Positions 1 through 64,000 of a DNA stretch of 64,000 nucleotides are shown one piece after another (the stretch's first letter is position 1; every line of letters starts with the position of its first letter). The stretch is taken from IMG/VR virus record IMGVR_UViG_3300023174_000061. One strand, written 5' to 3'. The DNA comes from a virus. The position numbers and the translations under genes were made by a program. The notes below the pieces were generated by a model. That model was not told where the DNA came from, made no database searches, and saw only the letters and a list, made by a program, of their open reading frames with translations.

Positions 1-2
1 GT

Positions 3-137
3 GTTGAAGTTATTGGTAATGATGGACGAGAGTTTGTTCATTATGGGTGCTCTAATGTTAAGGTAAGTTTGCAGGACGACGGTAGAACAATTAAAGTATT
101 TTTATACACTATGTTTCAACAAAAGGAAAATGACTGA
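3..137 (+). CDS. Partial (5'-truncated) small phage protein
   Basis: Hand-translated open frame VEVIGNDGREFVHYGCSNVKVSLQDDGRTIKVFL...*, overlapping the next ATG. Confidence 0.7.
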   Translation, partial: VEVIGNDGREFVHYGCSNVKVSLQDDGRTIKVFLYTMFQQKEND

Positions 138-597
138 AATTGAAAAAACAGAAGGAGAAATCAAAGTCCTTCAAGCAAAACTGCAACTACTCAAAGAAAT
201 GGAGAACCACAAATCACCAGCAGAAGAAGCATACAAAAGATTTTTTGGATGCTATCCTGATAGTGGTGTTTCTTGGAATGATGAAAATGAAATTTGCTGG
301 TTTGCTTTCCAGGTAGGTTATAATGCCTCACAAAAAGATTATAAGGTAGAAGATGAACCAAAACCTATGGATGATGTTATTGATAGGTTGTTAGAGAAAT
401 ATAAATCTCAAAAACTTTGGAATATTTTGTCAAACAAATATGATTATATTTCAGCAACTTGTGATGATATTGTATCCGCAGTAGAAGAATGGTTGCCGAA
501 AGAACAATCTGCGGAAGGAAGTCAAAATGTTGATGTAGAACTTCTTGTAGATGGATTTAATGATGCAATACAAAAAATGAAGGAGAAACTACGATGA
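130..597 (+). CDS. Hypothetical phage protein, tandem paralog A
   Basis: 155-aa ORF with AAGGA RBS; N-terminal ~65 aa nearly identical to the next gene. Confidence 0.85.
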   Translation: MTEIEKTEGEIKVLQAKLQLLKEMENHKSPAEEAYKRFFGCYPDSGVSWNDENEICWFAFQVGYNASQKDYKVEDEPKPMDDVIDRLLEKYKSQKLWNILSNKYDYISATCDDIVSAVEEWLPKEQSAEGSQNVDVELLVDGFNDAIQKMKEKLR

Positions 598-1010
598 CTG
601 AAATTGAAAAAACAGAAGGAGAAATCAAAGTCCTTCAAGCAAAACTAGAACTCCTAAAAGAAATGGAGAACCACAAATCACCAGCAGAAGAAGCATACAA
701 AAGATTTTTTGGATGTTACCCTGATACTGGTGTTTCTTGGAATGATGAAAATGAAATCTTATGGTATGCTTTCCAAGTAGGTTATAAGTCAGCAAAGGAA
801 GATTGTAAGGTAGTAGAAGAACCAAAACCAAAAACTCTTTATGAAGCATTATACGAAGTGTATTACGGAACAACTTATGTTTGTAAGGAAGAGATTTGTG
901 ATGTAGTGGAACGATGGTTGCCTGATGAGATGGAGTACGATGAGGATTTGAATGGATATCGTGCTGGATGGAATGATTGTATTAATACACTTAACAAGCA
1001 ACTACGATGA
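594..1010 (+). CDS. Hypothetical phage protein, tandem paralog B
   Basis: 138-aa ORF, ATGA overlap, paralog of 130-597. Confidence 0.85.
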   Translation: MTEIEKTEGEIKVLQAKLELLKEMENHKSPAEEAYKRFFGCYPDTGVSWNDENEILWYAFQVGYKSAKEDCKVVEEPKPKTLYEALYEVYYGTTYVCKEEICDVVERWLPDEMEYDEDLNGYRAGWNDCINTLNKQLR

Positions 1011-1198
1011 CGATTAGAGCAGAGCAAATAGTAAATGCAACTCTTGAACTTACTCTCCGTCCTCAAAGTGAAGACAGAAAGAAAGTTGTTGCCTGTGTTA
1101 TTCGTGAGACAGCAGATAGACTTTGCACAGATTTAGGGGAGATGGAATGTCCTATAGATAAGTTGCGACAAATTGCGGATGAAGTAGAGGCACTTTAA
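1007..1198 (+). CDS. Hypothetical protein
   Basis: 63-aa ORF coupled by overlapping stop/start on both sides. Confidence 0.75.
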   Translation: MTIRAEQIVNATLELTLRPQSEDRKKVVACVIRETADRLCTDLGEMECPIDKLRQIADEVEAL

Positions 1199-1902
1199 TG
1201 ACTTACGATACAATCTTCATAAGTGATGTTCATTTAGGAACTGAAAGATGTAATACTCAAAAACTACTCAAGTTTCTCAAAGAACTCAAAACTAAAAAAC
1301 TTGTGATGGTTGGGGACATCATAGACATCTATTGTATGGAGAAATATAATACCAGATGGAAACGAGAGCACACCGAATGTGTTCACGCACTTTTGGATTT
1401 GTGTAAGAAAGGCACAGAAGTTGTTTATGTTCTTGGTAATCACGAAGGTGCTATGAGAAGGTATTGCACCTTTGAGCACAAGAACTTTATGATGTGTGAT
1501 GAGTATGTTCATAAGGATAGTGCTGGGAATAAGTATCTCTGCACTCACGGAGATAAGCACTCGGAGTTCTCTTCTGGTTCTTGGAAGCAACTGATGTTCA
1601 ACTGGGGTTATGAGTTTATCACACCTATGAGTATTTGGTTGGAAAGGTTCTTTCGGTTCTCTTTGGTGTATTCTCTCAAAAATAGTGTAAGAGGAAAGAA
1701 ATATATTGATAAGTATGAGTACGATTTAATTATATACTGCAATCAACAAAAAAAGAACTATAATGGTATTATCTGCGGGCATATTCATCACGCAAACATT
1801 CGTCGGTTTAATAACTTGATTTATATGTGTTGCGGTGATTTCGTTGATACCTGTTCTGCGATTACGGAGAAGAATGGTGTTTATTGTTTGGAGAAATACT
1901 GA
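1198..1902 (+). CDS. Calcineurin-like metallophosphoesterase, LpxH/PlcP-like (UDP-2,3-diacylglucosamine hydrolase family)
   Basis: Motifs FISDVHLG, VGDIID, LGNHE, THGD, CGHIH. Confidence 0.85.
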   Translation: MTYDTIFISDVHLGTERCNTQKLLKFLKELKTKKLVMVGDIIDIYCMEKYNTRWKREHTECVHALLDLCKKGTEVVYVLGNHEGAMRRYCTFEHKNFMMCDEYVHKDSAGNKYLCTHGDKHSEFSSGSWKQLMFNWGYEFITPMSIWLERFFRFSLVYSLKNSVRGKKYIDKYEYDLIIYCNQQKKNYNGIICGHIHHANIRRFNNLIYMCCGDFVDTCSAITEKNGVYCLEKY

Positions 1903-2159
1903 TGACTGACGAACAATTCTTAAAACAAACAGCAACCAAAGTTGCAAATATTCTTCACATGCCTTTGGGTGATATTGAACCAATAAAACTGATACAAATG
2001 GTTGTGTCTTTGGATATTCTTTTGGGTGGTGATAAAGAACTTATGAGGCATTGGGTGAATACTCATAATAAACACTTGGGATACTGTCCTGGTGCTCACT
2101 TGACTGATGCTCGTATGGATGATACACTAAGGTATCTTGACGCAATGGTGGAGCACTGA
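1902..2159 (+). CDS. Xre/MbcA/ParS-like antitoxin C-terminal domain protein (orphan)
   Basis: LLGGDKELMRHWVNTHNKHLGYCP...TLRYLD resembles the family pattern (W..t.N..lg..P...v..yL); start reassigned to ATG 1902. Confidence 0.6.
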   Translation: MTDEQFLKQTATKVANILHMPLGDIEPIKLIQMVVSLDILLGGDKELMRHWVNTHNKHLGYCPGAHLTDARMDDTLRYLDAMVEH

Positions 2160-2317
2160 TGAATAAGTTTGCTGTTGTCCTTTCAAGTCTTGTAGATGGT
2201 GCAACTGTAAGAATACAGTTTCTTGTGAATAGTGAAATGAGTGCTCTGCAATTGAGAACTTATTATCTACTGAAAGGTGGATTTTCTGTGAGTGATGTGG
2301 AGGTATTCTCATTATGA
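2159..2317 (+). CDS. Small hypothetical protein (52 aa)
   Basis: Hand-translated MNKFAVVLSSLVDGATVRIQF...; fills the gap with overlapping start/stop. Confidence 0.7.
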   Translation: MNKFAVVLSSLVDGATVRIQFLVNSEMSALQLRTYYLLKGGFSVSDVEVFSL

Positions 2318-2691
2318 TTTCTAAACCAGTATTGGGCACAAACAAGAAGAAAATTAAAATGAGTTGGATGGAGTACATCTTCACACACCTTATTCCTACT
2401 TGGTTTCATTCATTTAATGCTAACTTTGTAATGTGGAGAGACCTTGTAACTGGGGATTATGAGAAATATACTCTTCTTAGAGATGATGAACCATTTCAAG
2501 AGTGTTATGATTGGTTTTGGTGTAGTATAAATCTTGATGAAACCTATTCTAAAGAGTTCCTTGAGTATCTTATGCAAATGGTAGATGATATAGAGACTGG
2601 TAAGGTAGAGACAGTTCCACTTACCGAAGATTTCTTTGATAGACTAAAAGACCTTACTGATGGTGTGGAGTTAGACGACGAGACCACTTGA
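2314..2691 (+). CDS. Hypothetical protein
   Basis: 125-aa ORF; stop lies inside element copy 1. Confidence 0.8.
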   Translation: MISKPVLGTNKKKIKMSWMEYIFTHLIPTWFHSFNANFVMWRDLVTGDYEKYTLLRDDEPFQECYDWFWCSINLDETYSKEFLEYLMQMVDDIETGKVETVPLTEDFFDRLKDLTDGVELDDETT

Positions 2692-2737
2692 CGAACTGGC
2701 ACACTAAACGGGCACGGGTCGTAGGACCTGCTATAAT
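2680..2737 (+). promoter_or_regulatory. Early palindrome-promoter element, copy 1
   Basis: GAGACCACT-N6-ACTGGCACA, 28 nt, then TATAAT (TGn-extended). Confidence 0.8.
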
Positions 2738-2759
2738 AAGAGGACACAAGCAAAGGCAA

Positions 2760-3023
2760 ATGCTTACTTCAAATCTTTCTAAAATCAAACCTAAACTTCG
2801 CACACAAGGCAATGTAACAGGAAACTTTGGAAGACCGAAAGCAAAAGCAGGTTCTTCTATGCGTGATATTGGAATTACAAACGCAAAAGTCGTCAATGTC
2901 GTAAAGCAGGAAGATTACTTGAAACGATTGTATGCTGCTTTTGAAAATACAAATGATGAGAAACTGAAACAGTTTATTTACATTGAAATCAAAAAGATTA
3001 TGGTTCAACGAGGTGAATGGTAA
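2760..3023 (+). CDS. Basic hypothetical cyanophage protein
   Basis: Start reassigned to ATG 2760 downstream of the promoter; MLTSNLSKIKPKLRTQGNVTGNFG. Confidence 0.8.
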   Translation: MLTSNLSKIKPKLRTQGNVTGNFGRPKAKAGSSMRDIGITNAKVVNVVKQEDYLKRLYAAFENTNDEKLKQFIYIEIKKIMVQRGEW

Positions 3024-3289
3024 TGGAACATCCGCACACAAAACTAGAACGCATTTGTAAGGAATTGAAAGAGATTGTAAAATCTGAAAACTCACTTCAT
3101 ATGATGGATATGAACCTCAATTCAAGTGATGTAGATACACTTGATGAAGTGATTTCTATGATTGAAGAAATTGTAGATTATGACCCAACACCACAATATC
3201 TTTATGATAATGATGGTGGAGAACCTCCAATCAGTGCGGAAGAAATGCACTCTGGTGCTTGGAGACAACATCAAGAGTTTCATTCTTGA
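3017..3289 (+). CDS. Acidic hypothetical protein
   Basis: 90-aa ORF with DYDPTP...GGEPPIS motif; ends at element copy 2. Confidence 0.8.
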   Translation: MVMEHPHTKLERICKELKEIVKSENSLHMMDMNLNSSDVDTLDEVISMIEEIVDYDPTPQYLYDNDGGEPPISAEEMHSGAWRQHQEFHS

Positions 3290-3294
3290 TACGA

Positions 3295-3353
3295 TGTGCC
3301 AGTTGTAGCACTGGCACACTAAATAAGCACAAACCCCTCTGGGGTGCTATGAT
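3295..3353 (+). promoter_or_regulatory. Early palindrome-promoter element, copy 2
   Basis: Perfect TGTGCCAGT-TGTAGC-ACTGGCACA, 29 nt, then TATGAT. Confidence 0.85.
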
Positions 3354-3372
3354 TACGAAGTAAATCACTCAA

Positions 3373-3501
3373 ATGATGCCCAACACGTTCAATTTTACTG
3401 GTGATGCCACTACCTTCCTTGGTTTGGTTGGTGTTATTAGCACTGCTGTTATTCTTATTACTGTTTTCCGTTCTTATTGGTCTAGTCCTCTCAACAAATG
3501 A
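3373..3501 (+). CDS. Small single-pass membrane protein (42 aa)
   Basis: MMPNTFNFTGDATTFLGLVGVISTAVILITVFRSYWSSPLNK*; first gene after the promoter; ATGA overlap with next gene. Confidence 0.75.
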   Translation: MMPNTFNFTGDATTFLGLVGVISTAVILITVFRSYWSSPLNK

Positions 3502-3716
3502 ATTACTCAAAGTCTATTCAAGATTACGAAAAGGAACTCAAAGAAGCAAAGAAGAAGTATGAGAAACTTCTCAAGCAAATGAAGAAAGCAAGGACCGAAT
3601 ATCACTACTACAATCTGTCTGATGAGGCAGAAGTATTGTATGAGGATATTGCTGATCTTCAAATGACGATTACTGATTTGCGAAAGCAAAAGAAACTTGC
3701 TGAAATTGATGTCTAA
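3498..3716 (+). CDS. Coiled-coil hypothetical protein
   Basis: 72-aa ORF. Confidence 0.75.
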   Translation: MNYSKSIQDYEKELKEAKKKYEKLLKQMKKARTEYHYYNLSDEAEVLYEDIADLQMTITDLRKQKKLAEIDV

Positions 3717-3958
3717 TGTCTGACCTTTATTCTGAAATCCTTGAATTTGAAAAAATGAAAAACATTGACCGTGACCAACTTGTTGAAGATTATGTTCAGC
3801 AAATGATTGAAGGAATGGATTATAAGACTATGGAGTGTTTGGTTTATGATACTCTGAAAGATAATCTAGCAGATTATACTGATGAAGAACTTCTCACAGA
3901 GGTTACAGATTACTACCCAGAATTGCTGGGGGACGTTGATACGGTGGACGGTCTTTGA
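3716..3958 (+). CDS. Acidic hypothetical protein
   Basis: 80-aa ORF; C-terminus encoded by element copy 3. Confidence 0.8.
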   Translation: MSDLYSEILEFEKMKNIDRDQLVEDYVQQMIEGMDYKTMECLVYDTLKDNLADYTDEELLTEVTDYYPELLGDVDTVDGL

Positions 3959-4002
3959 ACTGGCACATAACACTCCCCAAACGGTCCTGACCGTGCTATG
4001 AT
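3944..4002 (+). promoter_or_regulatory. Early palindrome-promoter element, copy 3
   Basis: GTGGACGGT-N6-ACTGGCACA, 29 nt, then TATGAT. Confidence 0.8.
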
Positions 4003-4025
4003 GTATTCATCAAGTCAAGGAGGTT

Positions 4026-4172
4026 ATGATGATTGACACTTGTGTTCTTCACGATGATTACGAGGATTTTGCACAAAAGTTTCTCGGTGTTGATTATGAA
4101 GACTTTGTTGGTCTTCAACTTGGTCTTCCTGACGAAGATGAAATTGAAATTGAATACTCTTTGAGTATTTGA
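4026..4172 (+). CDS. Very acidic small protein (48 aa)
   Basis: Strong AAGGAGG RBS; MMIDTCVLHDDYEDFAQKFLGVDYEDF... Confidence 0.75.
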   Translation: MMIDTCVLHDDYEDFAQKFLGVDYEDFVGLQLGLPDEDEIEIEYSLSI

Positions 4173-4232
4173 TTTCAATAGTCCTGGTGATGACTTAAAA
4201 AGCACCAACTATTAACCTTGCTTTTTTTTATA

Positions 4233-4448
4233 ATGTCTGCCAATCTGGTTGCTCTTGCTGCTGAACTCGTTGACACCAACCCTGCTGGTGCTCAACTGAT
4301 TGTTAATATCACAAAAGCAGAAACTGGTGCTGAACTCGTTGAAGCACTTGATAACTATGATGCTACTGTGCTTGAGAACTACACTGAAGCAGTTGATGAT
4401 GGTTATGTGACCCTGACTGATGCTGATGGTGTTGTAACTGCTCTTTGA
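4233..4448 (+). CDS. Acidic hypothetical protein
   Basis: Start reassigned to ATG 4233 (MSANLVALAAEL...); internal GAELV repeat. Confidence 0.75.
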   Translation: MSANLVALAAELVDTNPAGAQLIVNITKAETGAELVEALDNYDATVLENYTEAVDDGYVTLTDADGVVTAL

Positions 4449-4451
4449 TAT

Positions 4452-4619
4452 ATGGAAATCAATTATTCTTTAAACTACGATTGTCGAGGTGACAATCGTG
4501 ATACTGTTCGTAGTTTTAATATGAATTTCGAGAACCCATCAAATGAAGATTTGATGGAAAACTTGAATACTTGGTTGACTGCGATTAAAGTTCCTCTTGA
4601 AGTTGTGGTTAAACAATAA
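4452..4619 (+). CDS. Small hypothetical protein (55 aa)
   Basis: Hand-translated MEINYSLNYDCRGDNRDTVRSF... Confidence 0.7.
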   Translation: MEINYSLNYDCRGDNRDTVRSFNMNFENPSNEDLMENLNTWLTAIKVPLEVVVKQ

Positions 4620-4627
4620 TATATAAG

Positions 4628-4687
4628 TGTGCCACCTCTTCTAGTGGCACACTACACCCCCCAATCGGGGTGGTTTTACTCTATAAT
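4628..4687 (+). promoter_or_regulatory. Early palindrome-promoter element, copy 4
   Basis: TGTGCCACC-N6-AGTGGCACA, 30 nt, then TATAAT. Confidence 0.8.
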
Positions 4688-4712
4688 AGGTTCATAACCA
4701 AACAAAAAGGAG

Positions 4713-4838
4713 ATGACTACCCCAAATTGGCAACACAACTCGGGAAAACAAAAGAATACCAAAGGAACTTGCAAAGCACAACTCAAAGCACGAAAGCAAG
4801 CACTTCAACACATCAAACGCAAACTGAACTTCAAATGA
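4713..4838 (+). CDS. Small basic protein (41 aa)
   Basis: AAGGAG RBS; MTTPNWQHNSGKQKNTKGTCKAQLKARKQALQHIKRKLNFK*. Confidence 0.7.
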   Translation: MTTPNWQHNSGKQKNTKGTCKAQLKARKQALQHIKRKLNFK

Positions 4839-5236
4839 CTACTGTGACTGCTGACAAAGTTATTCAATACACTCAAACTCTTTGTGAGGTTCTTCGCACC
4901 AATTATCAATCGTATCGTATTGATTCTCACCGCAAATACATTGAAAAGGGTGAGAATGTAGAATGGCACGAAGAGCAAATTGATAAACTCTGTTTAGGTG
5001 AAGGTGTACCAGAGTTTAATATCAATACTCTTCGTAAGTATCATAAGATTATAATGAAAGATTATAATCAAAGTCACGTTCATCTCTTTGTAGATAAAGA
5101 GACTGGTGATGTTTATAAAGCAGCATCATTCAAAGCACCTGCCAAAGGTATTCGGTATAATCTCCTAGATGATACATCTCGTAAGGAAATGTACCAACGT
5201 GCAGACTGGGCAGGGTCATATTTGTATGCACGATGA
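4835..5236 (+). CDS. Conserved T4-like cyanophage hypothetical protein
   Basis: RKYHKI...VHLFVDKETGDVYKAASFKAPAKGIRYNL...ADWAGSYLY; start reassigned to 4835 (ATGA overlap). Confidence 0.8.
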   Translation: MTTVTADKVIQYTQTLCEVLRTNYQSYRIDSHRKYIEKGENVEWHEEQIDKLCLGEGVPEFNINTLRKYHKIIMKDYNQSHVHLFVDKETGDVYKAASFKAPAKGIRYNLLDDTSRKEMYQRADWAGSYLYAR

Positions 5237-5355
5237 ATAGTTTTATCATCTGTTGCTTTACTTTAATGTCTCTTGTAATAGGATTTACAGTATCTCATAA
5301 TGCTGATAAATTATTACAAGAGAGTTGCTTTTTACCTACCAAATGTCAAATATAA
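5233..5355 (+). CDS. Small putative membrane protein (40 aa)
   Basis: ATGA overlap, hydrophobic N-terminus. Confidence 0.5.
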   Translation: MNSFIICCFTLMSLVIGFTVSHNADKLLQESCFLPTKCQI

Positions 5356-5534
5356 CATTCGCAAAAGGAATTGAAGTTTATTACCGTGGAACATACGGTG
5401 TAGTTGATTTCATCTGCGAAAAATACATTACAATTTGTATTAACAGGTTAGAGCATAAATCAAAAGATGTATGTTTGTTAGTTTATCCAAGTCAATTTGG
5501 TGAAATAACATTAGTAAAAGAGAGTGGTAAGTAA
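5343..5534 (+). CDS. Hypothetical protein (small beta-rich)
   Basis: MSNITFAKGIEVYYRGTYGVVDFICEKYITIC... Confidence 0.7.
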   Translation: MSNITFAKGIEVYYRGTYGVVDFICEKYITICINRLEHKSKDVCLLVYPSQFGEITLVKESGK

Positions 5535-5540
5535 TACTGC

Positions 5541-5599
5541 TGTGCCACTTGTAGTACTGGCACACTAAAAGAGCACAGACCCCCTTAATGCCCTATAAT
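5541..5599 (+). promoter_or_regulatory. Early palindrome-promoter element, copy 5
   Basis: TGTGCCACT-TGTAGT-ACTGGCACA, 29 nt, then TATAAT. Confidence 0.85.
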
Positions 5600-5622
5600 A
5601 CAGGGATACAAACAAAACACAA

Positions 5623-6198
5623 ATGTCTTACCTCGAAGATAATCTTCTGCCTTTGATTTTGGATATTAAAACTCCAAAAACTGAGAGTTATATCATGATT
5701 GCTGCTGGTCTTGGTGATCGTACATCTCAAAGCAGCATTTTAATTCAAATTGGAAATAAACTTGAATTTTTTTGGAATAAAGTTATTAGTGCTTGTGTAA
5801 CCAATTTCATTGAAGTTAAGAATACTATTAAGGTGGGTACTAACAATCGGCAGTTGGATCATCTTTTTGAAGCAATGCCGAACACTTATCTTTTTTATCT
5901 TGAAAGTAAGTGCAATTTGAATTTTGATACAGAAAAGAAACCTGCATCTAATGAGAAACTTAAGGCAGTGACTGAAGCAATTTTTGAAAAATATCAAAAA
6001 CCAGTTGAAAATGGATACTTTGTGCCTTGTATTCGCACCATCCCCGTAGATGTTCAGAAAAAATATCCCAATATTAACATTTATGGTGTAGAATGGATGA
6101 TGAATACTATTAAGTGTGATCTATTCACTGTTGATGAATTCTTCACTTTTTTTGAGGAAGTGATTGGTCCTATTTTAGAAGAAAAGATTTATGGTTAA
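5623..6198 (+). CDS. Putative PD-(D/E)xK restriction endonuclease
   Basis: GNKLE...QLDHLF...YLESKCNLNFDTEK catalytic-like motif; overlaps an MTase gene. Confidence 0.55.
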   Translation: MSYLEDNLLPLILDIKTPKTESYIMIAAGLGDRTSQSSILIQIGNKLEFFWNKVISACVTNFIEVKNTIKVGTNNRQLDHLFEAMPNTYLFYLESKCNLNFDTEKKPASNEKLKAVTEAIFEKYQKPVENGYFVPCIRTIPVDVQKKYPNINIYGVEWMMNTIKCDLFTVDEFFTFFEEVIGPILEEKIYG

Positions 6199-7021
6199 AC
6201 CCATTGTAAAATACCAAGGGGGGAAGAGTAAAGAACTCCCCCTAATTAAACAACTTTTGCCCAAACAATTCACAAGAGTTGTAGAACCATTCTGTGGTGG
6301 TGCTGCGGTATCATTTGGACTAGGTTATCCTTCCTTAATAAGTGACATTAACCGTGATGTCATTAACTTATACTCTGTGGTTGCAAATGAAAGTTTGTAT
6401 CCTAGTTTGCAAGTAAGAGTTAATACAATCAAAACTCTAGAACATGATGATCTTGAGAAAGAGTTTTATTGTGCGAGAGAAGCAATCAATCAACCTTGGG
6501 ATTGTGTAAATTCTTATCAAAGAGCATTATCATACATTATTGTGAGGCAGTTGTGCTTCTCTGGTATGGAAAGATACAATGCCAAAGGTGAGTTTAATGT
6601 GCCCTTTGGTCATTATAAGAAGTTTTCTTGCAATTTATCACCAAATCATCACGAATATCTAAAAAAGTATTGTTCTTTTAGATATGGAAGTTTCGTTAAT
6701 TTGTTTGATCAAATCAACTCAAATGATTTTGTATTCATTGATCCTCCATATCTTGAACGTCTTGGTTACACTCAAGGTGATGGTGGTTTGAAATTACATG
6801 AAGACCTTTTAAGTTGCCTCAAAGCAACAAAAGGACAATGGATGATTGTACATTCTGATCATGAGTTCTATCATGAGAGTTATAAAGACTTTAACATTAT
6901 TGAGAAAGACTTTGCATATGCTCAACGATTTGGTAAGGATAAAGATCACAGCGGGGCAAATGTAAAACATCTTTACATTACAAATTATAATACTGTGCCA
7001 CTTGTGGAACTGGCACACTAA
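6191..7021 (+). CDS. dam: DNA N6-adenine methyltransferase (Dam/D12 class)
   Basis: KYQGGK, VEPFCGG, FNVPFG, FIDPPY motifs; target specificity not established. Confidence 0.9.
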   Translation: MVKPIVKYQGGKSKELPLIKQLLPKQFTRVVEPFCGGAAVSFGLGYPSLISDINRDVINLYSVVANESLYPSLQVRVNTIKTLEHDDLEKEFYCAREAINQPWDCVNSYQRALSYIIVRQLCFSGMERYNAKGEFNVPFGHYKKFSCNLSPNHHEYLKKYCSFRYGSFVNLFDQINSNDFVFIDPPYLERLGYTQGDGGLKLHEDLLSCLKATKGQWMIVHSDHEFYHESYKDFNIIEKDFAYAQRFGKDKDHSGANVKHLYITNYNTVPLVELAH

Positions 7022-7051
7022 AAGAGCACGGACCTCAAAATGTGGTATATT
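6994..7051 (+). promoter_or_regulatory. Early palindrome-promoter element, copy 6
   Basis: TGTGCCACT-TGTGGA-ACTGGCACA, 28 nt, then TATATT (TGn-extended). Confidence 0.8.
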
Positions 7052-7057
7052 AAGAAG

Positions 7058-7136
7058 GTGGTGAGGGGGGCAATAAGACCACCCTGCTAACGTCAACTGA
7101 CATCTTGGCAAGTATGCTGTTAGTAAACCTCATCAC
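7058..7136 (+). ncRNA. Candidate multi-stem structured RNA / 5' leader
   Basis: Closing stem GTGGTGAGG/CCTCATCAC, inner stem TGCTAAC/GTTAGTA, further hairpins; begins at the predicted TSS. Confidence 0.5.
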
Positions 7137-7159
7137 TTCAAAGTTCATTTAACAAACAA

Positions 7160-7390
7160 ATGATTACTGACGTTTTTCACTATACGACTTCCCGTTGGGA
7201 TTGGCAAACTGGTGATGTAAATCAAATGTGGATTCAAGAGATTGAAGAAGCACCTGATGTTTATAGGTACATTGCTGTTGCTTATAATCCTCGTAAGGAT
7301 ACGAGTATGGTGATGTCTAATCCTCGTGGGTATTTTGATACTCTACATTGGGTTCGTAAGTTCTGTGGTTCTTTCTCTATTCTTCCTTGA
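7160..7390 (+). CDS. Hypothetical protein
   Basis: 76-aa ORF. Confidence 0.75.
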   Translation: MITDVFHYTTSRWDWQTGDVNQMWIQEIEEAPDVYRYIAVAYNPRKDTSMVMSNPRGYFDTLHWVRKFCGSFSILP

Positions 7391-7392
7391 TT

Positions 7393-7554
7393 ATGCTCTA
7401 TAATATCACCATCAAGTTCAAAGATAGAACTGTTGAGCAGTTTCAACGCAAAAGCAACATAAAACCTATTAACGGTCGCAAACTGCACGATAAGATTGCT
7501 AATGAAATCTTTCCACGAGAGTGGGAAGAAATATCCTCTAAACCTGTTTATTGA
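7393..7554 (+). CDS. Small hypothetical protein (53 aa)
   Basis: Hand-translated MLYNITIKFKDRTVEQFQRKS... Confidence 0.65.
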   Translation: MLYNITIKFKDRTVEQFQRKSNIKPINGRKLHDKIANEIFPREWEEISSKPVY

Positions 7555-7556
7555 TT

Positions 7557-7691
7557 ATGTTTGATTCTACCCTTGATTTATTCTGCGAACACGATGATGC
7601 AGAGTATGCTGATGAGTTTGCGATGGAACTAGAAGAAAAAGCAGCAGAACTAGAAGTTACTGTTGATTATTATATGGCAGAGTTTATGTAA
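7557..7691 (+). CDS. Small acidic protein (44 aa)
   Basis: MFDSTLDLFCEHDD...EEKAAELEVTVDYYMAEFM*. Confidence 0.75.
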   Translation: MFDSTLDLFCEHDDAEYADEFAMELEEKAAELEVTVDYYMAEFM

Positions 7692-7701
7692 CTCTATTTT
7701 T

Positions 7702-7775
7702 GCCCCCATAGTTATAGCAGTTAAAATAATCGCCTTGTAAGCGATAGTCGCGGGTGCAAATCCTCGCTGGGGGCT
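7702..7775 (+). tRNA. tRNA-Thr(UGU), atypical
   Basis: Acceptor stem GCCCCCA/TGGGGGC; anticodon arm ATCGC-CTTGTAA-GCGAT; T arm GCGGG-TGCAAAT-CCTCGC; no encoded CCA. Confidence 0.8.
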
Positions 7776-7791
7776 TTTATACTTTATACGA

Positions 7792-7850
7792 CGTGCCACT
7801 TGTAGCACTGTCCCTATAATTCACCAAAGGCACCTAAAACGTGCTACAAT
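7792..7850 (+). promoter_or_regulatory. Early palindrome-promoter element, copy 7
   Basis: CGTGCCACT-TGTAGC-ACTGTCCCT, 29 nt, then TACAAT. Confidence 0.8.
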
Positions 7851-7871
7851 ACTTGTATTGAATTGATTTTG

Positions 7872-9101
7872 ATGCTTACCCTTCTTAACTATCAACAACG
7901 CACTCTGGATGCCATTAAAGAGCACAACAAGGGTTGCGTGTATATTCCTACTGGTGGTGGGAAGACTGTTGTGATGAAAGAGGACATCAAACAACGGTTG
8001 TTGAATGCAACTGAACCAATGACTGTTGTAGTTGTTGCTCCTCGTATTCTTCTTGCTAATCAACTCTGCTCCGAGTTTGAAGAGTATCTTGGTGAGTTTG
8101 ATATTGTGTATATGCACGTTCATAGTGGTGAAACTCATCACGTTTCTTCTACACATCCTGGTGTGATTGTGGAGCAGAATGAACTTGCAAAGTTATTCAA
8201 CAAGCATCACTTCATCTTCACCACCTATAACTCTTTGGGTCGTGTGAATGATGCTAAAATCAGTGTTGATGTTGTTTATTTTGATGAAGCACATCATTGT
8301 GTGAAACCAAGCAACTTTGTTGGTATTGCTCACACTTCCAAGTATGCTGATAATGCTTATTTCTTCACGGCAACTCCCAAGTTCACAAATGCAGAGCAAT
8401 CAATGAATAATACTGCTGTGTATGGAGAAAAAATCATCTCTATTCCAGCACAAGAGTTGATTGATGTTGGTAGTATCATTCCTCCTCGTATTCATACTTA
8501 CGAAGCAAAGACCATTCGCACTAAAGAGAATGCTGCTTATGTGGATGCAGAGAATATCATTGGTATTCTCAATGATATGGATGATGATGCTCCCAAAGTT
8601 CTTGTTGCTGCTCCTAGCACTCGTGTGATTTGGGATATGTTCACTGAAAGTGATTTGCTACAACAACTCAATGATATGGGTTATGCTGTGCTTCACGTTA
8701 CATCCAAACACGGTGCTTATGTGAATAAGCAGAAGGTTAGTCGTGAGAAATTCTTTGAGATTATGACTGAGTTTGGTAATGACCCTCAACAAAAGTTCAT
8801 TGTGTTTCATTATTCTATTCTTTCTGAAGGAATGAACGTACACGGACTTACACATTGTATTATGCTGCGTAATCTTCCTGTGATTGAGATGGCACAGACG
8901 ATTGGTCGTGTTATCCGTATGAACAAGGATGATCGTAAAGATATTCAAGATGGTAAGATTGCTGCTGGTCAGTTTGCATTCTATCGCAAACCATTCGGCA
9001 CTATTACTGTTCCTGTGCAGAATAACTATGGTGATAAGATTGCTCGGCAACTTGAGAACGTGGTCAATGCTATTTTTGTGAAAGGAGAGTTGTGTGTATA
9101 G
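7872..9101 (+). CDS. SF2 DEAH-box helicase (type III restriction Res-like)
   Basis: PTGGGKT, FDEAH, FTATP, LSEG, QTIGRVIR; start at ATG 7872. Confidence 0.9.
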   Translation: MLTLLNYQQRTLDAIKEHNKGCVYIPTGGGKTVVMKEDIKQRLLNATEPMTVVVVAPRILLANQLCSEFEEYLGEFDIVYMHVHSGETHHVSSTHPGVIVEQNELAKLFNKHHFIFTTYNSLGRVNDAKISVDVVYFDEAHHCVKPSNFVGIAHTSKYADNAYFFTATPKFTNAEQSMNNTAVYGEKIISIPAQELIDVGSIIPPRIHTYEAKTIRTKENAAYVDAENIIGILNDMDDDAPKVLVAAPSTRVIWDMFTESDLLQQLNDMGYAVLHVTSKHGAYVNKQKVSREKFFEIMTEFGNDPQQKFIVFHYSILSEGMNVHGLTHCIMLRNLPVIEMAQTIGRVIRMNKDDRKDIQDGKIAAGQFAFYRKPFGTITVPVQNNYGDKIARQLENVVNAIFVKGELCV

Positions 9102-9129
9102 ATAATTGTATCTGTCCCACATATAATCT

Positions 9130-9294
9130 ATGCCTTTCACAAAGAAATTTCCACAATCAGGTGAAACCACACACATACGAGTTCCAAAAGTTTATGCTGA
9201 GTTAATTTTGGAACTGATGGTTACATTAGACAATCGTTTTGATGTAGATAAGGGCAAACACCTACTAAAGAAGTTTATACACAATCTAACGTGA
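9130..9294 (+). CDS. Small putative ribbon-helix-helix DNA-binding protein (54 aa)
   Basis: MPFTKKFPQSGETTHIRVPKVYAELILELMVTLD...; strand-Pro-helix pattern. Confidence 0.55.
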   Translation: MPFTKKFPQSGETTHIRVPKVYAELILELMVTLDNRFDVDKGKHLLKKFIHNLT

Positions 9295-9308
9295 GACCAA
9301 TGATACGA

Positions 9309-9380
9309 TGTGCCACTTGTAGCACTGTCCCTATAATCGACCAAACCCCCCTGACCCGTGCTATGATTACGGAGTAATCA
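9309..9380 (+). promoter_or_regulatory. Early palindrome-promoter element, copy 8
   Basis: TGTGCCACT-TGTAGC-ACTGTCCCT, 29 nt, TATGAT, then TGATTAC-GGA-GTAATCA palindrome. Confidence 0.85.
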
Positions 9381-9391
9381 AGAGAAAACCG

Positions 9392-9589
9392 ATGCCTGTT
9401 GTTCCTGGTTTTACTTTCAATGAGGAAACTGAAATGATTTCAGCACTTTATAGTGCTGTTGCACTGATGAAACGTTATGAAGAAGAGTCTGTTGATAATA
9501 AAAGTTATTGGAGGCAACGTATAGAAGATTATACAAACGTTGCTGATAAGTTTTCTAATGCCTGCCGCAATGCCATTTACAATGTCTGA
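9392..9589 (+). CDS. Hypothetical protein
   Basis: 65-aa ORF after the promoter. Confidence 0.75.
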   Translation: MPVVPGFTFNEETEMISALYSAVALMKRYEEESVDNKSYWRQRIEDYTNVADKFSNACRNAIYNV

Positions 9590-9746
9590 TATTCAAGAAG
9601 CACTGACCGACAAACAACTGAATACTTTGCGTGATATGTTGTATCACTACAAAGAGTTTCAGGAAGAACTCTATGACTATCCTGAACCTGATACTTTATT
9701 CACTCAAACACAACGAGAACTCTTCACTCTTCTAGACATTGTATGA
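9582..9746 (+). CDS. Small acidic protein
   Basis: Start reassigned to ATG 9582 (MSDIQEALTD...). Confidence 0.7.
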   Translation: MSDIQEALTDKQLNTLRDMLYHYKEFQEELYDYPEPDTLFTQTQRELFTLLDIV

Positions 9747-10003
9747 GCAAACTTCTTGACCTGATTGAACAAAGAGCAATCAAACAATCACGTTTTTCTA
9801 ACACTTCTAACACTATGTCATCTTCTTCTGGTATTAGTTTTCCTGGTGCTCTGACTGTATTGTTTATTGGTCTCAAACTGACTAACGTTATTACTTGGTC
9901 TTGGTGGTGGGTATTGTCTCCTATTTGGATTAGTCTTTCACTTGCAGTTGTAGTTATTGCTATTGCTGTTATCATTGCTATTATTGCTGAATCTTTCAAA
10001 TGA
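9743..10003 (+). CDS. Phage membrane protein (transmembrane Fragile-X-F-like family)
   Basis: GISFPGALTVLFIGLKLTNVITWSWWWVLSPIW signature. Confidence 0.8.
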   Translation: MSKLLDLIEQRAIKQSRFSNTSNTMSSSSGISFPGALTVLFIGLKLTNVITWSWWWVLSPIWISLSLAVVVIAIAVIIAIIAESFK

Positions 10004-10176
10004 CTTACAAAGAACTTCTTGCTGAACTTCAACAACTCAATGATGAGCAACTCAATCAGGATGTTGCAGTTTATGATGAAGGCACCGATGAGTATTATCA
10101 ACTCAATGTAGAGTTAGTGTTTGCGACTGATGCACAAGATGTGCTTGATGTAGACCACCCTATCATTCGTTTCTAA
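10000..10176 (+). CDS. Small acidic protein (58 aa)
   Basis: MTYKELLAELQQLNDEQLNQDVAVYD...DVLDVDHPIIRF*. Confidence 0.75.
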   Translation: MTYKELLAELQQLNDEQLNQDVAVYDEGTDEYYQLNVELVFATDAQDVLDVDHPIIRF

Positions 10177-10442
10177 TGGAATTCTCTAAAATCCTCACAC
10201 TATCAACAGCACATCTTCATCCTTTAGAGGCACAAAAGATTGATAAGGTTTCTTATATTCATAGTGATACTTGTTCTCTGGTGAATGCTGACCCAGAAAT
10301 GTATGAGTTTTATATTGAAGAAAGTATGCCTTGTCTGGTAGATTTGCTGAAATCAGTTAATGAGCAATACGATGATGTTGTTTATGTGTTATTTGATGCT
10401 GATGCAAATGTAGAGGATGTGTTTAGGAAATATGATTGGTGA
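10176..10442 (+). CDS. Hypothetical phage protein
   Basis: LTLSTAHL...YVLFDADA...YDW pattern. Confidence 0.8.
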   Translation: MEFSKILTLSTAHLHPLEAQKIDKVSYIHSDTCSLVNADPEMYEFYIEESMPCLVDLLKSVNEQYDDVVYVLFDADANVEDVFRKYDW

Positions 10443-10675
10443 TGATGACAACTTCTATTAAACAAACAATTATGACACAAATTTCATTCACATCTGGTGA
10501 GTTGTATGATATTATCTCTGCTCTTCAACTTGTAGAAGAAGGAGTATATGATGATGGAGATCATCAAGGTGCTGCTTATTATCAAAATATGATTCAACAA
10601 TTTGAACTCATTTTTGATAAGTTGCAAGAACACGCAGGAGAGGATAAAGTAGCACAACTTGTGCTTGCTGCCTGA
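10436..10675 (+). CDS. Hypothetical protein
   Basis: 79-aa ORF (true start may be downstream). Confidence 0.7.
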   Translation: MVMMTTSIKQTIMTQISFTSGELYDIISALQLVEEGVYDDGDHQGAAYYQNMIQQFELIFDKLQEHAGEDKVAQLVLAA

Positions 10676-10680
10676 CCCTG

Positions 10681-10752
10681 TGTGCCACTTGTAGCACTGT
10701 CCATATAATCCCCCATAGCACCCGATCCCGTGCTATGATTACGGAGTAATCA
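10681..10752 (+). promoter_or_regulatory. Early palindrome-promoter element, copy 9
   Basis: TGTGCCACT-TGTAGC-ACTGTCCAT, 29 nt, TATGAT, then TGATTACGGAGTAATCA. Confidence 0.85.
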
Positions 10753-10763
10753 AAAGAAAACCA

Positions 10764-11183
10764 ATGTCTGTCCCTTTCACTATGAATTACAAAGAAGTTT
10801 ACGAACAGGAAACTGTTGATAAAATTGAAGAACTTCTAGAAGATTCTTATTCTCTGGAAGATATTGTAGAGTTTATTGATGCGAACTCTGAAGCAGATTT
10901 CCGCAATTTTTATGAAGAGTATGTGACTGTTGGTGAGGAGTATTCTTACGAAGCAGTCGATGCTTTCATTGAAGAGTTTGGTCTTCATTCTTTCACTTTT
11001 TCTTGTTTTGAAGATGCTTATCGTGGGCAATGGGAATCCAAAGCACATTATGCAGAGAATTATGTAAGTGATTGTTATGTTGTTGATCTTCCTAGTTTTG
11101 TAGAAGTTGATTGGGAAGCATCATTTGAAAATCTGGATGTTATTTTCAACGGCAATGGTTATGTGTTTAGCACTCAATTCTGA
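10764..11183 (+). CDS. ArdA-like antirestriction (DNA-mimic) protein
   Basis: Very acidic; FEDAYRGQWES...YAENY...VDWEA...GYVF matches the ArdA C-terminal pattern. Confidence 0.7.
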   Translation: MSVPFTMNYKEVYEQETVDKIEELLEDSYSLEDIVEFIDANSEADFRNFYEEYVTVGEEYSYEAVDAFIEEFGLHSFTFSCFEDAYRGQWESKAHYAENYVSDCYVVDLPSFVEVDWEASFENLDVIFNGNGYVFSTQF

Positions 11184-11186
11184 ATT

Positions 11187-11429
11187 ATGAAACTGCAATC
11201 TAAGACTGGTTCAATGGTGGTTGATTTTTATCCAATCAAAACACCAATGGGTAATGTATCCAAAGAGTGGTTTCTAAAAACTCTTACATTTCAAGGTGAA
11301 ACACAATCCAAGAAGTTTGTAAATCGCATTGAGATGAGTCTTGAAGTTGAGAACTATCTCAATCATTCAATTCCTTATGAGGTTGTAGAGTTTAATACAA
11401 TTCCACAACTTGCAAATCCATTTGCCTAG
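11187..11429 (+). CDS. Hypothetical cyanophage protein
   Basis: 80-aa ORF, MKLQSKTGSMVVDFYP. Confidence 0.8.
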   Translation: MKLQSKTGSMVVDFYPIKTPMGNVSKEWFLKTLTFQGETQSKKFVNRIEMSLEVENYLNHSIPYEVVEFNTIPQLANPFA

Positions 11430-11462
11430 TGTAACACGTCCCATATGAGACGCATTATACGA

Positions 11463-11535
11463 TGTGCCAGTAATCCTTCTGGCACATTATACCCCCCAAA
11501 CCCCCCTGACCCGTGCTATGATTACGGAGTAATCA
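11463..11535 (+). promoter_or_regulatory. Early palindrome-promoter element, copy 10
   Basis: TGTGCCAGT-N6-TCTGGCACA, 30 nt, TATGAT, then TGATTACGGAGTAATCA. Confidence 0.85.
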
Positions 11536-11545
11536 ACCAAAGCAG

Positions 11546-11728
11546 ATGACTGAACTGACTACACGAGAAAAGATGGAAAAGTATTTCCTTCTCAATCTTA
11601 TTTCTCTGATTGATGAGGTGCAAGGTAAAACAAAATTGCCTTCACAGTTCACACAAAAGAAAAGGTCTGCTTATAATAAACAGATCAAATCACAAAAACA
11701 AGATCAATCTGCATTTGCCTCTATCTAA
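11546..11728 (+). CDS. Hypothetical protein
   Basis: 60-aa ORF after the promoter. Confidence 0.7.
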   Translation: MTELTTREKMEKYFLLNLISLIDEVQGKTKLPSQFTQKKRSAYNKQIKSQKQDQSAFASI

Positions 11729-11934
11729 TGACTGATGAACAATTAAATGATCAAATGCATATTACATTCGATCAAATTGATAAAAGATTTCATAAACTTA
11801 TTGATAAGAAAGGAAAGAAGCATAGACACAATGCCCGAGCAATCTTTTATGAATGGGGAGAAATCTTTACTCATGAAGATCACGAAGGACCAGTAGAAAT
11901 CCTCTGGGTGCCTGACTTTAATCAATTCCTTTAA
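11728..11934 (+). CDS. Hypothetical protein
   Basis: 68-aa ORF, TAATG coupling. Confidence 0.75.
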   Translation: MTDEQLNDQMHITFDQIDKRFHKLIDKKGKKHRHNARAIFYEWGEIFTHEDHEGPVEILWVPDFNQFL

Positions 11935-11945
11935 ATCTTATTGAA

Positions 11946-12086
11946 ATGAAAAAGTTCATCTTTCAACATTGCAATACCAAACACATTAAGACTATTGTTG
12001 CTAAAAACGAATATAAAGCACATACTCAAAACTTCGGTAATCTTGCTGGATATAAACTGACTCAAGTTCTTTCTTTCTCTAACTAA
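11946..12086 (+). CDS. Small hypothetical protein (46 aa)
   Basis: Hand-translated MKKFIFQHCNTKHIKTIVAKNE... Confidence 0.6.
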   Translation: MKKFIFQHCNTKHIKTIVAKNEYKAHTQNFGNLAGYKLTQVLSFSN

Positions 12087-12214
12087 TGACTATCCGTTTC
12101 ACCTACGACATTAACACTCAACAAAAGGTTTATGCCGTATGTAACACCAATGGTGAATGTAAGTATATCACTACATCCATCACTGATGCTATTAAACTCT
12201 GCCAACAAAACTAA
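12086..12214 (+). CDS. Small hypothetical protein (42 aa)
   Basis: MTIRFTYDINTQQKVYAVC...; TAATG coupling at both ends. Confidence 0.65.
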   Translation: MTIRFTYDINTQQKVYAVCNTNGECKYITTSITDAIKLCQQN

Positions 12215-12417
12215 TGCTTATCCTACACAAAGAAGATCACGGTGCTGTTTATACGTTAGGTGAAGACTATGAACTATTTCATACTCCTATCTACACTGAT
12301 AACACAATTAACCTGAATGAGTTTATACCAGTAGATCTTGATAGTTGTGATGATGAATACGAAGTTCTAGATATTCAAAATGAACTGATTGCTGCTTTAT
12401 CTAATGTGCGATACTGA
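12214..12417 (+). CDS. Acidic hypothetical protein
   Basis: 67-aa ORF, last gene of the early cluster. Confidence 0.7.
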   Translation: MLILHKEDHGAVYTLGEDYELFHTPIYTDNTINLNEFIPVDLDSCDDEYEVLDIQNELIAALSNVRY

Positions 12418-12620
12418 GACTATCTCTCATCTCTCTCACACTCTATTCCTTATGCTCATAAGTATAGATTATCAATTACAACACAATTACGTTACATTTC
12501 ATAATTAAATTAAATGTATTAAAAAACATAGTTACGTGTTTTGTGTCTTGATATATAATGGTTATTATAAAGGTCCTTATACCCTTATAAATGCCTCTAG
12601 TCCTTGTTGTCTAAGCGAGC

Positions 12621-12649
12621 ATTCTACCATAAGAATCAAAAAATGTCAA
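12621..12649 (-). promoter_or_regulatory. Leftward sigma70-type promoter
   Basis: Minus strand TTGACA-17 nt-TAGAAT with TGn extension. Confidence 0.7.
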
Positions 12650-12712
12650 GTGCCTCACAGACACTCACAGGACTGGCACAGAGCATCTTGACTTATTATA
12701 AGACTTATGCTC

Positions 12713-12881
12713 TGTGGAGAAATAGTTTTCCACAGGTTTCAGTAGTTTTCTATAGGGGAAGTCGTTAGTTTTCCACAGGCAAAGTTTTCCACAGGTTTAT
12801 AAGCATTCGTAGTGTTTGCAAGGGTTTATAAAATTCGTCCTGTGGAAAACTATTCAAAACCTGTGGAAAACCTGTGGAAAA
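12713..12881. repeat. Cluster of TTTTCCACA (cyanobacterial DnaA-box consensus) repeats
   Basis: Forward at 12726, 12769, 12785; reverse at 12841, 12862, 12873; degenerate at 12713 and 12746; extended unit GTTTTCCACAGG. Confidence 0.85.
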
Positions 12882-12883
12882 CT

Positions 12884-13014
12884 CTTCGTGGTCCATAACA
12901 CTTCGTCATAAGACTTCGTTATACATAAGAGTTCGTTATAACACTTCGTTATACTCACAACGCACACATACATTCGTCTTATGTTATAACAACACAATAG
13001 TTTCGTTATAAGAC
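12884..13014. repeat. Short degenerate tandem repeats TTCGTTATA(A)
   Basis: About 7 copies, several spaced 13-17 nt apart. Confidence 0.75.
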
Positions 13015-13016
13015 CA

Positions 13017-13229
13017 CTCCCCCTATGGTTTGCAATTCTTTCAGTCCTGTGCTATACTATTCGTTGTACACAGTTCTGTGTACTATCTTGTAGTCCCCTT
13101 ATCTTATACCTTATAAGCACTTCGTGATTATTGCCCTCTCCCCCTATGGTTTGCAATTACAATCACACAGTGTTACATAAGCACTTATATCCTCCCCGTT
13201 CGTTATAGCACCTCTCCCCCTATGGTTTG
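13017..13229. repeat. Three direct repeats CTCCCCCTATGGTTTG
   Basis: Copies at 13017, 13138, 13214. Confidence 0.85.
13030..13058 (+). promoter_or_regulatory. Rightward sigma70-type promoter
   Basis: TTGCAA-17 nt-TATACT with TGn extension. Confidence 0.6.
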
Positions 13230-13495
13230 TATTATAATCAAACAGTAATGAATATAAACTATTCGTGATTGTTCGTCTATTATAATACAACAGCACTGTT
13301 TGACAGTTATATTTTGTGTTGTTGTATTCTTATTATAAACCGTTGCCCCCGTATATAAGATTAATGGGTCCCTGTAGTCTACACAGTCTTGCTTTTGGCA
13401 GTCAAATACAGTTAAATATAAAAAAAATTCCAGCAAAATTTTTCCAAGTATAAGGAATTGAAAAGATATATAATAAAAAATGCCCTGAGAGAACA

Positions 13496-13648
13496 ATGAG
13501 ATTAGATTTTGATGATTATGAGAGAGATATGTTAATTGATACAATTCAGCATCGATTAGATACTGATAAGATCTTAGTTATCAATGATAGTTTAAGGGAG
13601 GAGATTGAGGATTTGCTACGAAAGGTAGAGGAGAATGAATACTTATAA
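13496..13648 (+). CDS. Small hypothetical protein (50 aa)
   Basis: MRLDFDDYERDMLIDTIQHRLDTDK... Confidence 0.7.
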   Translation: MRLDFDDYERDMLIDTIQHRLDTDKILVINDSLREEIEDLLRKVEENEYL

Positions 13649-13805
13649 TATTTCAGTCAATGGGAATGAGATATTAAGTCAAGTACCGCAGAGTAATTTA
13701 CAGGATAATCTGAGAATTATCAGAGGACTTGTATGGACATCTGGGGGTAATGATGGGGATATTCAGGTAGAGATAAATAAGGATGAAACCATTTGCAATG
13801 AATGA
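13635..13805 (+). CDS. Small hypothetical protein (56 aa)
   Basis: GAGGAG RBS; MNTYNISVNGNEILSQVPQ... Confidence 0.7.
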   Translation: MNTYNISVNGNEILSQVPQSNLQDNLRIIRGLVWTSGGNDGDIQVEINKDETICNE

Positions 13806-13821
13806 TTTGCTGTGGTAAAAT
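13793..13821 (+). promoter_or_regulatory. Sigma70-type (host-like) promoter
   Basis: TTGCAA-17 nt-TAAAAT with TGn extension, upstream of 13847. Confidence 0.65.
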
Positions 13822-13846
13822 AATGTAGTATCGAAAAAATTATTTT

Positions 13847-14596
13847 ATGTCTAAAGGATTTACGGTAAAGGCAAAACTTCCAACAGGACCTGTTGAGGGA
13901 GAGTTTAATTTAGAAGCAGCAAAAGAAATGATTCGTGGGAAGTCAATTGTATTTTGTCTTCCAGGACGAGGAGTATCTTACATTTACTTGAAGAACTTTG
14001 TGCAACTTTGTTTTGATTTAGTGCAGAATGGTGCAAGTATTCAGATTAGTCAAGATTATAGTTCAATGGTAAACTTTGCTAGGTGCAAGGTACTTGGTGC
14101 GAATGTACTCAGGGGACCGAAGCAAATTCCTTGGGACGGCAAGTTGCAATATGATTATCAACTCTGGATTGATAGTGATATTGTATTTGACACTGAGAAG
14201 TTCTATCGTCTTGTTGCAATGGATAAGGATATTGCTGCTGGATGGTATTGCACTGAGGATGGTCACACCACATCTGTTGCCCATTGGTTGGAGGAGGATG
14301 ATTTCCGTAAGTCTGGTGGTGTAATGAATCATGAGACATTAGAAACAATTCAGAAACGTCGTAAACCATTTACAGTAGATTACACTGGATTTGGATGGGT
14401 ATTGATTAAGAATGGAGTATTTGAGAGTCTTGAGTATCCATGGTTTGCACCGAAGATGCAAGTCTTTGAATCTGGAGAGGTTCAAGATATGTGTGGAGAG
14501 GATGTAAGTTTCTGTTTGGATGCAAAAGAGCAAGGATATGAGATTTGGTGTGATCCTTTGATTCGTGTTGGACACGAGAAGACACGGATTATCTGA
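13847..14596 (+). CDS. GT-A fold glycosyltransferase-like protein
   Basis: WIDSDIVF (DxD), TGFGWVLI, GEDVSFC, VGHEK. Confidence 0.8.
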   Translation: MSKGFTVKAKLPTGPVEGEFNLEAAKEMIRGKSIVFCLPGRGVSYIYLKNFVQLCFDLVQNGASIQISQDYSSMVNFARCKVLGANVLRGPKQIPWDGKLQYDYQLWIDSDIVFDTEKFYRLVAMDKDIAAGWYCTEDGHTTSVAHWLEEDDFRKSGGVMNHETLETIQKRRKPFTVDYTGFGWVLIKNGVFESLEYPWFAPKMQVFESGEVQDMCGEDVSFCLDAKEQGYEIWCDPLIRVGHEKTRII

Positions 14597-14644
14597 TAAG
14601 TGTATAGAAGGTCTTTCTTGACCTTCTTCAAGACGTTATGATAG

Positions 14645-14688
14645 AATGCTTCTATGAGGTTTTGAAAGTCTTGTAGAAGCATTTTTTA
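14645..14688 (+). terminator. Long hairpin plus T-tract, probable intrinsic terminator
   Basis: AATGCTTCTA...TAGAAGCATT followed by a T run. Confidence 0.55.
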
Positions 14689-14747
14689 ATGGCTTTGGAG
14701 ATCTTATAAAAACCCCCTTATAAAAACCGTTAGATGGAGAATTATCG

Positions 14748-14885
14748 ATGGCACAAAAAAGTCGGAAAGATATGAAGATTGAGAGTATTCCAAAGAATAC
14801 TCGACAAGGAGATGGGAGAAATACTAAATATGCTGCTACGAGTCGTAATGCGGCACGTAAGAAATATAGAGGGCAGGGAAGGTAA
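14748..14885 (+). CDS. Small basic protein (45 aa)
   Basis: GGAG RBS; ...PKNTRQGDGRNTKYAATSRNAARKKYRGQGR*. Confidence 0.8.
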   Translation: MAQKSRKDMKIESIPKNTRQGDGRNTKYAATSRNAARKKYRGQGR

Positions 14886-15484
14886 TGTATCTATTAGATG
14901 GGAATGATGAGTGGAATAATATTCATCAAGACGATCTATGGATTTATAACAAATTATTTTTAAGTCAGGTTTTAGGTTATACTTGTGGTCCTGTTGGAAC
15001 TACAGTTCCTAAATCTGACTTTTATATTATACGTCCTTCTTTTAACTTACTTGGTATGGGAAGATTTGCTCGAATTGAGTTTGTATATAAATGGACGGAT
15101 CACTTTCATCCAGCAGAATTTTGGTGTGAAGTTTTTGATGGAGAGCATTTAAGTGTTGATTTTAAAAATGAGAAAGCAGAATTAGTAGTTAGAGGAGAAA
15201 AAGAGAGTGAGGATCCTCTTTATAAATGGAGAAAATGGGAAAAAATAGATCAAAAGATTGAATTTCCTTCAATTTTATCAAAATTAAAGGGAAATTATAA
15301 ATGGATTAACTGTGAATTTATTGATGGAAAGTTAATTGAGGTTCATTTTCGTCAAAATCCTGATTTCAGATACAATAATACTGTAGCAATTCCTGTTTGG
15401 AATGATGAGAAAGTAGAAAGCAACAAAGATTATACTTTTATTAAAGATAAAGATTATTATCGTAGTGGTTTTTACATTAAATAA
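14885..15484 (+). CDS. ATP-grasp-like protein
   Basis: IIRP..NLLGMG, FWCEVFDGEHLSVD, INCEFIDGKLIEVHFR pattern. Confidence 0.6.
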   Translation: MYLLDGNDEWNNIHQDDLWIYNKLFLSQVLGYTCGPVGTTVPKSDFYIIRPSFNLLGMGRFARIEFVYKWTDHFHPAEFWCEVFDGEHLSVDFKNEKAELVVRGEKESEDPLYKWRKWEKIDQKIEFPSILSKLKGNYKWINCEFIDGKLIEVHFRQNPDFRYNNTVAIPVWNDEKVESNKDYTFIKDKDYYRSGFYIK

Positions 15485-15509
15485 ATAAAATTTCGTGGGA
15501 ATATAGGAA

Positions 15510-15851
15510 TTGAAACAGTTTTCGATGGGCAATCACCTTCTTTTGGAGGTTTATGGTGTAGAACATAACCTTCTAAACGATGGTATTGCTCTTCAAAAGG
15601 TGATGGAACATGGCATTCAACGTGCTGGAATGACAATTTTGAATATTTTTCAGCATTGTTTTTATCCACAAGGAGTTACAATTGTGATTGCACTCTCGGA
15701 AAGTCATGTTTCATGTCATACTTGGCCTGAGGAAGGTTGTATTGCGATAGATGTTTATACTTGTGGTGAGGGAAATCCAAAATTAATTGCTTTGGAATTA
15801 TTAAAGTATTTTAATTCAGAGAATTATAAACTTCGTCAGTTGGATCGTTAA
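15510..15851 (+). CDS. speD: S-adenosylmethionine decarboxylase proenzyme
   Basis: GNHLL, FYPQGVT, LSESHVSCHTWPE, DVYTCG. Confidence 0.92.
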   Translation: MKQFSMGNHLLLEVYGVEHNLLNDGIALQKVMEHGIQRAGMTILNIFQHCFYPQGVTIVIALSESHVSCHTWPEEGCIAIDVYTCGEGNPKLIALELLKYFNSENYKLRQLDR

Positions 15852-15917
15852 ATACTTAAAGGAGATAGCAACCTCCTTAAAAGTTCTGTTTTTAATTGTA
15901 AAAACAGAGGAGCTAAA

Positions 15918-16157
15918 ATGTCATTTTACCAAGTTGATCGAGACAAAAATTATATGAGAGAGATGTGGGGAACTACAAAACTCATCACTGATATTGATAA
16001 AGAAAAACCAAAAAGAGTAATTCAAGAGATTATGCACGATTATGCACCAAAGCATGATCTGAAGAAACAAACCGAATTACATGAAAAAATTCGAAATGAT
16101 GAAGATTATGATGATTGGGACTATGGAACAGAACCAACATATGGAAAAATGATCTAA
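15918..16157 (+). CDS. Conserved hypothetical cyanophage protein
   Basis: GAGGAG RBS; VDRDKNYMREMWGT motif. Confidence 0.8.
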   Translation: MSFYQVDRDKNYMREMWGTTKLITDIDKEKPKRVIQEIMHDYAPKHDLKKQTELHEKIRNDEDYDDWDYGTEPTYGKMI

Positions 16158-16195
16158 AAAGTATTATAGATATATTAAATATACTCATTGTTTAA

Positions 16196-16597
16196 ATGCC
16201 TATCAGCATTTCTAGAAGTTTTAAGGACATTAGTTTGTCTTTTTCTAGACATCCAGTGACGAATGATATTCTTATATTAAGAAATGAGGATGCAATTAAA
16301 AAATCTGTTATCAATTTAGTCAGAACACGTATTGGTGAGAGGTTCTTTAATAATTTATTAGGAACCTCTGTTGATAATTCTTTATTTGAACTCAATGGAC
16401 TAGAAGTTTCGACAATACTTGATGAAGAAATTAAAACAGTATTGAGTAACTTTGAACCAAGAATTGCAGTGAATGATGTAATGGTTGAATCTATGGAAGA
16501 TTCGAATGAATTAAATGTAAAAATTTCTTACGATATTGTTGGACTTCCATTTCCTCCTCAAAATATAGAGTTTCTTTTACAACCAACTAGAATATAA
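16196..16597 (+). CDS. gp25: Baseplate wedge subunit gp25
   Basis: FKDISLSF..HPVTND, GERFFN, NFEPR. Confidence 0.93.
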   Translation: MPISISRSFKDISLSFSRHPVTNDILILRNEDAIKKSVINLVRTRIGERFFNNLLGTSVDNSLFELNGLEVSTILDEEIKTVLSNFEPRIAVNDVMVESMEDSNELNVKISYDIVGLPFPPQNIEFLLQPTRI

Positions 16598-18477
16598 TGT
16601 CCTTCAATAACTTCACAAATCTAGATTTTAATGATTTACGTACTCAGATAAAGGATTATCTGAGATCGAATAGTAATTTCACGGATTTTGATTTTGAAGG
16701 ATCTAATTTTTCAAGTTTAATTGATGTATTAGCATACAACTCTTATATTACTGCCTTCAATACGAATATGGCAGTAAATGAATCCTTTATTGATAGTGCA
16801 ACTCTTCGAGAAAATGTAGTCTCCCTTGCACGTAATATTGGATATGTTCCCAGGTCTAAAAGGGCATCAAAGGCAAAGGTTAGTTTTACAGTTAATACAA
16901 TAGGTTTAAATTCAAAGACAGTTACTCTAAAGGCAGGAATCGTTGCTTTAGGTGCTGTTGAGAATGGTAATTATATCTTTTCAATCCCAGAAGATATTAC
17001 AGTAGTCGTTGATAATAATGGATATGCAAATTTCACAGGTATTGATGTTTATGAAGGTTCGTATTTAACGAAATCATATACTGTAGACAAATCACAAGTA
17101 AATCAAAGATTTACAATTCCAAACACAGGTGTAGATTCATCTACAATTCGTGTAAAGGTTAGTGGTGTTATTTCAGAAAAGTATGAATCGTATTCAAATA
17201 TTTTTCAGGTAAATAAAAATTCAAAACTTTTTCTAACACAAGAAATAGATGATGAACAATATGAAATTTTATTTGGTGACGATATTATAGGTAAAAAACC
17301 AACTAGTGGGAGTACTATTTTTATTAGTTATATTATTACAAATGGAAAAGATGCAAATGGTGCAGCAAACTTTACTTTTTCTGGAATTTTAACTGACAAT
17401 AATAGTTATTCAGTTACAAACAATATTTCGTTATTAACTACCGTTCAACCATCAGAAAATGGTGATGATATTGAATCAATTGATTCGGTTAAGTATCTTG
17501 GACCAAGAGTATATGCTTCACAATACCGTGCAGTAACTGCAAATGATTATAAAGGATTGATACCATATATCTTTCCAAATATAGACACTGTAACGGCATA
17601 TGGAGGGGATGAGATAGATCCACCAGAGTATGGTAAAGTGTTTATTTCAATCAAACCAAGAAATGGTAAATATCTTTCACAAATTACAAAAGATAGTATT
17701 AAAAAAGATTTAAGACAATATTCAATTGCTGGAATTAAACCAGAAATTATTGATTTGAAGTATATGTATGTGGAATTAGATACAACAGTTTATTACGATA
17801 AGAGTACCACAATAGATCCAAACAATTTACAATTAAGAGTTGTAAAAACTTTAGAATCTTATAGTAACTCAACAGAGTTAAATAGTTTTGGTGGTAGATT
17901 TAAATACAGTAAAGTTTCTTCTTTAATTGATAATACTAGCACATCTATTACTTCTAATATTACTAAAATTAAAATTAGAAGAGATTTGCAACCAGAATAC
18001 AATAAATTAGCAACATATGAAATATGTTTTGGGAATGAATTTCACATCAAAAAATTAAATTCTGATGGTAGAGGATATAATATAAAATCAAGTGGTTTTA
18101 CAGTAAAAGATGTTAGTGGAACTTTGTATATGAGTGATATTCCAAAAACTGATGAAATTGGAATTATATTTTTCTTTAAGTTGGTTGATGGTGTTCCAGT
18201 TATCGTAAACAATAATGCAGGAACTGTAAATTATATGAGAGGTGAAATCAAATTAACTACATTAGTATTCACATCATCTATGAGTGCTGCTGGTATTGAA
18301 ATAGAAGCAATACCAGAGTCAAACGATGTCCTTGCGTTGAAGGATATATACTTGGAACTAGATACTACTAAACTTAATGTAAGTGTGTTGGAAGATGTAA
18401 TTACATCTGGTGAAAATACTTCAGCAACACAATATGCAGTCACATCAAGTTACGTAAACGGAAATTATACAAGATAA
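16597..18477 (+). CDS. gp6: Baseplate wedge subunit gp6
   Basis: LDF...FTDFDFEGS, ATLRENVVSLA, RAVTANDY. Confidence 0.95.
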   Translation: MSFNNFTNLDFNDLRTQIKDYLRSNSNFTDFDFEGSNFSSLIDVLAYNSYITAFNTNMAVNESFIDSATLRENVVSLARNIGYVPRSKRASKAKVSFTVNTIGLNSKTVTLKAGIVALGAVENGNYIFSIPEDITVVVDNNGYANFTGIDVYEGSYLTKSYTVDKSQVNQRFTIPNTGVDSSTIRVKVSGVISEKYESYSNIFQVNKNSKLFLTQEIDDEQYEILFGDDIIGKKPTSGSTIFISYIITNGKDANGAANFTFSGILTDNNSYSVTNNISLLTTVQPSENGDDIESIDSVKYLGPRVYASQYRAVTANDYKGLIPYIFPNIDTVTAYGGDEIDPPEYGKVFISIKPRNGKYLSQITKDSIKKDLRQYSIAGIKPEIIDLKYMYVELDTTVYYDKSTTIDPNNLQLRVVKTLESYSNSTELNSFGGRFKYSKVSSLIDNTSTSITSNITKIKIRRDLQPEYNKLATYEICFGNEFHIKKLNSDGRGYNIKSSGFTVKDVSGTLYMSDIPKTDEIGIIFFFKLVDGVPVIVNNNAGTVNYMRGEIKLTTLVFTSSMSAAGIEIEAIPESNDVLALKDIYLELDTTKLNVSVLEDVITSGENTSATQYAVTSSYVNGNYTR

Positions 18478-18478
18478 A

Positions 18479-21400
18479 ATGTCAGAAATCAAGAGAGTAA
18501 AAATTCAATCAATTGTTGAATCACAAATTCCAGAATTTTTAAATGATGATTCTCCACTTTTTAAAGAATTTTTAGAGCAGTATTATATTTCTCAAGAACA
18601 TCAAACTGGTGTTGTAGATTTAGCAGTCAATCTACAACAATATAAGAGTATTGATAACTTCAATAATGAAACATTTTATACCACAGTTGGAATTTGCACG
18701 ATTTCTTCTGATATTACATCCTTTGATGATACCATTCCTGTCAATCATACTATAGGATTTCCACAAAAATATGGTCTATTAAAAATCAATGATGAAATTA
18801 TTACATATACTGGTATTACTACAAATAGTTTTACTGGATGCGTTCGTGGATTTAGTGGGATAGACCAACATTCAAATAATGAATCTTTCGTTTTTTCAAA
18901 AACATCTTCATCATCTCACACCAAAGCAGAAACAGTAACGAATTTAAACTTATTATTTTTTAATGAAATATTTAAAAAATTTAAAACTCAATTTTTACCT
19001 GGTTTTGAAGATAGAAATTTTACAACTGGATTAAATTTAAAAAATATTTTATCTAGAGCAAAGGATTTTTATATTTCAAAAGGATCTGATACATCTTATA
19101 AAATTTTATTCAGTATTCTTTTTGGTAAAGATATCCAAGTTTTAAAACCACAAGATTATTTGTTAAGACCTTCTGATAATAATTATCTGGTAACTAAAAA
19201 TATTTTAGTCGAACAAATAGTTAGGGATGAAACATTCAGAGTTAGCGATTATGACTTAAGAAAACAATTAAAAGGAAAAACAATATTTGAATCTTTATTA
19301 AATGGAAACACTGCTAGCGCTGCAGTTTATAATGTAGAATATAGACCATTAGATGATAGAGATTTGTATGAAATTTCATTAGATTCAACTTCTTTTGTAT
19401 TTAATTTTGAAACTACAAAAAAAACAAACATTTCAGAATTTGTTGCCGAAGGAGCATCATCAATTATAGTAGATTCTACAGTTGGATTTAATAAAAGTGG
19501 TTCTTTGTTTATAAAAACATCAAATTTATCAAATCCAATAACTCTAACTTATACAGATAAGACTTTAACTGAATTTCTTGGAGTTTCTGGAATTTTTGCA
19601 GATTTAAACTTTGGTGAAGAATTGGTAGAGGAAAACTTTTTATATTCATATCTAGATAATGGATCTAAAGTTGAATTTAGATTAATTAATGTGATTGATA
19701 CTATTGATTATTCAGAAACATCTAGTTTAAGAGTAGGAGATAAAATCCAACTTTCTTCATTTGGAAATGATTTGAATGACAGAAAGGAATTTAATTTTTG
19801 GATTTATAATCTACCAACATCACATACGATAAAATCAATTGTTGGTAATAGAATATATTTTTATGATAGATTGACTTTTATTATTGGAGATAAATTTAAT
19901 TTATTGAATCCGTCTGATGAAAATGATAGTGTTTTATCAGCAACTGTAAAAACTTATGGTTCCAATTCTATTGGATATTATGTTGATATTGAAGAAGTAG
20001 GATTGAATATATCAACAAAAACTGAAATTAAAAAAATAATTAAAAAAGCAAATAGTGCTTTAGATTATTTTCCATCTATTATCAATTTACCAACAGGAGT
20101 ACAGAATACTTATGTTGATTACAATTTTGAAAATTTTTATGTTACTTCTTCTGGATTACCAAATGATGTGATTTATGCAACGGATAGAAAAATAAAAGTT
20201 ACTGCAGAATCAGGTATCACAAGCATATTAAATTGCCCCAATCACAATTTTTATACTGGTGAAAAAATTTATTATGTTTCGTCTTCCAATTCTGGAATTA
20301 AAACTTCAATTTACTTCTTGACAAGTATTGATAGTGATAATATCAGTCTTTCTTACAGTAATACTGATTTGTATACAAAAAACTATATTGAATTTTCGAA
20401 TGTAGGAGATGAAGATTATTTTGTAAAATTAAATTATCAAAACAAAACATTAGAGCATCAAAAATTATTTAAAAAATTAAATTTAATTAAAAAAGAACAA
20501 TTTTTTGATGATCCAGAAAAAAGAAAAACAATTAATAAAAAAATAGGTATTTTAGCAGATGGGGTTGAAATATTTTCAACAACTGTTTTTCAAGATAATA
20601 TTTACTATGGAAAATTAGATTTTGTAAATATTAATGCATCAGGACAAGGATATGATGTAATTAATTTTTCTGGAATAAGTGTAGAAGATAATTCTGGATC
20701 TGGTGCTATAGTTAATGGTTGCATAACAGGAAGTTTAAATGAAGTAAAATTATTATCACCTGGAATTGGTTATCAATCAAAACCAAAAATTATCCTTACT
20801 GGTGGAAATGGTTCTGGAGCAGTATTGGAATCAAATTTAGTAAAAACAAGAATTACTTCAAATTTTAAAGCATCTAGTATATACAGTAATAATATTAATT
20901 TTTCTCAAAATCATAATTTTGATAATTCAGAAGAAGTTTTTTATAATAAAAATTCAAATACTTCTATATCTCCACTTATTGATGGTGCTTCATATTTTGT
21001 GGGAGTAACAAGTACAACACAGATCAAATTATACAAAACAAAAAATGATTCCATATCTGGAATTAATACTATTTCAATAAGTGGTATTGGTTATTCTGGA
21101 GTTCATAGTTTCAAAACAGTAAATTCAAAAAATACAATAACAAAAATATATGTAAAGAATGGTGGTTCTGGATATTCAAATAGATTTGTATCAGTTCCAT
21201 CTAGATTGTCTGTAGACAATCAAACCAATGGAATTAATACCTTTGATGATTATATTTTTGCAAAAAATCATAATTTTAAGAATGAAGATTTGGTGTTATA
21301 CACAACAACAGATACTAAAATATCTGGTATATCCACTCAGACAAATTATTACGTAACAGTAGTTAATGAAAATAAATTCAAACTATCCATTGCTGGGGTC

Positions 21401-24400
21401 TCTACAAATATCTCTAGAGAAAATTATCTCAATAAAAAATATATAAGTTTTGATTCTGTTGGTGTTGGAACACACAAATTTTCATATCCACCAATTGAAA
21501 TTAGTGTTGAGGCAATTAGTGGAATTACTACGACAATTGTAGAACCATCATTGAATCCGATTGTTCTTGGTTCTTTTGATAATATTTTTGTAGAAAATGA
21601 TGGAACTAATTATGGAACACCAGACATTATCAACTTTCACAGAAAACCACTTGTTTCTGTAAGTAAACAAACATCAGATGCATTATTGAAACCAGTAATT
21701 TCTGATGGTTTGATTGTTGATGTTCAAATATTGAATGCAGGAAAAGGATATACAAATGATATTGATATTGTTATTACTAGTAAAACTGGCAAATATGCTG
21801 AATTATTTCCAACTATAGTAGATGGAAAAATTACACAAATTTTAGTCACAAACTCTGGAATAAACTATGATGAAAAAAATACAGAGTTAACAATAGAAAA
21901 AAGAGGTTCTAATGCAACATTTGAAGGTAATGTATTTGAATGGAAAATAAATCAAATTGAAAAAAATAAATCAATTATTAATTCGAATGATGAAGGTATT
22001 ATTACACCAAGTGATAATATTGATTTTGGATTACAATTTGTAAATTATTATCCTTCAAAAAAATTAAGAAAAAATTTAAATAATTTTATTGATATAGAAG
22101 GAAAAGAAAATCCACCAACAGCAGCAACAAATCCATATCAGATTTTGGGATGGGCGTATGATGGAAATCCTATTTTTGGTCCTTATGGTAAGGTAAATGG
22201 GGAAATCAAAAAATTAAACTCAAGTTATAATAAATTTAATGATCCTGAAATAACTGCCTTAATTAATTCAAATTTGAGACCAAACTTTAGATCTGGTTTT
22301 TTTGTTGATGATTTTTATTTTGATAGATCAACATCCAATGGAGATTTGGATGAATATAATGGAATGTTTGTAAACAATCCTGATTTTCCAAATATTAATT
22401 ATGGATATTTTCTTAGCATTGATGGTGAGGGAAATCCACAATATCCATATTTAATTGGTTCATATTTTAAAGATCTACCAATAACAGAAAATTTTGAACC
22501 ATCATTTAATCAAGAATTAAATTTTAATGATTTTGATATAGTAAGAAATACTGGTCCATATTATTTAAATTCTGCATATGCATCTTATGATTTAATTAAT
22601 AAAGTAGAATCAAAATATAAACAAGAATTTGTAGTAAAGCAAATACAGTCTTCTGGTATAAACTCGATATCAATTTATAATTCAGGTCAGGGTTATACAC
22701 CAGGTGATAATATTATTTTTGATAATTCTACTTCTGGTGGAACTGGATTATCTGCTGCAATTTCAAGAGTTAAAGGAAAGGGAATTTCTAATATTCAAAT
22801 TGGAGTATCTACTTTTTCTGGTGTTACTTTTATTACAAAAGGAACAAGAGTAAAGGGAATTACAGGAATACCTCACAATTTGATTACAAATGATGAAATT
22901 TTAGTTACTTCTATTTCTTCTAGTCCCTATAATTATATTCAAGGATTTAAAAAAATATCAGTAAATCAAAAAAGTGTTAGTTTAATAAACAATATTCCAA
23001 ATCAGTCAACTACTGGTGTAACAACTTACATTATTGTAAATGATGTTTCTGGATTTGAAGTCGATAACTTAATTAAAATTGATACAGAAACTTTAAGAGT
23101 TATTGATATTTCATCTTCAGAATCAAAATTATTTGTAAATCGATATGAAAATTATACTGGAATTCACACTGCAGGAATTTCATCTGTTGTATTGCTTCCA
23201 AATACATTTACATTCAATTCCCCACAATATGATGATACCATCATAGAAAATAAAACCACATATTTTAATCCTAGTAATACAATAGGAATACAAACAAGTG
23301 GAACAAATTATTATAAATCGATTGGCATTAAAACTGATTTTGGAACATTTAATGCTGGAATAACCAGTTACATTGGAATTAATACTACTGCATTGCAAAT
23401 TGGTGATTATGTTTCTGGGACTAATGTTTCTGCTGGAACGACTGTTGTAAGTATTGGAATTGGAAGTATTCAAATTTTACCAAATCATACTCTTGGTGGG
23501 GGAATTTCTACTTCTTTAGTTACTTTTAATAGATCAATATATGATAAATTTGTTCCTTCTCGTTCAATTTATATACAAAATCACAAATATTATACAGGAC
23601 AATCATTAACTTATAATGTTGGTTTGAATGGAAATGGCATTGTAGTATCAAATACTGGAACTGGATCTACATTTAGATTGAGTCAAAATCAAACAGTTTA
23701 TGCTGTAAATTTTGGAAATGACTATGTTGGTTTATCTACTTTAGGTTTTACGACAATTACAGGAATTGGATCGACATCAAATTCATTATATTTTAGTTCA
23801 TCACCAAACACTGGATTAGCACATTCTTTGACAACACAATATTCCAAAATTACTGGAACTTTTGAAAATTACTCTGTAACTGTTTCTACAGCACAAACAC
23901 ACGGATTACAAACAAATGATAAAATAAAATTTAATGTATTTCCAAGTTTTTCAAATACAATAAAATTAAGATACGATACCATACTTAGAAAAATCACAAC
24001 AGATAAAATTGACTTCAGTGCTTCTTCAGTTGGTGTAAACACACAAACAAATGAAATTACTATAACTGGTAATAAATTAAAAACTGGTGATAAGATTGTA
24101 TACTATACAAATGGAAATACTGTTATTGGTGGATTAACTAATAACAATACTTATTATATCTTAAAACAAGACCCAGACAAAATAAAACTATCAAGTTATC
24201 TTTATGATACAACTGTTGGAACTTGTATTAGTTTTACAACTGTTGGTACTTCCAATCACAGCATTGCTCTTATCAATCCACCAATCAGTCTCACCAAAGG
24301 TGATGTATTAACTTTTGATTTGAGTGATGGTACAGTTTCTGGTATGGATTTAAGATTATATAAAGATCCAAATTTTGTTAAAGAGATTGAAAACTTTAAA

Positions 24401-27400
24401 TATATTAGTAATAATACAAGAGAATTAAATACCCAAACAACTGATGTTTCAAATGAACTATATTATAATTTAATACCACTAACAGTTTCATCTGCAGAAT
24501 TATTCCAGATTTCTTATGATAAAGAAGTTGTTGGAAACAATAGAATTAAAATTGTTCCTAGTACATTTAATAATGAATATCCAATCATAGGAATTGGAAG
24601 TACAGAATTTAAGTTTAATTTAAATACAAAACCAGAGAATACATTATACACAACTTCGAGCGGAGTATCTACTATTTTTTATGATACAAATTCCACCAAT
24701 ACTTCTGGTTCAATATCAAAAATAAAAGTTAATTTTGGTGGAAAAAGATATACAAAATTACCAAAAATTTCTTCAATTGAGACAATTTCTGGCAAAAATG
24801 CTATTCTTAGATCATCATCATTCACAATAGGAAAAGTTAGTCAATTAGAAAGAGTTAAAGACGGATTTAACTATCCAACAGATGGTACATTAAAACCATT
24901 TTTAAGTTCTCCAGCAATAGTTCAAATTAAAGATATTTCAAGAATTAATTATATTGGTATAACAACTGGAGGAAGAGGATATAATACTGCTCCATCACTC
25001 AAAGTTATTGGAAATGATAAGATAAAATTATCTGCCGAATTGCAAAGTGGAAGTATTATTGGTGTAAAAGTTGTTGAAAATACTAATGATTTGACGACAC
25101 CATTAAAAATTGTACCTATAAACAATTCTAATGGATATGAGATTGACGATATTGTAGCAACAAATAATGGTTCCACAGTCACTTTAGAATTATTAAATGA
25201 TACTCAATTATATCCATTGATTACAACAGGATATGGAAAAACAGAAACTATATTCCCATTTGCTATTGGAGATGAAATTTTTATAGAAAAATGCAGACAA
25301 CAAGATAAAACAAAAGATAATTTTAACTCAAAAGATTATGGATATAAGTTTTTTACTGTAACTGGAATAAGTTCAGAAAACTTTACAGTAACCTTCAGTA
25401 TGACTGGGTTGACTGGAAAAAATGGATCTGTGTTATCGTTAAATCAAGATAATCTTGAAGGTAATTATATTAATACTTATGGTTATGGAGTTGCAATTAA
25501 TAGAAAAGATATGCCTGAATTTGAGATGATTCTTATTGATGATTTGAGTTATATCTCTGGAGAAAAAGTTACTGGGGTTGACAATTCTGGAAATTTAGTA
25601 TTTTCAGCAACTGTTATGGAGAATGGTTGGGACAATGATATTAATCAATTGCGATTAATTGATGCAAAAGGTGAATTGGAAGTTGGAAATAAACTAAAAG
25701 GTGAAAAATCATTATTGAATGGTACTGTCGAATTTACTAATAAGTTTAACTTAAAATCAACACTTGGAGCAACAAGAGATAAAATTAATGATGCTGGAAA
25801 TGAAGTTGGATTTTTAAATAATTATCAACAAAGAATTTCAGATAATTCTTATTATCAAAAGTTTTCGTATGCAATCAAGAGTGAAGTATCTTATGATATT
25901 TGGAAAGAACCAGTTCGTTCTATTATTCATCCAGCAGGATTTAAAGAATTCTCCGATTTGGATGTAATTAGTATTGCCCTATCAACCGCAACCAAAAACC
26001 TAAAAGTTGGAATTGCAAATTCCACTTTAAATTTACTTATAAACCTCGATGATGTTTCATCATTTTATACTAGAAATAACCTATCATTAGTCACAGAAGA
26101 TGAAGAAAGTTTATTTGAAGATGGTTCAATTGAGAGAGTAAATATTGGAGCAGAAAAAGCAAATGTTGCTGGTATTGGTGTAACTGGACCTATTTTTGGT
26201 TTAACACTTAAACCTTATACTTTAAGCAAAACAAATAAAGTTTTAATGATTGATGATATAAGTACTCAATTTGATGGTTCAAATGAGTATATTTCAATTG
26301 GAACAACAACTGCTACATTTAATAGTTTATATCCATATTATATAAATCTTACTACTACAAGTTTAAGTGTTGGTGATTATGTAGGATTTTCCACTTTACT
26401 TATTCCAGACAGTACCGTTATTGCTGAAATTGGTGTTGGGAGTGTAAGATTAAATCTTCCACATAGATTAAATCACGGCACTCAATCTTCTGATGTAAAA
26501 ATCAGAAGAAGACTTGCTGGAAATTCTGTGGTTGGAACTAAATCTTTCAAATTAACCAGCAAAGGAACTTCATTATTCTATCGTGAATTTGTTAGTTCTG
26601 CTAGTACAATTATTAATATTGATAATAATATAATTAATCTGACAAATCACAACTTCCAAACAGGACAGAAAATATCATATTCTTCAATAAATCCAATAAC
26701 AGCAGTAAGTCAAACAAAAATTGGTATTGGTACAACATCTTTAGTCGAAACACAATTTGCGACTAAGGATTATGGTGGTGGAATTATAATGGGAATTGGT
26801 GGTGGTATTGGAAGTGCAATATTTGAAAATGGTTATAACGTAGCAATCAGTACTACAATTACTGGCATAGGAACAACAGTACCAAATATATCAAATAAAA
26901 TTTATGGATTTGGAAATCCAATTCCAGCAGACACAGTTTCCGGTATTGGAACTGGTGCAACATTTGAAGTTTGGATTACTTATGATGGTTCAGCAACTGG
27001 AAATCCAATTTCAACATCTATTGTTCTAAAAGATGGTGGAAGAGGATACGGAATAGGAAATACAGTTTCAATTGCTGGAACTTATCTCGGAGGAGCAAAT
27101 CCAACTCACACGTTATCATTCAAGGTATCTAAAGTTTCGAGTACAGCAATAGTATCTGCAGCAAATTCAACATATACTGGTATTGCTGGTACTACAACAG
27201 TTGGTATTGGTTCTAGTGCAAAATTTAACATATCAAGAGATTCTTTAGGAAAAATTAGTTCTGTTCAAATTGTAAATGGTGGAAGATATTATAGTATTGG
27301 AAATAAATCCGATGGATCTTTAACAGACATTATTAGTATTGCTGGAACATCTATTGGTGGATCTACTCCAGCAGATAATTTATATCTTTCACCAACACTT

Positions 27401-30400
27401 TTGGGAACAGATCTTTTGCCTCAAGTTTTATATGTAGATAAAATAAACGATAATCAATTTAAAGTATCTGGATTATCCACTTCTTTAAGTTTAGATATTA
27501 TAAATTATGGAATTGGAACTCATTCATTTACTTATCCTGAACCAAATTCAAGTACTTTAATTACTATTGATAACATAATCCAATCTCCACTATACAGAAG
27601 AGGTACTACATTATACCCAACAACATCAATTGGGACTGGGAATACAATATACTTATCTGGAATTTCATCATTAACATCTTTAGATGTTTTGATGATTGAT
27701 TCTGAATTAATGAAAGTCAGATCAATTGGTATTGGATCAACCAATAGTGTAACTGTTGATCGAGCATACTATGGTACAGTTGCGGTATCTCATACAGTTG
27801 GAGCAGGGATTACTGTGATGAGAGGTGATTTTAATATAGTTAAAGATACAATTTATTTTACCGATCCACCATACGGAAAAATAGGACAAGAAAGTTTACA
27901 AGTAAACTCATCATTCCAAGGAAGAATTTTCTCAAGAAGATTTGATCCAACAAATACCTCAGATAAAAATTTAATTATTGATGATATTTCTAAAGATTTT
28001 ACTGGAAAGACAGAATCAGTAGGAATTAAAACAGGAACTCTAAATTCTTCAAATAAAAGTATAATTAGTGGTATCATCACTTCTTCTTTAAGTTTAGGTG
28101 ATGTTTTGAATTTGCAATATACTGAAAATGAATATATTGTAAGAAATACAGTTATTCAATCCATAGGTGTTGGATCGATTACTATTGATCCAAATCATAA
28201 CGTAAATACTGGAATTGCCACAACAACATTCAACATAACAAGACTTAATCTTATACTAAAGTCGAATGGTGAAAATATATCTGGATTATATTCTGATACA
28301 AATAGTAGTACAGATATAAACAACAATCCATTTATATTATTAAATAATGTTTCACAAGTATCTGATAGTGATTTTATTATCGACACGGTAGGAAATAATA
28401 CTATTAAGTTTATAAGTGGTATTCCAAATGCTGGAAAAATTGTTAGAGTTGCAATTACTACTGGATATGGTTATCAACCACTCGTAGGTGCCTCTGCAAC
28501 GGTTTCTGTATCTGCTGCTGGGACAATATCAAATATTTACTTAACTGGTGCTGGAAGTGGTTATAGGATTGCACCAATAATTAGTGTTGCGTCTACAATT
28601 GGGAGTGGTGCTACGATTACTGCATCAATTGGTTCTGGTGGAACAATTACTTCACTAAGTATTACAAATCCAGGTTCTGGTTATACAACTGCTGCAAAAC
28701 CAACCATCAAAATACCAATTCCACCAAATTATAGTAATCTTGGTATTGCTTATACTAATGGTTCTAGTGGTGTTGGTGAAGGAGCAAAAGTTTCTGTAAT
28801 TGTTGGTAATGGTTCTAGTATTACTGGATTTACTTTGGAAGATCCTGGATATGGTTACAAGGTTGGTGAAGTATTAAAAGTTGTTGGTATTACTACAAAT
28901 CCATCAGTTGGAGCAGGATTTAGTGAATTTAGAATAACAATATTAGAAACATTTACAGATAAATTTAGTGGATTCTATCCAGGTCAATTTGTTAGAATTA
29001 ATAGTCTTGCACCATTTTTTACTGGAAAAAAACGTAAATTCTTATTAACTGTTACAACTCTTGGTATAACAGATACGTTTTCAGTAAAAGCAGATCCAAA
29101 TTCTGATTTAAAAACCGACAATAACTTCTTTATTTTTATAAATGATATTCTCCAAAAACCAGGAGAATCATATACAATAGTTGGATCTCAAATAATTTTT
29201 AGTGAAGCACCAAAAGCAAACTCAAAATGTTTGATTTTATATTATAGAGGATCAGACTTAGATGTAGATCAGGTAGATCCACCAAGAACAATCAAAGAAG
29301 GTGATTCAATTCAAATTGGAGAAAATATATTAGATCCATATGATAGAGAACAATTTGAACGTGTGGTTAAAAAAATTGTTTCATTTGATTCATTTGATAC
29401 ATTTCCTTATGATAGTCTTGGAATTAATACTGATTCAAAAAAAGCAAGACCTCTTAGATGGACAAAACAAACAAGAGATAGAATTATAAATGGTGTTTTA
29501 TATTCAAAAGGAAGACCAGATTTAAAATCAAAAAATACACCAACAACAAGAATTATCAAATCAATTGAAAAAACTGATACTACAATATATGTAAATAATG
29601 CCTTCCCATTATTTGTAGAAGATATCGGAAGAGGTTTAACAGAAGAACTAAGAGATGTTATTATTCTCGACAATAAAACAGTTGATTTTGCATCTGGAAC
29701 TGTTAATGTTTCTGCTGCATCGACTGTTTCAAGTATCACAATTACAAATTCTGGTTCTGGATATGAAGTTTCAAATCCAACAGTTGCAATTTCTTCTGCA
29801 TTTGTAACAAGAAAAGATCCAATTTATAATTGGAAAGTAACTTCTGGATTAACTACAAATTATGAAATAAAATCAGTCACTTATGGAAATATTTTTGTTG
29901 GTGTCGGAACAAGTAGTCTATTAGTTAAGAGTGTAGATGGCATTTCTTGGTCTAATAGTATTATTGGATATGGAAATACAATATCATTCAATTCTGTTGC
30001 ATTTGCGGGAACAAATACTTATGTTGCTGTAGGTCAAACTGGAAAAATTATAACGGCAACAGGTATTGGAACTACATTGTCTTCTTGGACAGAATTCAAA
30101 TTAATTAATAGGACCATTAATTTTATAAGTGATACCACACTAGACAAAATAAGCAATTATAATGGTGAATTTAAAGATATTTCATATTCTGAAACAAAAA
30201 ATACTTTTGTTGCTGTTGGTGCAATTGGAGTTGGGGCATCAATACCTATTTTTGTTTCCGTTGGTATTGGATCTACACAATTTTTTGAAAAAAATAAAAA
30301 TAACACAGTCAATTTAAATTCAATTACAAATAATAATACTATTTTTGTTGCAGTTGGTGAATCTGGAACAATTTATTACTCATCTGATATAGAAGATTGG

Positions 30401-31465
30401 AATTTAGTCAATGCTGCATCAAAACCCTCAAGTTTAACACAAAATTTAAATAAAGTCATATGGGATGGAACAAAATTTGTTTCAGTTGGGAATGATGGTG
30501 TAATCATAACTTCAGCAAATGGAGTAACTTGGTCTTTACAAAATACAAATATTACAAACAATTTAACAAATATAAACTATTATGATGGTGTTTATGCTGT
30601 ATTAGACAATAATGGGAATTTATATTATTCATTAGATTTATCGACTTGGGAAAAAAGATCAACAAATCAATCAAATGTAATTAGAGATTTAATTTTTGTT
30701 CCATCATTAAGTTATGAAGGAAGATATATTGCAGTTGGATCTGGAGCAACAGTTATATATTCAGAACCAGTTTACAATACGGCAACTGCAATATCTTCAT
30801 CTGCAAATGGTATTATAACTTCAGTAACAATTACAAATGGTGGGTTTGGTTATTTGCAATCAAATATTCCTCCTGTTATATTTGAAAGTCCAAAACCAAA
30901 TAGAGAAAAAGTCATTTCGATAAAAGCAAAAGGTGATTTTGGAACAATAGTTGGTGTTAATACAATAGGAATTGGTTTATCTTCTTTGGAATTTAAATTA
31001 AAATCAGAAACTTATGATAATACTAATCTTGGTATTGGTTATTCATCACTTAACGTATTTGGTATAACATATAGTCAATTGGAACAAGGTGATTATTTTG
31101 TAATTTTTGATAGTAATGTAACATCTGGATATGCACTAACAGGAATAACAACTACCACTGGAATTAAAGTTGGGACAGCAACTTCATTTATTGATGGTCT
31201 TTATAGAGTAGAAAATGTTTCCAATCCATCATCTGGAATAGTGACCGTAAGATGTGATTTTGTTTCTGTTCCCAATGGTGTAAATAAAGCAATAAATCTT
31301 GGAATTAATACAACTGGATTTTATGGAAGATACACTTGGAGTAAAATTTATGATTATCAAAATAGAGCAAGAGAAAATCCAAAAGACTTTATTGTAAATA
31401 CAAATAATGGATTAACTGGATTATCTACAGCAGCAGAAGTTTATAGAACTCGTGGTTTGATTTAG
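18479..31465 (+). CDS. gp7: Giant (4328 aa) baseplate wedge initiator gp7-like virion protein
   Basis: Lies between gp6 and gp8; FYISKGS...ILF, YQKFSYAIKS, IIHPAGF motifs; GWAYDGNPIFGPYG (YHYH-like) domain; many GxGY repeats. Confidence 0.8.
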   Translation: MSEIKRVKIQSIVESQIPEFLNDDSPLFKEFLEQYYISQEHQTGVVDLAVNLQQYKSIDNFNNETFYTTVGICTISSDITSFDDTIPVNHTIGFPQKYGLLKINDEIITYTGITTNSFTGCVRGFSGIDQHSNNESFVFSKTSSSSHTKAETVTNLNLLFFNEIFKKFKTQFLPGFEDRNFTTGLNLKNILSRAKDFYISKGSDTSYKILFSILFGKDIQVLKPQDYLLRPSDNNYLVTKNILVEQIVRDETFRVSDYDLRKQLKGKTIFESLLNGNTASAAVYNVEYRPLDDRDLYEISLDSTSFVFNFETTKKTNISEFVAEGASSIIVDSTVGFNKSGSLFIKTSNLSNPITLTYTDKTLTEFLGVSGIFADLNFGEELVEENFLYSYLDNGSKVEFRLINVIDTIDYSETSSLRVGDKIQLSSFGNDLNDRKEFNFWIYNLPTSHTIKSIVGNRIYFYDRLTFIIGDKFNLLNPSDENDSVLSATVKTYGSNSIGYYVDIEEVGLNISTKTEIKKIIKKANSALDYFPSIINLPTGVQNTYVDYNFENFYVTSSGLPNDVIYATDRKIKVTAESGITSILNCPNHNFYTGEKIYYVSSSNSGIKTSIYFLTSIDSDNISLSYSNTDLYTKNYIEFSNVGDEDYFVKLNYQNKTLEHQKLFKKLNLIKKEQFFDDPEKRKTINKKIGILADGVEIFSTTVFQDNIYYGKLDFVNINASGQGYDVINFSGISVEDNSGSGAIVNGCITGSLNEVKLLSPGIGYQSKPKIILTGGNGSGAVLESNLVKTRITSNFKASSIYSNNINFSQNHNFDNSEEVFYNKNSNTSISPLIDGASYFVGVTSTTQIKLYKTKNDSISGINTISISGIGYSGVHSFKTVNSKNTITKIYVKNGGSGYSNRFVSVPSRLSVDNQTNGINTFDDYIFAKNHNFKNEDLVLYTTTDTKISGISTQTNYYVTVVNENKFKLSIAGVSTNISRENYLNKKYISFDSVGVGTHKFSYPPIEISVEAISGITTTIVEPSLNPIVLGSFDNIFVENDGTNYGTPDIINFHRKPLVSVSKQTSDALLKPVISDGLIVDVQILNAGKGYTNDIDIVITSKTGKYAELFPTIVDGKITQILVTNSGINYDEKNTELTIEKRGSNATFEGNVFEWKINQIEKNKSIINSNDEGIITPSDNIDFGLQFVNYYPSKKLRKNLNNFIDIEGKENPPTAATNPYQILGWAYDGNPIFGPYGKVNGEIKKLNSSYNKFNDPEITALINSNLRPNFRSGFFVDDFYFDRSTSNGDLDEYNGMFVNNPDFPNINYGYFLSIDGEGNPQYPYLIGSYFKDLPITENFEPSFNQELNFNDFDIVRNTGPYYLNSAYASYDLINKVESKYKQEFVVKQIQSSGINSISIYNSGQGYTPGDNIIFDNSTSGGTGLSAAISRVKGKGISNIQIGVSTFSGVTFITKGTRVKGITGIPHNLITNDEILVTSISSSPYNYIQGFKKISVNQKSVSLINNIPNQSTTGVTTYIIVNDVSGFEVDNLIKIDTETLRVIDISSSESKLFVNRYENYTGIHTAGISSVVLLPNTFTFNSPQYDDTIIENKTTYFNPSNTIGIQTSGTNYYKSIGIKTDFGTFNAGITSYIGINTTALQIGDYVSGTNVSAGTTVVSIGIGSIQILPNHTLGGGISTSLVTFNRSIYDKFVPSRSIYIQNHKYYTGQSLTYNVGLNGNGIVVSNTGTGSTFRLSQNQTVYAVNFGNDYVGLSTLGFTTITGIGSTSNSLYFSSSPNTGLAHSLTTQYSKITGTFENYSVTVSTAQTHGLQTNDKIKFNVFPSFSNTIKLRYDTILRKITTDKIDFSASSVGVNTQTNEITITGNKLKTGDKIVYYTNGNTVIGGLTNNNTYYILKQDPDKIKLSSYLYDTTVGTCISFTTVGTSNHSIALINPPISLTKGDVLTFDLSDGTVSGMDLRLYKDPNFVKEIENFKYISNNTRELNTQTTDVSNELYYNLIPLTVSSAELFQISYDKEVVGNNRIKIVPSTFNNEYPIIGIGSTEFKFNLNTKPENTLYTTSSGVSTIFYDTNSTNTSGSISKIKVNFGGKRYTKLPKISSIETISGKNAILRSSSFTIGKVSQLERVKDGFNYPTDGTLKPFLSSPAIVQIKDISRINYIGITTGGRGYNTAPSLKVIGNDKIKLSAELQSGSIIGVKVVENTNDLTTPLKIVPINNSNGYEIDDIVATNNGSTVTLELLNDTQLYPLITTGYGKTETIFPFAIGDEIFIEKCRQQDKTKDNFNSKDYGYKFFTVTGISSENFTVTFSMTGLTGKNGSVLSLNQDNLEGNYINTYGYGVAINRKDMPEFEMILIDDLSYISGEKVTGVDNSGNLVFSATVMENGWDNDINQLRLIDAKGELEVGNKLKGEKSLLNGTVEFTNKFNLKSTLGATRDKINDAGNEVGFLNNYQQRISDNSYYQKFSYAIKSEVSYDIWKEPVRSIIHPAGFKEFSDLDVISIALSTATKNLKVGIANSTLNLLINLDDVSSFYTRNNLSLVTEDEESLFEDGSIERVNIGAEKANVAGIGVTGPIFGLTLKPYTLSKTNKVLMIDDISTQFDGSNEYISIGTTTATFNSLYPYYINLTTTSLSVGDYVGFSTLLIPDSTVIAEIGVGSVRLNLPHRLNHGTQSSDVKIRRRLAGNSVVGTKSFKLTSKGTSLFYREFVSSASTIINIDNNIINLTNHNFQTGQKISYSSINPITAVSQTKIGIGTTSLVETQFATKDYGGGIIMGIGGGIGSAIFENGYNVAISTTITGIGTTVPNISNKIYGFGNPIPADTVSGIGTGATFEVWITYDGSATGNPISTSIVLKDGGRGYGIGNTVSIAGTYLGGANPTHTLSFKVSKVSSTAIVSAANSTYTGIAGTTTVGIGSSAKFNISRDSLGKISSVQIVNGGRYYSIGNKSDGSLTDIISIAGTSIGGSTPADNLYLSPTLLGTDLLPQVLYVDKINDNQFKVSGLSTSLSLDIINYGIGTHSFTYPEPNSSTLITIDNIIQSPLYRRGTTLYPTTSIGTGNTIYLSGISSLTSLDVLMIDSELMKVRSIGIGSTNSVTVDRAYYGTVAVSHTVGAGITVMRGDFNIVKDTIYFTDPPYGKIGQESLQVNSSFQGRIFSRRFDPTNTSDKNLIIDDISKDFTGKTESVGIKTGTLNSSNKSIISGIITSSLSLGDVLNLQYTENEYIVRNTVIQSIGVGSITIDPNHNVNTGIATTTFNITRLNLILKSNGENISGLYSDTNSSTDINNNPFILLNNVSQVSDSDFIIDTVGNNTIKFISGIPNAGKIVRVAITTGYGYQPLVGASATVSVSAAGTISNIYLTGAGSGYRIAPIISVASTIGSGATITASIGSGGTITSLSITNPGSGYTTAAKPTIKIPIPPNYSNLGIAYTNGSSGVGEGAKVSVIVGNGSSITGFTLEDPGYGYKVGEVLKVVGITTNPSVGAGFSEFRITILETFTDKFSGFYPGQFVRINSLAPFFTGKKRKFLLTVTTLGITDTFSVKADPNSDLKTDNNFFIFINDILQKPGESYTIVGSQIIFSEAPKANSKCLILYYRGSDLDVDQVDPPRTIKEGDSIQIGENILDPYDREQFERVVKKIVSFDSFDTFPYDSLGINTDSKKARPLRWTKQTRDRIINGVLYSKGRPDLKSKNTPTTRIIKSIEKTDTTIYVNNAFPLFVEDIGRGLTEELRDVIILDNKTVDFASGTVNVSAASTVSSITITNSGSGYEVSNPTVAISSAFVTRKDPIYNWKVTSGLTTNYEIKSVTYGNIFVGVGTSSLLVKSVDGISWSNSIIGYGNTISFNSVAFAGTNTYVAVGQTGKIITATGIGTTLSSWTEFKLINRTINFISDTTLDKISNYNGEFKDISYSETKNTFVAVGAIGVGASIPIFVSVGIGSTQFFEKNKNNTVNLNSITNNNTIFVAVGESGTIYYSSDIEDWNLVNAASKPSSLTQNLNKVIWDGTKFVSVGNDGVIITSANGVTWSLQNTNITNNLTNINYYDGVYAVLDNNGNLYYSLDLSTWEKRSTNQSNVIRDLIFVPSLSYEGRYIAVGSGATVIYSEPVYNTATAISSSANGIITSVTITNGGFGYLQSNIPPVIFESPKPNREKVISIKAKGDFGTIVGVNTIGIGLSSLEFKLKSETYDNTNLGIGYSSLNVFGITYSQLEQGDYFVIFDSNVTSGYALTGITTTTGIKVGTATSFIDGLYRVENVSNPSSGIVTVRCDFVSVPNGVNKAINLGINTTGFYGRYTWSKIYDYQNRARENPKDFIVNTNNGLTGLSTAAEVYRTRGLI

Positions 31466-31495
31466 TAATAAATAGAAAAAAGGTATACGATAAAA

Positions 31496-33052
31496 ATGTC
31501 TGCAATTATATCAGATCAATTTAGAATAATGAATGCTGAGACTTTTACAAAAAGTCTTATTGGTGTTGGAGATACGACAAATACTTATTATACTTTTATA
31601 GGGCAACCAAATGCTTTGAATTCTCAAGCAAATGGTTCATCGTCTTGGGGTGAAGGATTGCCTCCATTAGATGGATTTAAAGAAGAAAGTGAAATAAAGG
31701 AAACTATCATTTCTATGAAAAAAGTCACCACAAGTGATGTGAGAAGAATGGTAAGAAAAAAAACTTGGGAAAGTGGCTCTACTTATGAAATGTATAGGCA
31801 TGATTATACGATTTATAATTTATCCCCAGTTACAAATTCCTCATCATTATATGATGCAAATTATTATGTGATTAATGATGATTTGAGAGTTTATATCTGT
31901 TTACAAAATGGTTCTGATCCAGAAAATCCAAAAGGAAAACCATCAGTAGATAAACCAGAATTTGTAGATTTGGAACCAAGACCAGCAGGAACAAGTGGTG
32001 ATGGTTATATTTGGAAATATCTTTATACTATCAAACCATCTGAAATTGTAAAATTTGATTCTATTGAATTTATTCCTGTTCCAGAAGATTGGGGAACAGT
32101 CGGAGAAAGCATTTCAATTAAAAATAATGCTATTAAAGGAAGAGTTCAAATTTTAACTATATTTAATAGAGGTTCTGGTTATGCTCCAATCTCAAAAACA
32201 TTTGCAAATATTCCAATTCTTGGTGATGGTACTGGAGGAAAAGCAACCGTTGTAGTTGATTCTTTTGGAAAAGTTTCGGATGCTTATGTGACTGATGGTG
32301 GAACTGGATATACAAACGGAATTATTCAATTTGAACCAGGGGCACCAGGAATTCCAGACGAATTAGTAAATACTGGGACAATTGCTAGTTTTAATATAAT
32401 TATTCCACCAAAGGGAGGTCATGGATATGATATTTACAGAGAACTTGGTGCTTATCGAGTTTTAATTTATTCTCGTTATAATACAGATGAGACAAATCCT
32501 GATACTATTATTGGAAATGATTTTGCTAGAATTGGAATTATTAAAAATCCAACAAAAATAACAAGTGAGGTTGAAGCATTAGATACTGCAGAAGTAAGTG
32601 CTTTAAATGCATTAAAATTGATTGGTGTTGCTACAACGTTAACTACATATGCAGTTGATTCGACAATTACCCAGACAATTAGTACTGGAACTACTGCAAT
32701 TGGATTTGTTGCCTCTTGGAACAATGTAACAGGTATTTTGAAGTATTATCAACCAGTTGGGCTAGCGACAGTTGGTGTTGGATATAAAATTAATAACTTT
32801 AGTTCTACTGGTTCATCTTTAATAATAAATGGTTCTGCTTCTGGAACACCATTGAGTATTGATACTTCTTTTACTGGTATTAGTACAGTAATAAATAATA
32901 AGACATATCAACTGGGAAGCAACTTTGTTGCTGGTATTGCATCTGCAGAATACAATAAAAAATCTGGTGAAATCATTTATATTGACAACAGACCACCAAT
33001 ACCAAGATCAGCAAGTCAAAAAGAAGATATTAAAATCGTTTTGGAGTTCTAA
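31496..33052 (+). CDS. gp8: Baseplate wedge subunit gp8
   Basis: MSAIISDQFRI, DGYIWKYLYTI, GEIIYIDNR...QKEDIKIVLEF. Confidence 0.92.
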   Translation: MSAIISDQFRIMNAETFTKSLIGVGDTTNTYYTFIGQPNALNSQANGSSSWGEGLPPLDGFKEESEIKETIISMKKVTTSDVRRMVRKKTWESGSTYEMYRHDYTIYNLSPVTNSSSLYDANYYVINDDLRVYICLQNGSDPENPKGKPSVDKPEFVDLEPRPAGTSGDGYIWKYLYTIKPSEIVKFDSIEFIPVPEDWGTVGESISIKNNAIKGRVQILTIFNRGSGYAPISKTFANIPILGDGTGGKATVVVDSFGKVSDAYVTDGGTGYTNGIIQFEPGAPGIPDELVNTGTIASFNIIIPPKGGHGYDIYRELGAYRVLIYSRYNTDETNPDTIIGNDFARIGIIKNPTKITSEVEALDTAEVSALNALKLIGVATTLTTYAVDSTITQTISTGTTAIGFVASWNNVTGILKYYQPVGLATVGVGYKINNFSSTGSSLIINGSASGTPLSIDTSFTGISTVINNKTYQLGSNFVAGIASAEYNKKSGEIIYIDNRPPIPRSASQKEDIKIVLEF

Positions 33053-33058
33053 AGAAAA

Positions 33059-36000
33059 ATGCCACAGAATACCAATTTAAACGTATCTCCATACTTTGAT
33101 GACTTTGATGAAACAAAGGGTTATCAAAGAGTTTTATTCAAACCAGGAACTCCAATTCAAGCAAGAGAATTAACATCTCTTCAATCAATTTTACAAAATC
33201 AAGTTGAAAAGTTTGGAAAACACTTCTTCAAAGAAGGTTCTATGGTCATTCCAGGTCAAATTGGATATGATTCAGAATATAGTTATGTGCAAATTGATGA
33301 TACACATTTGGGAATTAAAGTATCAACATACATTGATAAGTTTGTAGGTAAAAGTATAAAGGGGGAAACAAGTGGTGTTACTGCGGTAGTAGAGAATTAT
33401 ATTACAAATACAGAATCAGAAAAAAATAATTATACATTATATGTAAAGTATAAGAGTTCTAGTGATACAAATTTTACAAGTAAAACTTTTGTTGACGGTG
33501 AAAATCTAATTTCATTAGAAGATATAGATTATACCCTATCTTCAATTAGAGCAAATACATCTTTTGCAACTTCTATTATTTCTGGTTCTGTTGGTAAAGG
33601 GTCAGCAGCAAAAATTGAAGAAGGTGTATATTTTGTTCGTGGATTCTTTATTACTGTTCCCAAGCAAGTAGCAATTTTAGATCAATATACAAATACTCCA
33701 ACTTATCGTGTTGGTCTTTTGATTGATGAAGAAATTGCAGTAGCATCAAATAATTATAATGATTTGTTTGATAATGCTCAAGGATTTTCAAATTATGCTG
33801 CTCCAGGTGCTGATAGATTAAAAATCTCTACAACTTTAATCAAAAAAGAAATTGATGATTTTAATGATCAAGATTTCGTAGAATTATTGCGAGTAGAAAA
33901 TGGTGGATTAACCAAATTTGTAGATAAAACTGATTACAATTTAATCAGAGATGAATTAGCAAGAAGAACTTATGATGAATCTGGTGATTATTATGTAAGA
34001 CCTTTTGATATTAATGTAAAGGAATCGTTAAATGATAGAATTGGAAATAATGGAATTTATTACTCAAGTCAAAAAACCAATCAAGGAAATACTCCATCAA
34101 AAGATCTTGCTTGTATTTCAATAAGTCCAGGAAAAGCTTATGTTCGTGGATATGAGATTGAAACAATTAGTAATACTATTGTAGATATAGAAAAACCAAG
34201 AACAACAGAACGAGCAGAAAATACATCAATTCCATTTAATGTTGGAAGACAAATATTATTAAATAATGTCTTTGGTTCTATTGCAGTCGGATTAACAACA
34301 CAAGTAAGTCTTTATAGTGATAGAACATCAACCGTTGGTGTTTCTTCTGGAACAAAAATCGGAGTTGCTAGACTTTACGACTTAAAATTAAAAAATGCAG
34401 CATATTCAAATGCTTCAACTCAATTTGAAAGTTCTTTTTATGATATTCAAACTTATACAACATTAACAATCAATACTGCTTTAACACAAACTGCTCCAGC
34501 ATATATTGAAGGAAAAAATAGTGGTGCTAAAGGTTATTTGGTTAGTGATGCATCATCATCTACGACTTTAACATTATATCAAGTTTCTGGTTCATTTATA
34601 ACAAACGAGCAAATTAAAATTAATGGTTTAGATATTTCTCGTACAATCACATCATTAAAAGATTATTCTTTATCTGATGTACATCAGATATATTCTTCTG
34701 GATTTACTGCTGATCCAATTTTATCAAAAAATCTATCAGTTGCAGAACCAGGAACTCAATTTACTATTACATCTGGTGGAACAGTAACAACTTCCAATCA
34801 AAACTTTTATGTGGGAATTAATGTAGGAGATATTGTATCATACACAAAACAAGGGGAAAGTGTACCTACTTATAACAAAGTTTCTGTTGTTAGTGGATCT
34901 TCAAAATCTTTAACTATTGTAGCAACGACTTCTGTTTCTGGTATTTGCTCTGGTGCTCTTCCAGGTTCAACAATTACTGTAAATGACTTCAAAGTAGTAT
35001 CTTTGGATGTTTTAAATACAAAAAATGCCTTTTTATATGCACGTTTAAATAACTCAAAAGTTTCAAATCTATATTTAACTGGTTCTGATGTAGTATTCAA
35101 AAAATCTTATACTATTACTGCTGGTGAATTTAGTGATGGTGCCTGGAGTGCGACATTAGAAACAGACACTTCATTAACATTTGAACCATTTGATGAAGAA
35201 GATTATAATTTAACTTTTGCTGATGGAACTATAGCAGTATTAGATAACCAAAAACTAGTTCCAAATGGAAGAACTATATCTATTCAAAATATTACTGTAA
35301 ATTCAGGTGCAGCAATATTAACTGTTACTCTCAAAAAAGTAAACACAAAAACTCGCAAAAAGACATATAATAGATGCTCTAGTTTAATAATTAACAAAAC
35401 TTCTTCTGGTATTTCTACAAATACAAGTGGTTTGACTGTTAGTAACATTTACGGTTTAAGAGTTGAAGATGATGAGATTTCATTAAATGTTCCAGATGTA
35501 GAGTCAGTTATTGGAATTTTTGAATCATCTTCATCTTCAACTCCAACATTACCATCAATTACATTAATTGGATTGAATTCAAATATTTTAAATTCAATTA
35601 AAGGTGAAAGAATAGTTGGTAAAGATACTGGAGCAGTTGCAAGTTTAGTATCAAATGATGGAACAAATACAGTAAAATTTGTTTATTTGAATGAAAATAG
35701 TTTTTCTATTGGTGAAACTGTTACTTTTGAAGAATCTCAAATTTCTGGAATTGTAGATTCAGTTGAAGTTGGTGATAAAAATATTAGAACTAACTTTATT
35801 TTGGATGAAGGACAAAGATCAGAATATCTTGATTTTTCAAGAATTGTAAGAAAATCACAAATTGTTGCACCAACAAAGCAGATTACAATTATTTACAATA
35901 ATTATACAATAGATTCATCCGATACTGGTGATTTTGTTGGAGTAAATTCCTATGATAAAGATAGGTATGGAGATGATATATCATCTGTTGATGGAATATC

Positions 36001-39000
36001 TTTAAGTGATGTTATTGATTTGAGACCAAGAGTTTCTCCATATTCTGGTACAAAATCACCATTTGAGTACGAATCAAGATTGTTTAATGGACAAAATTCC
36101 ACACAAAGTATTTTTGCACAACAAAAAGCAATAAACTTGTCTTATGATTATTATCTACCAAGAATTGATAGGTTATTTTTAACAAAAGAAGGATCATTTA
36201 TTGTAAACAAAGGTGTTCCATCACTTCAACCCAAACTTCCAAATAGTTTGGACTCTTGTTTAGAAGTAGCAACAATTCGTTTACCTGCATATTTAAATAG
36301 ATCAGAAAATGCATCAACATCTTTAGTTCAACATAAACGATATACTATGAAAGACATTTCCAGATTGGAAAATAGACTTTCAAATGTTGAGTACTACACG
36401 TCATTATCTTTATTGGAAACTGATACACAGAATTTAACAATAAGAGATACTACAACAAAATTAGATAGATTTAAATGTGGTTTTTTTGTTGATAATTTTA
36501 GATCATATAATGGTGGAGAAATAAACAATCGAGATTATAAATCAAGTATTGATACTATTAATGGGATATTAAGACCAACCCATTATACAACTTCTATAGA
36601 TTTACTTTTGGGATCTGAGGCAGTTATTGGAATTGGTCAAACATCAAATCCAGATGCTGATTTACGTTTTGTTAATGATTTAGGTTCTCCAAATATAAAA
36701 AGAGTTGGAGATGTTGTGTGTTTAAATTATTCCGACGTTGAATATGTAAAAAATCAATTTGCCACAAGAAGTGAAAATGTAAATCCATTCAATGTAATCA
36801 ATTGGATTGGATCAATTGAATTAAATCCATCAAGTGATACTTGGATTGATACAAGAAAATCTGAAAGAACTTATGATATTGAAGGTGGTTATCGTGCAGC
36901 AATGGTACTTGCTAATGCTGATAGCAATACTGGTCTTTCTCCTATCGATTGGGGTGCTTGGGAAACTACTTGGACTGGTTCAAGTGTTTCTAGTTCATCT
37001 TCTGGTCCAGTATTTACTGGAAGTTCCACTGAATCATTTACTATTGATCCTGGTGGTGGACGAAGACAGGTTACTGATGTTTCAGTAACACAAAACAATT
37101 TTGAAACTACAACCACTACTACAGTAAATACAACAACAAATCAATCCAGACAAGGAATTCAAATTGGTGTTAGTGAAAGATTTGATACTACAAATCTTGG
37201 AGATAAAATTATTTCCAGAGAAATTATAAAAACAATGAGATCTAGAAATATTGAAATTATTTCAAAAAGATTAAAACCATCATCAAGAATTTATGCATTT
37301 TTTGATAATGTTGATATGACTTCATATGTTATACCAAAATTAATTGAAATTTCAATGTCTAGTGGAACTTTTGTTGATGGTGAAACAGTAGTTGGAACTT
37401 TGAATTCAAAAAGTATTAGATTTAGACTTGCAAAACAAAATCATAAATATGGTCCATACAATTCACCAACAGAAACATTTTCAATAAATCCATATTTACC
37501 AGATAATTCTTTATCTAGTTTATACTCATCAACAACTACAATATTGAATGTGGATACTGCAAGTTTAGAAATGCAGGCATCATCTGGTTTTTATGGTAGT
37601 ATTGCAAAAAGTATGCAATTGGTTGGGCAAACCAGTGGAGCAATCGCAATCATCTCAGAGACAAGAATGATTGCAGATGAATCTGGAGTTTTCATTGGTT
37701 CTTTGTTTATTCCAGATCCAACAATCCCATCAACTCCATCATTTAGAACTGGAGTAAAAACTTTTGTTTTAACATCAAGTTCAACAAATTCCACAGTAGT
37801 TACTTCAGACGAAACTACAGCAGAAGTTAATTTTTCTTCTGCTGGAACTTTAGATAGTGTTGAAAATTCCACACTTAGGATCAGAAATGCAAATGTTGAA
37901 AGAATTCCACGTACAGATTCTAGAACACTTTTTAGTTCTAGTACATCATCATCTACTTCAAATACTTCTGATACTTCAACATCAGAATCGACTAGATGGG
38001 TAGATCCATTGGCGCAATCTTTTGAAGTTGCTGATACTAATGGAGTTTATATTACAAAATGTGATATTTTCTTTAAAACAAAAGACACCAAGGGAATTCC
38101 AGTAACACTTCAAATCAGAACGATGCAATCTGGTCTTCCAACACAAACATTTTTACCATTTTCAGAAGTAACATTAGATCCAAAAGATGTTAAAACATCC
38201 GAAGATGGTACTGTTGCAACTACATTTTCTTTTCCTTCTCCAGTTTATTTGGAAAAAGTTGGTTCTGGATATTCTATTGTGTTGATTTCTTCTTCCGATT
38301 CATATAATGTATGGATTTCACGAATGGGAGAAGTAGATAAATCAACTGAAAATAAACCAGATTCTCAAAAAATTATTGTTTCCAAACAACCAACTCTTGG
38401 TGCATTATTCAAATCACAAAATGGATCAACTTGGACTGCATCTGATTTAGAAGATTTGAAGTTTACTTTATACAGAGCAGACTTTGTGACTTCACCAGCA
38501 TCATTTAGATTCTATAATCCTGATCTATCTATTGGCAATAACCAAATTGTAACATTGAGAAAAAATCCATTAAATGCATATTCAAATTCAGCATTAATTG
38601 GTTTAGGTAAAAGTCTATCTGTTTCTGAACAAACTTCATTGGTTGTGGGAAATACAATTAGTCAAACAACTAATGCTAATTTTACTTCAAATCTAAAGTC
38701 TCTTGTTGGTGCAGTTGGAATTGGTTCAACATTAACATTATCAAATGTTGGTTCTGGATTTACAAGTGGTTCAATAACATATTCAAATATAAGTTTGATA
38801 TCACTAACAGGATTTGGTAAAAATGCAAAGGTAAACCTTTCAGTTTCTTCTGGTGTAGCAGTTGCTGCAACTATTACTGACGGTGGTTCTGGATATGCTG
38901 CTGGAGACACATTAACCGTAAGTTCTACTAATACAGGTAATCTTGGAAAAAATCTCATCTTAACTATTCCAAATAATGTTGGAATTATTTCAGCAGTCAA

Positions 39001-40495
39001 TTCTATTGTTGTTGATAATATTCAAGGAAAAGTAAATACAATAGGTATATCATCTATTTCAAATAATGGATCCACCATATCAGGAGCAGTAGTAACTAGC
39101 AATACTAATATTTCTGATGGATTGCACTTTAAAGTCAATCATCAAAATCACGGAATGTATTCACCAATCAACCAAGTTACTTTGAGTGGAATTGAATCTG
39201 ATATTGCCCCAGTCAAATTGACTGCTGATTATTCTTCAACCTCTACTAGTGATATTACATTGAATTCAATTGGTACTTTAGCAACCTTTGAAAATATTGC
39301 TGTTAGTCCAAATAATCCAGGTTATATTATTATCGACAATGAAATTATCAAATATACAGGAATCAGTGGGAATACTTTAACTGGTATCAGTGGTGGAAGA
39401 GGAATTGATAATACAGTTGCAACATTACATTTGACAAACGCATCTGTATTCAAATATGAATTTAATGGAGTTTCACTCAGAAGAATCAACAAAACTCACA
39501 AATTTACAGATGTTGATTTAGTAAAATATCCAATTGAACTTGATTCCTATCACATAAAGATAGATCAAGCAAATTCTGGAGCAGATAGAAGCACTGGAAA
39601 TATTAATTCATATTCAGAATTGTTCTTCAAACAATCCAAATCTGGTGGTACATATTCATCAACACCAACTGTTGGATCTTTCAATGGACCAAAGGCAACA
39701 CAAAATATTACATTCAATAGCATTAGACCAAATATACAAACACTATTACCAGAAACAACATCAGTTGGAGCAAAAATTAAAACAATAACTGGAACAAGTG
39801 TAAATGGAACTGAAATTTCATTTGCAGATAGAGGATTTGAAGATATATCTTTAAATTCTACCAATCAACTAAGTGAAACTAGTGCAATTTATTCCAAAGT
39901 AAATGAACTTTCAAATTTAACTACTTTACCAGGAAATAGATCATTTACTATGGAACTTCTATTATCAACAGGTGATAGAAAAGTATCTCCAATGATTGAT
40001 TTACATAGAGTAAATATAATCACAACAATGAATAGAATTAATAATCCTGTTTCTGATTTTGTATTAGAACCAAGAGTTAATCAATTGAGTGGTGATCCAA
40101 ATGCAGCAATTTATGTTTCTAAAATCGTAAAACTACAAAAATCAGCAGATAGTTTAAAAGTTCTATTTGATGCATATAGACACAAATCAAATGACATTAG
40201 AGTTATGTATAGATTGCTTAGAAATGATACTCCAGATTCACAACAATTATATGAATTCTTCCCAGGATATGATAATCTCGATGAGAATGGAAACGTAATC
40301 AATTCTTCAAAAAATAATGGAAGATCTGATAGATTTGTTCAAGCATCAAATACTTTAAATGATTTTGGTAATTATGAATTTACTGGTAAAAATATAACTC
40401 CATTTAATGGATTTCAAATTAAAATTATTATGAGTGGAACAAACCAATCATATGTTCCACTCATCAGAGACCTAAGAGCAATTGCATCAATATGA
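33059..40495 (+). CDS. Large virion structural protein, VrlC/DUF4815-like
   Basis: NLNVSPYFDDF, QARELTSLQ, APGADR, ARRTYDESG, DPLAQSF. Confidence 0.88.
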   Translation: MPQNTNLNVSPYFDDFDETKGYQRVLFKPGTPIQARELTSLQSILQNQVEKFGKHFFKEGSMVIPGQIGYDSEYSYVQIDDTHLGIKVSTYIDKFVGKSIKGETSGVTAVVENYITNTESEKNNYTLYVKYKSSSDTNFTSKTFVDGENLISLEDIDYTLSSIRANTSFATSIISGSVGKGSAAKIEEGVYFVRGFFITVPKQVAILDQYTNTPTYRVGLLIDEEIAVASNNYNDLFDNAQGFSNYAAPGADRLKISTTLIKKEIDDFNDQDFVELLRVENGGLTKFVDKTDYNLIRDELARRTYDESGDYYVRPFDINVKESLNDRIGNNGIYYSSQKTNQGNTPSKDLACISISPGKAYVRGYEIETISNTIVDIEKPRTTERAENTSIPFNVGRQILLNNVFGSIAVGLTTQVSLYSDRTSTVGVSSGTKIGVARLYDLKLKNAAYSNASTQFESSFYDIQTYTTLTINTALTQTAPAYIEGKNSGAKGYLVSDASSSTTLTLYQVSGSFITNEQIKINGLDISRTITSLKDYSLSDVHQIYSSGFTADPILSKNLSVAEPGTQFTITSGGTVTTSNQNFYVGINVGDIVSYTKQGESVPTYNKVSVVSGSSKSLTIVATTSVSGICSGALPGSTITVNDFKVVSLDVLNTKNAFLYARLNNSKVSNLYLTGSDVVFKKSYTITAGEFSDGAWSATLETDTSLTFEPFDEEDYNLTFADGTIAVLDNQKLVPNGRTISIQNITVNSGAAILTVTLKKVNTKTRKKTYNRCSSLIINKTSSGISTNTSGLTVSNIYGLRVEDDEISLNVPDVESVIGIFESSSSSTPTLPSITLIGLNSNILNSIKGERIVGKDTGAVASLVSNDGTNTVKFVYLNENSFSIGETVTFEESQISGIVDSVEVGDKNIRTNFILDEGQRSEYLDFSRIVRKSQIVAPTKQITIIYNNYTIDSSDTGDFVGVNSYDKDRYGDDISSVDGISLSDVIDLRPRVSPYSGTKSPFEYESRLFNGQNSTQSIFAQQKAINLSYDYYLPRIDRLFLTKEGSFIVNKGVPSLQPKLPNSLDSCLEVATIRLPAYLNRSENASTSLVQHKRYTMKDISRLENRLSNVEYYTSLSLLETDTQNLTIRDTTTKLDRFKCGFFVDNFRSYNGGEINNRDYKSSIDTINGILRPTHYTTSIDLLLGSEAVIGIGQTSNPDADLRFVNDLGSPNIKRVGDVVCLNYSDVEYVKNQFATRSENVNPFNVINWIGSIELNPSSDTWIDTRKSERTYDIEGGYRAAMVLANADSNTGLSPIDWGAWETTWTGSSVSSSSSGPVFTGSSTESFTIDPGGGRRQVTDVSVTQNNFETTTTTTVNTTTNQSRQGIQIGVSERFDTTNLGDKIISREIIKTMRSRNIEIISKRLKPSSRIYAFFDNVDMTSYVIPKLIEISMSSGTFVDGETVVGTLNSKSIRFRLAKQNHKYGPYNSPTETFSINPYLPDNSLSSLYSSTTTILNVDTASLEMQASSGFYGSIAKSMQLVGQTSGAIAIISETRMIADESGVFIGSLFIPDPTIPSTPSFRTGVKTFVLTSSSTNSTVVTSDETTAEVNFSSAGTLDSVENSTLRIRNANVERIPRTDSRTLFSSSTSSSTSNTSDTSTSESTRWVDPLAQSFEVADTNGVYITKCDIFFKTKDTKGIPVTLQIRTMQSGLPTQTFLPFSEVTLDPKDVKTSEDGTVATTFSFPSPVYLEKVGSGYSIVLISSSDSYNVWISRMGEVDKSTENKPDSQKIIVSKQPTLGALFKSQNGSTWTASDLEDLKFTLYRADFVTSPASFRFYNPDLSIGNNQIVTLRKNPLNAYSNSALIGLGKSLSVSEQTSLVVGNTISQTTNANFTSNLKSLVGAVGIGSTLTLSNVGSGFTSGSITYSNISLISLTGFGKNAKVNLSVSSGVAVAATITDGGSGYAAGDTLTVSSTNTGNLGKNLILTIPNNVGIISAVNSIVVDNIQGKVNTIGISSISNNGSTISGAVVTSNTNISDGLHFKVNHQNHGMYSPINQVTLSGIESDIAPVKLTADYSSTSTSDITLNSIGTLATFENIAVSPNNPGYIIIDNEIIKYTGISGNTLTGISGGRGIDNTVATLHLTNASVFKYEFNGVSLRRINKTHKFTDVDLVKYPIELDSYHIKIDQANSGADRSTGNINSYSELFFKQSKSGGTYSSTPTVGSFNGPKATQNITFNSIRPNIQTLLPETTSVGAKIKTITGTSVNGTEISFADRGFEDISLNSTNQLSETSAIYSKVNELSNLTTLPGNRSFTMELLLSTGDRKVSPMIDLHRVNIITTMNRINNPVSDFVLEPRVNQLSGDPNAAIYVSKIVKLQKSADSLKVLFDAYRHKSNDIRVMYRLLRNDTPDSQQLYEFFPGYDNLDENGNVINSSKNNGRSDRFVQASNTLNDFGNYEFTGKNITPFNGFQIKIIMSGTNQSYVPLIRDLRAIASI

Positions 40496-40692
40496 TACCA
40501 GTAGAAGGGCACAAAGGATTGTATCGTGATGAAAAATCAAATGCAATCGTAAATTGTAATGATTATGAATATCAAGAATATTTGAGAGTTAAAAACTCAA
40601 CATTAGATGAAAAAGGTGAGATTGAAAATTTAAAAACCGAATTGACTGAAATAAAATCGTTACTCGCAAAACTCTTAGAAAACAAATCCTAA
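40492..40692 (+). CDS. Conserved small virion-module protein
   Basis: VEGHKGLYRD..SNAIVN...EIKSLL. Confidence 0.85.
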   Translation: MIPVEGHKGLYRDEKSNAIVNCNDYEYQEYLRVKNSTLDEKGEIENLKTELTEIKSLLAKLLENKS

Positions 40693-40725
40693 ATATATTA
40701 GGAAAGATTTTATCTAGTTATCATA

Positions 40726-41097
40726 ATGGCAATATATGTATCTAATATAACAATTCCAGGGGGTGCTGATTTTCAGCAAACATTTTATCTTGAAAATATT
40801 AATAACAATATAAAAGTAAGACTTGATTCTATATCAAAAAATCCATTGAATTTAACTGGGTATACTGGATACGCAAAGTTAAAAAAATCATCAGCATCTT
40901 TAAAGACATCAGCAACTTTTGCAGTTTCTTTTCCAAATTTAACAAATGGATCAATTAGATTATCATTGGGTTCAACAGAAACTGCAGCATTAAAACCCGG
41001 AAGATATTGTTATGATGTATTAATAAATAGTGGATCGACAAAAACAAGAGTTTTTGAGGGAAATGCATTAGTTACTGCAGGAATTACAACAATATAA
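40726..41097 (+). CDS. Virion structural protein (baseplate upper-protein-like domain)
   Basis: GADFQQTF, LNLTGYT, LKPGRYCYDV, KTRVFEG. Confidence 0.75.
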   Translation: MAIYVSNITIPGGADFQQTFYLENINNNIKVRLDSISKNPLNLTGYTGYAKLKKSSASLKTSATFAVSFPNLTNGSIRLSLGSTETAALKPGRYCYDVLINSGSTKTRVFEGNALVTAGITTI

Positions 41098-41174
41098 AAT
41101 AAAAGATAAAAAAATATTATTGCAATGCATTACATCATATCATTTACTAAATAATTGGAGTCTTCAATTAAATA

Positions 41175-41990
41175 ATGTCTCAACCATCAAGTCGTCAGGG
41201 ATTAATTGATTACTGTTTGCGAAAACTTGGATATCCTGTTCTAGAAATTAACGTCGATGACGACCAAATTGATGATTTGGTAGATGATGCTATCCAGTTT
41301 TTTAATGAAAGACATTATGATGGTGCGGCAAGAGTATATTTAAAGCACAAACTTCTTCCAGATGAAAAAAATACAGTAAGAACAGATAATACAAGTTCAA
41401 CTGGAAATTCTTCTGTTGGAATAACAACAGTCACTTATCAAGAAACAAATAATTTTATTCAACTTCCAGATACAATTATTGGAGTAAATAACGTATTCAA
41501 ATCAGATGCAAATACCATATCATCTGGTATGTTCAATCTTAAATATCAAATATTTTTGAATGATTTGTATTATTATGGTGCTCTTGATTTGCTAAATTAT
41601 GCAATGGTAAAAACACATTTGGAAGATATTAGTAGATTAATAACTCCAGATGTTCAATTAAGATTTAATAAAAAACAACATAGACTATATTTGGATATAG
41701 ACTGGTCAATGGTAAATGAAAATAGTTATATCATTGTTGATTGTATTCGAATTGTAGATCCATCAGACTTTTCTGCTGTATATAATGATTGGTGGTTAAA
41801 AAGATATTTGACTGCTATCATCAAAAGACAATGGGGACAAAATTTAATTAAATTTAATGGAGTTCAACTTCCTGGTGGAATTACAATGAATGGTGAAAGA
41901 ATACTAAATGATGCTATTAGAGAAATTGAAGAACTTGAGAGAGAACTCAAGACGGAATACGAATTACCTCCAATGGATATGATAGGATAA
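41175..41990 (+). CDS. gp13: Neck protein gp13
   Basis: LIDYCLRKLGYPVLEINVDDDQ, KRQWGQNLIKF. Confidence 0.95.
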   Translation: MSQPSSRQGLIDYCLRKLGYPVLEINVDDDQIDDLVDDAIQFFNERHYDGAARVYLKHKLLPDEKNTVRTDNTSSTGNSSVGITTVTYQETNNFIQLPDTIIGVNNVFKSDANTISSGMFNLKYQIFLNDLYYYGALDLLNYAMVKTHLEDISRLITPDVQLRFNKKQHRLYLDIDWSMVNENSYIIVDCIRIVDPSDFSAVYNDWWLKRYLTAIIKRQWGQNLIKFNGVQLPGGITMNGERILNDAIREIEELERELKTEYELPPMDMIG

Positions 41991-43369
41991 TGGCACCACT
42001 AAATCCCTATTTTTTACAAGGTGCTTCAAGTGAACAAAGACTTGTTCAGGACTTAATTAACGAACAATTAAAAATGTATGGGCAAGACGTTGTGTATATG
42101 CCCAGACAGTTGATTAATGAGAAAACAATTATCAAAGAAGTTGTAGTATCAAAATTTGATGATAGTTTTAGAATTGAAGCATATATTTCAAATTTTAATG
42201 GATTTGGAGCACAGGGAGATATTCTATCAAAATTTGGAGTAAAAACAAGTGACGAACTAACTCTTATTATTTCAAAAGAAAGATATGAAAATTTTATATC
42301 TCCATTTCTATTGAATGATCCAGATATTAAAGTTGCAACTAGACCACAAGAAGGAGATTTAATTTATCTTCCATTGGATAATGGTCTTTTTGAAATTAAG
42401 TATGTAGAAGGCAAAGTTCCATTTTATCAGTTAAACAATCTTTATGTTTATGAATTAAGATGTGAAATATTTAGATATGAAGATGAACTTATTGATACTG
42501 GTGTTGATGAAGTTGATAGGTCAGTTCAAGATTTTGGTTATATTCAAACCATCAATATGGTTGCAGATACTGCAACTGGAGCAACTGCAATAGTTTCTAT
42601 TGCTTCTACATTAAACAGATCAGTTCAATATATTGATTTGATTAATGATGGAACTGGTTATCTATCCACACCAACAATTAAAATCACAAAAGCACCAGTG
42701 GGTGGAATAGATGCAACGGCAGTTGCTATTATGACTAGCAAAACAGGAAGAACAGGAGATTCGATTGATAAGATTCTTTTAGTAAATCCTGGTGCTGGTT
42801 ATACACAAATACCATCAGTTACAATTGTAAGTCAATCTGGTTCTGGTGGAATTGCAACTGCTGTTCTTGATTCTAGAACTTTAGGTATTGTAACTATTAC
42901 ATCTGGTGGAAGTCAATATTCCTCTGCTCCTATTGTTTCTATATCTACTGCTCCTTCTGGTGGTGTAAATGCAACAGCAGAAGCAATATTAACATCCTCT
43001 GGAATTGTAACAGCAATTCGTTATACCAATGCTGGTACTGGATATACGGTCACTCCATCAATTACACTCACAAGTCCGATTGGAATTTCTACTGGTGACT
43101 TTGAGTTTAATGAAGTGGTTAGAGGTGTTTCTAGTGGAACCACTGCATATGTAAAAGATTGGGATGCTGATACTAGAATACTTAAAGTTTCAATAGTTGG
43201 TTCCAATTTCGCAACTGGTGAACTTATTGTTGGTGCAGCAGCAACACATAAAGTATATTCAATCAATACATTTGATGAATACGACTCTTATGCGGAAAAT
43301 ATTCAAATTGAAGATGAAGCAGATGGTATTATTGATTTTTCTCAAAAGAATCCCTTTGGTGATTACTAA
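41990..43369 (+). CDS. gp14: Neck protein gp14 with inserted GxGY-repeat domain
   Basis: EQRLVQDLINE, RPQEGDLIY, DFSQKNPFG. Confidence 0.93.
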   Translation: MAPLNPYFLQGASSEQRLVQDLINEQLKMYGQDVVYMPRQLINEKTIIKEVVVSKFDDSFRIEAYISNFNGFGAQGDILSKFGVKTSDELTLIISKERYENFISPFLLNDPDIKVATRPQEGDLIYLPLDNGLFEIKYVEGKVPFYQLNNLYVYELRCEIFRYEDELIDTGVDEVDRSVQDFGYIQTINMVADTATGATAIVSIASTLNRSVQYIDLINDGTGYLSTPTIKITKAPVGGIDATAVAIMTSKTGRTGDSIDKILLVNPGAGYTQIPSVTIVSQSGSGGIATAVLDSRTLGIVTITSGGSQYSSAPIVSISTAPSGGVNATAEAILTSSGIVTAIRYTNAGTGYTVTPSITLTSPIGISTGDFEFNEVVRGVSSGTTAYVKDWDADTRILKVSIVGSNFATGELIVGAAATHKVYSINTFDEYDSYAENIQIEDEADGIIDFSQKNPFGDY

Positions 43370-43391
43370 ATAATTAATAAATTCTATTGTT

Positions 43392-44450
43392 ATGTTAGGA
43401 ACTTATAGTTACAATGAAATAATTAGAAAAACTATTATTGCTTTTGGTACACTTTTCAATGAAGTGTATATTAAGCACGAGGAGCAAGATGGTACTGATT
43501 ATAGTTTTATAAAAGTTCCTATTGCTTATGGTCCAATTCAAAAGTTTTTAGCAAGAGTAGAACAAAAACCAGATTTAAGAAAAAGAGTTGCAATGACTCT
43601 TCCTCGAATGTCTTTTGAGATGACGAGTTTGAAATATGATAGTAGTAGAAAAGTTTCTGCTATGCAAACATTCAAGGCAATAAAAACTACTGATAGAACA
43701 GAACAAATTAAAGTCTTTATGCCTGTTCCTTATAATATTGGATTTCAACTTAGTATTATGACTAAGTTGAATGATGATATGCTTCAAATTGTAGAGCAAA
43801 TTCTTCCAGCATTTCAACCAAATTTTACATTAACAATTAATTTGATTTCATCAATAGGTGAGAAAAAGGATGTTCCCATAACTCTAGAAGGAATTAGTAT
43901 GGAAGATAATTATGAAGGTGATTATACAGAAAGAAGGGCTTTAATATATACTTTAAACTTTACAGCAAAAACATATCTATTTGGTCCAATTGCTAATAGT
44001 ACAGATGGATTAATCAAAAAAGTCCAAGTTGATTATTATACAAATACAGACACCAAGAATGCATCAAGACAACTAAGATATACTGCTACTCCGAGAGCAA
44101 TTAAGGATTATAATAACGATAATACAACAACACTTGCTGAAAATATTGATGATAAAGTAACTGCATTTAATGTTTCAAGTGCTGTCTCTTTAATTAATGA
44201 ATCTTATATTATGATTGGTAATGAAGAAATGTATATTAAAAATATTTCTGGGAATATTCTAACTGTATCAAGAGGACAAGACAATACAACAATCACATCT
44301 CACACTGAAGGTGATTCGATTGATGTAATTACAACAGCAGATAATGAATTAGTTGAAATGGACGATGATTTTGGATTTAGTGAATCTCGTTTTGATTTTG
44401 GTGATGGTAAAGTTTATAGTACAACAAAGGGGATTGATGTATCATTATGA
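43392..44450 (+). CDS. gp15: Tail sheath stabilizer/terminator gp15
   Basis: IRKTIIAFGTLFN, TLPRMSFE, QIVEQILPAFQP. Confidence 0.95.
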   Translation: MLGTYSYNEIIRKTIIAFGTLFNEVYIKHEEQDGTDYSFIKVPIAYGPIQKFLARVEQKPDLRKRVAMTLPRMSFEMTSLKYDSSRKVSAMQTFKAIKTTDRTEQIKVFMPVPYNIGFQLSIMTKLNDDMLQIVEQILPAFQPNFTLTINLISSIGEKKDVPITLEGISMEDNYEGDYTERRALIYTLNFTAKTYLFGPIANSTDGLIKKVQVDYYTNTDTKNASRQLRYTATPRAIKDYNNDNTTTLAENIDDKVTAFNVSSAVSLINESYIMIGNEEMYIKNISGNILTVSRGQDNTTITSHTEGDSIDVITTADNELVEMDDDFGFSESRFDFGDGKVYSTTKGIDVSL

Positions 44451-44869
44451 AAAGTAAATTTGAAAATATAGATGAAGCATTAGAGATAGAAGCAACTTCT
44501 GTATCAAAAGAGATTGTAAAAAAATCAAAAGAAGTAATATCAAGACCGACTTCTGGGGAAGAGAGTGATAAGGATTATGAATACACAAGAGGAAATTTGT
44601 ATTCATTGATTGAAAAAGGACAAGAAGCAATTGATAGTATTATGGATTTAGCACAACAAAGTGATAGTCCAAGAGCATATGAAGTAGCAGGTCAGTTAAT
44701 TAAAAATGTTGGTGATGTAACTGATAAGTTAATTGATTTACAACATAAGATGAAGAAACTTAAAGAAGAAGACAATAGAGGTCCTTCTACTGTTAATAAT
44801 TCTGTCTTTATTGGTTCCACAGCAGACCTTCAAAAAATATTGAAGCAAGGTCTAATGGACTCTAAATAG
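44447..44869 (+). CDS. gp16: Terminase small subunit gp16
   Basis: DYEYTRGNLY, PRAYEVA, FIGSTADLQK. Confidence 0.93.
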   Translation: MKSKFENIDEALEIEATSVSKEIVKKSKEVISRPTSGEESDKDYEYTRGNLYSLIEKGQEAIDSIMDLAQQSDSPRAYEVAGQLIKNVGDVTDKLIDLQHKMKKLKEEDNRGPSTVNNSVFIGSTADLQKILKQGLMDSK

Positions 44870-44883
44870 TTAAAAAATTTCTA

Positions 44884-45954
44884 ATGAAAACTTTTCAGGA
44901 ATTTATTTTAGAATCACATTGCAATAGCAGTCCAAAGGGAATAAACTGCCCATCACACGGAAGTGTAAAGTGTCCTAAAGTAAAATCACACAAAACAGTT
45001 GAAGCAATTGCGAAGAAGCATCGTATGGAGGTCTCTGATATTCAAAGGCAACTTGATATGGGAATTCCTATTGAGCACGAGCATACAAAAGATAAAGCAT
45101 TAGCAACTTATATTTCTCTTCAGCATCTTGATGAAATACCAGATTATTATACTCGTCTCAAGAAAATGGAAGCAAGTGCGAAAAAGGAACACAAGAAGTT
45201 TAAAGATGTAAAGGAAACAGTTACAATTGAAGATGCAAATGGAAATACATTTTTAGAAATTATTGATTTAATTAAACCAGAAAGAATGAAAGGTATTAGT
45301 GAAGGAACAAAATCTGGTGATACATCTCTCCACGATTGGTTTACAAAAAGCAAATCAAGTGATGGAAAACCAGGATGGATTCAGTTGGGAGGTAGATATG
45401 CAGGCAAACCTTGTGCGAAACAACCAGGACAAAATACTAAACCAAAATGTGGTTCATCAAAAATGGCTGCAAATATGTCTGATGATGAAGAAAATGCAGC
45501 AGCAAGAAGAAAAAGAAAAGAAGACCCAAATCCAGATAGGTCAGGACAAGCAAAAAATGTTAAGACCGAAGAATTTGTAAATGAGGATGCCTGCAAAGAA
45601 AAAGTAAAGTCTCGTTATAGAATTTGGCCTAGTGCTTATGCTTCTGGAGCAGTTGTAAAATGTCGTAAAGTTGGTGCTTCAAATTGGGGTAATAAAAGTA
45701 AAGATGTAAAAGAAGGGTATACACGGATACAGTCTCGTGGGTCTACTTATAGTATTATGTTAAATTGGAGAGGAAAATATCTTTCAGTTCAAATGTTTTT
45801 CCCACAATTTGCTAGACCTCCAAAAGATCAGGTCACTTTTGAAGTAAGAAAGATTTATCCTGGCGCAATTGTATTATCATATAATCCATCAATAAAAGAT
45901 CCAACAAAACCATTATTGTTTACAGGAGATGAAAATGAATCCAGACGACATTAA
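44884..45954 (+). CDS. Multi-domain putative internal head protein
   Basis: N-terminus MKTFQEFILE resembles the T4 capsid-targeting sequence; upstream late-promoter core TAAATA. Confidence 0.7.
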   Translation: MKTFQEFILESHCNSSPKGINCPSHGSVKCPKVKSHKTVEAIAKKHRMEVSDIQRQLDMGIPIEHEHTKDKALATYISLQHLDEIPDYYTRLKKMEASAKKEHKKFKDVKETVTIEDANGNTFLEIIDLIKPERMKGISEGTKSGDTSLHDWFTKSKSSDGKPGWIQLGGRYAGKPCAKQPGQNTKPKCGSSKMAANMSDDEENAAARRKRKEDPNPDRSGQAKNVKTEEFVNEDACKEKVKSRYRIWPSAYASGAVVKCRKVGASNWGNKSKDVKEGYTRIQSRGSTYSIMLNWRGKYLSVQMFFPQFARPPKDQVTFEVRKIYPGAIVLSYNPSIKDPTKPLLFTGDENESRRH

Positions 45955-46111
45955 ACTAGAAAATCTTTCTAAGATTTTTGAATATGAAAGAATTTCTAGA
46001 GAAATTGATTCTTGTGAAGATGTAGAACTTTTGAAGAATATATCAAAATCTTATGTGAAACTTTACTTTAAACAACAAGAAACAGTCGCAAGTATGTCTA
46101 TTAATTTATGA
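45929..46111 (+). CDS. Small hypothetical protein
   Basis: 60-aa ORF, ATGA overlap with gp17. Confidence 0.75.
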   Translation: MKMNPDDIKLENLSKIFEYERISREIDSCEDVELLKNISKSYVKLYFKQQETVASMSINL

Positions 46112-47757
46112 TTGAAAAACATTATAAGGGCAATCCGAATTTAAAAGCGGAAAATGTCAAGATTGAATTTACAACAGACCAAATTCAAGAATATCTAAAA
46201 TGCAAAGATGATCCAATTTATTTTGCAAAGAATTATGTAAAGATTGTTTCTTTGGATCACGGTTTAATGCCTTTTGAGATGTATGATTTTCAGGAAGAAT
46301 TAATTACAAACTTTCACGAAAATAGATTTAATATTGCAAAACTTCCTAGACAGACAGGAAAATCAACAACTGTTGTATCGTATCTTCTACATTACGCACT
46401 TTTTAATGATAATATAAGAATTGCAATTCTAGCAAACAAAGCAGCAACTGCAATAGAACTTTTAGGTAGATTACAACTGTCTTATGAGAATTTACCAAAG
46501 TGGTTGCAGCAGGGTGTTGGTTCTTGGAACAAAGGTTCGTTGGAACTTGAAAATGGTTCTAAAATCGTAGCAGCATCCACATCATCATCTGCTGTTCGAG
46601 GAAATTCTTTCAATATTATTTTCTTGGACGAATTTGCGTTCATTCCAAATCATATTGCAGAACAATTTTTCTCTTCTGTGTATCCTACTATTTCTTCAGG
46701 TCAAAGTACAAAGGTTATTATCATCTCAACTCCTAATGGGATGAATATGTTTTATAAACTTTGGCACGATGCCGAAAGAGGAAAGAATGGTTATATTCCA
46801 CTTGAAGTTCATTGGTCTGCTGTGCCTGGAAGGGACGCAGAGTGGAAACGACAAACAATTGCGAATACTTCTGAACGACAGTTTACACAAGAATTTGAGT
46901 GCGAATTCTTGGGGTCTGTTGATACTTTAATTACTCCATCCAAACTTAGAATGATGGTTTATGATGATCCACTTACTAGGAGTAAAGGATTAGATGTATA
47001 TGAAGATCCAAAAGAAAAAAATACCTATTTAATGACGGTAGATGTATCTCGTGGGATGAGTAATGATTACTCTGCATTTATTGTATTTGATATTAGTCAA
47101 TTCCCATATAAAGTAGTTGCAAAATATCGAAACAATGAAATAAAACCTATGCTTTTCCCAAATATTATTTACGATGTAGCGAAAGCATACAATAAATCAT
47201 TTGTTCTCGCAGAAGTAAATGATATTGGAGAACAAGTATCAAGCATACTTCATTTTGATTTGGAATACGATAATATTTTGATGTGTTCAATGAGGGGAAG
47301 AGCAGGACAAATGGTCGGCCAAGGATTTTCTGGAAAGAAAACTCAACTTGGAATTAAAATGTCCAAAACTGTTAAAAAAATTGGTTGCTCTAACTTAAAA
47401 ACAATTATTGAAGACGATAAGTTAGTCATTAAAGATTATGATATTATTAGTGAGTTAACAACTTTTATTCAAAAAAGTCAATCATTTGAAGCAGAAGAAG
47501 GATGTAATGACGACCTTGCAATGTGTCTTGTTATTTTTGCTTGGTTAGTCGTTCAAGATTATTTTAAAGAAATGACGGACAATGATGTTCGTAAAAGAAT
47601 ATATGAAGATCAAAAAGACCAAATAGAACAAGATATGGCTCCATTTGGTTTTATGTCTGATGGATTGAGTGAAGACACATCATTTGTTGATAATGATGGT
47701 GATAGGTGGCATTTGGATGAGTATGGAGATAGATCTTATATGTGGGAGTATCATTAG
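46108..47757 (+). CDS. gp17: Terminase large subunit gp17
   Basis: YKGNPNLK, PRQTGKST, FLDEFAF, STPNG, NDDLAM. Confidence 0.97.
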   Translation: MIEKHYKGNPNLKAENVKIEFTTDQIQEYLKCKDDPIYFAKNYVKIVSLDHGLMPFEMYDFQEELITNFHENRFNIAKLPRQTGKSTTVVSYLLHYALFNDNIRIAILANKAATAIELLGRLQLSYENLPKWLQQGVGSWNKGSLELENGSKIVAASTSSSAVRGNSFNIIFLDEFAFIPNHIAEQFFSSVYPTISSGQSTKVIIISTPNGMNMFYKLWHDAERGKNGYIPLEVHWSAVPGRDAEWKRQTIANTSERQFTQEFECEFLGSVDTLITPSKLRMMVYDDPLTRSKGLDVYEDPKEKNTYLMTVDVSRGMSNDYSAFIVFDISQFPYKVVAKYRNNEIKPMLFPNIIYDVAKAYNKSFVLAEVNDIGEQVSSILHFDLEYDNILMCSMRGRAGQMVGQGFSGKKTQLGIKMSKTVKKIGCSNLKTIIEDDKLVIKDYDIISELTTFIQKSQSFEAEEGCNDDLAMCLVIFAWLVVQDYFKEMTDNDVRKRIYEDQKDQIEQDMAPFGFMSDGLSEDTSFVDNDGDRWHLDEYGDRSYMWEYH

Positions 47758-47775
47758 CAGATAAGGTTAGTAATT

Positions 47776-47783
47776 TATAAATA
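47776..47783 (+). promoter_or_regulatory. T4-type late promoter
   Basis: TATAAATA upstream of gp18. Confidence 0.8.
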
Positions 47784-47822
47784 CTTCTAGGCAAAAATGA
47801 ACTTCTTCACGAGGGGAAACAG

Positions 47823-50225
47823 ATGGCGTTAAATTTAGTATCACCAGGTGTCAAGATAAGAGAAGTTGACTTGACTGTTGGTGGAATTACCGCAGCAAAT
47901 AATCAAGTTGGAGCTATTGCTGGTCCTTTCCAAAAAGGTCCAGTTAATGTTCCTATTTTAATTGAAACAGAGAATGATTTACTCAACACATTTGGAAAAC
48001 CAATTTCTTCAGATTCGCAATACGAATATTGGTTAGGTGCTGCTTCATATCTTTCTTACGGTGGTGTTCTAAGAGTTGTAAGATGCGATGGAACAAACTT
48101 AAACAACGCAAATTCTACTGGGATTGGTTCGACCACAGGAACTACACTCAAAATTGAATCAACAGAAGATTATAATAACACTCATTCTACTGATACTGCT
48201 TGGGCTTGGGCTGCTAGAAACCCAGGTTCTTGGGCAAATAACTTAAAAGTTTGTGTTATTGATGCAGCAGCAGATCAAAGAATTGCAATATCAACTTATG
48301 GATTAAATGTTGGTTATGCTGTTACTGCTGCTTTCTCCCAATCAGTTGCTGGTGTTGGAACAGTAACAACAGAAGCAGGAGTTCTTAAAGGTATTGTTAC
48401 TAAAGTTAATAGTGGTTCGATTGATGTAAAAATTACTGCAAAATCTTCTGGTGCTGGTTCAACTGTATTTACAGAAACTTCTTACTCTGAAGGAAGTGTA
48501 AGTGCATTTGGTGCTGGAAATATCAAAATTACAGACAATAGTAATAATTTTGTTAAAATTGAAGAAGCATCAGTTTCAAGATTTTATGGTGTAGTTGCTA
48601 CTGGTTCGACAGTAATTAATCCAGTAGATGCATCTACAAATCTTCCAACTACAATTACCGCAGGACAATTTATTGTCCCAGTTACTGGATCTTCTCTCCC
48701 AACTGGAACTACTTATACTGTAGGAATTGGAACAACGATCAATGGTGGTGCAACACAAACTGCACTTGGTTTAAGTACATCAGCAACTGGATCTGGAACA
48801 GTAGAATTTTTGGTTCTTAATGTTGGTTCTGCTGGTGAAACAATTTCAACACCATCCGATTGGTATAATCAGCAAACTTTAGGATTATCAAATTCTACTG
48901 TTTATTGGAAAAATATTGCGCCAAGACCAAGAACTTCTGAGTATGCTTCACAAAGAAATGGAAGAAATGATGAACTTCACATCGTTGTTATTGATGATAT
49001 TGGAACAGTGACTGGTGTTGCTGGTAATATTCTTGAAAAATATACCAATGTATCTAAGGCATATGATGCTAAGATTTCTCCATCAGAAGCAAATTACTAT
49101 AAGGATATTGTTGCTGCAAATTCACAATATATTTTCCCTGGATTTGCTCCAACTGGTGTTGATACAAAATTCTCAACAGTATCTGGAGTTGGATCGGCAA
49201 CTGATACTACTTGGGGTCTAGCAGCACAAGATAATATATTCAATTGTATTGGAGCATCTATCTACAATTTAACTAATGGTAAAGATTATTCTGGACCTAA
49301 TAGTGTTGGTGGTTATTCAGTTGGTTTATCAGATGTAATTAGTGGTTACAGAAACTTTACAAATTCATCAGAATATCAAATCAACTTTTTAATTGGTGGT
49401 CCTTCTGGTGGTGCTACAATTCAAGAATCACAAGCAAAAGCAAATGAATTAATTTCAATTGCAGAGGTTCGTAAGGACTGTGTTGCTACTATTTCACCAC
49501 ATAAAGCAGGTGTTGTTAATATAGCAAACTCTGATACTCAAACTACTAATATTGTTAATTTCTTTGATCCATTAACCTCATCATCTTATGCAGTATTTGA
49601 TACTGGTTATAAGTACGTTTATGATAGATTTAATAATCAGTTCAGATATATTGCTTGTAATGCTGACGTTGCTGGATTGATGGCTAGAACATCAATTAAT
49701 CAGTATCCTTGGTTCTCACCTGCTGGTGCAAACAGAGGAGCATTGAATAACGCAGTTAAACTTGCGTTCAATCCTTCACAAGCACAAAGAGATACTCTTT
49801 ATCCTAAGAGAATTAATCCAATTATCTTCTCTCCTGGTGCTGGTATTATTCTCTTTGGTGATAAGACTGCTCTTTCATACACTTCGGCATTTGATAGAAT
49901 TAACGTTCGTCGTTTGTTCCTTACACTTGAAGCATCAATTGAAAGAGCAGCAAGAGCACAACTGTTTGAATTTAATGATACAATCACTAGAGCAAACTTT
50001 GTTAATATCGTTGATCCTTATCTCCGTGACGTGAAGTCAAAAAGAGGTATTACCGATTTCGTTGTTGTATGCGACGAGTCAAACAATACTCCTGATGTTA
50101 TTGATGGAAATCAGTTTAAAGCTGATATTTACATCAAACCTGCAAGATCAATCAACTTTATCGGATTGACTTTTGTTGCTACTCGCACAGGAGTTAGTTT
50201 TGAAGAAATTATCGGTACTGTTTAA
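47823..50225 (+). CDS. gp18: Tail sheath protein gp18
   Basis: LVSPGVKIREVDLT, WFSPAG, FDRINVRRLF. Confidence 0.97.
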   Translation: MALNLVSPGVKIREVDLTVGGITAANNQVGAIAGPFQKGPVNVPILIETENDLLNTFGKPISSDSQYEYWLGAASYLSYGGVLRVVRCDGTNLNNANSTGIGSTTGTTLKIESTEDYNNTHSTDTAWAWAARNPGSWANNLKVCVIDAAADQRIAISTYGLNVGYAVTAAFSQSVAGVGTVTTEAGVLKGIVTKVNSGSIDVKITAKSSGAGSTVFTETSYSEGSVSAFGAGNIKITDNSNNFVKIEEASVSRFYGVVATGSTVINPVDASTNLPTTITAGQFIVPVTGSSLPTGTTYTVGIGTTINGGATQTALGLSTSATGSGTVEFLVLNVGSAGETISTPSDWYNQQTLGLSNSTVYWKNIAPRPRTSEYASQRNGRNDELHIVVIDDIGTVTGVAGNILEKYTNVSKAYDAKISPSEANYYKDIVAANSQYIFPGFAPTGVDTKFSTVSGVGSATDTTWGLAAQDNIFNCIGASIYNLTNGKDYSGPNSVGGYSVGLSDVISGYRNFTNSSEYQINFLIGGPSGGATIQESQAKANELISIAEVRKDCVATISPHKAGVVNIANSDTQTTNIVNFFDPLTSSSYAVFDTGYKYVYDRFNNQFRYIACNADVAGLMARTSINQYPWFSPAGANRGALNNAVKLAFNPSQAQRDTLYPKRINPIIFSPGAGIILFGDKTALSYTSAFDRINVRRLFLTLEASIERAARAQLFEFNDTITRANFVNIVDPYLRDVKSKRGITDFVVVCDESNNTPDVIDGNQFKADIYIKPARSINFIGLTFVATRTGVSFEEIIGTV

Positions 50226-50243
50226 TTAAAGAGGTAAAAAACA

Positions 50244-50942
50244 ATGGCAAACAATCCTGGAACAGCAACTGGTGGTGGTATTTCACCAAGTAATAGAACT
50301 TTAAATGACTTCAAAAATAGAATGTCTGGAGGTGGAGCAAGACCCAACCTCTTTGAATGTGAGATTAATTTTCCAACTGGTATCAGTTATGCTGAAGACG
50401 GTACATCATTAGCAGAAAAAACTAGATTTTTAGTCAAAGCAACGTCATTACCTGGTTCAACAATCAATGTGATTGATATTCCTTTTAGAGGAAGAAATTT
50501 GAAAATCGCAGGTGATAGAACATTCGATCCTTGGACGATTACTGTAATTAATGATGTTGACTTTAATATTAGAAATGCTTTTGAAAAGTGGATGAACTAT
50601 ATGAATAAGCACGAAGATAATTCAGGAGAACTAAATCCTGTTAATTATCAGAGGGATATGAAGGTTTATCAACTTGGTAAAGCAGGTATGAATGATATGG
50701 CAACCAATGGAAATATGCAAATCCTCAAAACTTATCGATTTTATGGATTGTTCCCAACTTCCATTAGTGCTATTGATCTTTCTTACGATCAAGCAGATAC
50801 TATTGAAGAATTCACAGTAGATCTTCAAGTTCAGTGGTGGGATGCTCTTGATAGTTCTGGTGCAAGCATTCTTGGATCTGGAACTCAAGAAGATTTTACT
50901 TCAACTTCAACTAGTGCAGAAGCAGGAATAGTATTCAGATAA
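50244..50942 (+). CDS. gp19: Tail tube protein gp19
   Basis: GGARPNLF, FRGRNLKIAGDRTFDPW, IEEFTV. Confidence 0.96.
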   Translation: MANNPGTATGGGISPSNRTLNDFKNRMSGGGARPNLFECEINFPTGISYAEDGTSLAEKTRFLVKATSLPGSTINVIDIPFRGRNLKIAGDRTFDPWTITVINDVDFNIRNAFEKWMNYMNKHEDNSGELNPVNYQRDMKVYQLGKAGMNDMATNGNMQILKTYRFYGLFPTSISAIDLSYDQADTIEEFTVDLQVQWWDALDSSGASILGSGTQEDFTSTSTSAEAGIVFR

Positions 50943-50970
50943 ATAGTAGAATAAGGACAATAACGTTACT

Positions 50971-52638
50971 ATGGCAAAACTGTTTGGTTTTAAATTTGAA
51001 GATAATAGGGAGAAGCAATCCAAAAAGATTGTTTCCCCTATTCCTCGTAATGAAGAAGATAAATCAGACTTTTATATTTCAAGTGGATTTTACGGTCAAT
51101 ATGTAGATATTGAGGGTGTTTATAAGAGTGAGGCAGATTTAATCAGAAGATATCGTGAGATGTCTTTGCATCCAGAATGCGATAGTGCGATTGAAGATGT
51201 TGTAAACGAAGCAATTGTATCAGACTTAAACGATTCTCCAGTAGAGATAGACCTTTCAAATCTTCCTGCTTCTGATAAACTAAAAGAGATTATCAGAGAA
51301 GAATTTAAGTATTTGAAAGAAGTTATGGACTTCGATAAGAAGTGCCACGAGATTTTTAGAAACTGGTATGTTGATGGAAGAATCTATTACCATAAAGTAA
51401 TTGATTTCAACAAACCATCAGATGGAATTAAAGAAGTAAGATATATTGATGCGTTAAAAATTAAGTATATAAGAAAATTAAAAAAAGACAACAAAGATGC
51501 TTTTGGTACTGAGTATAGAAAGTTTGTAAATGATAAAAACCAAATCGATTTTAGTAATCAAGAAGTAGAAGAATTTTATATGTATGATCCAAATGTTGGG
51601 TCATCGCAAAATGCTACTTACAGAGTATCAGATGTAAATAATGTAAAAATTGCAAAGGATGCGATTGTATATGTTACGTCTGGTCTTGTAGATAGAAACA
51701 AGCAAACAGTCCTTTCATTCCTTCACAAAGCAATCAAAGCACTTAATCAATTGAGAATGATTGAGGATAGTCTTGTAATTTATAGACTTTCAAGAGCACC
51801 AGAACGTAGAATTTTCTATATTGACGTTGGTAATCTTCCCAAGATTAAAGCAGAGCAGTATCTGCGTGACGTTATGAACCGTTATAGGAACAAACTTGTA
51901 TATGATGCAAGCACTGGTGAAATTAAAGATGATCGCAAGCATATGGCGATGCTTGAAGATTTCTGGTTGCCTAGAAGAGAAGGTGGTCGTGGAACCGAAA
52001 TTACCACACTTCCTGGTGGGCAAAATCTTGGAGAACTTGCTGATATTGAGTATTTCCAAAAGAAACTTTATGATTCTTTAGGTGTTCCACCAACAAGACT
52101 TGCTGCAGAAGGTGGTTTTAATCTTGGTCGTTCATCAGAAATTCTAAGAGATGAACTTAAATTCACTCGTTTTGTTGGAAGATTGAGAAAGAGATTTTCT
52201 CAGATTTTTATTGATTTACTCAAAACTCAATTAATTCTTAAAAATATTGTATCATTAGAAGATTGGGAAGTATTATCCGATCACATTCAGTTTGATTATG
52301 TTTATGATAATCATTTTTCCGATTTAAAGAAAAATGAATTAATGAATGATAAATTGGGTGTTGTTGCTGCGATGGACCCATATCTTGGTCGTTATTTCTC
52401 CGCAGATTATGTAAGAAGAACAATTCTCGGTCAAACTGATAGTGAAATCAAAGAAATTAACGCACAAATGAAAAAAGAAATTAAAGATGGAACTATTCCA
52501 GACCCAGCAGCAATGATGAACCCAATGGGTGCTATGGGTGCTCCACAAGACCCAAATGCACTTGGAGCAATGCCACAAGAACCAGGATTGACTAATAAAC
52601 AAGCAGGTGTTGATTTGGGGTCTGCTGGGGAATTATAA
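50971..52638 (+). CDS. gp20: Portal protein gp20
   Basis: YRLSRAPERRIFYIDVGNLPK, EDFWLPRREGGRGTEI. Confidence 0.98.
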   Translation: MAKLFGFKFEDNREKQSKKIVSPIPRNEEDKSDFYISSGFYGQYVDIEGVYKSEADLIRRYREMSLHPECDSAIEDVVNEAIVSDLNDSPVEIDLSNLPASDKLKEIIREEFKYLKEVMDFDKKCHEIFRNWYVDGRIYYHKVIDFNKPSDGIKEVRYIDALKIKYIRKLKKDNKDAFGTEYRKFVNDKNQIDFSNQEVEEFYMYDPNVGSSQNATYRVSDVNNVKIAKDAIVYVTSGLVDRNKQTVLSFLHKAIKALNQLRMIEDSLVIYRLSRAPERRIFYIDVGNLPKIKAEQYLRDVMNRYRNKLVYDASTGEIKDDRKHMAMLEDFWLPRREGGRGTEITTLPGGQNLGELADIEYFQKKLYDSLGVPPTRLAAEGGFNLGRSSEILRDELKFTRFVGRLRKRFSQIFIDLLKTQLILKNIVSLEDWEVLSDHIQFDYVYDNHFSDLKKNELMNDKLGVVAAMDPYLGRYFSADYVRRTILGQTDSEIKEINAQMKKEIKDGTIPDPAAMMNPMGAMGAPQDPNALGAMPQEPGLTNKQAGVDLGSAGEL

Positions 52639-52641
52639 ATA
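52634..52641 (+). promoter_or_regulatory. T4-type late promoter
   Basis: TATAAATA. Confidence 0.75.
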
Positions 52642-52667
52642 TTTTTAGTTAAAACACTATTATAACT

Positions 52668-52820
52668 ATGGATGAATTAATGGATATGATTTTAACTGAC
52701 CAATCCCCTGCGGAAGTCAGTGATAAGATTAAAGAAATTCTTTTTGCTAAATCAGCAGAAAAAGTTGATGCTGTAAGACCAGAAGTTGCCGCAAGTCTTT
52801 TTGGTGATGTTGAGGATTGA
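52668..52820 (+). CDS. Small prohead core protein (gp67-like position)
   Basis: MDELMDMILTDQSPAEVSDKIKEILFAKSAEKVDAVRPEVAASLFG...; follows the portal gene. Confidence 0.75.
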   Translation: MDELMDMILTDQSPAEVSDKIKEILFAKSAEKVDAVRPEVAASLFGDVED

Positions 52821-52823
52821 TAA

Positions 52824-53813
52824 GTGAGTGACTTTGGAGTAGGTTCCAAGGAATTATCTGATTTTTTTACTGCAATAAGTGCAGGAAAACAAAAAAGAAA
52901 AAAAGAACTCGATGAAACAGTAGGAGATGCTGTTGATGATTTCTTTTCAACGATAAGTACTGGAAAAAAAGTTATTAAAGAAAAGAAAGAAACTCTTGTT
53001 GGGAATTCTTTTGATGAACTTTTTTTGTCTCCATTAAAAGGAGAAATTACTCCAAAGAAAAAGAAAAAAGTACAAGAACAGAAAACTGTTAAGGCATTTG
53101 AGGATTGGTTATATTCAGAGACACCAAAAAAACAAGAACAAGTAATTGAAGAAGTAATTGAAAATTCTTTGGATGAAGTTCTTGAGGTTTTGGAAGAATA
53201 TAAAGAAGAACTTGAAAAACCCAAAGAAGACCTGATTGAAAAATCATTAGGTCTTCTTGCTGAACCAAGTGATGTTAAAGTTCAACAAGACCCATTAACT
53301 CCTCTGGACCAAAAGTTCGCAACACTTGACGATTTACAGAAACATTACAAACTGTTTCTTTCTCGTATTCAACAACAACTCTCCACAATAGGTGGAGGTG
53401 GAGAAACTCGTTTAGAGTTTCTTGATGATGTTGATAGAAATACTACAAAGACCAATAATTATTTTCTCAAATATAATGCGTCTCTGAATAAGTGGGTAGG
53501 AGACCCTGCTGATGGTGTTGGTATTACAAGTATTGTATCTATCACAGGAGTTACTACCTACTATCAGGCAACAGATACTGATGATTATATTGGAGTAAAT
53601 GCAAGTGTTCCTGTAACTATAGTTCTTCCAACATCTCCAAGTATAGGTAAAAAAATCATCGTCAAAGACGAGAGTAATAATATATCTACATATAGTATTA
53701 CAGTTCAAGCAGGTATTGGTAAAAGTGTTGAGAATGATACTTCGGTGATTATGAATATCAATCACCAATCCCTAACTTATTTTTATAATAATTCTAACTG
53801 GTTTTTAATCTAA
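52824..53813 (+). CDS. Hypothetical protein: charged N-terminus, virion-type C-terminal domain
   Basis: 329-aa ORF, GTG start; GGGGETRLEFLDDVD motif. Confidence 0.7.
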   Translation: MSDFGVGSKELSDFFTAISAGKQKRKKELDETVGDAVDDFFSTISTGKKVIKEKKETLVGNSFDELFLSPLKGEITPKKKKKVQEQKTVKAFEDWLYSETPKKQEQVIEEVIENSLDEVLEVLEEYKEELEKPKEDLIEKSLGLLAEPSDVKVQQDPLTPLDQKFATLDDLQKHYKLFLSRIQQQLSTIGGGGETRLEFLDDVDRNTTKTNNYFLKYNASLNKWVGDPADGVGITSIVSITGVTTYYQATDTDDYIGVNASVPVTIVLPTSPSIGKKIIVKDESNNISTYSITVQAGIGKSVENDTSVIMNINHQSLTYFYNNSNWFLI

Positions 53814-53814
53814 T

Positions 53815-54600
53815 ATGTCATATAATCCTCTTCCTCAACCATCACAATCTGTAATTTTTACAGGTGCAGGAAATACAGTAGTAAGTTTTTCCAATCCATT
53901 TCCAGTATCATTAGGTTCTTCTAATATTACGATTACTGGTGATGTAAATGTAGGAACAACAGTATCAGTCACAAGCACTCCACAAGACCCAGTACATACT
54001 CATATTACAGAAGTTGGTTCAAGTGGTATTTTGCAGGATATGGGTATTCCTTATCTTCCAGTAGGTATATCAACTTTTAATAATATTATAGTTATCAAAC
54101 AATCTGAAGGCAGTTTATATTCATTCAACAATCACGCAACAAATACAAATCGTGGTTGGACTATGGATGATACAATGAGACCCGTAATGAGTATTAGAGT
54201 GAATAGTTCTGGAACTACTATAGCAGATTTGGCAGAAATTACGGAATATGAAATTGGAAATAATAATGCCAATCAAAGTACTATCATCTATGAGTGGTAT
54301 GAGGGTGATATTAATATTGCTGGAGCAGCAATTCCTGCTTGGAATTCATTAGGAACAAAATTACAATATAGAGTATATCAAGATAAGTATAGTAGTAATG
54401 CAGGAAATACCTTCACACAAAATAGTTCTGTCATGAGACATAGTGGAGTTATTATTGGAAAAAATACTTCTGATGATGAAGGACCATCAACTATGCATGG
54501 TGGAGCATCTCCAAATATGCTTACACTTTGTATGAAAAGAGTTGACAACTCAACCAAATTAGATGTTTGGTTTGCTTTTACTTGTAAAGAATTATCGTAA
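53815..54600 (+). CDS. Hypothetical (probably virion) protein
   Basis: 261-aa ORF with NPFPVS motif, in the head cluster. Confidence 0.75.
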   Translation: MSYNPLPQPSQSVIFTGAGNTVVSFSNPFPVSLGSSNITITGDVNVGTTVSVTSTPQDPVHTHITEVGSSGILQDMGIPYLPVGISTFNNIIVIKQSEGSLYSFNNHATNTNRGWTMDDTMRPVMSIRVNSSGTTIADLAEITEYEIGNNNANQSTIIYEWYEGDINIAGAAIPAWNSLGTKLQYRVYQDKYSSNAGNTFTQNSSVMRHSGVIIGKNTSDDEGPSTMHGGASPNMLTLCMKRVDNSTKLDVWFAFTCKELS

Positions 54601-54633
54601 ATACTAAATAACTAATATAGTCTAATTATTACA

Positions 54634-55188
54634 ATGTCCGTATATAAGATTGTACAAAAGATTACACCATTGACAATGACTGGTGCAGCAGTAACCAGCA
54701 ATCCAATTGCTTTGAGGTCTGGTTTTTTGAGAATTGTTCCAGAACAAGATGCTTATGTTGAGGTTGCTCCAACTCCAACGATTAGCACTTCTACAAGTGC
54801 TAGCATTTTTGTTAAAGCAGGAACTGAACTTGTATTAAAAGAAACAGCAATTACTCAAACTATTGTTGGTGTTACTACTGGTACTACTACTATTGTAACT
54901 TTACCAGAAGGTACTTTCTCTGATTTTTCTGCTGGTGATATTGTTGAACTTACTGGTGTTGTTCCAGCAGGTATTAACACAACAGCAGCAACCGTTGCTT
55001 CAGTAAATGCAACAAACAGTGCGGGAACAGGTGGATTTAACAGAGTAATTACTCTTACTTGGAATACTTCAACTCAAGGTGCTCTAATCACTACTTCCAC
55101 TGGTGTTTTGAGAAGAACAACAAAAGTTGCTGCTTATGGAGCAAGTGGAAAACTCCACATCACAGAAATTCAAATCGCAGGTGGTTAA
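54634..55188 (+). CDS. Thr-rich virion structural protein
   Basis: 184-aa ORF preceded by TAAATA, just before gp21. Confidence 0.8.
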   Translation: MSVYKIVQKITPLTMTGAAVTSNPIALRSGFLRIVPEQDAYVEVAPTPTISTSTSASIFVKAGTELVLKETAITQTIVGVTTGTTTIVTLPEGTFSDFSAGDIVELTGVVPAGINTTAATVASVNATNSAGTGGFNRVITLTWNTSTQGALITTSTGVLRRTTKVAAYGASGKLHITEIQIAGG

Positions 55189-55192
55189 TCCA

Positions 55193-55843
55193 ATGAAACT
55201 TATCACAGAAGAAATCGAAAAGGTTAAAGTTATTGTTGAAGAAACCAACGGTAAAAAGTCTCTTTTTATTGAAGGTATTTTTCTTCAAGCAAATAAACCA
55301 AATAGAAACAAGCGTCTCTATGAAATGAGAACTCTCGAAAGAGAAGTCAAAAGATATAATGAAAATTATATTCAAAAGGGCCGTGCTCTTGGAGAACTAG
55401 GTCACCCTGATGGTCCTTCTTTAAACCTTGATAGAGTTTCTCATAAAATTGTTTGCTTAGAGAGAGTTGGAGATAATTTCAAAGGAAGAGCAAAAATTCT
55501 TTCCACTCCTATGGGAAAAATTGCAGAATCTCTTCTTGGTGAAGGTGTGATGTTGGGTGTTTCTTCTCGTGGTGTTGGTTCATTAATTCCAACTAACGAA
55601 GGATATTCAGTAGTTGGTGAAGACTTTATGCTTGCGACTGCTGCTGATATTGTTGCTGACCCTTCTGCTCCTGATGCTTTTGTGAACGGAATTATGGAAG
55701 GAAAAGAGTGGTGTTGGGAAGGTGGAATTCTCCGTGAAAAAGCAGCAGAAGCAGCAAAGAGAAAAATAAACGCATTAGTAGATCAAAAACGTTTGGACGA
55801 ACAGAAAGTTGATCTGTTCCAGAACTTTTTATCAAATCTTTAA
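55193..55843 (+). CDS. gp21: Prohead protease gp21
   Basis: MKLITEE start, ALGELGHP, GVSSRG, DIVADPSAPDAFV. Confidence 0.97.
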   Translation: MKLITEEIEKVKVIVEETNGKKSLFIEGIFLQANKPNRNKRLYEMRTLEREVKRYNENYIQKGRALGELGHPDGPSLNLDRVSHKIVCLERVGDNFKGRAKILSTPMGKIAESLLGEGVMLGVSSRGVGSLIPTNEGYSVVGEDFMLATAADIVADPSAPDAFVNGIMEGKEWCWEGGILREKAAEAAKRKINALVDQKRLDEQKVDLFQNFLSNL

Positions 55844-55845
55844 AT

Positions 55846-55853
55846 TATAAATA
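55846..55853 (+). promoter_or_regulatory. T4-type late promoter
   Basis: TATAAATA upstream of gp22. Confidence 0.8.
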
Positions 55854-55891
55854 AATAAAGATTAAACATACAGGTTAATCGGAGAGATCAA

Positions 55892-57106
55892 ATGTCCCGT
55901 GGTAAAAACTTACAAGAAATGGAAACAGGCACTAAACAATCTAAAACTGCTGTAAATGCTGGTGCAAAAGCAGCAGATCCAATGCAGAAGTTAACCACAG
56001 GCATTCCTGATGGTCAAACTGGTAGTTGGGAAGATCTTGGAGGACCAACTCCAGAGAACTACAAATCAGATGATGATTCTGCAAAACTTGCAATTCCTGG
56101 TGCAACTCTTAAGCAAGTTAAGAATGTTGTAAACAAGGGTGCAAAAGCAGCAGATGCTATGAAGACTCTTTCTAAAGAATCAGTCGAAGAAGATGAGGAC
56201 GAAGAACTCATCGAAGACGAGGCTGAGTATGATGAAGATGAAGTAGTTTCTGAAGCAAAGAAAAAGTCTTCCAAAGAAGATGAAGAGGGTGAAGATGAAG
56301 AGGGTGAAGATGAAGATAGTGAAGAAGATGATGAAGAGGACAAAAAAGAAAAAGCAATGAAAGAGGCATTTGCCCAAATCGAAGAAGAAATCGAAGAGGA
56401 CGTAAATGCACTTCTTTCTGGTGAAGAACTCTCCGAAGATTTTAAGGTAAAAGCAAAAACAGTTTTCGAAGCTGCTTTAAATGCAAGAACCGAACAAATC
56501 GAAGAAGCAATCGTTCATCAATACGAGCAAAGACTTTCGGAAGAAGTAGAAGCAATTAAAGAAGAATTAACTGACCGTCTTGATGCATACCTTGAGTATG
56601 TGTCAGAAGAGTGGTTGCAAGAAAATGCTCTTGAAGTAGAGCAAGGACTTAAGACCGAAATGACCGAATCATTCCTTCAAGGAATGAAGGGTCTTTTTGA
56701 AGATCATTATGTAACAATCCCTGAAGATAGATATGATGTACTTGAGAGTATGGTAGAAAAACTTGATGAAATGGAGAATAAACTCAACGAGCAAATCGAT
56801 AAGAATGTTGCTCTTAATAGAAGATTAGCAGAGTCGGTTACTGAAGTAATCTTTGCCGAAGTCTCTGAAGGTCTTGCACTTTCACAGAAGGATAAACTCG
56901 CTTCTCTTGCTGAAAATGTTGAGTTTGATAGTGAAGGTAGCTATCGTGAGAAACTGGTAACGTTAAGGGAATCATATTTCCCTAGAAACACTGGTACTCA
57001 AAGAGACAACTCGGATTATATCGCAGAAGAAACTGATTATTCGCAACCAGTATCTGGTTCGATGTCTAGATATCTCGATACACTCCAAAGAGTTTCTAAA
57101 AAGTGA
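55892..57106 (+). CDS. gp22: Prohead core scaffold gp22
   Basis: LSEDFKVKAKTVFEAA, DAYLEYVSEEW; acidic tract. Confidence 0.95.
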   Translation: MSRGKNLQEMETGTKQSKTAVNAGAKAADPMQKLTTGIPDGQTGSWEDLGGPTPENYKSDDDSAKLAIPGATLKQVKNVVNKGAKAADAMKTLSKESVEEDEDEELIEDEAEYDEDEVVSEAKKKSSKEDEEGEDEEGEDEDSEEDDEEDKKEKAMKEAFAQIEEEIEEDVNALLSGEELSEDFKVKAKTVFEAALNARTEQIEEAIVHQYEQRLSEEVEAIKEELTDRLDAYLEYVSEEWLQENALEVEQGLKTEMTESFLQGMKGLFEDHYVTIPEDRYDVLESMVEKLDEMENKLNEQIDKNVALNRRLAESVTEVIFAEVSEGLALSQKDKLASLAENVEFDSEGSYREKLVTLRESYFPRNTGTQRDNSDYIAEETDYSQPVSGSMSRYLDTLQRVSKK

Positions 57107-57156
57107 TTTTTAAATTATAACAATCAAACTAAAACTTTTTTAAAGAGGTAAAACAA

Positions 57157-58590
57157 ATGCAAATGTTCAACGCAGAACATCTGCAGGAGAAGTGGGCACC
57201 ACTCCTTGACTATCAGGGACTTGATGGAATCAAAGATTCACATCGTAGAATGGTAACCGCAGTTCTCCTGGAGAATCAAGAGAAATTCCTTCGTGAGGAA
57301 AGAGAATTCCTTGGCGAAGCATCATATAGTGGTTCAACTACTAGTAGTGCTGGTTTTGGTGGTGGATATGGTGCTAGTGGAAACGCAGCAGCTGGTCCAG
57401 TTGCAGGTTTCGACCCTGTTCTAATCAGCTTAATCCGTCGTTCAATGCCTAACTTGGTCGCATATGACCTCGCAGGTGTTCAACCAATGAACGGTCCCAC
57501 AGGACTCATCTTCGCAATGCGTTCACGTTATACCAGTCAATCAGGTGCTGAAGCATTCTTCGATGAAGTTGATACTCAGTTCTCTGGAAGAAAGGGAACT
57601 CAAACCCAGTATGCTGTTGATCCTACTATTGAAGCAAACGTAGGTTTCGGTACTACTGCTTCACAAACTGGTAGCAACCCCGGTCTTCTGAATGCTGTTG
57701 GTACTGCTGGTACTTCCTACAACGTAGGTGGTGGTATGGCTACCTATGATGCAGAAAGACTTGGTGCATCAGGTTCTGAAAGTTTCAACGAAATGGCATT
57801 CTCAATCGAGAAAGTCACCGTTACTGCAAAGTCAAGAGCACTCAAGGCTGAGTATTCATTAGAGCTCGCACAAGACCTCAAGGCAATTCATGGTCTGAAT
57901 GCTGAAGCGGAATTGGCAAACATTCTCTCAACTGAGATTCTTGCTGAAATCAACCGTGAAGTTATTCGTACCATCTACAAGACTGCTGAAGCTGGTGCTC
58001 AGTTCAACACTGCTACTGCTGGTACTTTTGACCTTGACGTTGATTCCAACGGTCGTTGGTCGGTTGAGAAATTCAAAGGTCTTATCTTCCAAATCGAGCG
58101 TGATGCTAACGCAATCGCACAAAGAACTCGTAGAGGAAAAGGCAACATCATCATGTGTTCTTCGGATGTTGCTTCTGCACTTTCGATGGCTGGTCTTCTT
58201 GACTACACCCCTGCACTCAATGCAAACCTTAACGTAGACGATACTGGCAATACTTTTGCTGGTGTTCTTAACGGTAAGTATAAAGTTTATATCGACCCAT
58301 ATTCGGGTGGTGCTGGTAACCCAGCAACTGGTGCAACTGGTGGTCAGTACTATGTTGTCGGTTATAAGGGTTCTTCCCCTTATGATGCAGGTCTCTTCTA
58401 TTGTCCTTATGTTCCTCTCCAAATGGTTCGTGCCGTTGGTGAGAACACCTTCCAACCAAAAATTGGCTTTAAGACCCGTTATGGTCTTGTTGCTAACCCA
58501 TTTGCAGAAGGTAAAACACAAGGTCTTGGTCAAATTTCGACCAACTCAAACCGTTACTACAGAAGAGTACAGGTTTCTAACCTTATGTGA
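57157..58590 (+). CDS. gp23: Major capsid protein gp23
   Basis: LQEKWAPLL, GVQPMNGPTGLIFAMRS, FQPKIGFKTRYG. Confidence 0.99.
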   Translation: MQMFNAEHLQEKWAPLLDYQGLDGIKDSHRRMVTAVLLENQEKFLREEREFLGEASYSGSTTSSAGFGGGYGASGNAAAGPVAGFDPVLISLIRRSMPNLVAYDLAGVQPMNGPTGLIFAMRSRYTSQSGAEAFFDEVDTQFSGRKGTQTQYAVDPTIEANVGFGTTASQTGSNPGLLNAVGTAGTSYNVGGGMATYDAERLGASGSESFNEMAFSIEKVTVTAKSRALKAEYSLELAQDLKAIHGLNAEAELANILSTEILAEINREVIRTIYKTAEAGAQFNTATAGTFDLDVDSNGRWSVEKFKGLIFQIERDANAIAQRTRRGKGNIIMCSSDVASALSMAGLLDYTPALNANLNVDDTGNTFAGVLNGKYKVYIDPYSGGAGNPATGATGGQYYVVGYKGSSPYDAGLFYCPYVPLQMVRAVGENTFQPKIGFKTRYGLVANPFAEGKTQGLGQISTNSNRYYRRVQVSNLM

Positions 58591-58611
58591 GTTTCTTTCA
58601 CATTTTTCTTG

Positions 58612-58634
58612 GGGTCCGAAAGGACCCTTTTTTT
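58612..58634 (+). terminator. Intrinsic terminator after gp23
   Basis: GGGTCC-GAAA-GGACCC-TTTTTTT. Confidence 0.92.
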
Positions 58635-58639
58635 ATGCC

Positions 58640-58647
58640 TATAAATA
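58640..58647 (+). promoter_or_regulatory. T4-type late promoter
   Basis: TATAAATA upstream of gp3. Confidence 0.8.
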
Positions 58648-58656
58648 AAAATAAAA

Positions 58657-59199
58657 ATGGCTTCACCCTCGTTATCAAATCAAATTGGAAACAAAAACTA
58701 CCTATCTCCATTAGGTTTTAAGTTTGTATTAGCAAAGTATCCAAAAATTGATTTCTTTTCTAATTCCGCAGAAATACCTGGAATTAATCTTGGTGTAGCA
58801 ATTCAACCTACTTATTTGAAAGATATTCCAATTCCTGGTGATAAGATAACTTATGATGATTTTAATTTAAAATTTTTTGTTGATGAAAATTTAGAAAATT
58901 ATCTTCAAGTTCATAATTGGATAAGAGGTCTTGGATACCCAGAGAACGTTGGGGAATACCAAGAATTTCTCAATCAAGACCCATACAATCCAGGAGTTCA
59001 AAACGCATCTTCGGGTCAATCTGATGGAAGTTTAATCATTTACAACAGCAATTACAATCCAGTAGCATCAGTTAGTTTTAAAGGTTTATTTCCAACATCA
59101 CTTTCTACAATTAATTTTGATGCTACCAATACTGACGTTCAATATGTAACAGCACAGGTAAACTTCAAGTATACTTTATATGATATAACAACTTATTGA
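58657..59199 (+). CDS. gp3: Tail tube terminator/completion protein gp3
   Basis: NYLSPLGFKF, PGDK, VDENLENY, FPTSLS. Confidence 0.92.
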   Translation: MASPSLSNQIGNKNYLSPLGFKFVLAKYPKIDFFSNSAEIPGINLGVAIQPTYLKDIPIPGDKITYDDFNLKFFVDENLENYLQVHNWIRGLGYPENVGEYQEFLNQDPYNPGVQNASSGQSDGSLIIYNSNYNPVASVSFKGLFPTSLSTINFDATNTDVQYVTAQVNFKYTLYDITTY

Positions 59200-59203
59200 A
59201 ACT

Positions 59204-59632
59204 ATGAACCTTGATGAAATACAATTATTATGGGAAAAGGATTCAATTATAGACCAAGATAATTTACACGATGAGTCTATCAAAATACCTGCTCTTCATG
59301 CAAAATATTATAAACTTTATAACAATATTCTTCTTCTTCGAAAACTAGAAGAAAACAAATATAAGATTTTAAAAAAAGAAAAATGGATGTATTACTCTGG
59401 TAAAGCAGAACCAGAAGTATATAAAGAAAAACCATTTGACCATAAGGTTTTGAAACCGGATATAGATAAGTATATGGATGCTGATAAAGACTTAATTAAA
59501 ATAGTATCCAAAATAGACTATTACCAAACGATGCTTAGTTATTTGGAAAGTATATTAAAAACAATCTTAAATAGAACTTATCAAATAAAGAATGCGATTG
59601 AATACATGAGATTTGCAGCAGGATATGGCTAA
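59204..59632 (+). CDS. uvsY: Recombination mediator UvsY
   Basis: ESIKIPALHAKY, YYSGKA, RTYQIKNAIE. Confidence 0.92.
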   Translation: MNLDEIQLLWEKDSIIDQDNLHDESIKIPALHAKYYKLYNNILLLRKLEENKYKILKKEKWMYYSGKAEPEVYKEKPFDHKVLKPDIDKYMDADKDLIKIVSKIDYYQTMLSYLESILKTILNRTYQIKNAIEYMRFAAGYG

Positions 59633-61088
59633 TATTATTATACAAAAAAAGAACGAGATTTATTTAAAAGTCGAAACAGAACCACATATTCATCAAGAGT
59701 TATCTGAGCATTTTACTTTTGATGTCCCTGGAGCAAAATTTATGCCCCAGTATAGGAGCAAATATTGGGATGGAAAAATAAGACTTTATAGTAATCATAC
59801 TGGTGAACTATATGTTGGTCTTTTGGATAAACTAGTTGCTTGGGCAAAAAACTGTGAATATACGGTAGAGTTCAAAGATAATAAGTTTTATGGTTCTCCA
59901 TTTGAGGAGAATGAAATGATTTCGGTGGAAGGTGTCTCTGATTATATGAAGAGTATATCAAGGCACGAACCAAGAGACTATCAAGTAGATGCTGTGTATG
60001 ATGCTCTCAGGTATAATCGTAAGCTTTTAATTTCTCCAACTGCTTCTGGTAAGTCTTTGATGATTTACTCAATCGTTAGATACTTTGTAGAAAAGGAACA
60101 TAATATTTTACTAATTGTTCCTACTACTTCATTAGTAGAACAAATGTATAAAGACTTTGAGGATTATGGGTGGAATGCCGAAGAATATTGCCATAAGATT
60201 TACTCTGGTAAAGAAAAATCTACAAATAAAAATGTAGTCATTACAACCTGGCAGAGTATTTACAACTTACCAAGAACATTCTTTGAGAAATTTGATGTGG
60301 TGATTGGGGATGAAGCACACCAATTTAAGTCTAAATCTTTGGTTGGTATTATGACAAAGATGGACAATACAAAGTATCGTTTTGGGTTCACTGGTACTTT
60401 GGATGGTTCGCAAACTCACAAGTGGGTTCTGGAGGGTTTATTCGGTCCCTCATACAAGGTTACGCAGACACAGGAACTTATTGAAAAAGGTTATCTATCA
60501 AAACTACAAATCAAAGTTCTTTTATTAAAACATAACGAACATCAGTTTGATGAATACGAAGAAGAAATTCAGTATTTGATTACCCACGACAAGAGAAATA
60601 ATTTTATTAAAAACTTATCTTTGGATTTGAAGGGTAATACTTTAATTCTTTATAGTCGTGTTGAAACTCACGGGCAACCTTTGTATGAGATGATAAATAG
60701 TTCAGCAGCAAAAGATAGAAAAATATTTTTTGTCTACGGTGGTGTGGATGCTGAAGAAAGAGAAAAGGTAAGAGAAATTACCGAAAAAGAAAACGATTCA
60801 ATTATCGTTGCTTCATACGGAACATTTAGTACTGGTATTAATATTAAAAATCTCCATAATATTATCTTTGCTAGTCCAAGTAAATCAAGAGTAAGAAATT
60901 TACAATCTATCGGTAGAGTTCTCCGAAAAGGAGAAAACAAAAATAAAGCAGTTCTTTACGATATTGCAGACGACATTACTTACAAATCAAAAAAGAATTA
61001 TACTTTAAATCATTTAATCGAAAGAATTAAAATTTATAATGAAGAAAAGTTTAATTATGAAATTATACAACTAGACTTTAAGAAATAA
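59625..61088 (+). CDS. uvsW: DNA helicase UvsW
   Basis: WDGKIRL, SPTASGKS, GDEAH, LQSIGRVLR; start at ATG 59625. Confidence 0.96.
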   Translation: MANIIIQKKNEIYLKVETEPHIHQELSEHFTFDVPGAKFMPQYRSKYWDGKIRLYSNHTGELYVGLLDKLVAWAKNCEYTVEFKDNKFYGSPFEENEMISVEGVSDYMKSISRHEPRDYQVDAVYDALRYNRKLLISPTASGKSLMIYSIVRYFVEKEHNILLIVPTTSLVEQMYKDFEDYGWNAEEYCHKIYSGKEKSTNKNVVITTWQSIYNLPRTFFEKFDVVIGDEAHQFKSKSLVGIMTKMDNTKYRFGFTGTLDGSQTHKWVLEGLFGPSYKVTQTQELIEKGYLSKLQIKVLLLKHNEHQFDEYEEEIQYLITHDKRNNFIKNLSLDLKGNTLILYSRVETHGQPLYEMINSSAAKDRKIFFVYGGVDAEEREKVREITEKENDSIIVASYGTFSTGINIKNLHNIIFASPSKSRVRNLQSIGRVLRKGENKNKAVLYDIADDITYKSKKNYTLNHLIERIKIYNEEKFNYEIIQLDFKK

Positions 61089-61478
61089 ATGGAAGAAGAT
61101 TTTTATGCTATCATTAAATTAATATCAGGTGAAGAAATACTTTCCAAAGTTTGTCCTTGTGATGAAGACGATAGGATTGTGTTAATTTTAGATAATCCTA
61201 TCACTATGGAGTCCATAACAATTCGTCAACTTGGAATATCAACTATCAAAGTAAGTCCTTGGATAAAGTTTGCTGATGATAGTATGTTTGTAATGGATAT
61301 GGAAAAAGTCATAACAATGACTGAAATAAACGATGAAGATTTAATTAAAATGCATCAAAAGTTTGTTAGGGAGAGAAATAAAAAATCCAATAAAAGTGAA
61401 GTCACTTCTAAAATGGGTTACTTATCTTCTATTGCTGATGCGAGAATATCCTTAGAGAAACTATATAAATCTGTTTAA
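61089..61478 (+). CDS. Conserved Sm-like hypothetical protein between uvsW and gp55
   Basis: YAIIKLISGEEI, PWIK, KMGYLSSI. Confidence 0.8.
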   Translation: MEEDFYAIIKLISGEEILSKVCPCDEDDRIVLILDNPITMESITIRQLGISTIKVSPWIKFADDSMFVMDMEKVITMTEINDEDLIKMHQKFVRERNKKSNKSEVTSKMGYLSSIADARISLEKLYKSV

Positions 61479-61510
61479 AGATATAACTTATCTTCAACCC
61501 TAACAGAGTG

Positions 61511-61562
61511 ATTATAGACACATTCTGTGTAGTTGTCAACTATTGCTATTGTGTGTTATAAT
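61511..61562. promoter_or_regulatory. Overlapping divergent sigma70 promoters upstream of gp55
   Basis: Plus strand: TTGTCA-18-TATAAT; minus strand: TTGACA-17-TATAAT. Confidence 0.75.
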
Positions 61563-61580
61563 AAGGAAAAGTAATTAATT

Positions 61581-62066
61581 ATGTTAATTTCAAAAATGAA
61601 TAAGGTAAAGAAAAATCCACATTATGTAAATAATAAAGATTTTCACGATGCTTTGGTAAATTATAAAATTAAAGTAAATTCGGCAAAGGAAAAAGGTTTA
61701 CCTAATCCAATCATTCCGAATTATCTTGGTGATTGTTTTCTAAAAATTGCAACTCATTTATCATATCGTCCAAACTTTGTGAATTATATGTTCCGTGAAG
61801 ATATGATTTCTGATGGTGTTGAGAATTGCGTTCAGTATATCAATAATTTTGATGTAGAACGTACAAATCCATTTGCGTATTTTACGCAGATTGTTTATTA
61901 TGCTTTCTTGCGTCGTATTCAGAAAGAAAAAAGACAAATGGAAATCAAAGAAAAAATTCTTGAGAAAAGTGGTTTCGACCAAGTATTTTCTGTTGATGGT
62001 GATGGATTTAGTTCTTCTGACTATAATACAATCAAAGAAAACATTCAAATGAAACAATATCAATGA
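61581..62066 (+). CDS. gp55: Late-transcription sigma factor gp55
   Basis: HYVNNKDF, LSYRPNFVNY, NPFAYFTQI..YAFLRRIQKEK. Confidence 0.97.
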   Translation: MLISKMNKVKKNPHYVNNKDFHDALVNYKIKVNSAKEKGLPNPIIPNYLGDCFLKIATHLSYRPNFVNYMFREDMISDGVENCVQYINNFDVERTNPFAYFTQIVYYAFLRRIQKEKRQMEIKEKILEKSGFDQVFSVDGDGFSSSDYNTIKENIQMKQYQ

Positions 62067-63106
62067 AAATTGGATTGATAACAGACAGTCACTATGGGTT
62101 CCGCAAAGCAAATAAAGCGTTTCACGAGTATTTTGCTAAATTTTATGATGAAATCTTTTTTCCAACATTAAAGAAAAATAAAATTAAAACAGTCATTCAT
62201 TTGGGTGATGCTTTTGATAGTCGTAAGGGTATTGATTACTGGGCTCTCGATTGGGCAAAAGAAAATGTTTATGATAGATTTCAAGATTTAGGAATTACTG
62301 TTTATAATATTGTAGGAAATCACGATGCTTATTACAAAAATAGTAATGAAATCAATGCAATAGATACACTTCTTCAACAATATTATAATGTAGTTAGAGT
62401 TTCAAAACCAACAGAATATAATATTGAAGGAATGGAAGCAGTTCTTCTTCCTTGGATATGTACTGATAATGAAAAAGAAACTTTTGAACTTCTTGATAAC
62501 ACAAAAGCAAAAGTTGTTTTTGGTCATCTTGAATTGAATGGATTTTCAGTTTATCCAGGACAATATCAACAGGAAGGATTGGATAAAAAGGTATTTCAAA
62601 AGTTTGATAGAGTTTATTCGGGACATTATCATACTCGTAGTGATGATGGAAAAATCTTTTATCTCGGAAATCCATACCAAATGTTTTGGAATGATTTAAA
62701 TGATAAAAGAGGATTTCATATCTTTGATACGGATGACTATAAATTAGATTACTATCAAAATCCTCATACAATGTTTGAGAGAGTTTATTATGAAAATAAT
62801 AATCCAAAAGATTTTGACGCATCTTATTTGACCGATAAAATGGTTAAAATCGTTGTTCGTCAAAGGGATGACTATAAGATGTTTGATAAGTTTGTTGACG
62901 CAATAGTTAAAGCAAATCCATTAGAACTTAAAATTATTGAGAATGTTGATGTTTATGATGAAGATGTAAATTATGATGAAATCCCTACAGAGGATACATT
63001 GAGTATTTTGGATAAATATGTGGAAGAGTCTGAATTCGAATTAGACAAAAACACAATCAAAAAACTTTTAAGGGAATTTTATAGAGAAGCATTGGAAGTA
63101 GAATAA
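62063..63106 (+). CDS. gp47: Recombination endonuclease subunit gp47 (Mre11/SbcD-like)
   Basis: TDSHYG, HLGDAFD, GNHD, SGHYH. Confidence 0.96.
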   Translation: MKIGLITDSHYGFRKANKAFHEYFAKFYDEIFFPTLKKNKIKTVIHLGDAFDSRKGIDYWALDWAKENVYDRFQDLGITVYNIVGNHDAYYKNSNEINAIDTLLQQYYNVVRVSKPTEYNIEGMEAVLLPWICTDNEKETFELLDNTKAKVVFGHLELNGFSVYPGQYQQEGLDKKVFQKFDRVYSGHYHTRSDDGKIFYLGNPYQMFWNDLNDKRGFHIFDTDDYKLDYYQNPHTMFERVYYENNNPKDFDASYLTDKMVKIVVRQRDDYKMFDKFVDAIVKANPLELKIIENVDVYDEDVNYDEIPTEDTLSILDKYVEESEFELDKNTIKKLLREFYREALEVE

Positions 63107-63393
63107 TGTTTATACTCACCATTTTAGAAAAAGAAGAAGAAGGTGCATACGCAGTAACCGATGCTAATGGTGAGAAAGCATTATATTTTTTTGAAGAAGA
63201 GGATGATGCTGAAAGGTATGCTGGTCTTCTAATGGCTGAAGATTATCCAGAAATGACTGTGATAGAAGTTGATGATGAAATGGGAATAAAGACTTGTGAG
63301 ATGTATGGATATAATTATGTTATAATTAGCCCAAATGAATTTGTGATACCACCAAGAGATTATGATACTATTCAAACGAATCGCATATCGTAA
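63106..63393 (+). CDS. Conserved hypothetical protein
   Basis: EGAYAV...FEEEDDAERYA...VIPP. Confidence 0.8.
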   Translation: MFILTILEKEEEGAYAVTDANGEKALYFFEEEDDAERYAGLLMAEDYPEMTVIEVDDEMGIKTCEMYGYNYVIISPNEFVIPPRDYDTIQTNRIS

Positions 63394-64000
63394 TTTTCTT
63401 TCTTCTGGAAATCAACCAACAGAAATAAAATTTACAGATACGCAAACTACTTTAATTGTCGGTGCAAATGGTTCAGGTAAGAGCACAATGTTGGATGCTC
63501 TTTGCTTTGGATTATTCAATAAAGCATTTCGTAAAATTACAAAAGGGCAATTAGTCAATTCGACCAACGAAAAGGAATGTTTGGTTGAAATTGATTTTAG
63601 TATTGGAACAAAGGAATATAAAATAAAAAGAGGTATTAAACCAACTATTTTTGAAATTTGGATTGATGGTGTCTTGCAAAATCAAGCAGCATCATCAACA
63701 GACCAACAAAAACAACTAGAAGATAGTATTTTAAAATTAAACTATAAGTCATTTACTCAAATTGTAATTTTGGGTAGTGCTTCTTTTGTGCCTTTTATGC
63801 AATTATCTACGGCAAATCGTAGAGAAGTTGTAGAAGATTTATTGGATATAAAAATCTTTTCTGCAATGAATGCAGTGATTAAAGATAGAATTAAAAATAC
63901 AAATGATAAAATTAAAGAATTTTCTTTAAAGCAATCTATGACCGAAGAAAAGGTTGAGATGCAAAAGGAGTTTATTGAAAGTATTGAAAAAAGTGGTAAA
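63362..64000 (+). CDS. gp46: Recombination ATPase subunit gp46 (Rad50/SbcC-like), 3'-truncated by the window
   Basis: MILFKRIAYRNFLSSGN...GANGSGKSTMLDAL...SFVPFMQL...RREVVEDLLDI; absent from the ORF track because it has no stop. Confidence 0.95.
   Translation, partial: MILFKRIAYRNFLSSGNQPTEIKFTDTQTTLIVGANGSGKSTMLDALCFGLFNKAFRKITKGQLVNSTNEKECLVEIDFSIGTKEYKIKRGIKPTIFEIWIDGVLQNQAASSTDQQKQLEDSILKLNYKSFTQIVILGSASFVPFMQLSTANRREVVEDLLDIKIFSAMNAVIKDRIKNTNDKIKEFSLKQSMTEEKVEMQKEFIESIEKSGK

Follow-up and report, generated by a model that had tools for sequence, protein, structure and literature searches.

Palindromic sites fused to predicted early promoters in T4-like cyanophages, with the host regulator PlmA as a candidate reader

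Dyads that are read by an activator upstream of a weak promoter are known from the late promoters of P2 and P4, where the dyad lies near −55 and the activator, Ogr or Delta, contacts RNA polymerase. In these promoters, the sequence is unrelated to the one described here, the activator is encoded by the phage, and the genes are late, not early. In the cyanobacterial hosts, PlmA is the single GntR-type regulator and a partner of the PII-PipX nitrogen/energy signalling system. For the cyanophages Syn9 and P-TIM40, Doron et al. in 2016 reportedly described a "novel regulatory element" of early genes that is conserved among T4-like cyanophages. The PlmA protein PMM1637 binds the element CGRE1, whose proximal edge lies ~55–57 nt upstream of the start site, and increases yfr2 promoter activity (Lambrecht et al. 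2018, PMC6191309). PeSLs, which combine a terminator-like stem-loop with a full −35/−10 promoter, are a further class of repeated phage regulatory units (Arbiol 2010, PMC2839356; Comeau 2014, PMC4122927).

The window, a 64,000-nt stretch of viral DNA, belongs to a T4-like cyanomyovirus. The initial annotation listed ten copies of an inverted repeat, TGTGCCAST-N6-ASTGKCMCA (table 1). All ten are present. Three of them (3295, 5541, and 6994) match the pattern exactly, and a search allowing ≤3 mismatches recovers the ten and an eleventh copy at 12657–12680, for 0.22 expected from shuffled sequences (maximum 2). As had been described, the end of the palindrome is separated from the −10 hexamer by 28, 29, or 30 nt in 10/10 copies, the −10 boxes are mostly TGn-extended (8/10), and a consensus scan assigns a −35 to none of them. 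TTGACA-like −35 boxes are present in many relatives and at the eleventh copy, unlike the ten rightward copies. The next ATG is located ~56–70 nt downstream of each copy. The copies head modules of small genes, as annotated, with a range slightly wider than the two to five genes first given (two to six). Three copies (2680, 3944, and 6994) share bases with the 3′ end of the ORF that precedes them, the left arm being degenerate in the first two; the others stand directly past the preceding stop, and one (7792) is directly 3′ of a tRNA-Thr gene and heads a helicase gene (7863–9101). At 7792, 9309, and 10681, it is the right arm that is degenerate (ACTGTCCCT or ACTGTCCAT) and abuts TATAAT. A small GC hairpin and, after it, a T run occupy 4655–4672 in the spacer of the copy at 4628, and the copy at 6994 is followed by a conserved noncoding leader up to 7160. 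As judged from the sequence, the repeats are 24-base two-armed docking sites fused to promoters before small genes.

Table 1. Copies of the palindrome in the window and their associated promoter boxes
Copy	Coordinates	Strand	−10 box	Other features
1	2680..2703	+	TATAAT 2732-2737	left arm degenerate, CCACTTG kept; right arm ACTGGCACA
2	3295..3318	+	TGcTATGAT, hexamer 3348-3353	perfect palindrome
3	3944..3967	+	3997-4002	degenerate left arm over end of ORF 3716-3958
4	4628..4651	+	TATAAT 4682-4687	
5	5541..5564	+	5594-5599	left border of Dam cassette
6	6994..7017	+	TATATT 7046-7051	within 3′ end of Dam ORF (6191-7021); right border of Dam cassette
7	7792..7815	+	TACAAT 7845-7850 (downstream)	after tRNA-Thr; degenerate right arm abuts TATAAT
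8	9309..9332	+	9362-9367	hybrid of two palindromes
9	10681..10704	+	10734-10739	
10	11463..11486	+	11517-11522	
11	12657-12680 (unit 12621..12680)	-	TGgTAGAAT, hexamer 12626-12621 (leftward)	unlisted in the initial annotation; leftward consensus promoter with TTGACA 12649-12644, 17-nt spacing

Related sites were informative on the nature of the element. The class to which the ten window copies belong has a 24-bp dyad, TGTGMCAST-N6-ASTGKCACA, 28–31 nt ahead of a TAnnnT box. Among 164 IMG/VR sites, the spacing to a TAnnnT motif peaks sharply at 29–30 nt, and 58 of these sites have −10 boxes on both sides, forming divergent promoters. Position 8/17 is noncomplementary between the arms in 182 of 254 related sites (72%), and the C/A arm variants in this set occur without a compensating change in the opposite arm. 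Strong hairpin folding is restricted to 4/10 window copies, with z scores of −2.9 to −6.3 for three of them and −1.9 for the fourth, the other six folding no better than shuffles. No U run was found after the palindrome at any of the ten copies, and Rfam gave no known RNA family for the palindromes or for the leader that follows 6994. A terminator reading was dropped, as there is no U run, folding is not kept, and the mismatch is favored with no compensation. Because the arms are mostly mismatched at one position, changes are uncompensated, and 58 sites are divergent, the pattern of variation indicates a site that functions as DNA and not as an RNA hairpin. The uncompensated arms, the two-sided sites, and the 28- to 30-nt spacing agree with the proposal of a symmetric protein site that keeps a set distance to a promoter lacking a −35. 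A sigma-54-like reading of TGGCAC was also dropped, its spacing being unsuitable; cyanobacteria are not known to have sigma-54.

The element was found in P-SSM2, S-PM2, S-SSM7, S-SRM01, Syn9, P-HM2, and >119 IMG/VR contigs, with 6–14 copies in single phages. It was not found in the scanned genomes of T4 and pelagiphage HTVC008M. The block of the window is syntenic with Syn9 gp69–93 and with the early blocks of P-HM2, upstream of gp6. Good copies in Syn9 are limited to a few; within the syntenic block, the palindrome stands before gp73, gp78, and gp89/90. In P-HM2, palindromes with a −10 box at 29–30 nt head PHM2_060, 061, 064, 066, 068, 135, and 136, all of the Early A class, and another heads PHM2_053, of the Mid B class. 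Thus, 7/8 element-headed genes belong to the published early class, which comprises 20/242 genes (p = 6.7e-8). Published expression data on this element in P-HM2 therefore support the label "early" given to the window region, and the window units may be read as early promoters of a T4-like cyanophage, with start sites predicted in this phage. This class of element was probably already reported for Syn9 by Doron et al. 2016. Their element reportedly precedes small early genes located before the baseplate module, as that of the window precedes small, predicted early genes; all P-HM2 early units carry the palindrome, and Syn9 has it in the syntenic block. Our literature search found no paper quoting the sequence of the Doron motif.

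The sequence of the phage arm recalls the host yfr2 promoters. We identified yfr2 genes (RF01701) in 39 of 41 Cyanobiaceae genomes, with a 17-fold enrichment of the arm G[AC]CAGT upstream. When the register is anchored on the conserved −10, 8 nt before GTGAGG, the distance from the end of the host arm to the −10 is 43–45 nt in 15/17 yfr2 cases, and the left arm of the window copies ends 43–45 nt from the −10 in 10/10. Phage and host arm profiles have a correlation of 0.81, and the arm GTG[A/C]CAGTTG points toward the promoter in both. A host AGnG box is in register with the phage right arm, although the match is weak. The likeness to CGRE1 (PMC6191309) thus consists of the arm (TGT)G[A/C]CAGT(TG), its orientation, and a proximal edge at ~−55, upstream of a −35-less promoter that is activator-dependent in the host and would be so in the phage. 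However, the host partner arm abuts upstream in a 21–22 bp palindrome, whereas the phage partner lies 6 bp downstream, giving 24 bp, so that one rigid dimer could not bind both alike. The host promoters drive a small RNA and the phage units protein-coding cassettes. The phage-type palindrome occurs at 13 sites in 201 Cyanobiaceae genomes, versus 2 for the control, and 192 of these genomes have none at ≤1 mismatch. A host regulon of this palindrome was rejected: the number of exact matches in prokaryote genomes (78 stretches in 596 Gb) is close to that expected by chance. Several of the 78 stretches are phage contigs binned into MAGs.

These comparisons bear on the trans-acting factor, which the initial annotation had left unnamed. 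The question is no longer fully open, since a specific candidate is the host GntR-family protein PlmA/PMM1637. Each of five host genomes encodes a strong GntR domain (one has a weak second match), and no GntR domain was found in five cyanomyoviruses. PlmA is favored because the phage left arm and the PlmA-bound CGRE1 arm share their sequence, their orientation, and their spacing from the −10. We regard it as the most likely reader of the phage element, a tentative assignment that could well be correct. Since the activity of PlmA reportedly changes with nitrogen and light stress, its constitutive use for early genes is not obvious. Our literature search found no paper linking cyanophages to GntR proteins or PlmA.

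The window also contains traces of gene exchange at the repeats. Compared with two close relatives, 8/15 indels have a junction inside a unit (p = 0.015 against a gene-boundary null), and 6/15 lie away from the element. The cassette bordered by 5541 and 6994, consisting of ORF 5623–6198 and a Dam methylase gene, is missing from the closest relative. In one relative (G206), an extra 1.1-kb cassette stands between two palindromes, of which copy 9309 reads as a hybrid; at 10681, this relative has an extra cassette with its own palindrome. The other relative (L071) has an extra 1.1-kb cassette between two palindromes at 11463. Crossover points vary within a ~100-bp repeat: some are in the palindrome, others in the promoter or in the 5′ UTR, a scatter that homologous recombination would be expected to produce. 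The suggestion that the repeats serve as recombination joints, with gain and loss breakpoints of relatives at the element, thus agrees with these junctions and with crossovers within the palindrome. The window units are like PeSLs (PMC2839356, PMC4122927) in being repeated amid small genes in hyperplastic regions, and in harboring indel or replacement junctions between close relatives. They differ from PeSLs in that the dyad is a predicted DNA-protein site, the hairpin is not conserved, there is no U run, and the ten rightward copies have no −35. In S-PM2, regulatory repeats were not found as recombination joints (PMC4503421). Overall, the indel pattern fits PeSL-type homologous recombination between repeated regulatory units and not an integron.

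We propose the following explanation, which, taken as a whole, we consider reasonably probable. The 24-bp site, TGTG[C/A]CA[G/C]T followed by 6 bp and the inverse, would span ~−65 to −42 upstream of an extended −10 box without −35. A dimeric protein would read it as double-stranded DNA and recruit the host RNA polymerase; the predicted reader is the GntR-family activator PlmA (PMM1637), which the cell already contains before infection. The ~100-bp units, being direct repeats, would double as homology patches, between which ordinary phage recombination may add, delete, and reorder gene cassettes. It is possible, though somewhat doubtful, that cyanophages have borrowed PlmA in a fuller sense, their early promoters being idealized symmetric copies of the yfr2 element, tied to the nitrogen and light state of the cell and also used as joints for cassette swapping.

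Two alternatives concern the identity of the reader. A regulator encoded by the phage, made early or carried in the virion, could read the palindrome, for instance in order to silence early genes at the transition to middle expression, the yfr2 likeness then being mimicry or chance. The rarity of the palindrome in hosts, its 6–14 copies within single phages, and an arm layout unlike that of host CGRE1 would suit such a regulator. However, the scanned cassette ORFs yielded no DNA-binding domain, and the five cyanomyoviruses no GntR domain. A center near −53 in promoters that have no −35 corresponds to the position of an activator, and immediate-early genes must rely on a factor available from the outset. 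Chance would hardly produce an arm, orientation, and 43–45 nt register shared with yfr2 promoters, and we consider a phage regulator unlikely. Another host component, be it a different transcription factor, an alternative sigma factor, or the alpha C-terminal domain in a UP-like interaction, would account for a site covering −42 to −65, the UP-element position. PlmA binding to the phage layout is a prediction, and absence from T4 and HTVC008M points no further than to some cyanobacterial factor. Against this, binding to the shared arm has been shown, in its host context, for PMM1637 alone (PMC6191309), and UP elements have neither the GC richness nor the dyad symmetry of this element; we judge such a component rather improbable.

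The other alternatives concern the function of the palindrome. In a PeSL-type composite, the palindrome would be transcribed into an RNA stem-loop that ends or stabilizes the transcript from upstream, and an early promoter would come next. PeSLs share this layout (PMC4122927), copies lie directly past the upstream stop, and four fold well. Yet the six remaining copies and the missing U runs, the built-in uncompensated mismatch in 72% of related sites, and divergent promoters that are symmetric on both sides make this reading very unlikely. The integron-like system of the initial annotation, in which the palindrome would be the target of a site-specific recombinase excising or inserting cassettes, would agree with indels of single cassettes between two palindromes and with the hybrid palindrome at one junction. 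This part of the annotation did not hold: the window ORFs scanned revealed neither an integrase nor a recombinase, each window cassette has its own promoter whereas integron attC cassettes are promoterless, crossovers vary across the ~100-bp repeat, and 6/15 indels are elsewhere. We regard it as scarcely credible.

A PlmA-read early promoter would matter in several respects. T4-like cyanophages are not known to have the T4 MotA/AsiA system. An arm and register in common with a host promoter of known activator turn the question of how early genes are switched on into a simple one of PlmA and phage DNA. The concept of regulatory repeats as recombination joints, known from PeSLs, is extended to cyanophages by the cassette indels. 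If the PlmA reading is true, it would explain the confinement of this type of promoter to cyanobacterial phages, and it would link the way phages take over the main primary producers of the ocean to the nutrient and light sensing of these hosts.

A search of the window for the stated 24-bp inverted repeat, TGTGCCAST-N6-ASTGKCMCA, returned three exact copies. With up to three mismatches, it recovered all ten positions listed in the initial annotation and an eleventh palindrome, against a mean of 0.22 matches and a maximum of two in shuffles of the window. The promoter layout described for the ten copies is borne out. A -10 hexamer (TATAAT, TATGAT, TACAAT or TATATT) begins 28, 29 or 30 nt past the palindrome in every case and is TGn-extended in eight, and a consensus scan gives no -35 box for any of the ten. 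The modular gene layout is also present, although the modules comprise two to six genes and not two to five. Except for three copies that overlap the preceding ORF, the palindromes lie immediately 3′ of the stop codon of the upstream gene or of tRNA-Thr, and the next ATG follows each copy at about 56–70 nt. At three copies, the left arm GTGCCA followed by 16 nt and TATAAT scores as a second promoter, which lies across the element, ahead of the regular -10; these pairs may be tandem promoters.

Features in and around the palindrome array (window positions; copies 1–10 by their start)
Feature	Position	Strand	Description
Copy 1	2680	+	left arm degenerate; overlaps 3′ end of upstream ORF
Copy 2	3295	+	
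Copy 3	3944	+	left arm degenerate; overlaps 3′ end of upstream ORF
Copy 4	4628	+	
Copy 5	5541	+	
Copy 6	6994	+	overlaps 3′ end of upstream ORF
Copy 7	7792	+	right arm degenerate, adjoins a second TATAAT
Copy 8	9309	+	right arm degenerate, adjoins a second TATAAT
Copy 9	10681	+	right arm degenerate, adjoins a second TATAAT
Copy 10	11463	+	
Eleventh palindrome	12657-12680	-	leftward; complete TTGACA-17-TGgTAGAAT promoter
Second promoters	7793-7820, 9310-9337, 10682-10709		at copies 7, 8 and 9
Cassette	5541-6997		ORF 5623-6198 and Dam methylase; bordered by copies 5 and 6
tRNA-Thr (UGU) gene	7702-7775		within sixth cassette, directly before copy 7
Leader or small RNA	7052-7160		conserved, non-coding; downstream of copy-6 promoter
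Repeat-rich stretch	12420-13480		about 1 kb; no convincing ORF; eleventh palindrome at its left edge
ORFs	15510-15851 and 1884-2159		include an S-adenosylmethionine decarboxylase-like gene (PF02675, E 6e-31) and a small ORF with an Xre/MbcA/ParS antitoxin C-terminal domain match slightly below the Pfam cut-off
Giant ORFs	18479-31465 and 33059-40495		4328 and 2478 aa; structural module; GC 26–31% in this region vs 35–38% in the early block

PHROG and Pfam matches identify a terminase, sheath, portal, scaffold, major head protein, baseplate wedge and gp41-type helicase, and the portal shares 70% identity with its counterpart in Synechococcus phage S-SSM7. The window therefore belongs to a T4-like cyanomyovirus; the phage collection searched contains no near-identical record. 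Its block of small genes (1–16 kb), which includes a 412-aa helicase, directly precedes the baseplate wedge gene. The gp69-gp93 block of Syn9 occupies the same position, and the PHM2_044-083 block of P-HM2 is also immediately upstream of baseplate genes.

The exact palindrome is present in at least 119 IMG/VR stretches. We counted 10 copies in S-SSM7, two to eight in Syn9, 11 in P-SSM2, 10 in the freshwater phage S-SRM01, six in S-PM2 and 13 in P-HM2, the latter vs one site for a control pattern; neither T4 nor Pelagibacter phage HTVC008M carries it. A scan of 596 Gb of prokaryote genomes gave 78 stretches with the exact pattern, a number near chance, and several of these are phage contigs within cyanobacterial MAGs. 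At one mismatch or fewer, 192 of 201 Cyanobiaceae genomes contain no copy. One 194-kb, cyanomyovirus-sized contig of a 'Synechococcus' MAG (JBJBBP010000001.1; G002:C1, L122) carries six copies within 131–139 kb and probably represents a phage genome that entered the MAG through binning. The phage-type palindrome was also seen on a few host chromosomes, at L205 (G102:C41:23454) and L200 (G038:C1:114041); of these two, one precedes a 16S rRNA gene by about 400 nt and the other, with a -10 at 29 nt, lies ahead of a small ORF. The element class, of the form TGTGMCAST-N6-ASTGKCACA, was probably described for Syn9 and P-TIM40 by Doron and colleagues in 2016.

Whether the element marks early genes was tested indirectly in P-HM2, by combining palindrome positions and annotation with published RNA-seq clusters (Thompson et al. 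2016, S2 Table). Eight genes are headed by a palindrome with a -10 at 29–30 nt: PHM2_060, 061, 064, 066, 068, 135 and 136, all Early A, and PHM2_053, of class Mid B. As only 20 of the 242 P-HM2 genes are Early A, this proportion of seven in eight gives p = 6.7e-8. The site at 39292 is divergent and serves both PHM2_064 and PHM2_066. Only two early genes, a peptidase gene and cobS, are located outside the main block, and each has its own palindrome copy.

An inverted repeat may act as an RNA hairpin or as a DNA site. Of 254 distinct sites, 182 (72%) have non-complementary bases at the two S positions, and the C/A variant occurs in one arm without a matching change in the other, the doubly changed form being observed 12 times vs 9 expected under independence. 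Among 164 IMG/VR sites, TAnnnT forms a sharp peak 29–30 nt from the palindrome and is found on both sides at 58 sites, which therefore serve divergent promoters. Strong hairpin folding is predicted for only four window copies. Together, the non-complementarity, the uncompensated changes, the divergent promoters and the poor folding indicate that the constraint on the element acts at the level of double-stranded DNA, the hallmark of a site read by a protein. A terminator like that of the PeSL (promoter-early stem-loop) cassettes of T4-type phages (PMC2839356, PMC4122927) fails on the same folding and arm changes, and on the lack of a U run 3′ of any of the ten window copies. We consider it highly probable that the element is, in general, an activator site read by a protein.

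The closest relatives of the window are an IMG/VR contig (3300027393_000007, hereafter G206), with 88–97% DNA identity in shared blocks, and a second related sequence, L071. Comparison with both revealed 15 indels or replacements of at least 100 bp over about 14 kb. Eight have a junction within a palindrome-promoter unit (p = 0.015, under a null of 11 among about 45 gene boundaries) and six lie away from the element. At window copy 9309, G206 has an additional 1.1-kb cassette flanked by two palindromes, and the window copy corresponds to the left part of one G206 palindrome fused to the right part of the other. The cassette carrying the Dam methylase is missing from G206, where only a ACTGGCACA arm is left. 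G206 has a further cassette between palindromes at 10681, L071 has one at 11463, and more distant relatives have the same genes in a different cassette order with palindromes in between. These cassette indels fit homologous recombination between direct repeats, and their junctions at repeated units follow the PeSL pattern. Activator sites that double as recombination joints, as initially suggested, are consistent with these data; the integron-like system is not retained, as the ORFs scanned give no sign of an integron-like recombinase.

Two non-coding regions lie near the array. The repeat-rich stretch contains GTTTTCCACAGG and its inverse about eight times, ACTTCGTTATA-like units about eight times and CTCCCCCTATGGTTTG three times, with several promoter-like sites on both strands, and may be an origin or a regulatory hub. 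The leader downstream of copy 6 starts near GGUGGUGAGGGGGG and folds into a GGUGG/CCACC hairpin; it occurs twice in G206 and is also found in the sequences L096 and L046 and in others. Within it, the word GUGAGGGG agrees with the 5′ motif of Prochlorococcus-type Yfr2, and the leader has no match to the Rfam Cyano-1 model.

The Cyano-1 model (RF01701, Yfr2 family) has matches in 39 of 41 Cyanobiaceae genomes. Upstream of these host small-RNA genes, we found CAACTGTCAC-N-GTGACAGTTG or AACTGGCAC-T-GTGCCAGTTG at some and a lone GACAGTTG arm at others. The core G[AC]CAGT is enriched 17-fold in these regions, at a fixed position. With the conserved -10 as anchor, the distance from the end of the host arm to this box is 43–45 nt in 15 of 17 cases, and the same holds for the left arm of all ten window copies. 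The host promoters also have an AGnG box 6 nt past the arm, which aligns in register with the right arm of the phage element. Host and phage profiles correlate at 0.81 for the left arm and at 0.50 for the right arm (shifted controls, at most 0.36). The two elements differ in the partner arm, which lies directly upstream of the shared arm in the host and 6 bp downstream in the phage. In phage copies whose right arm is degenerate, the left arm is intact at the shared register, as in single-arm host yfr2 promoters.

The host promoter element, CGRE1, is bound by the GntR-family protein PMM1637 (PlmA), which raises yfr2 promoter activity, according to pull-down, EMSA and an E. coli reporter (Lambrecht et al. 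2018, PMC6191309). Its published position, 55–57 nt upstream of the start site (Lambrecht et al. 2018), agrees with the arm position measured here. A strong GntR domain is encoded by all five host genomes, one of which (G038) has a weak second match, and no GntR domain is encoded by the five cyanomyoviruses examined; Pfam detects no DNA-binding protein among the window cassette ORFs scanned. The literature searched contains no link between PlmA and cyanophages. From the resemblance of the sites, PlmA is a candidate reader of the phage element, an assignment that we hold at slightly less than even chance, and this candidate link is directly testable.
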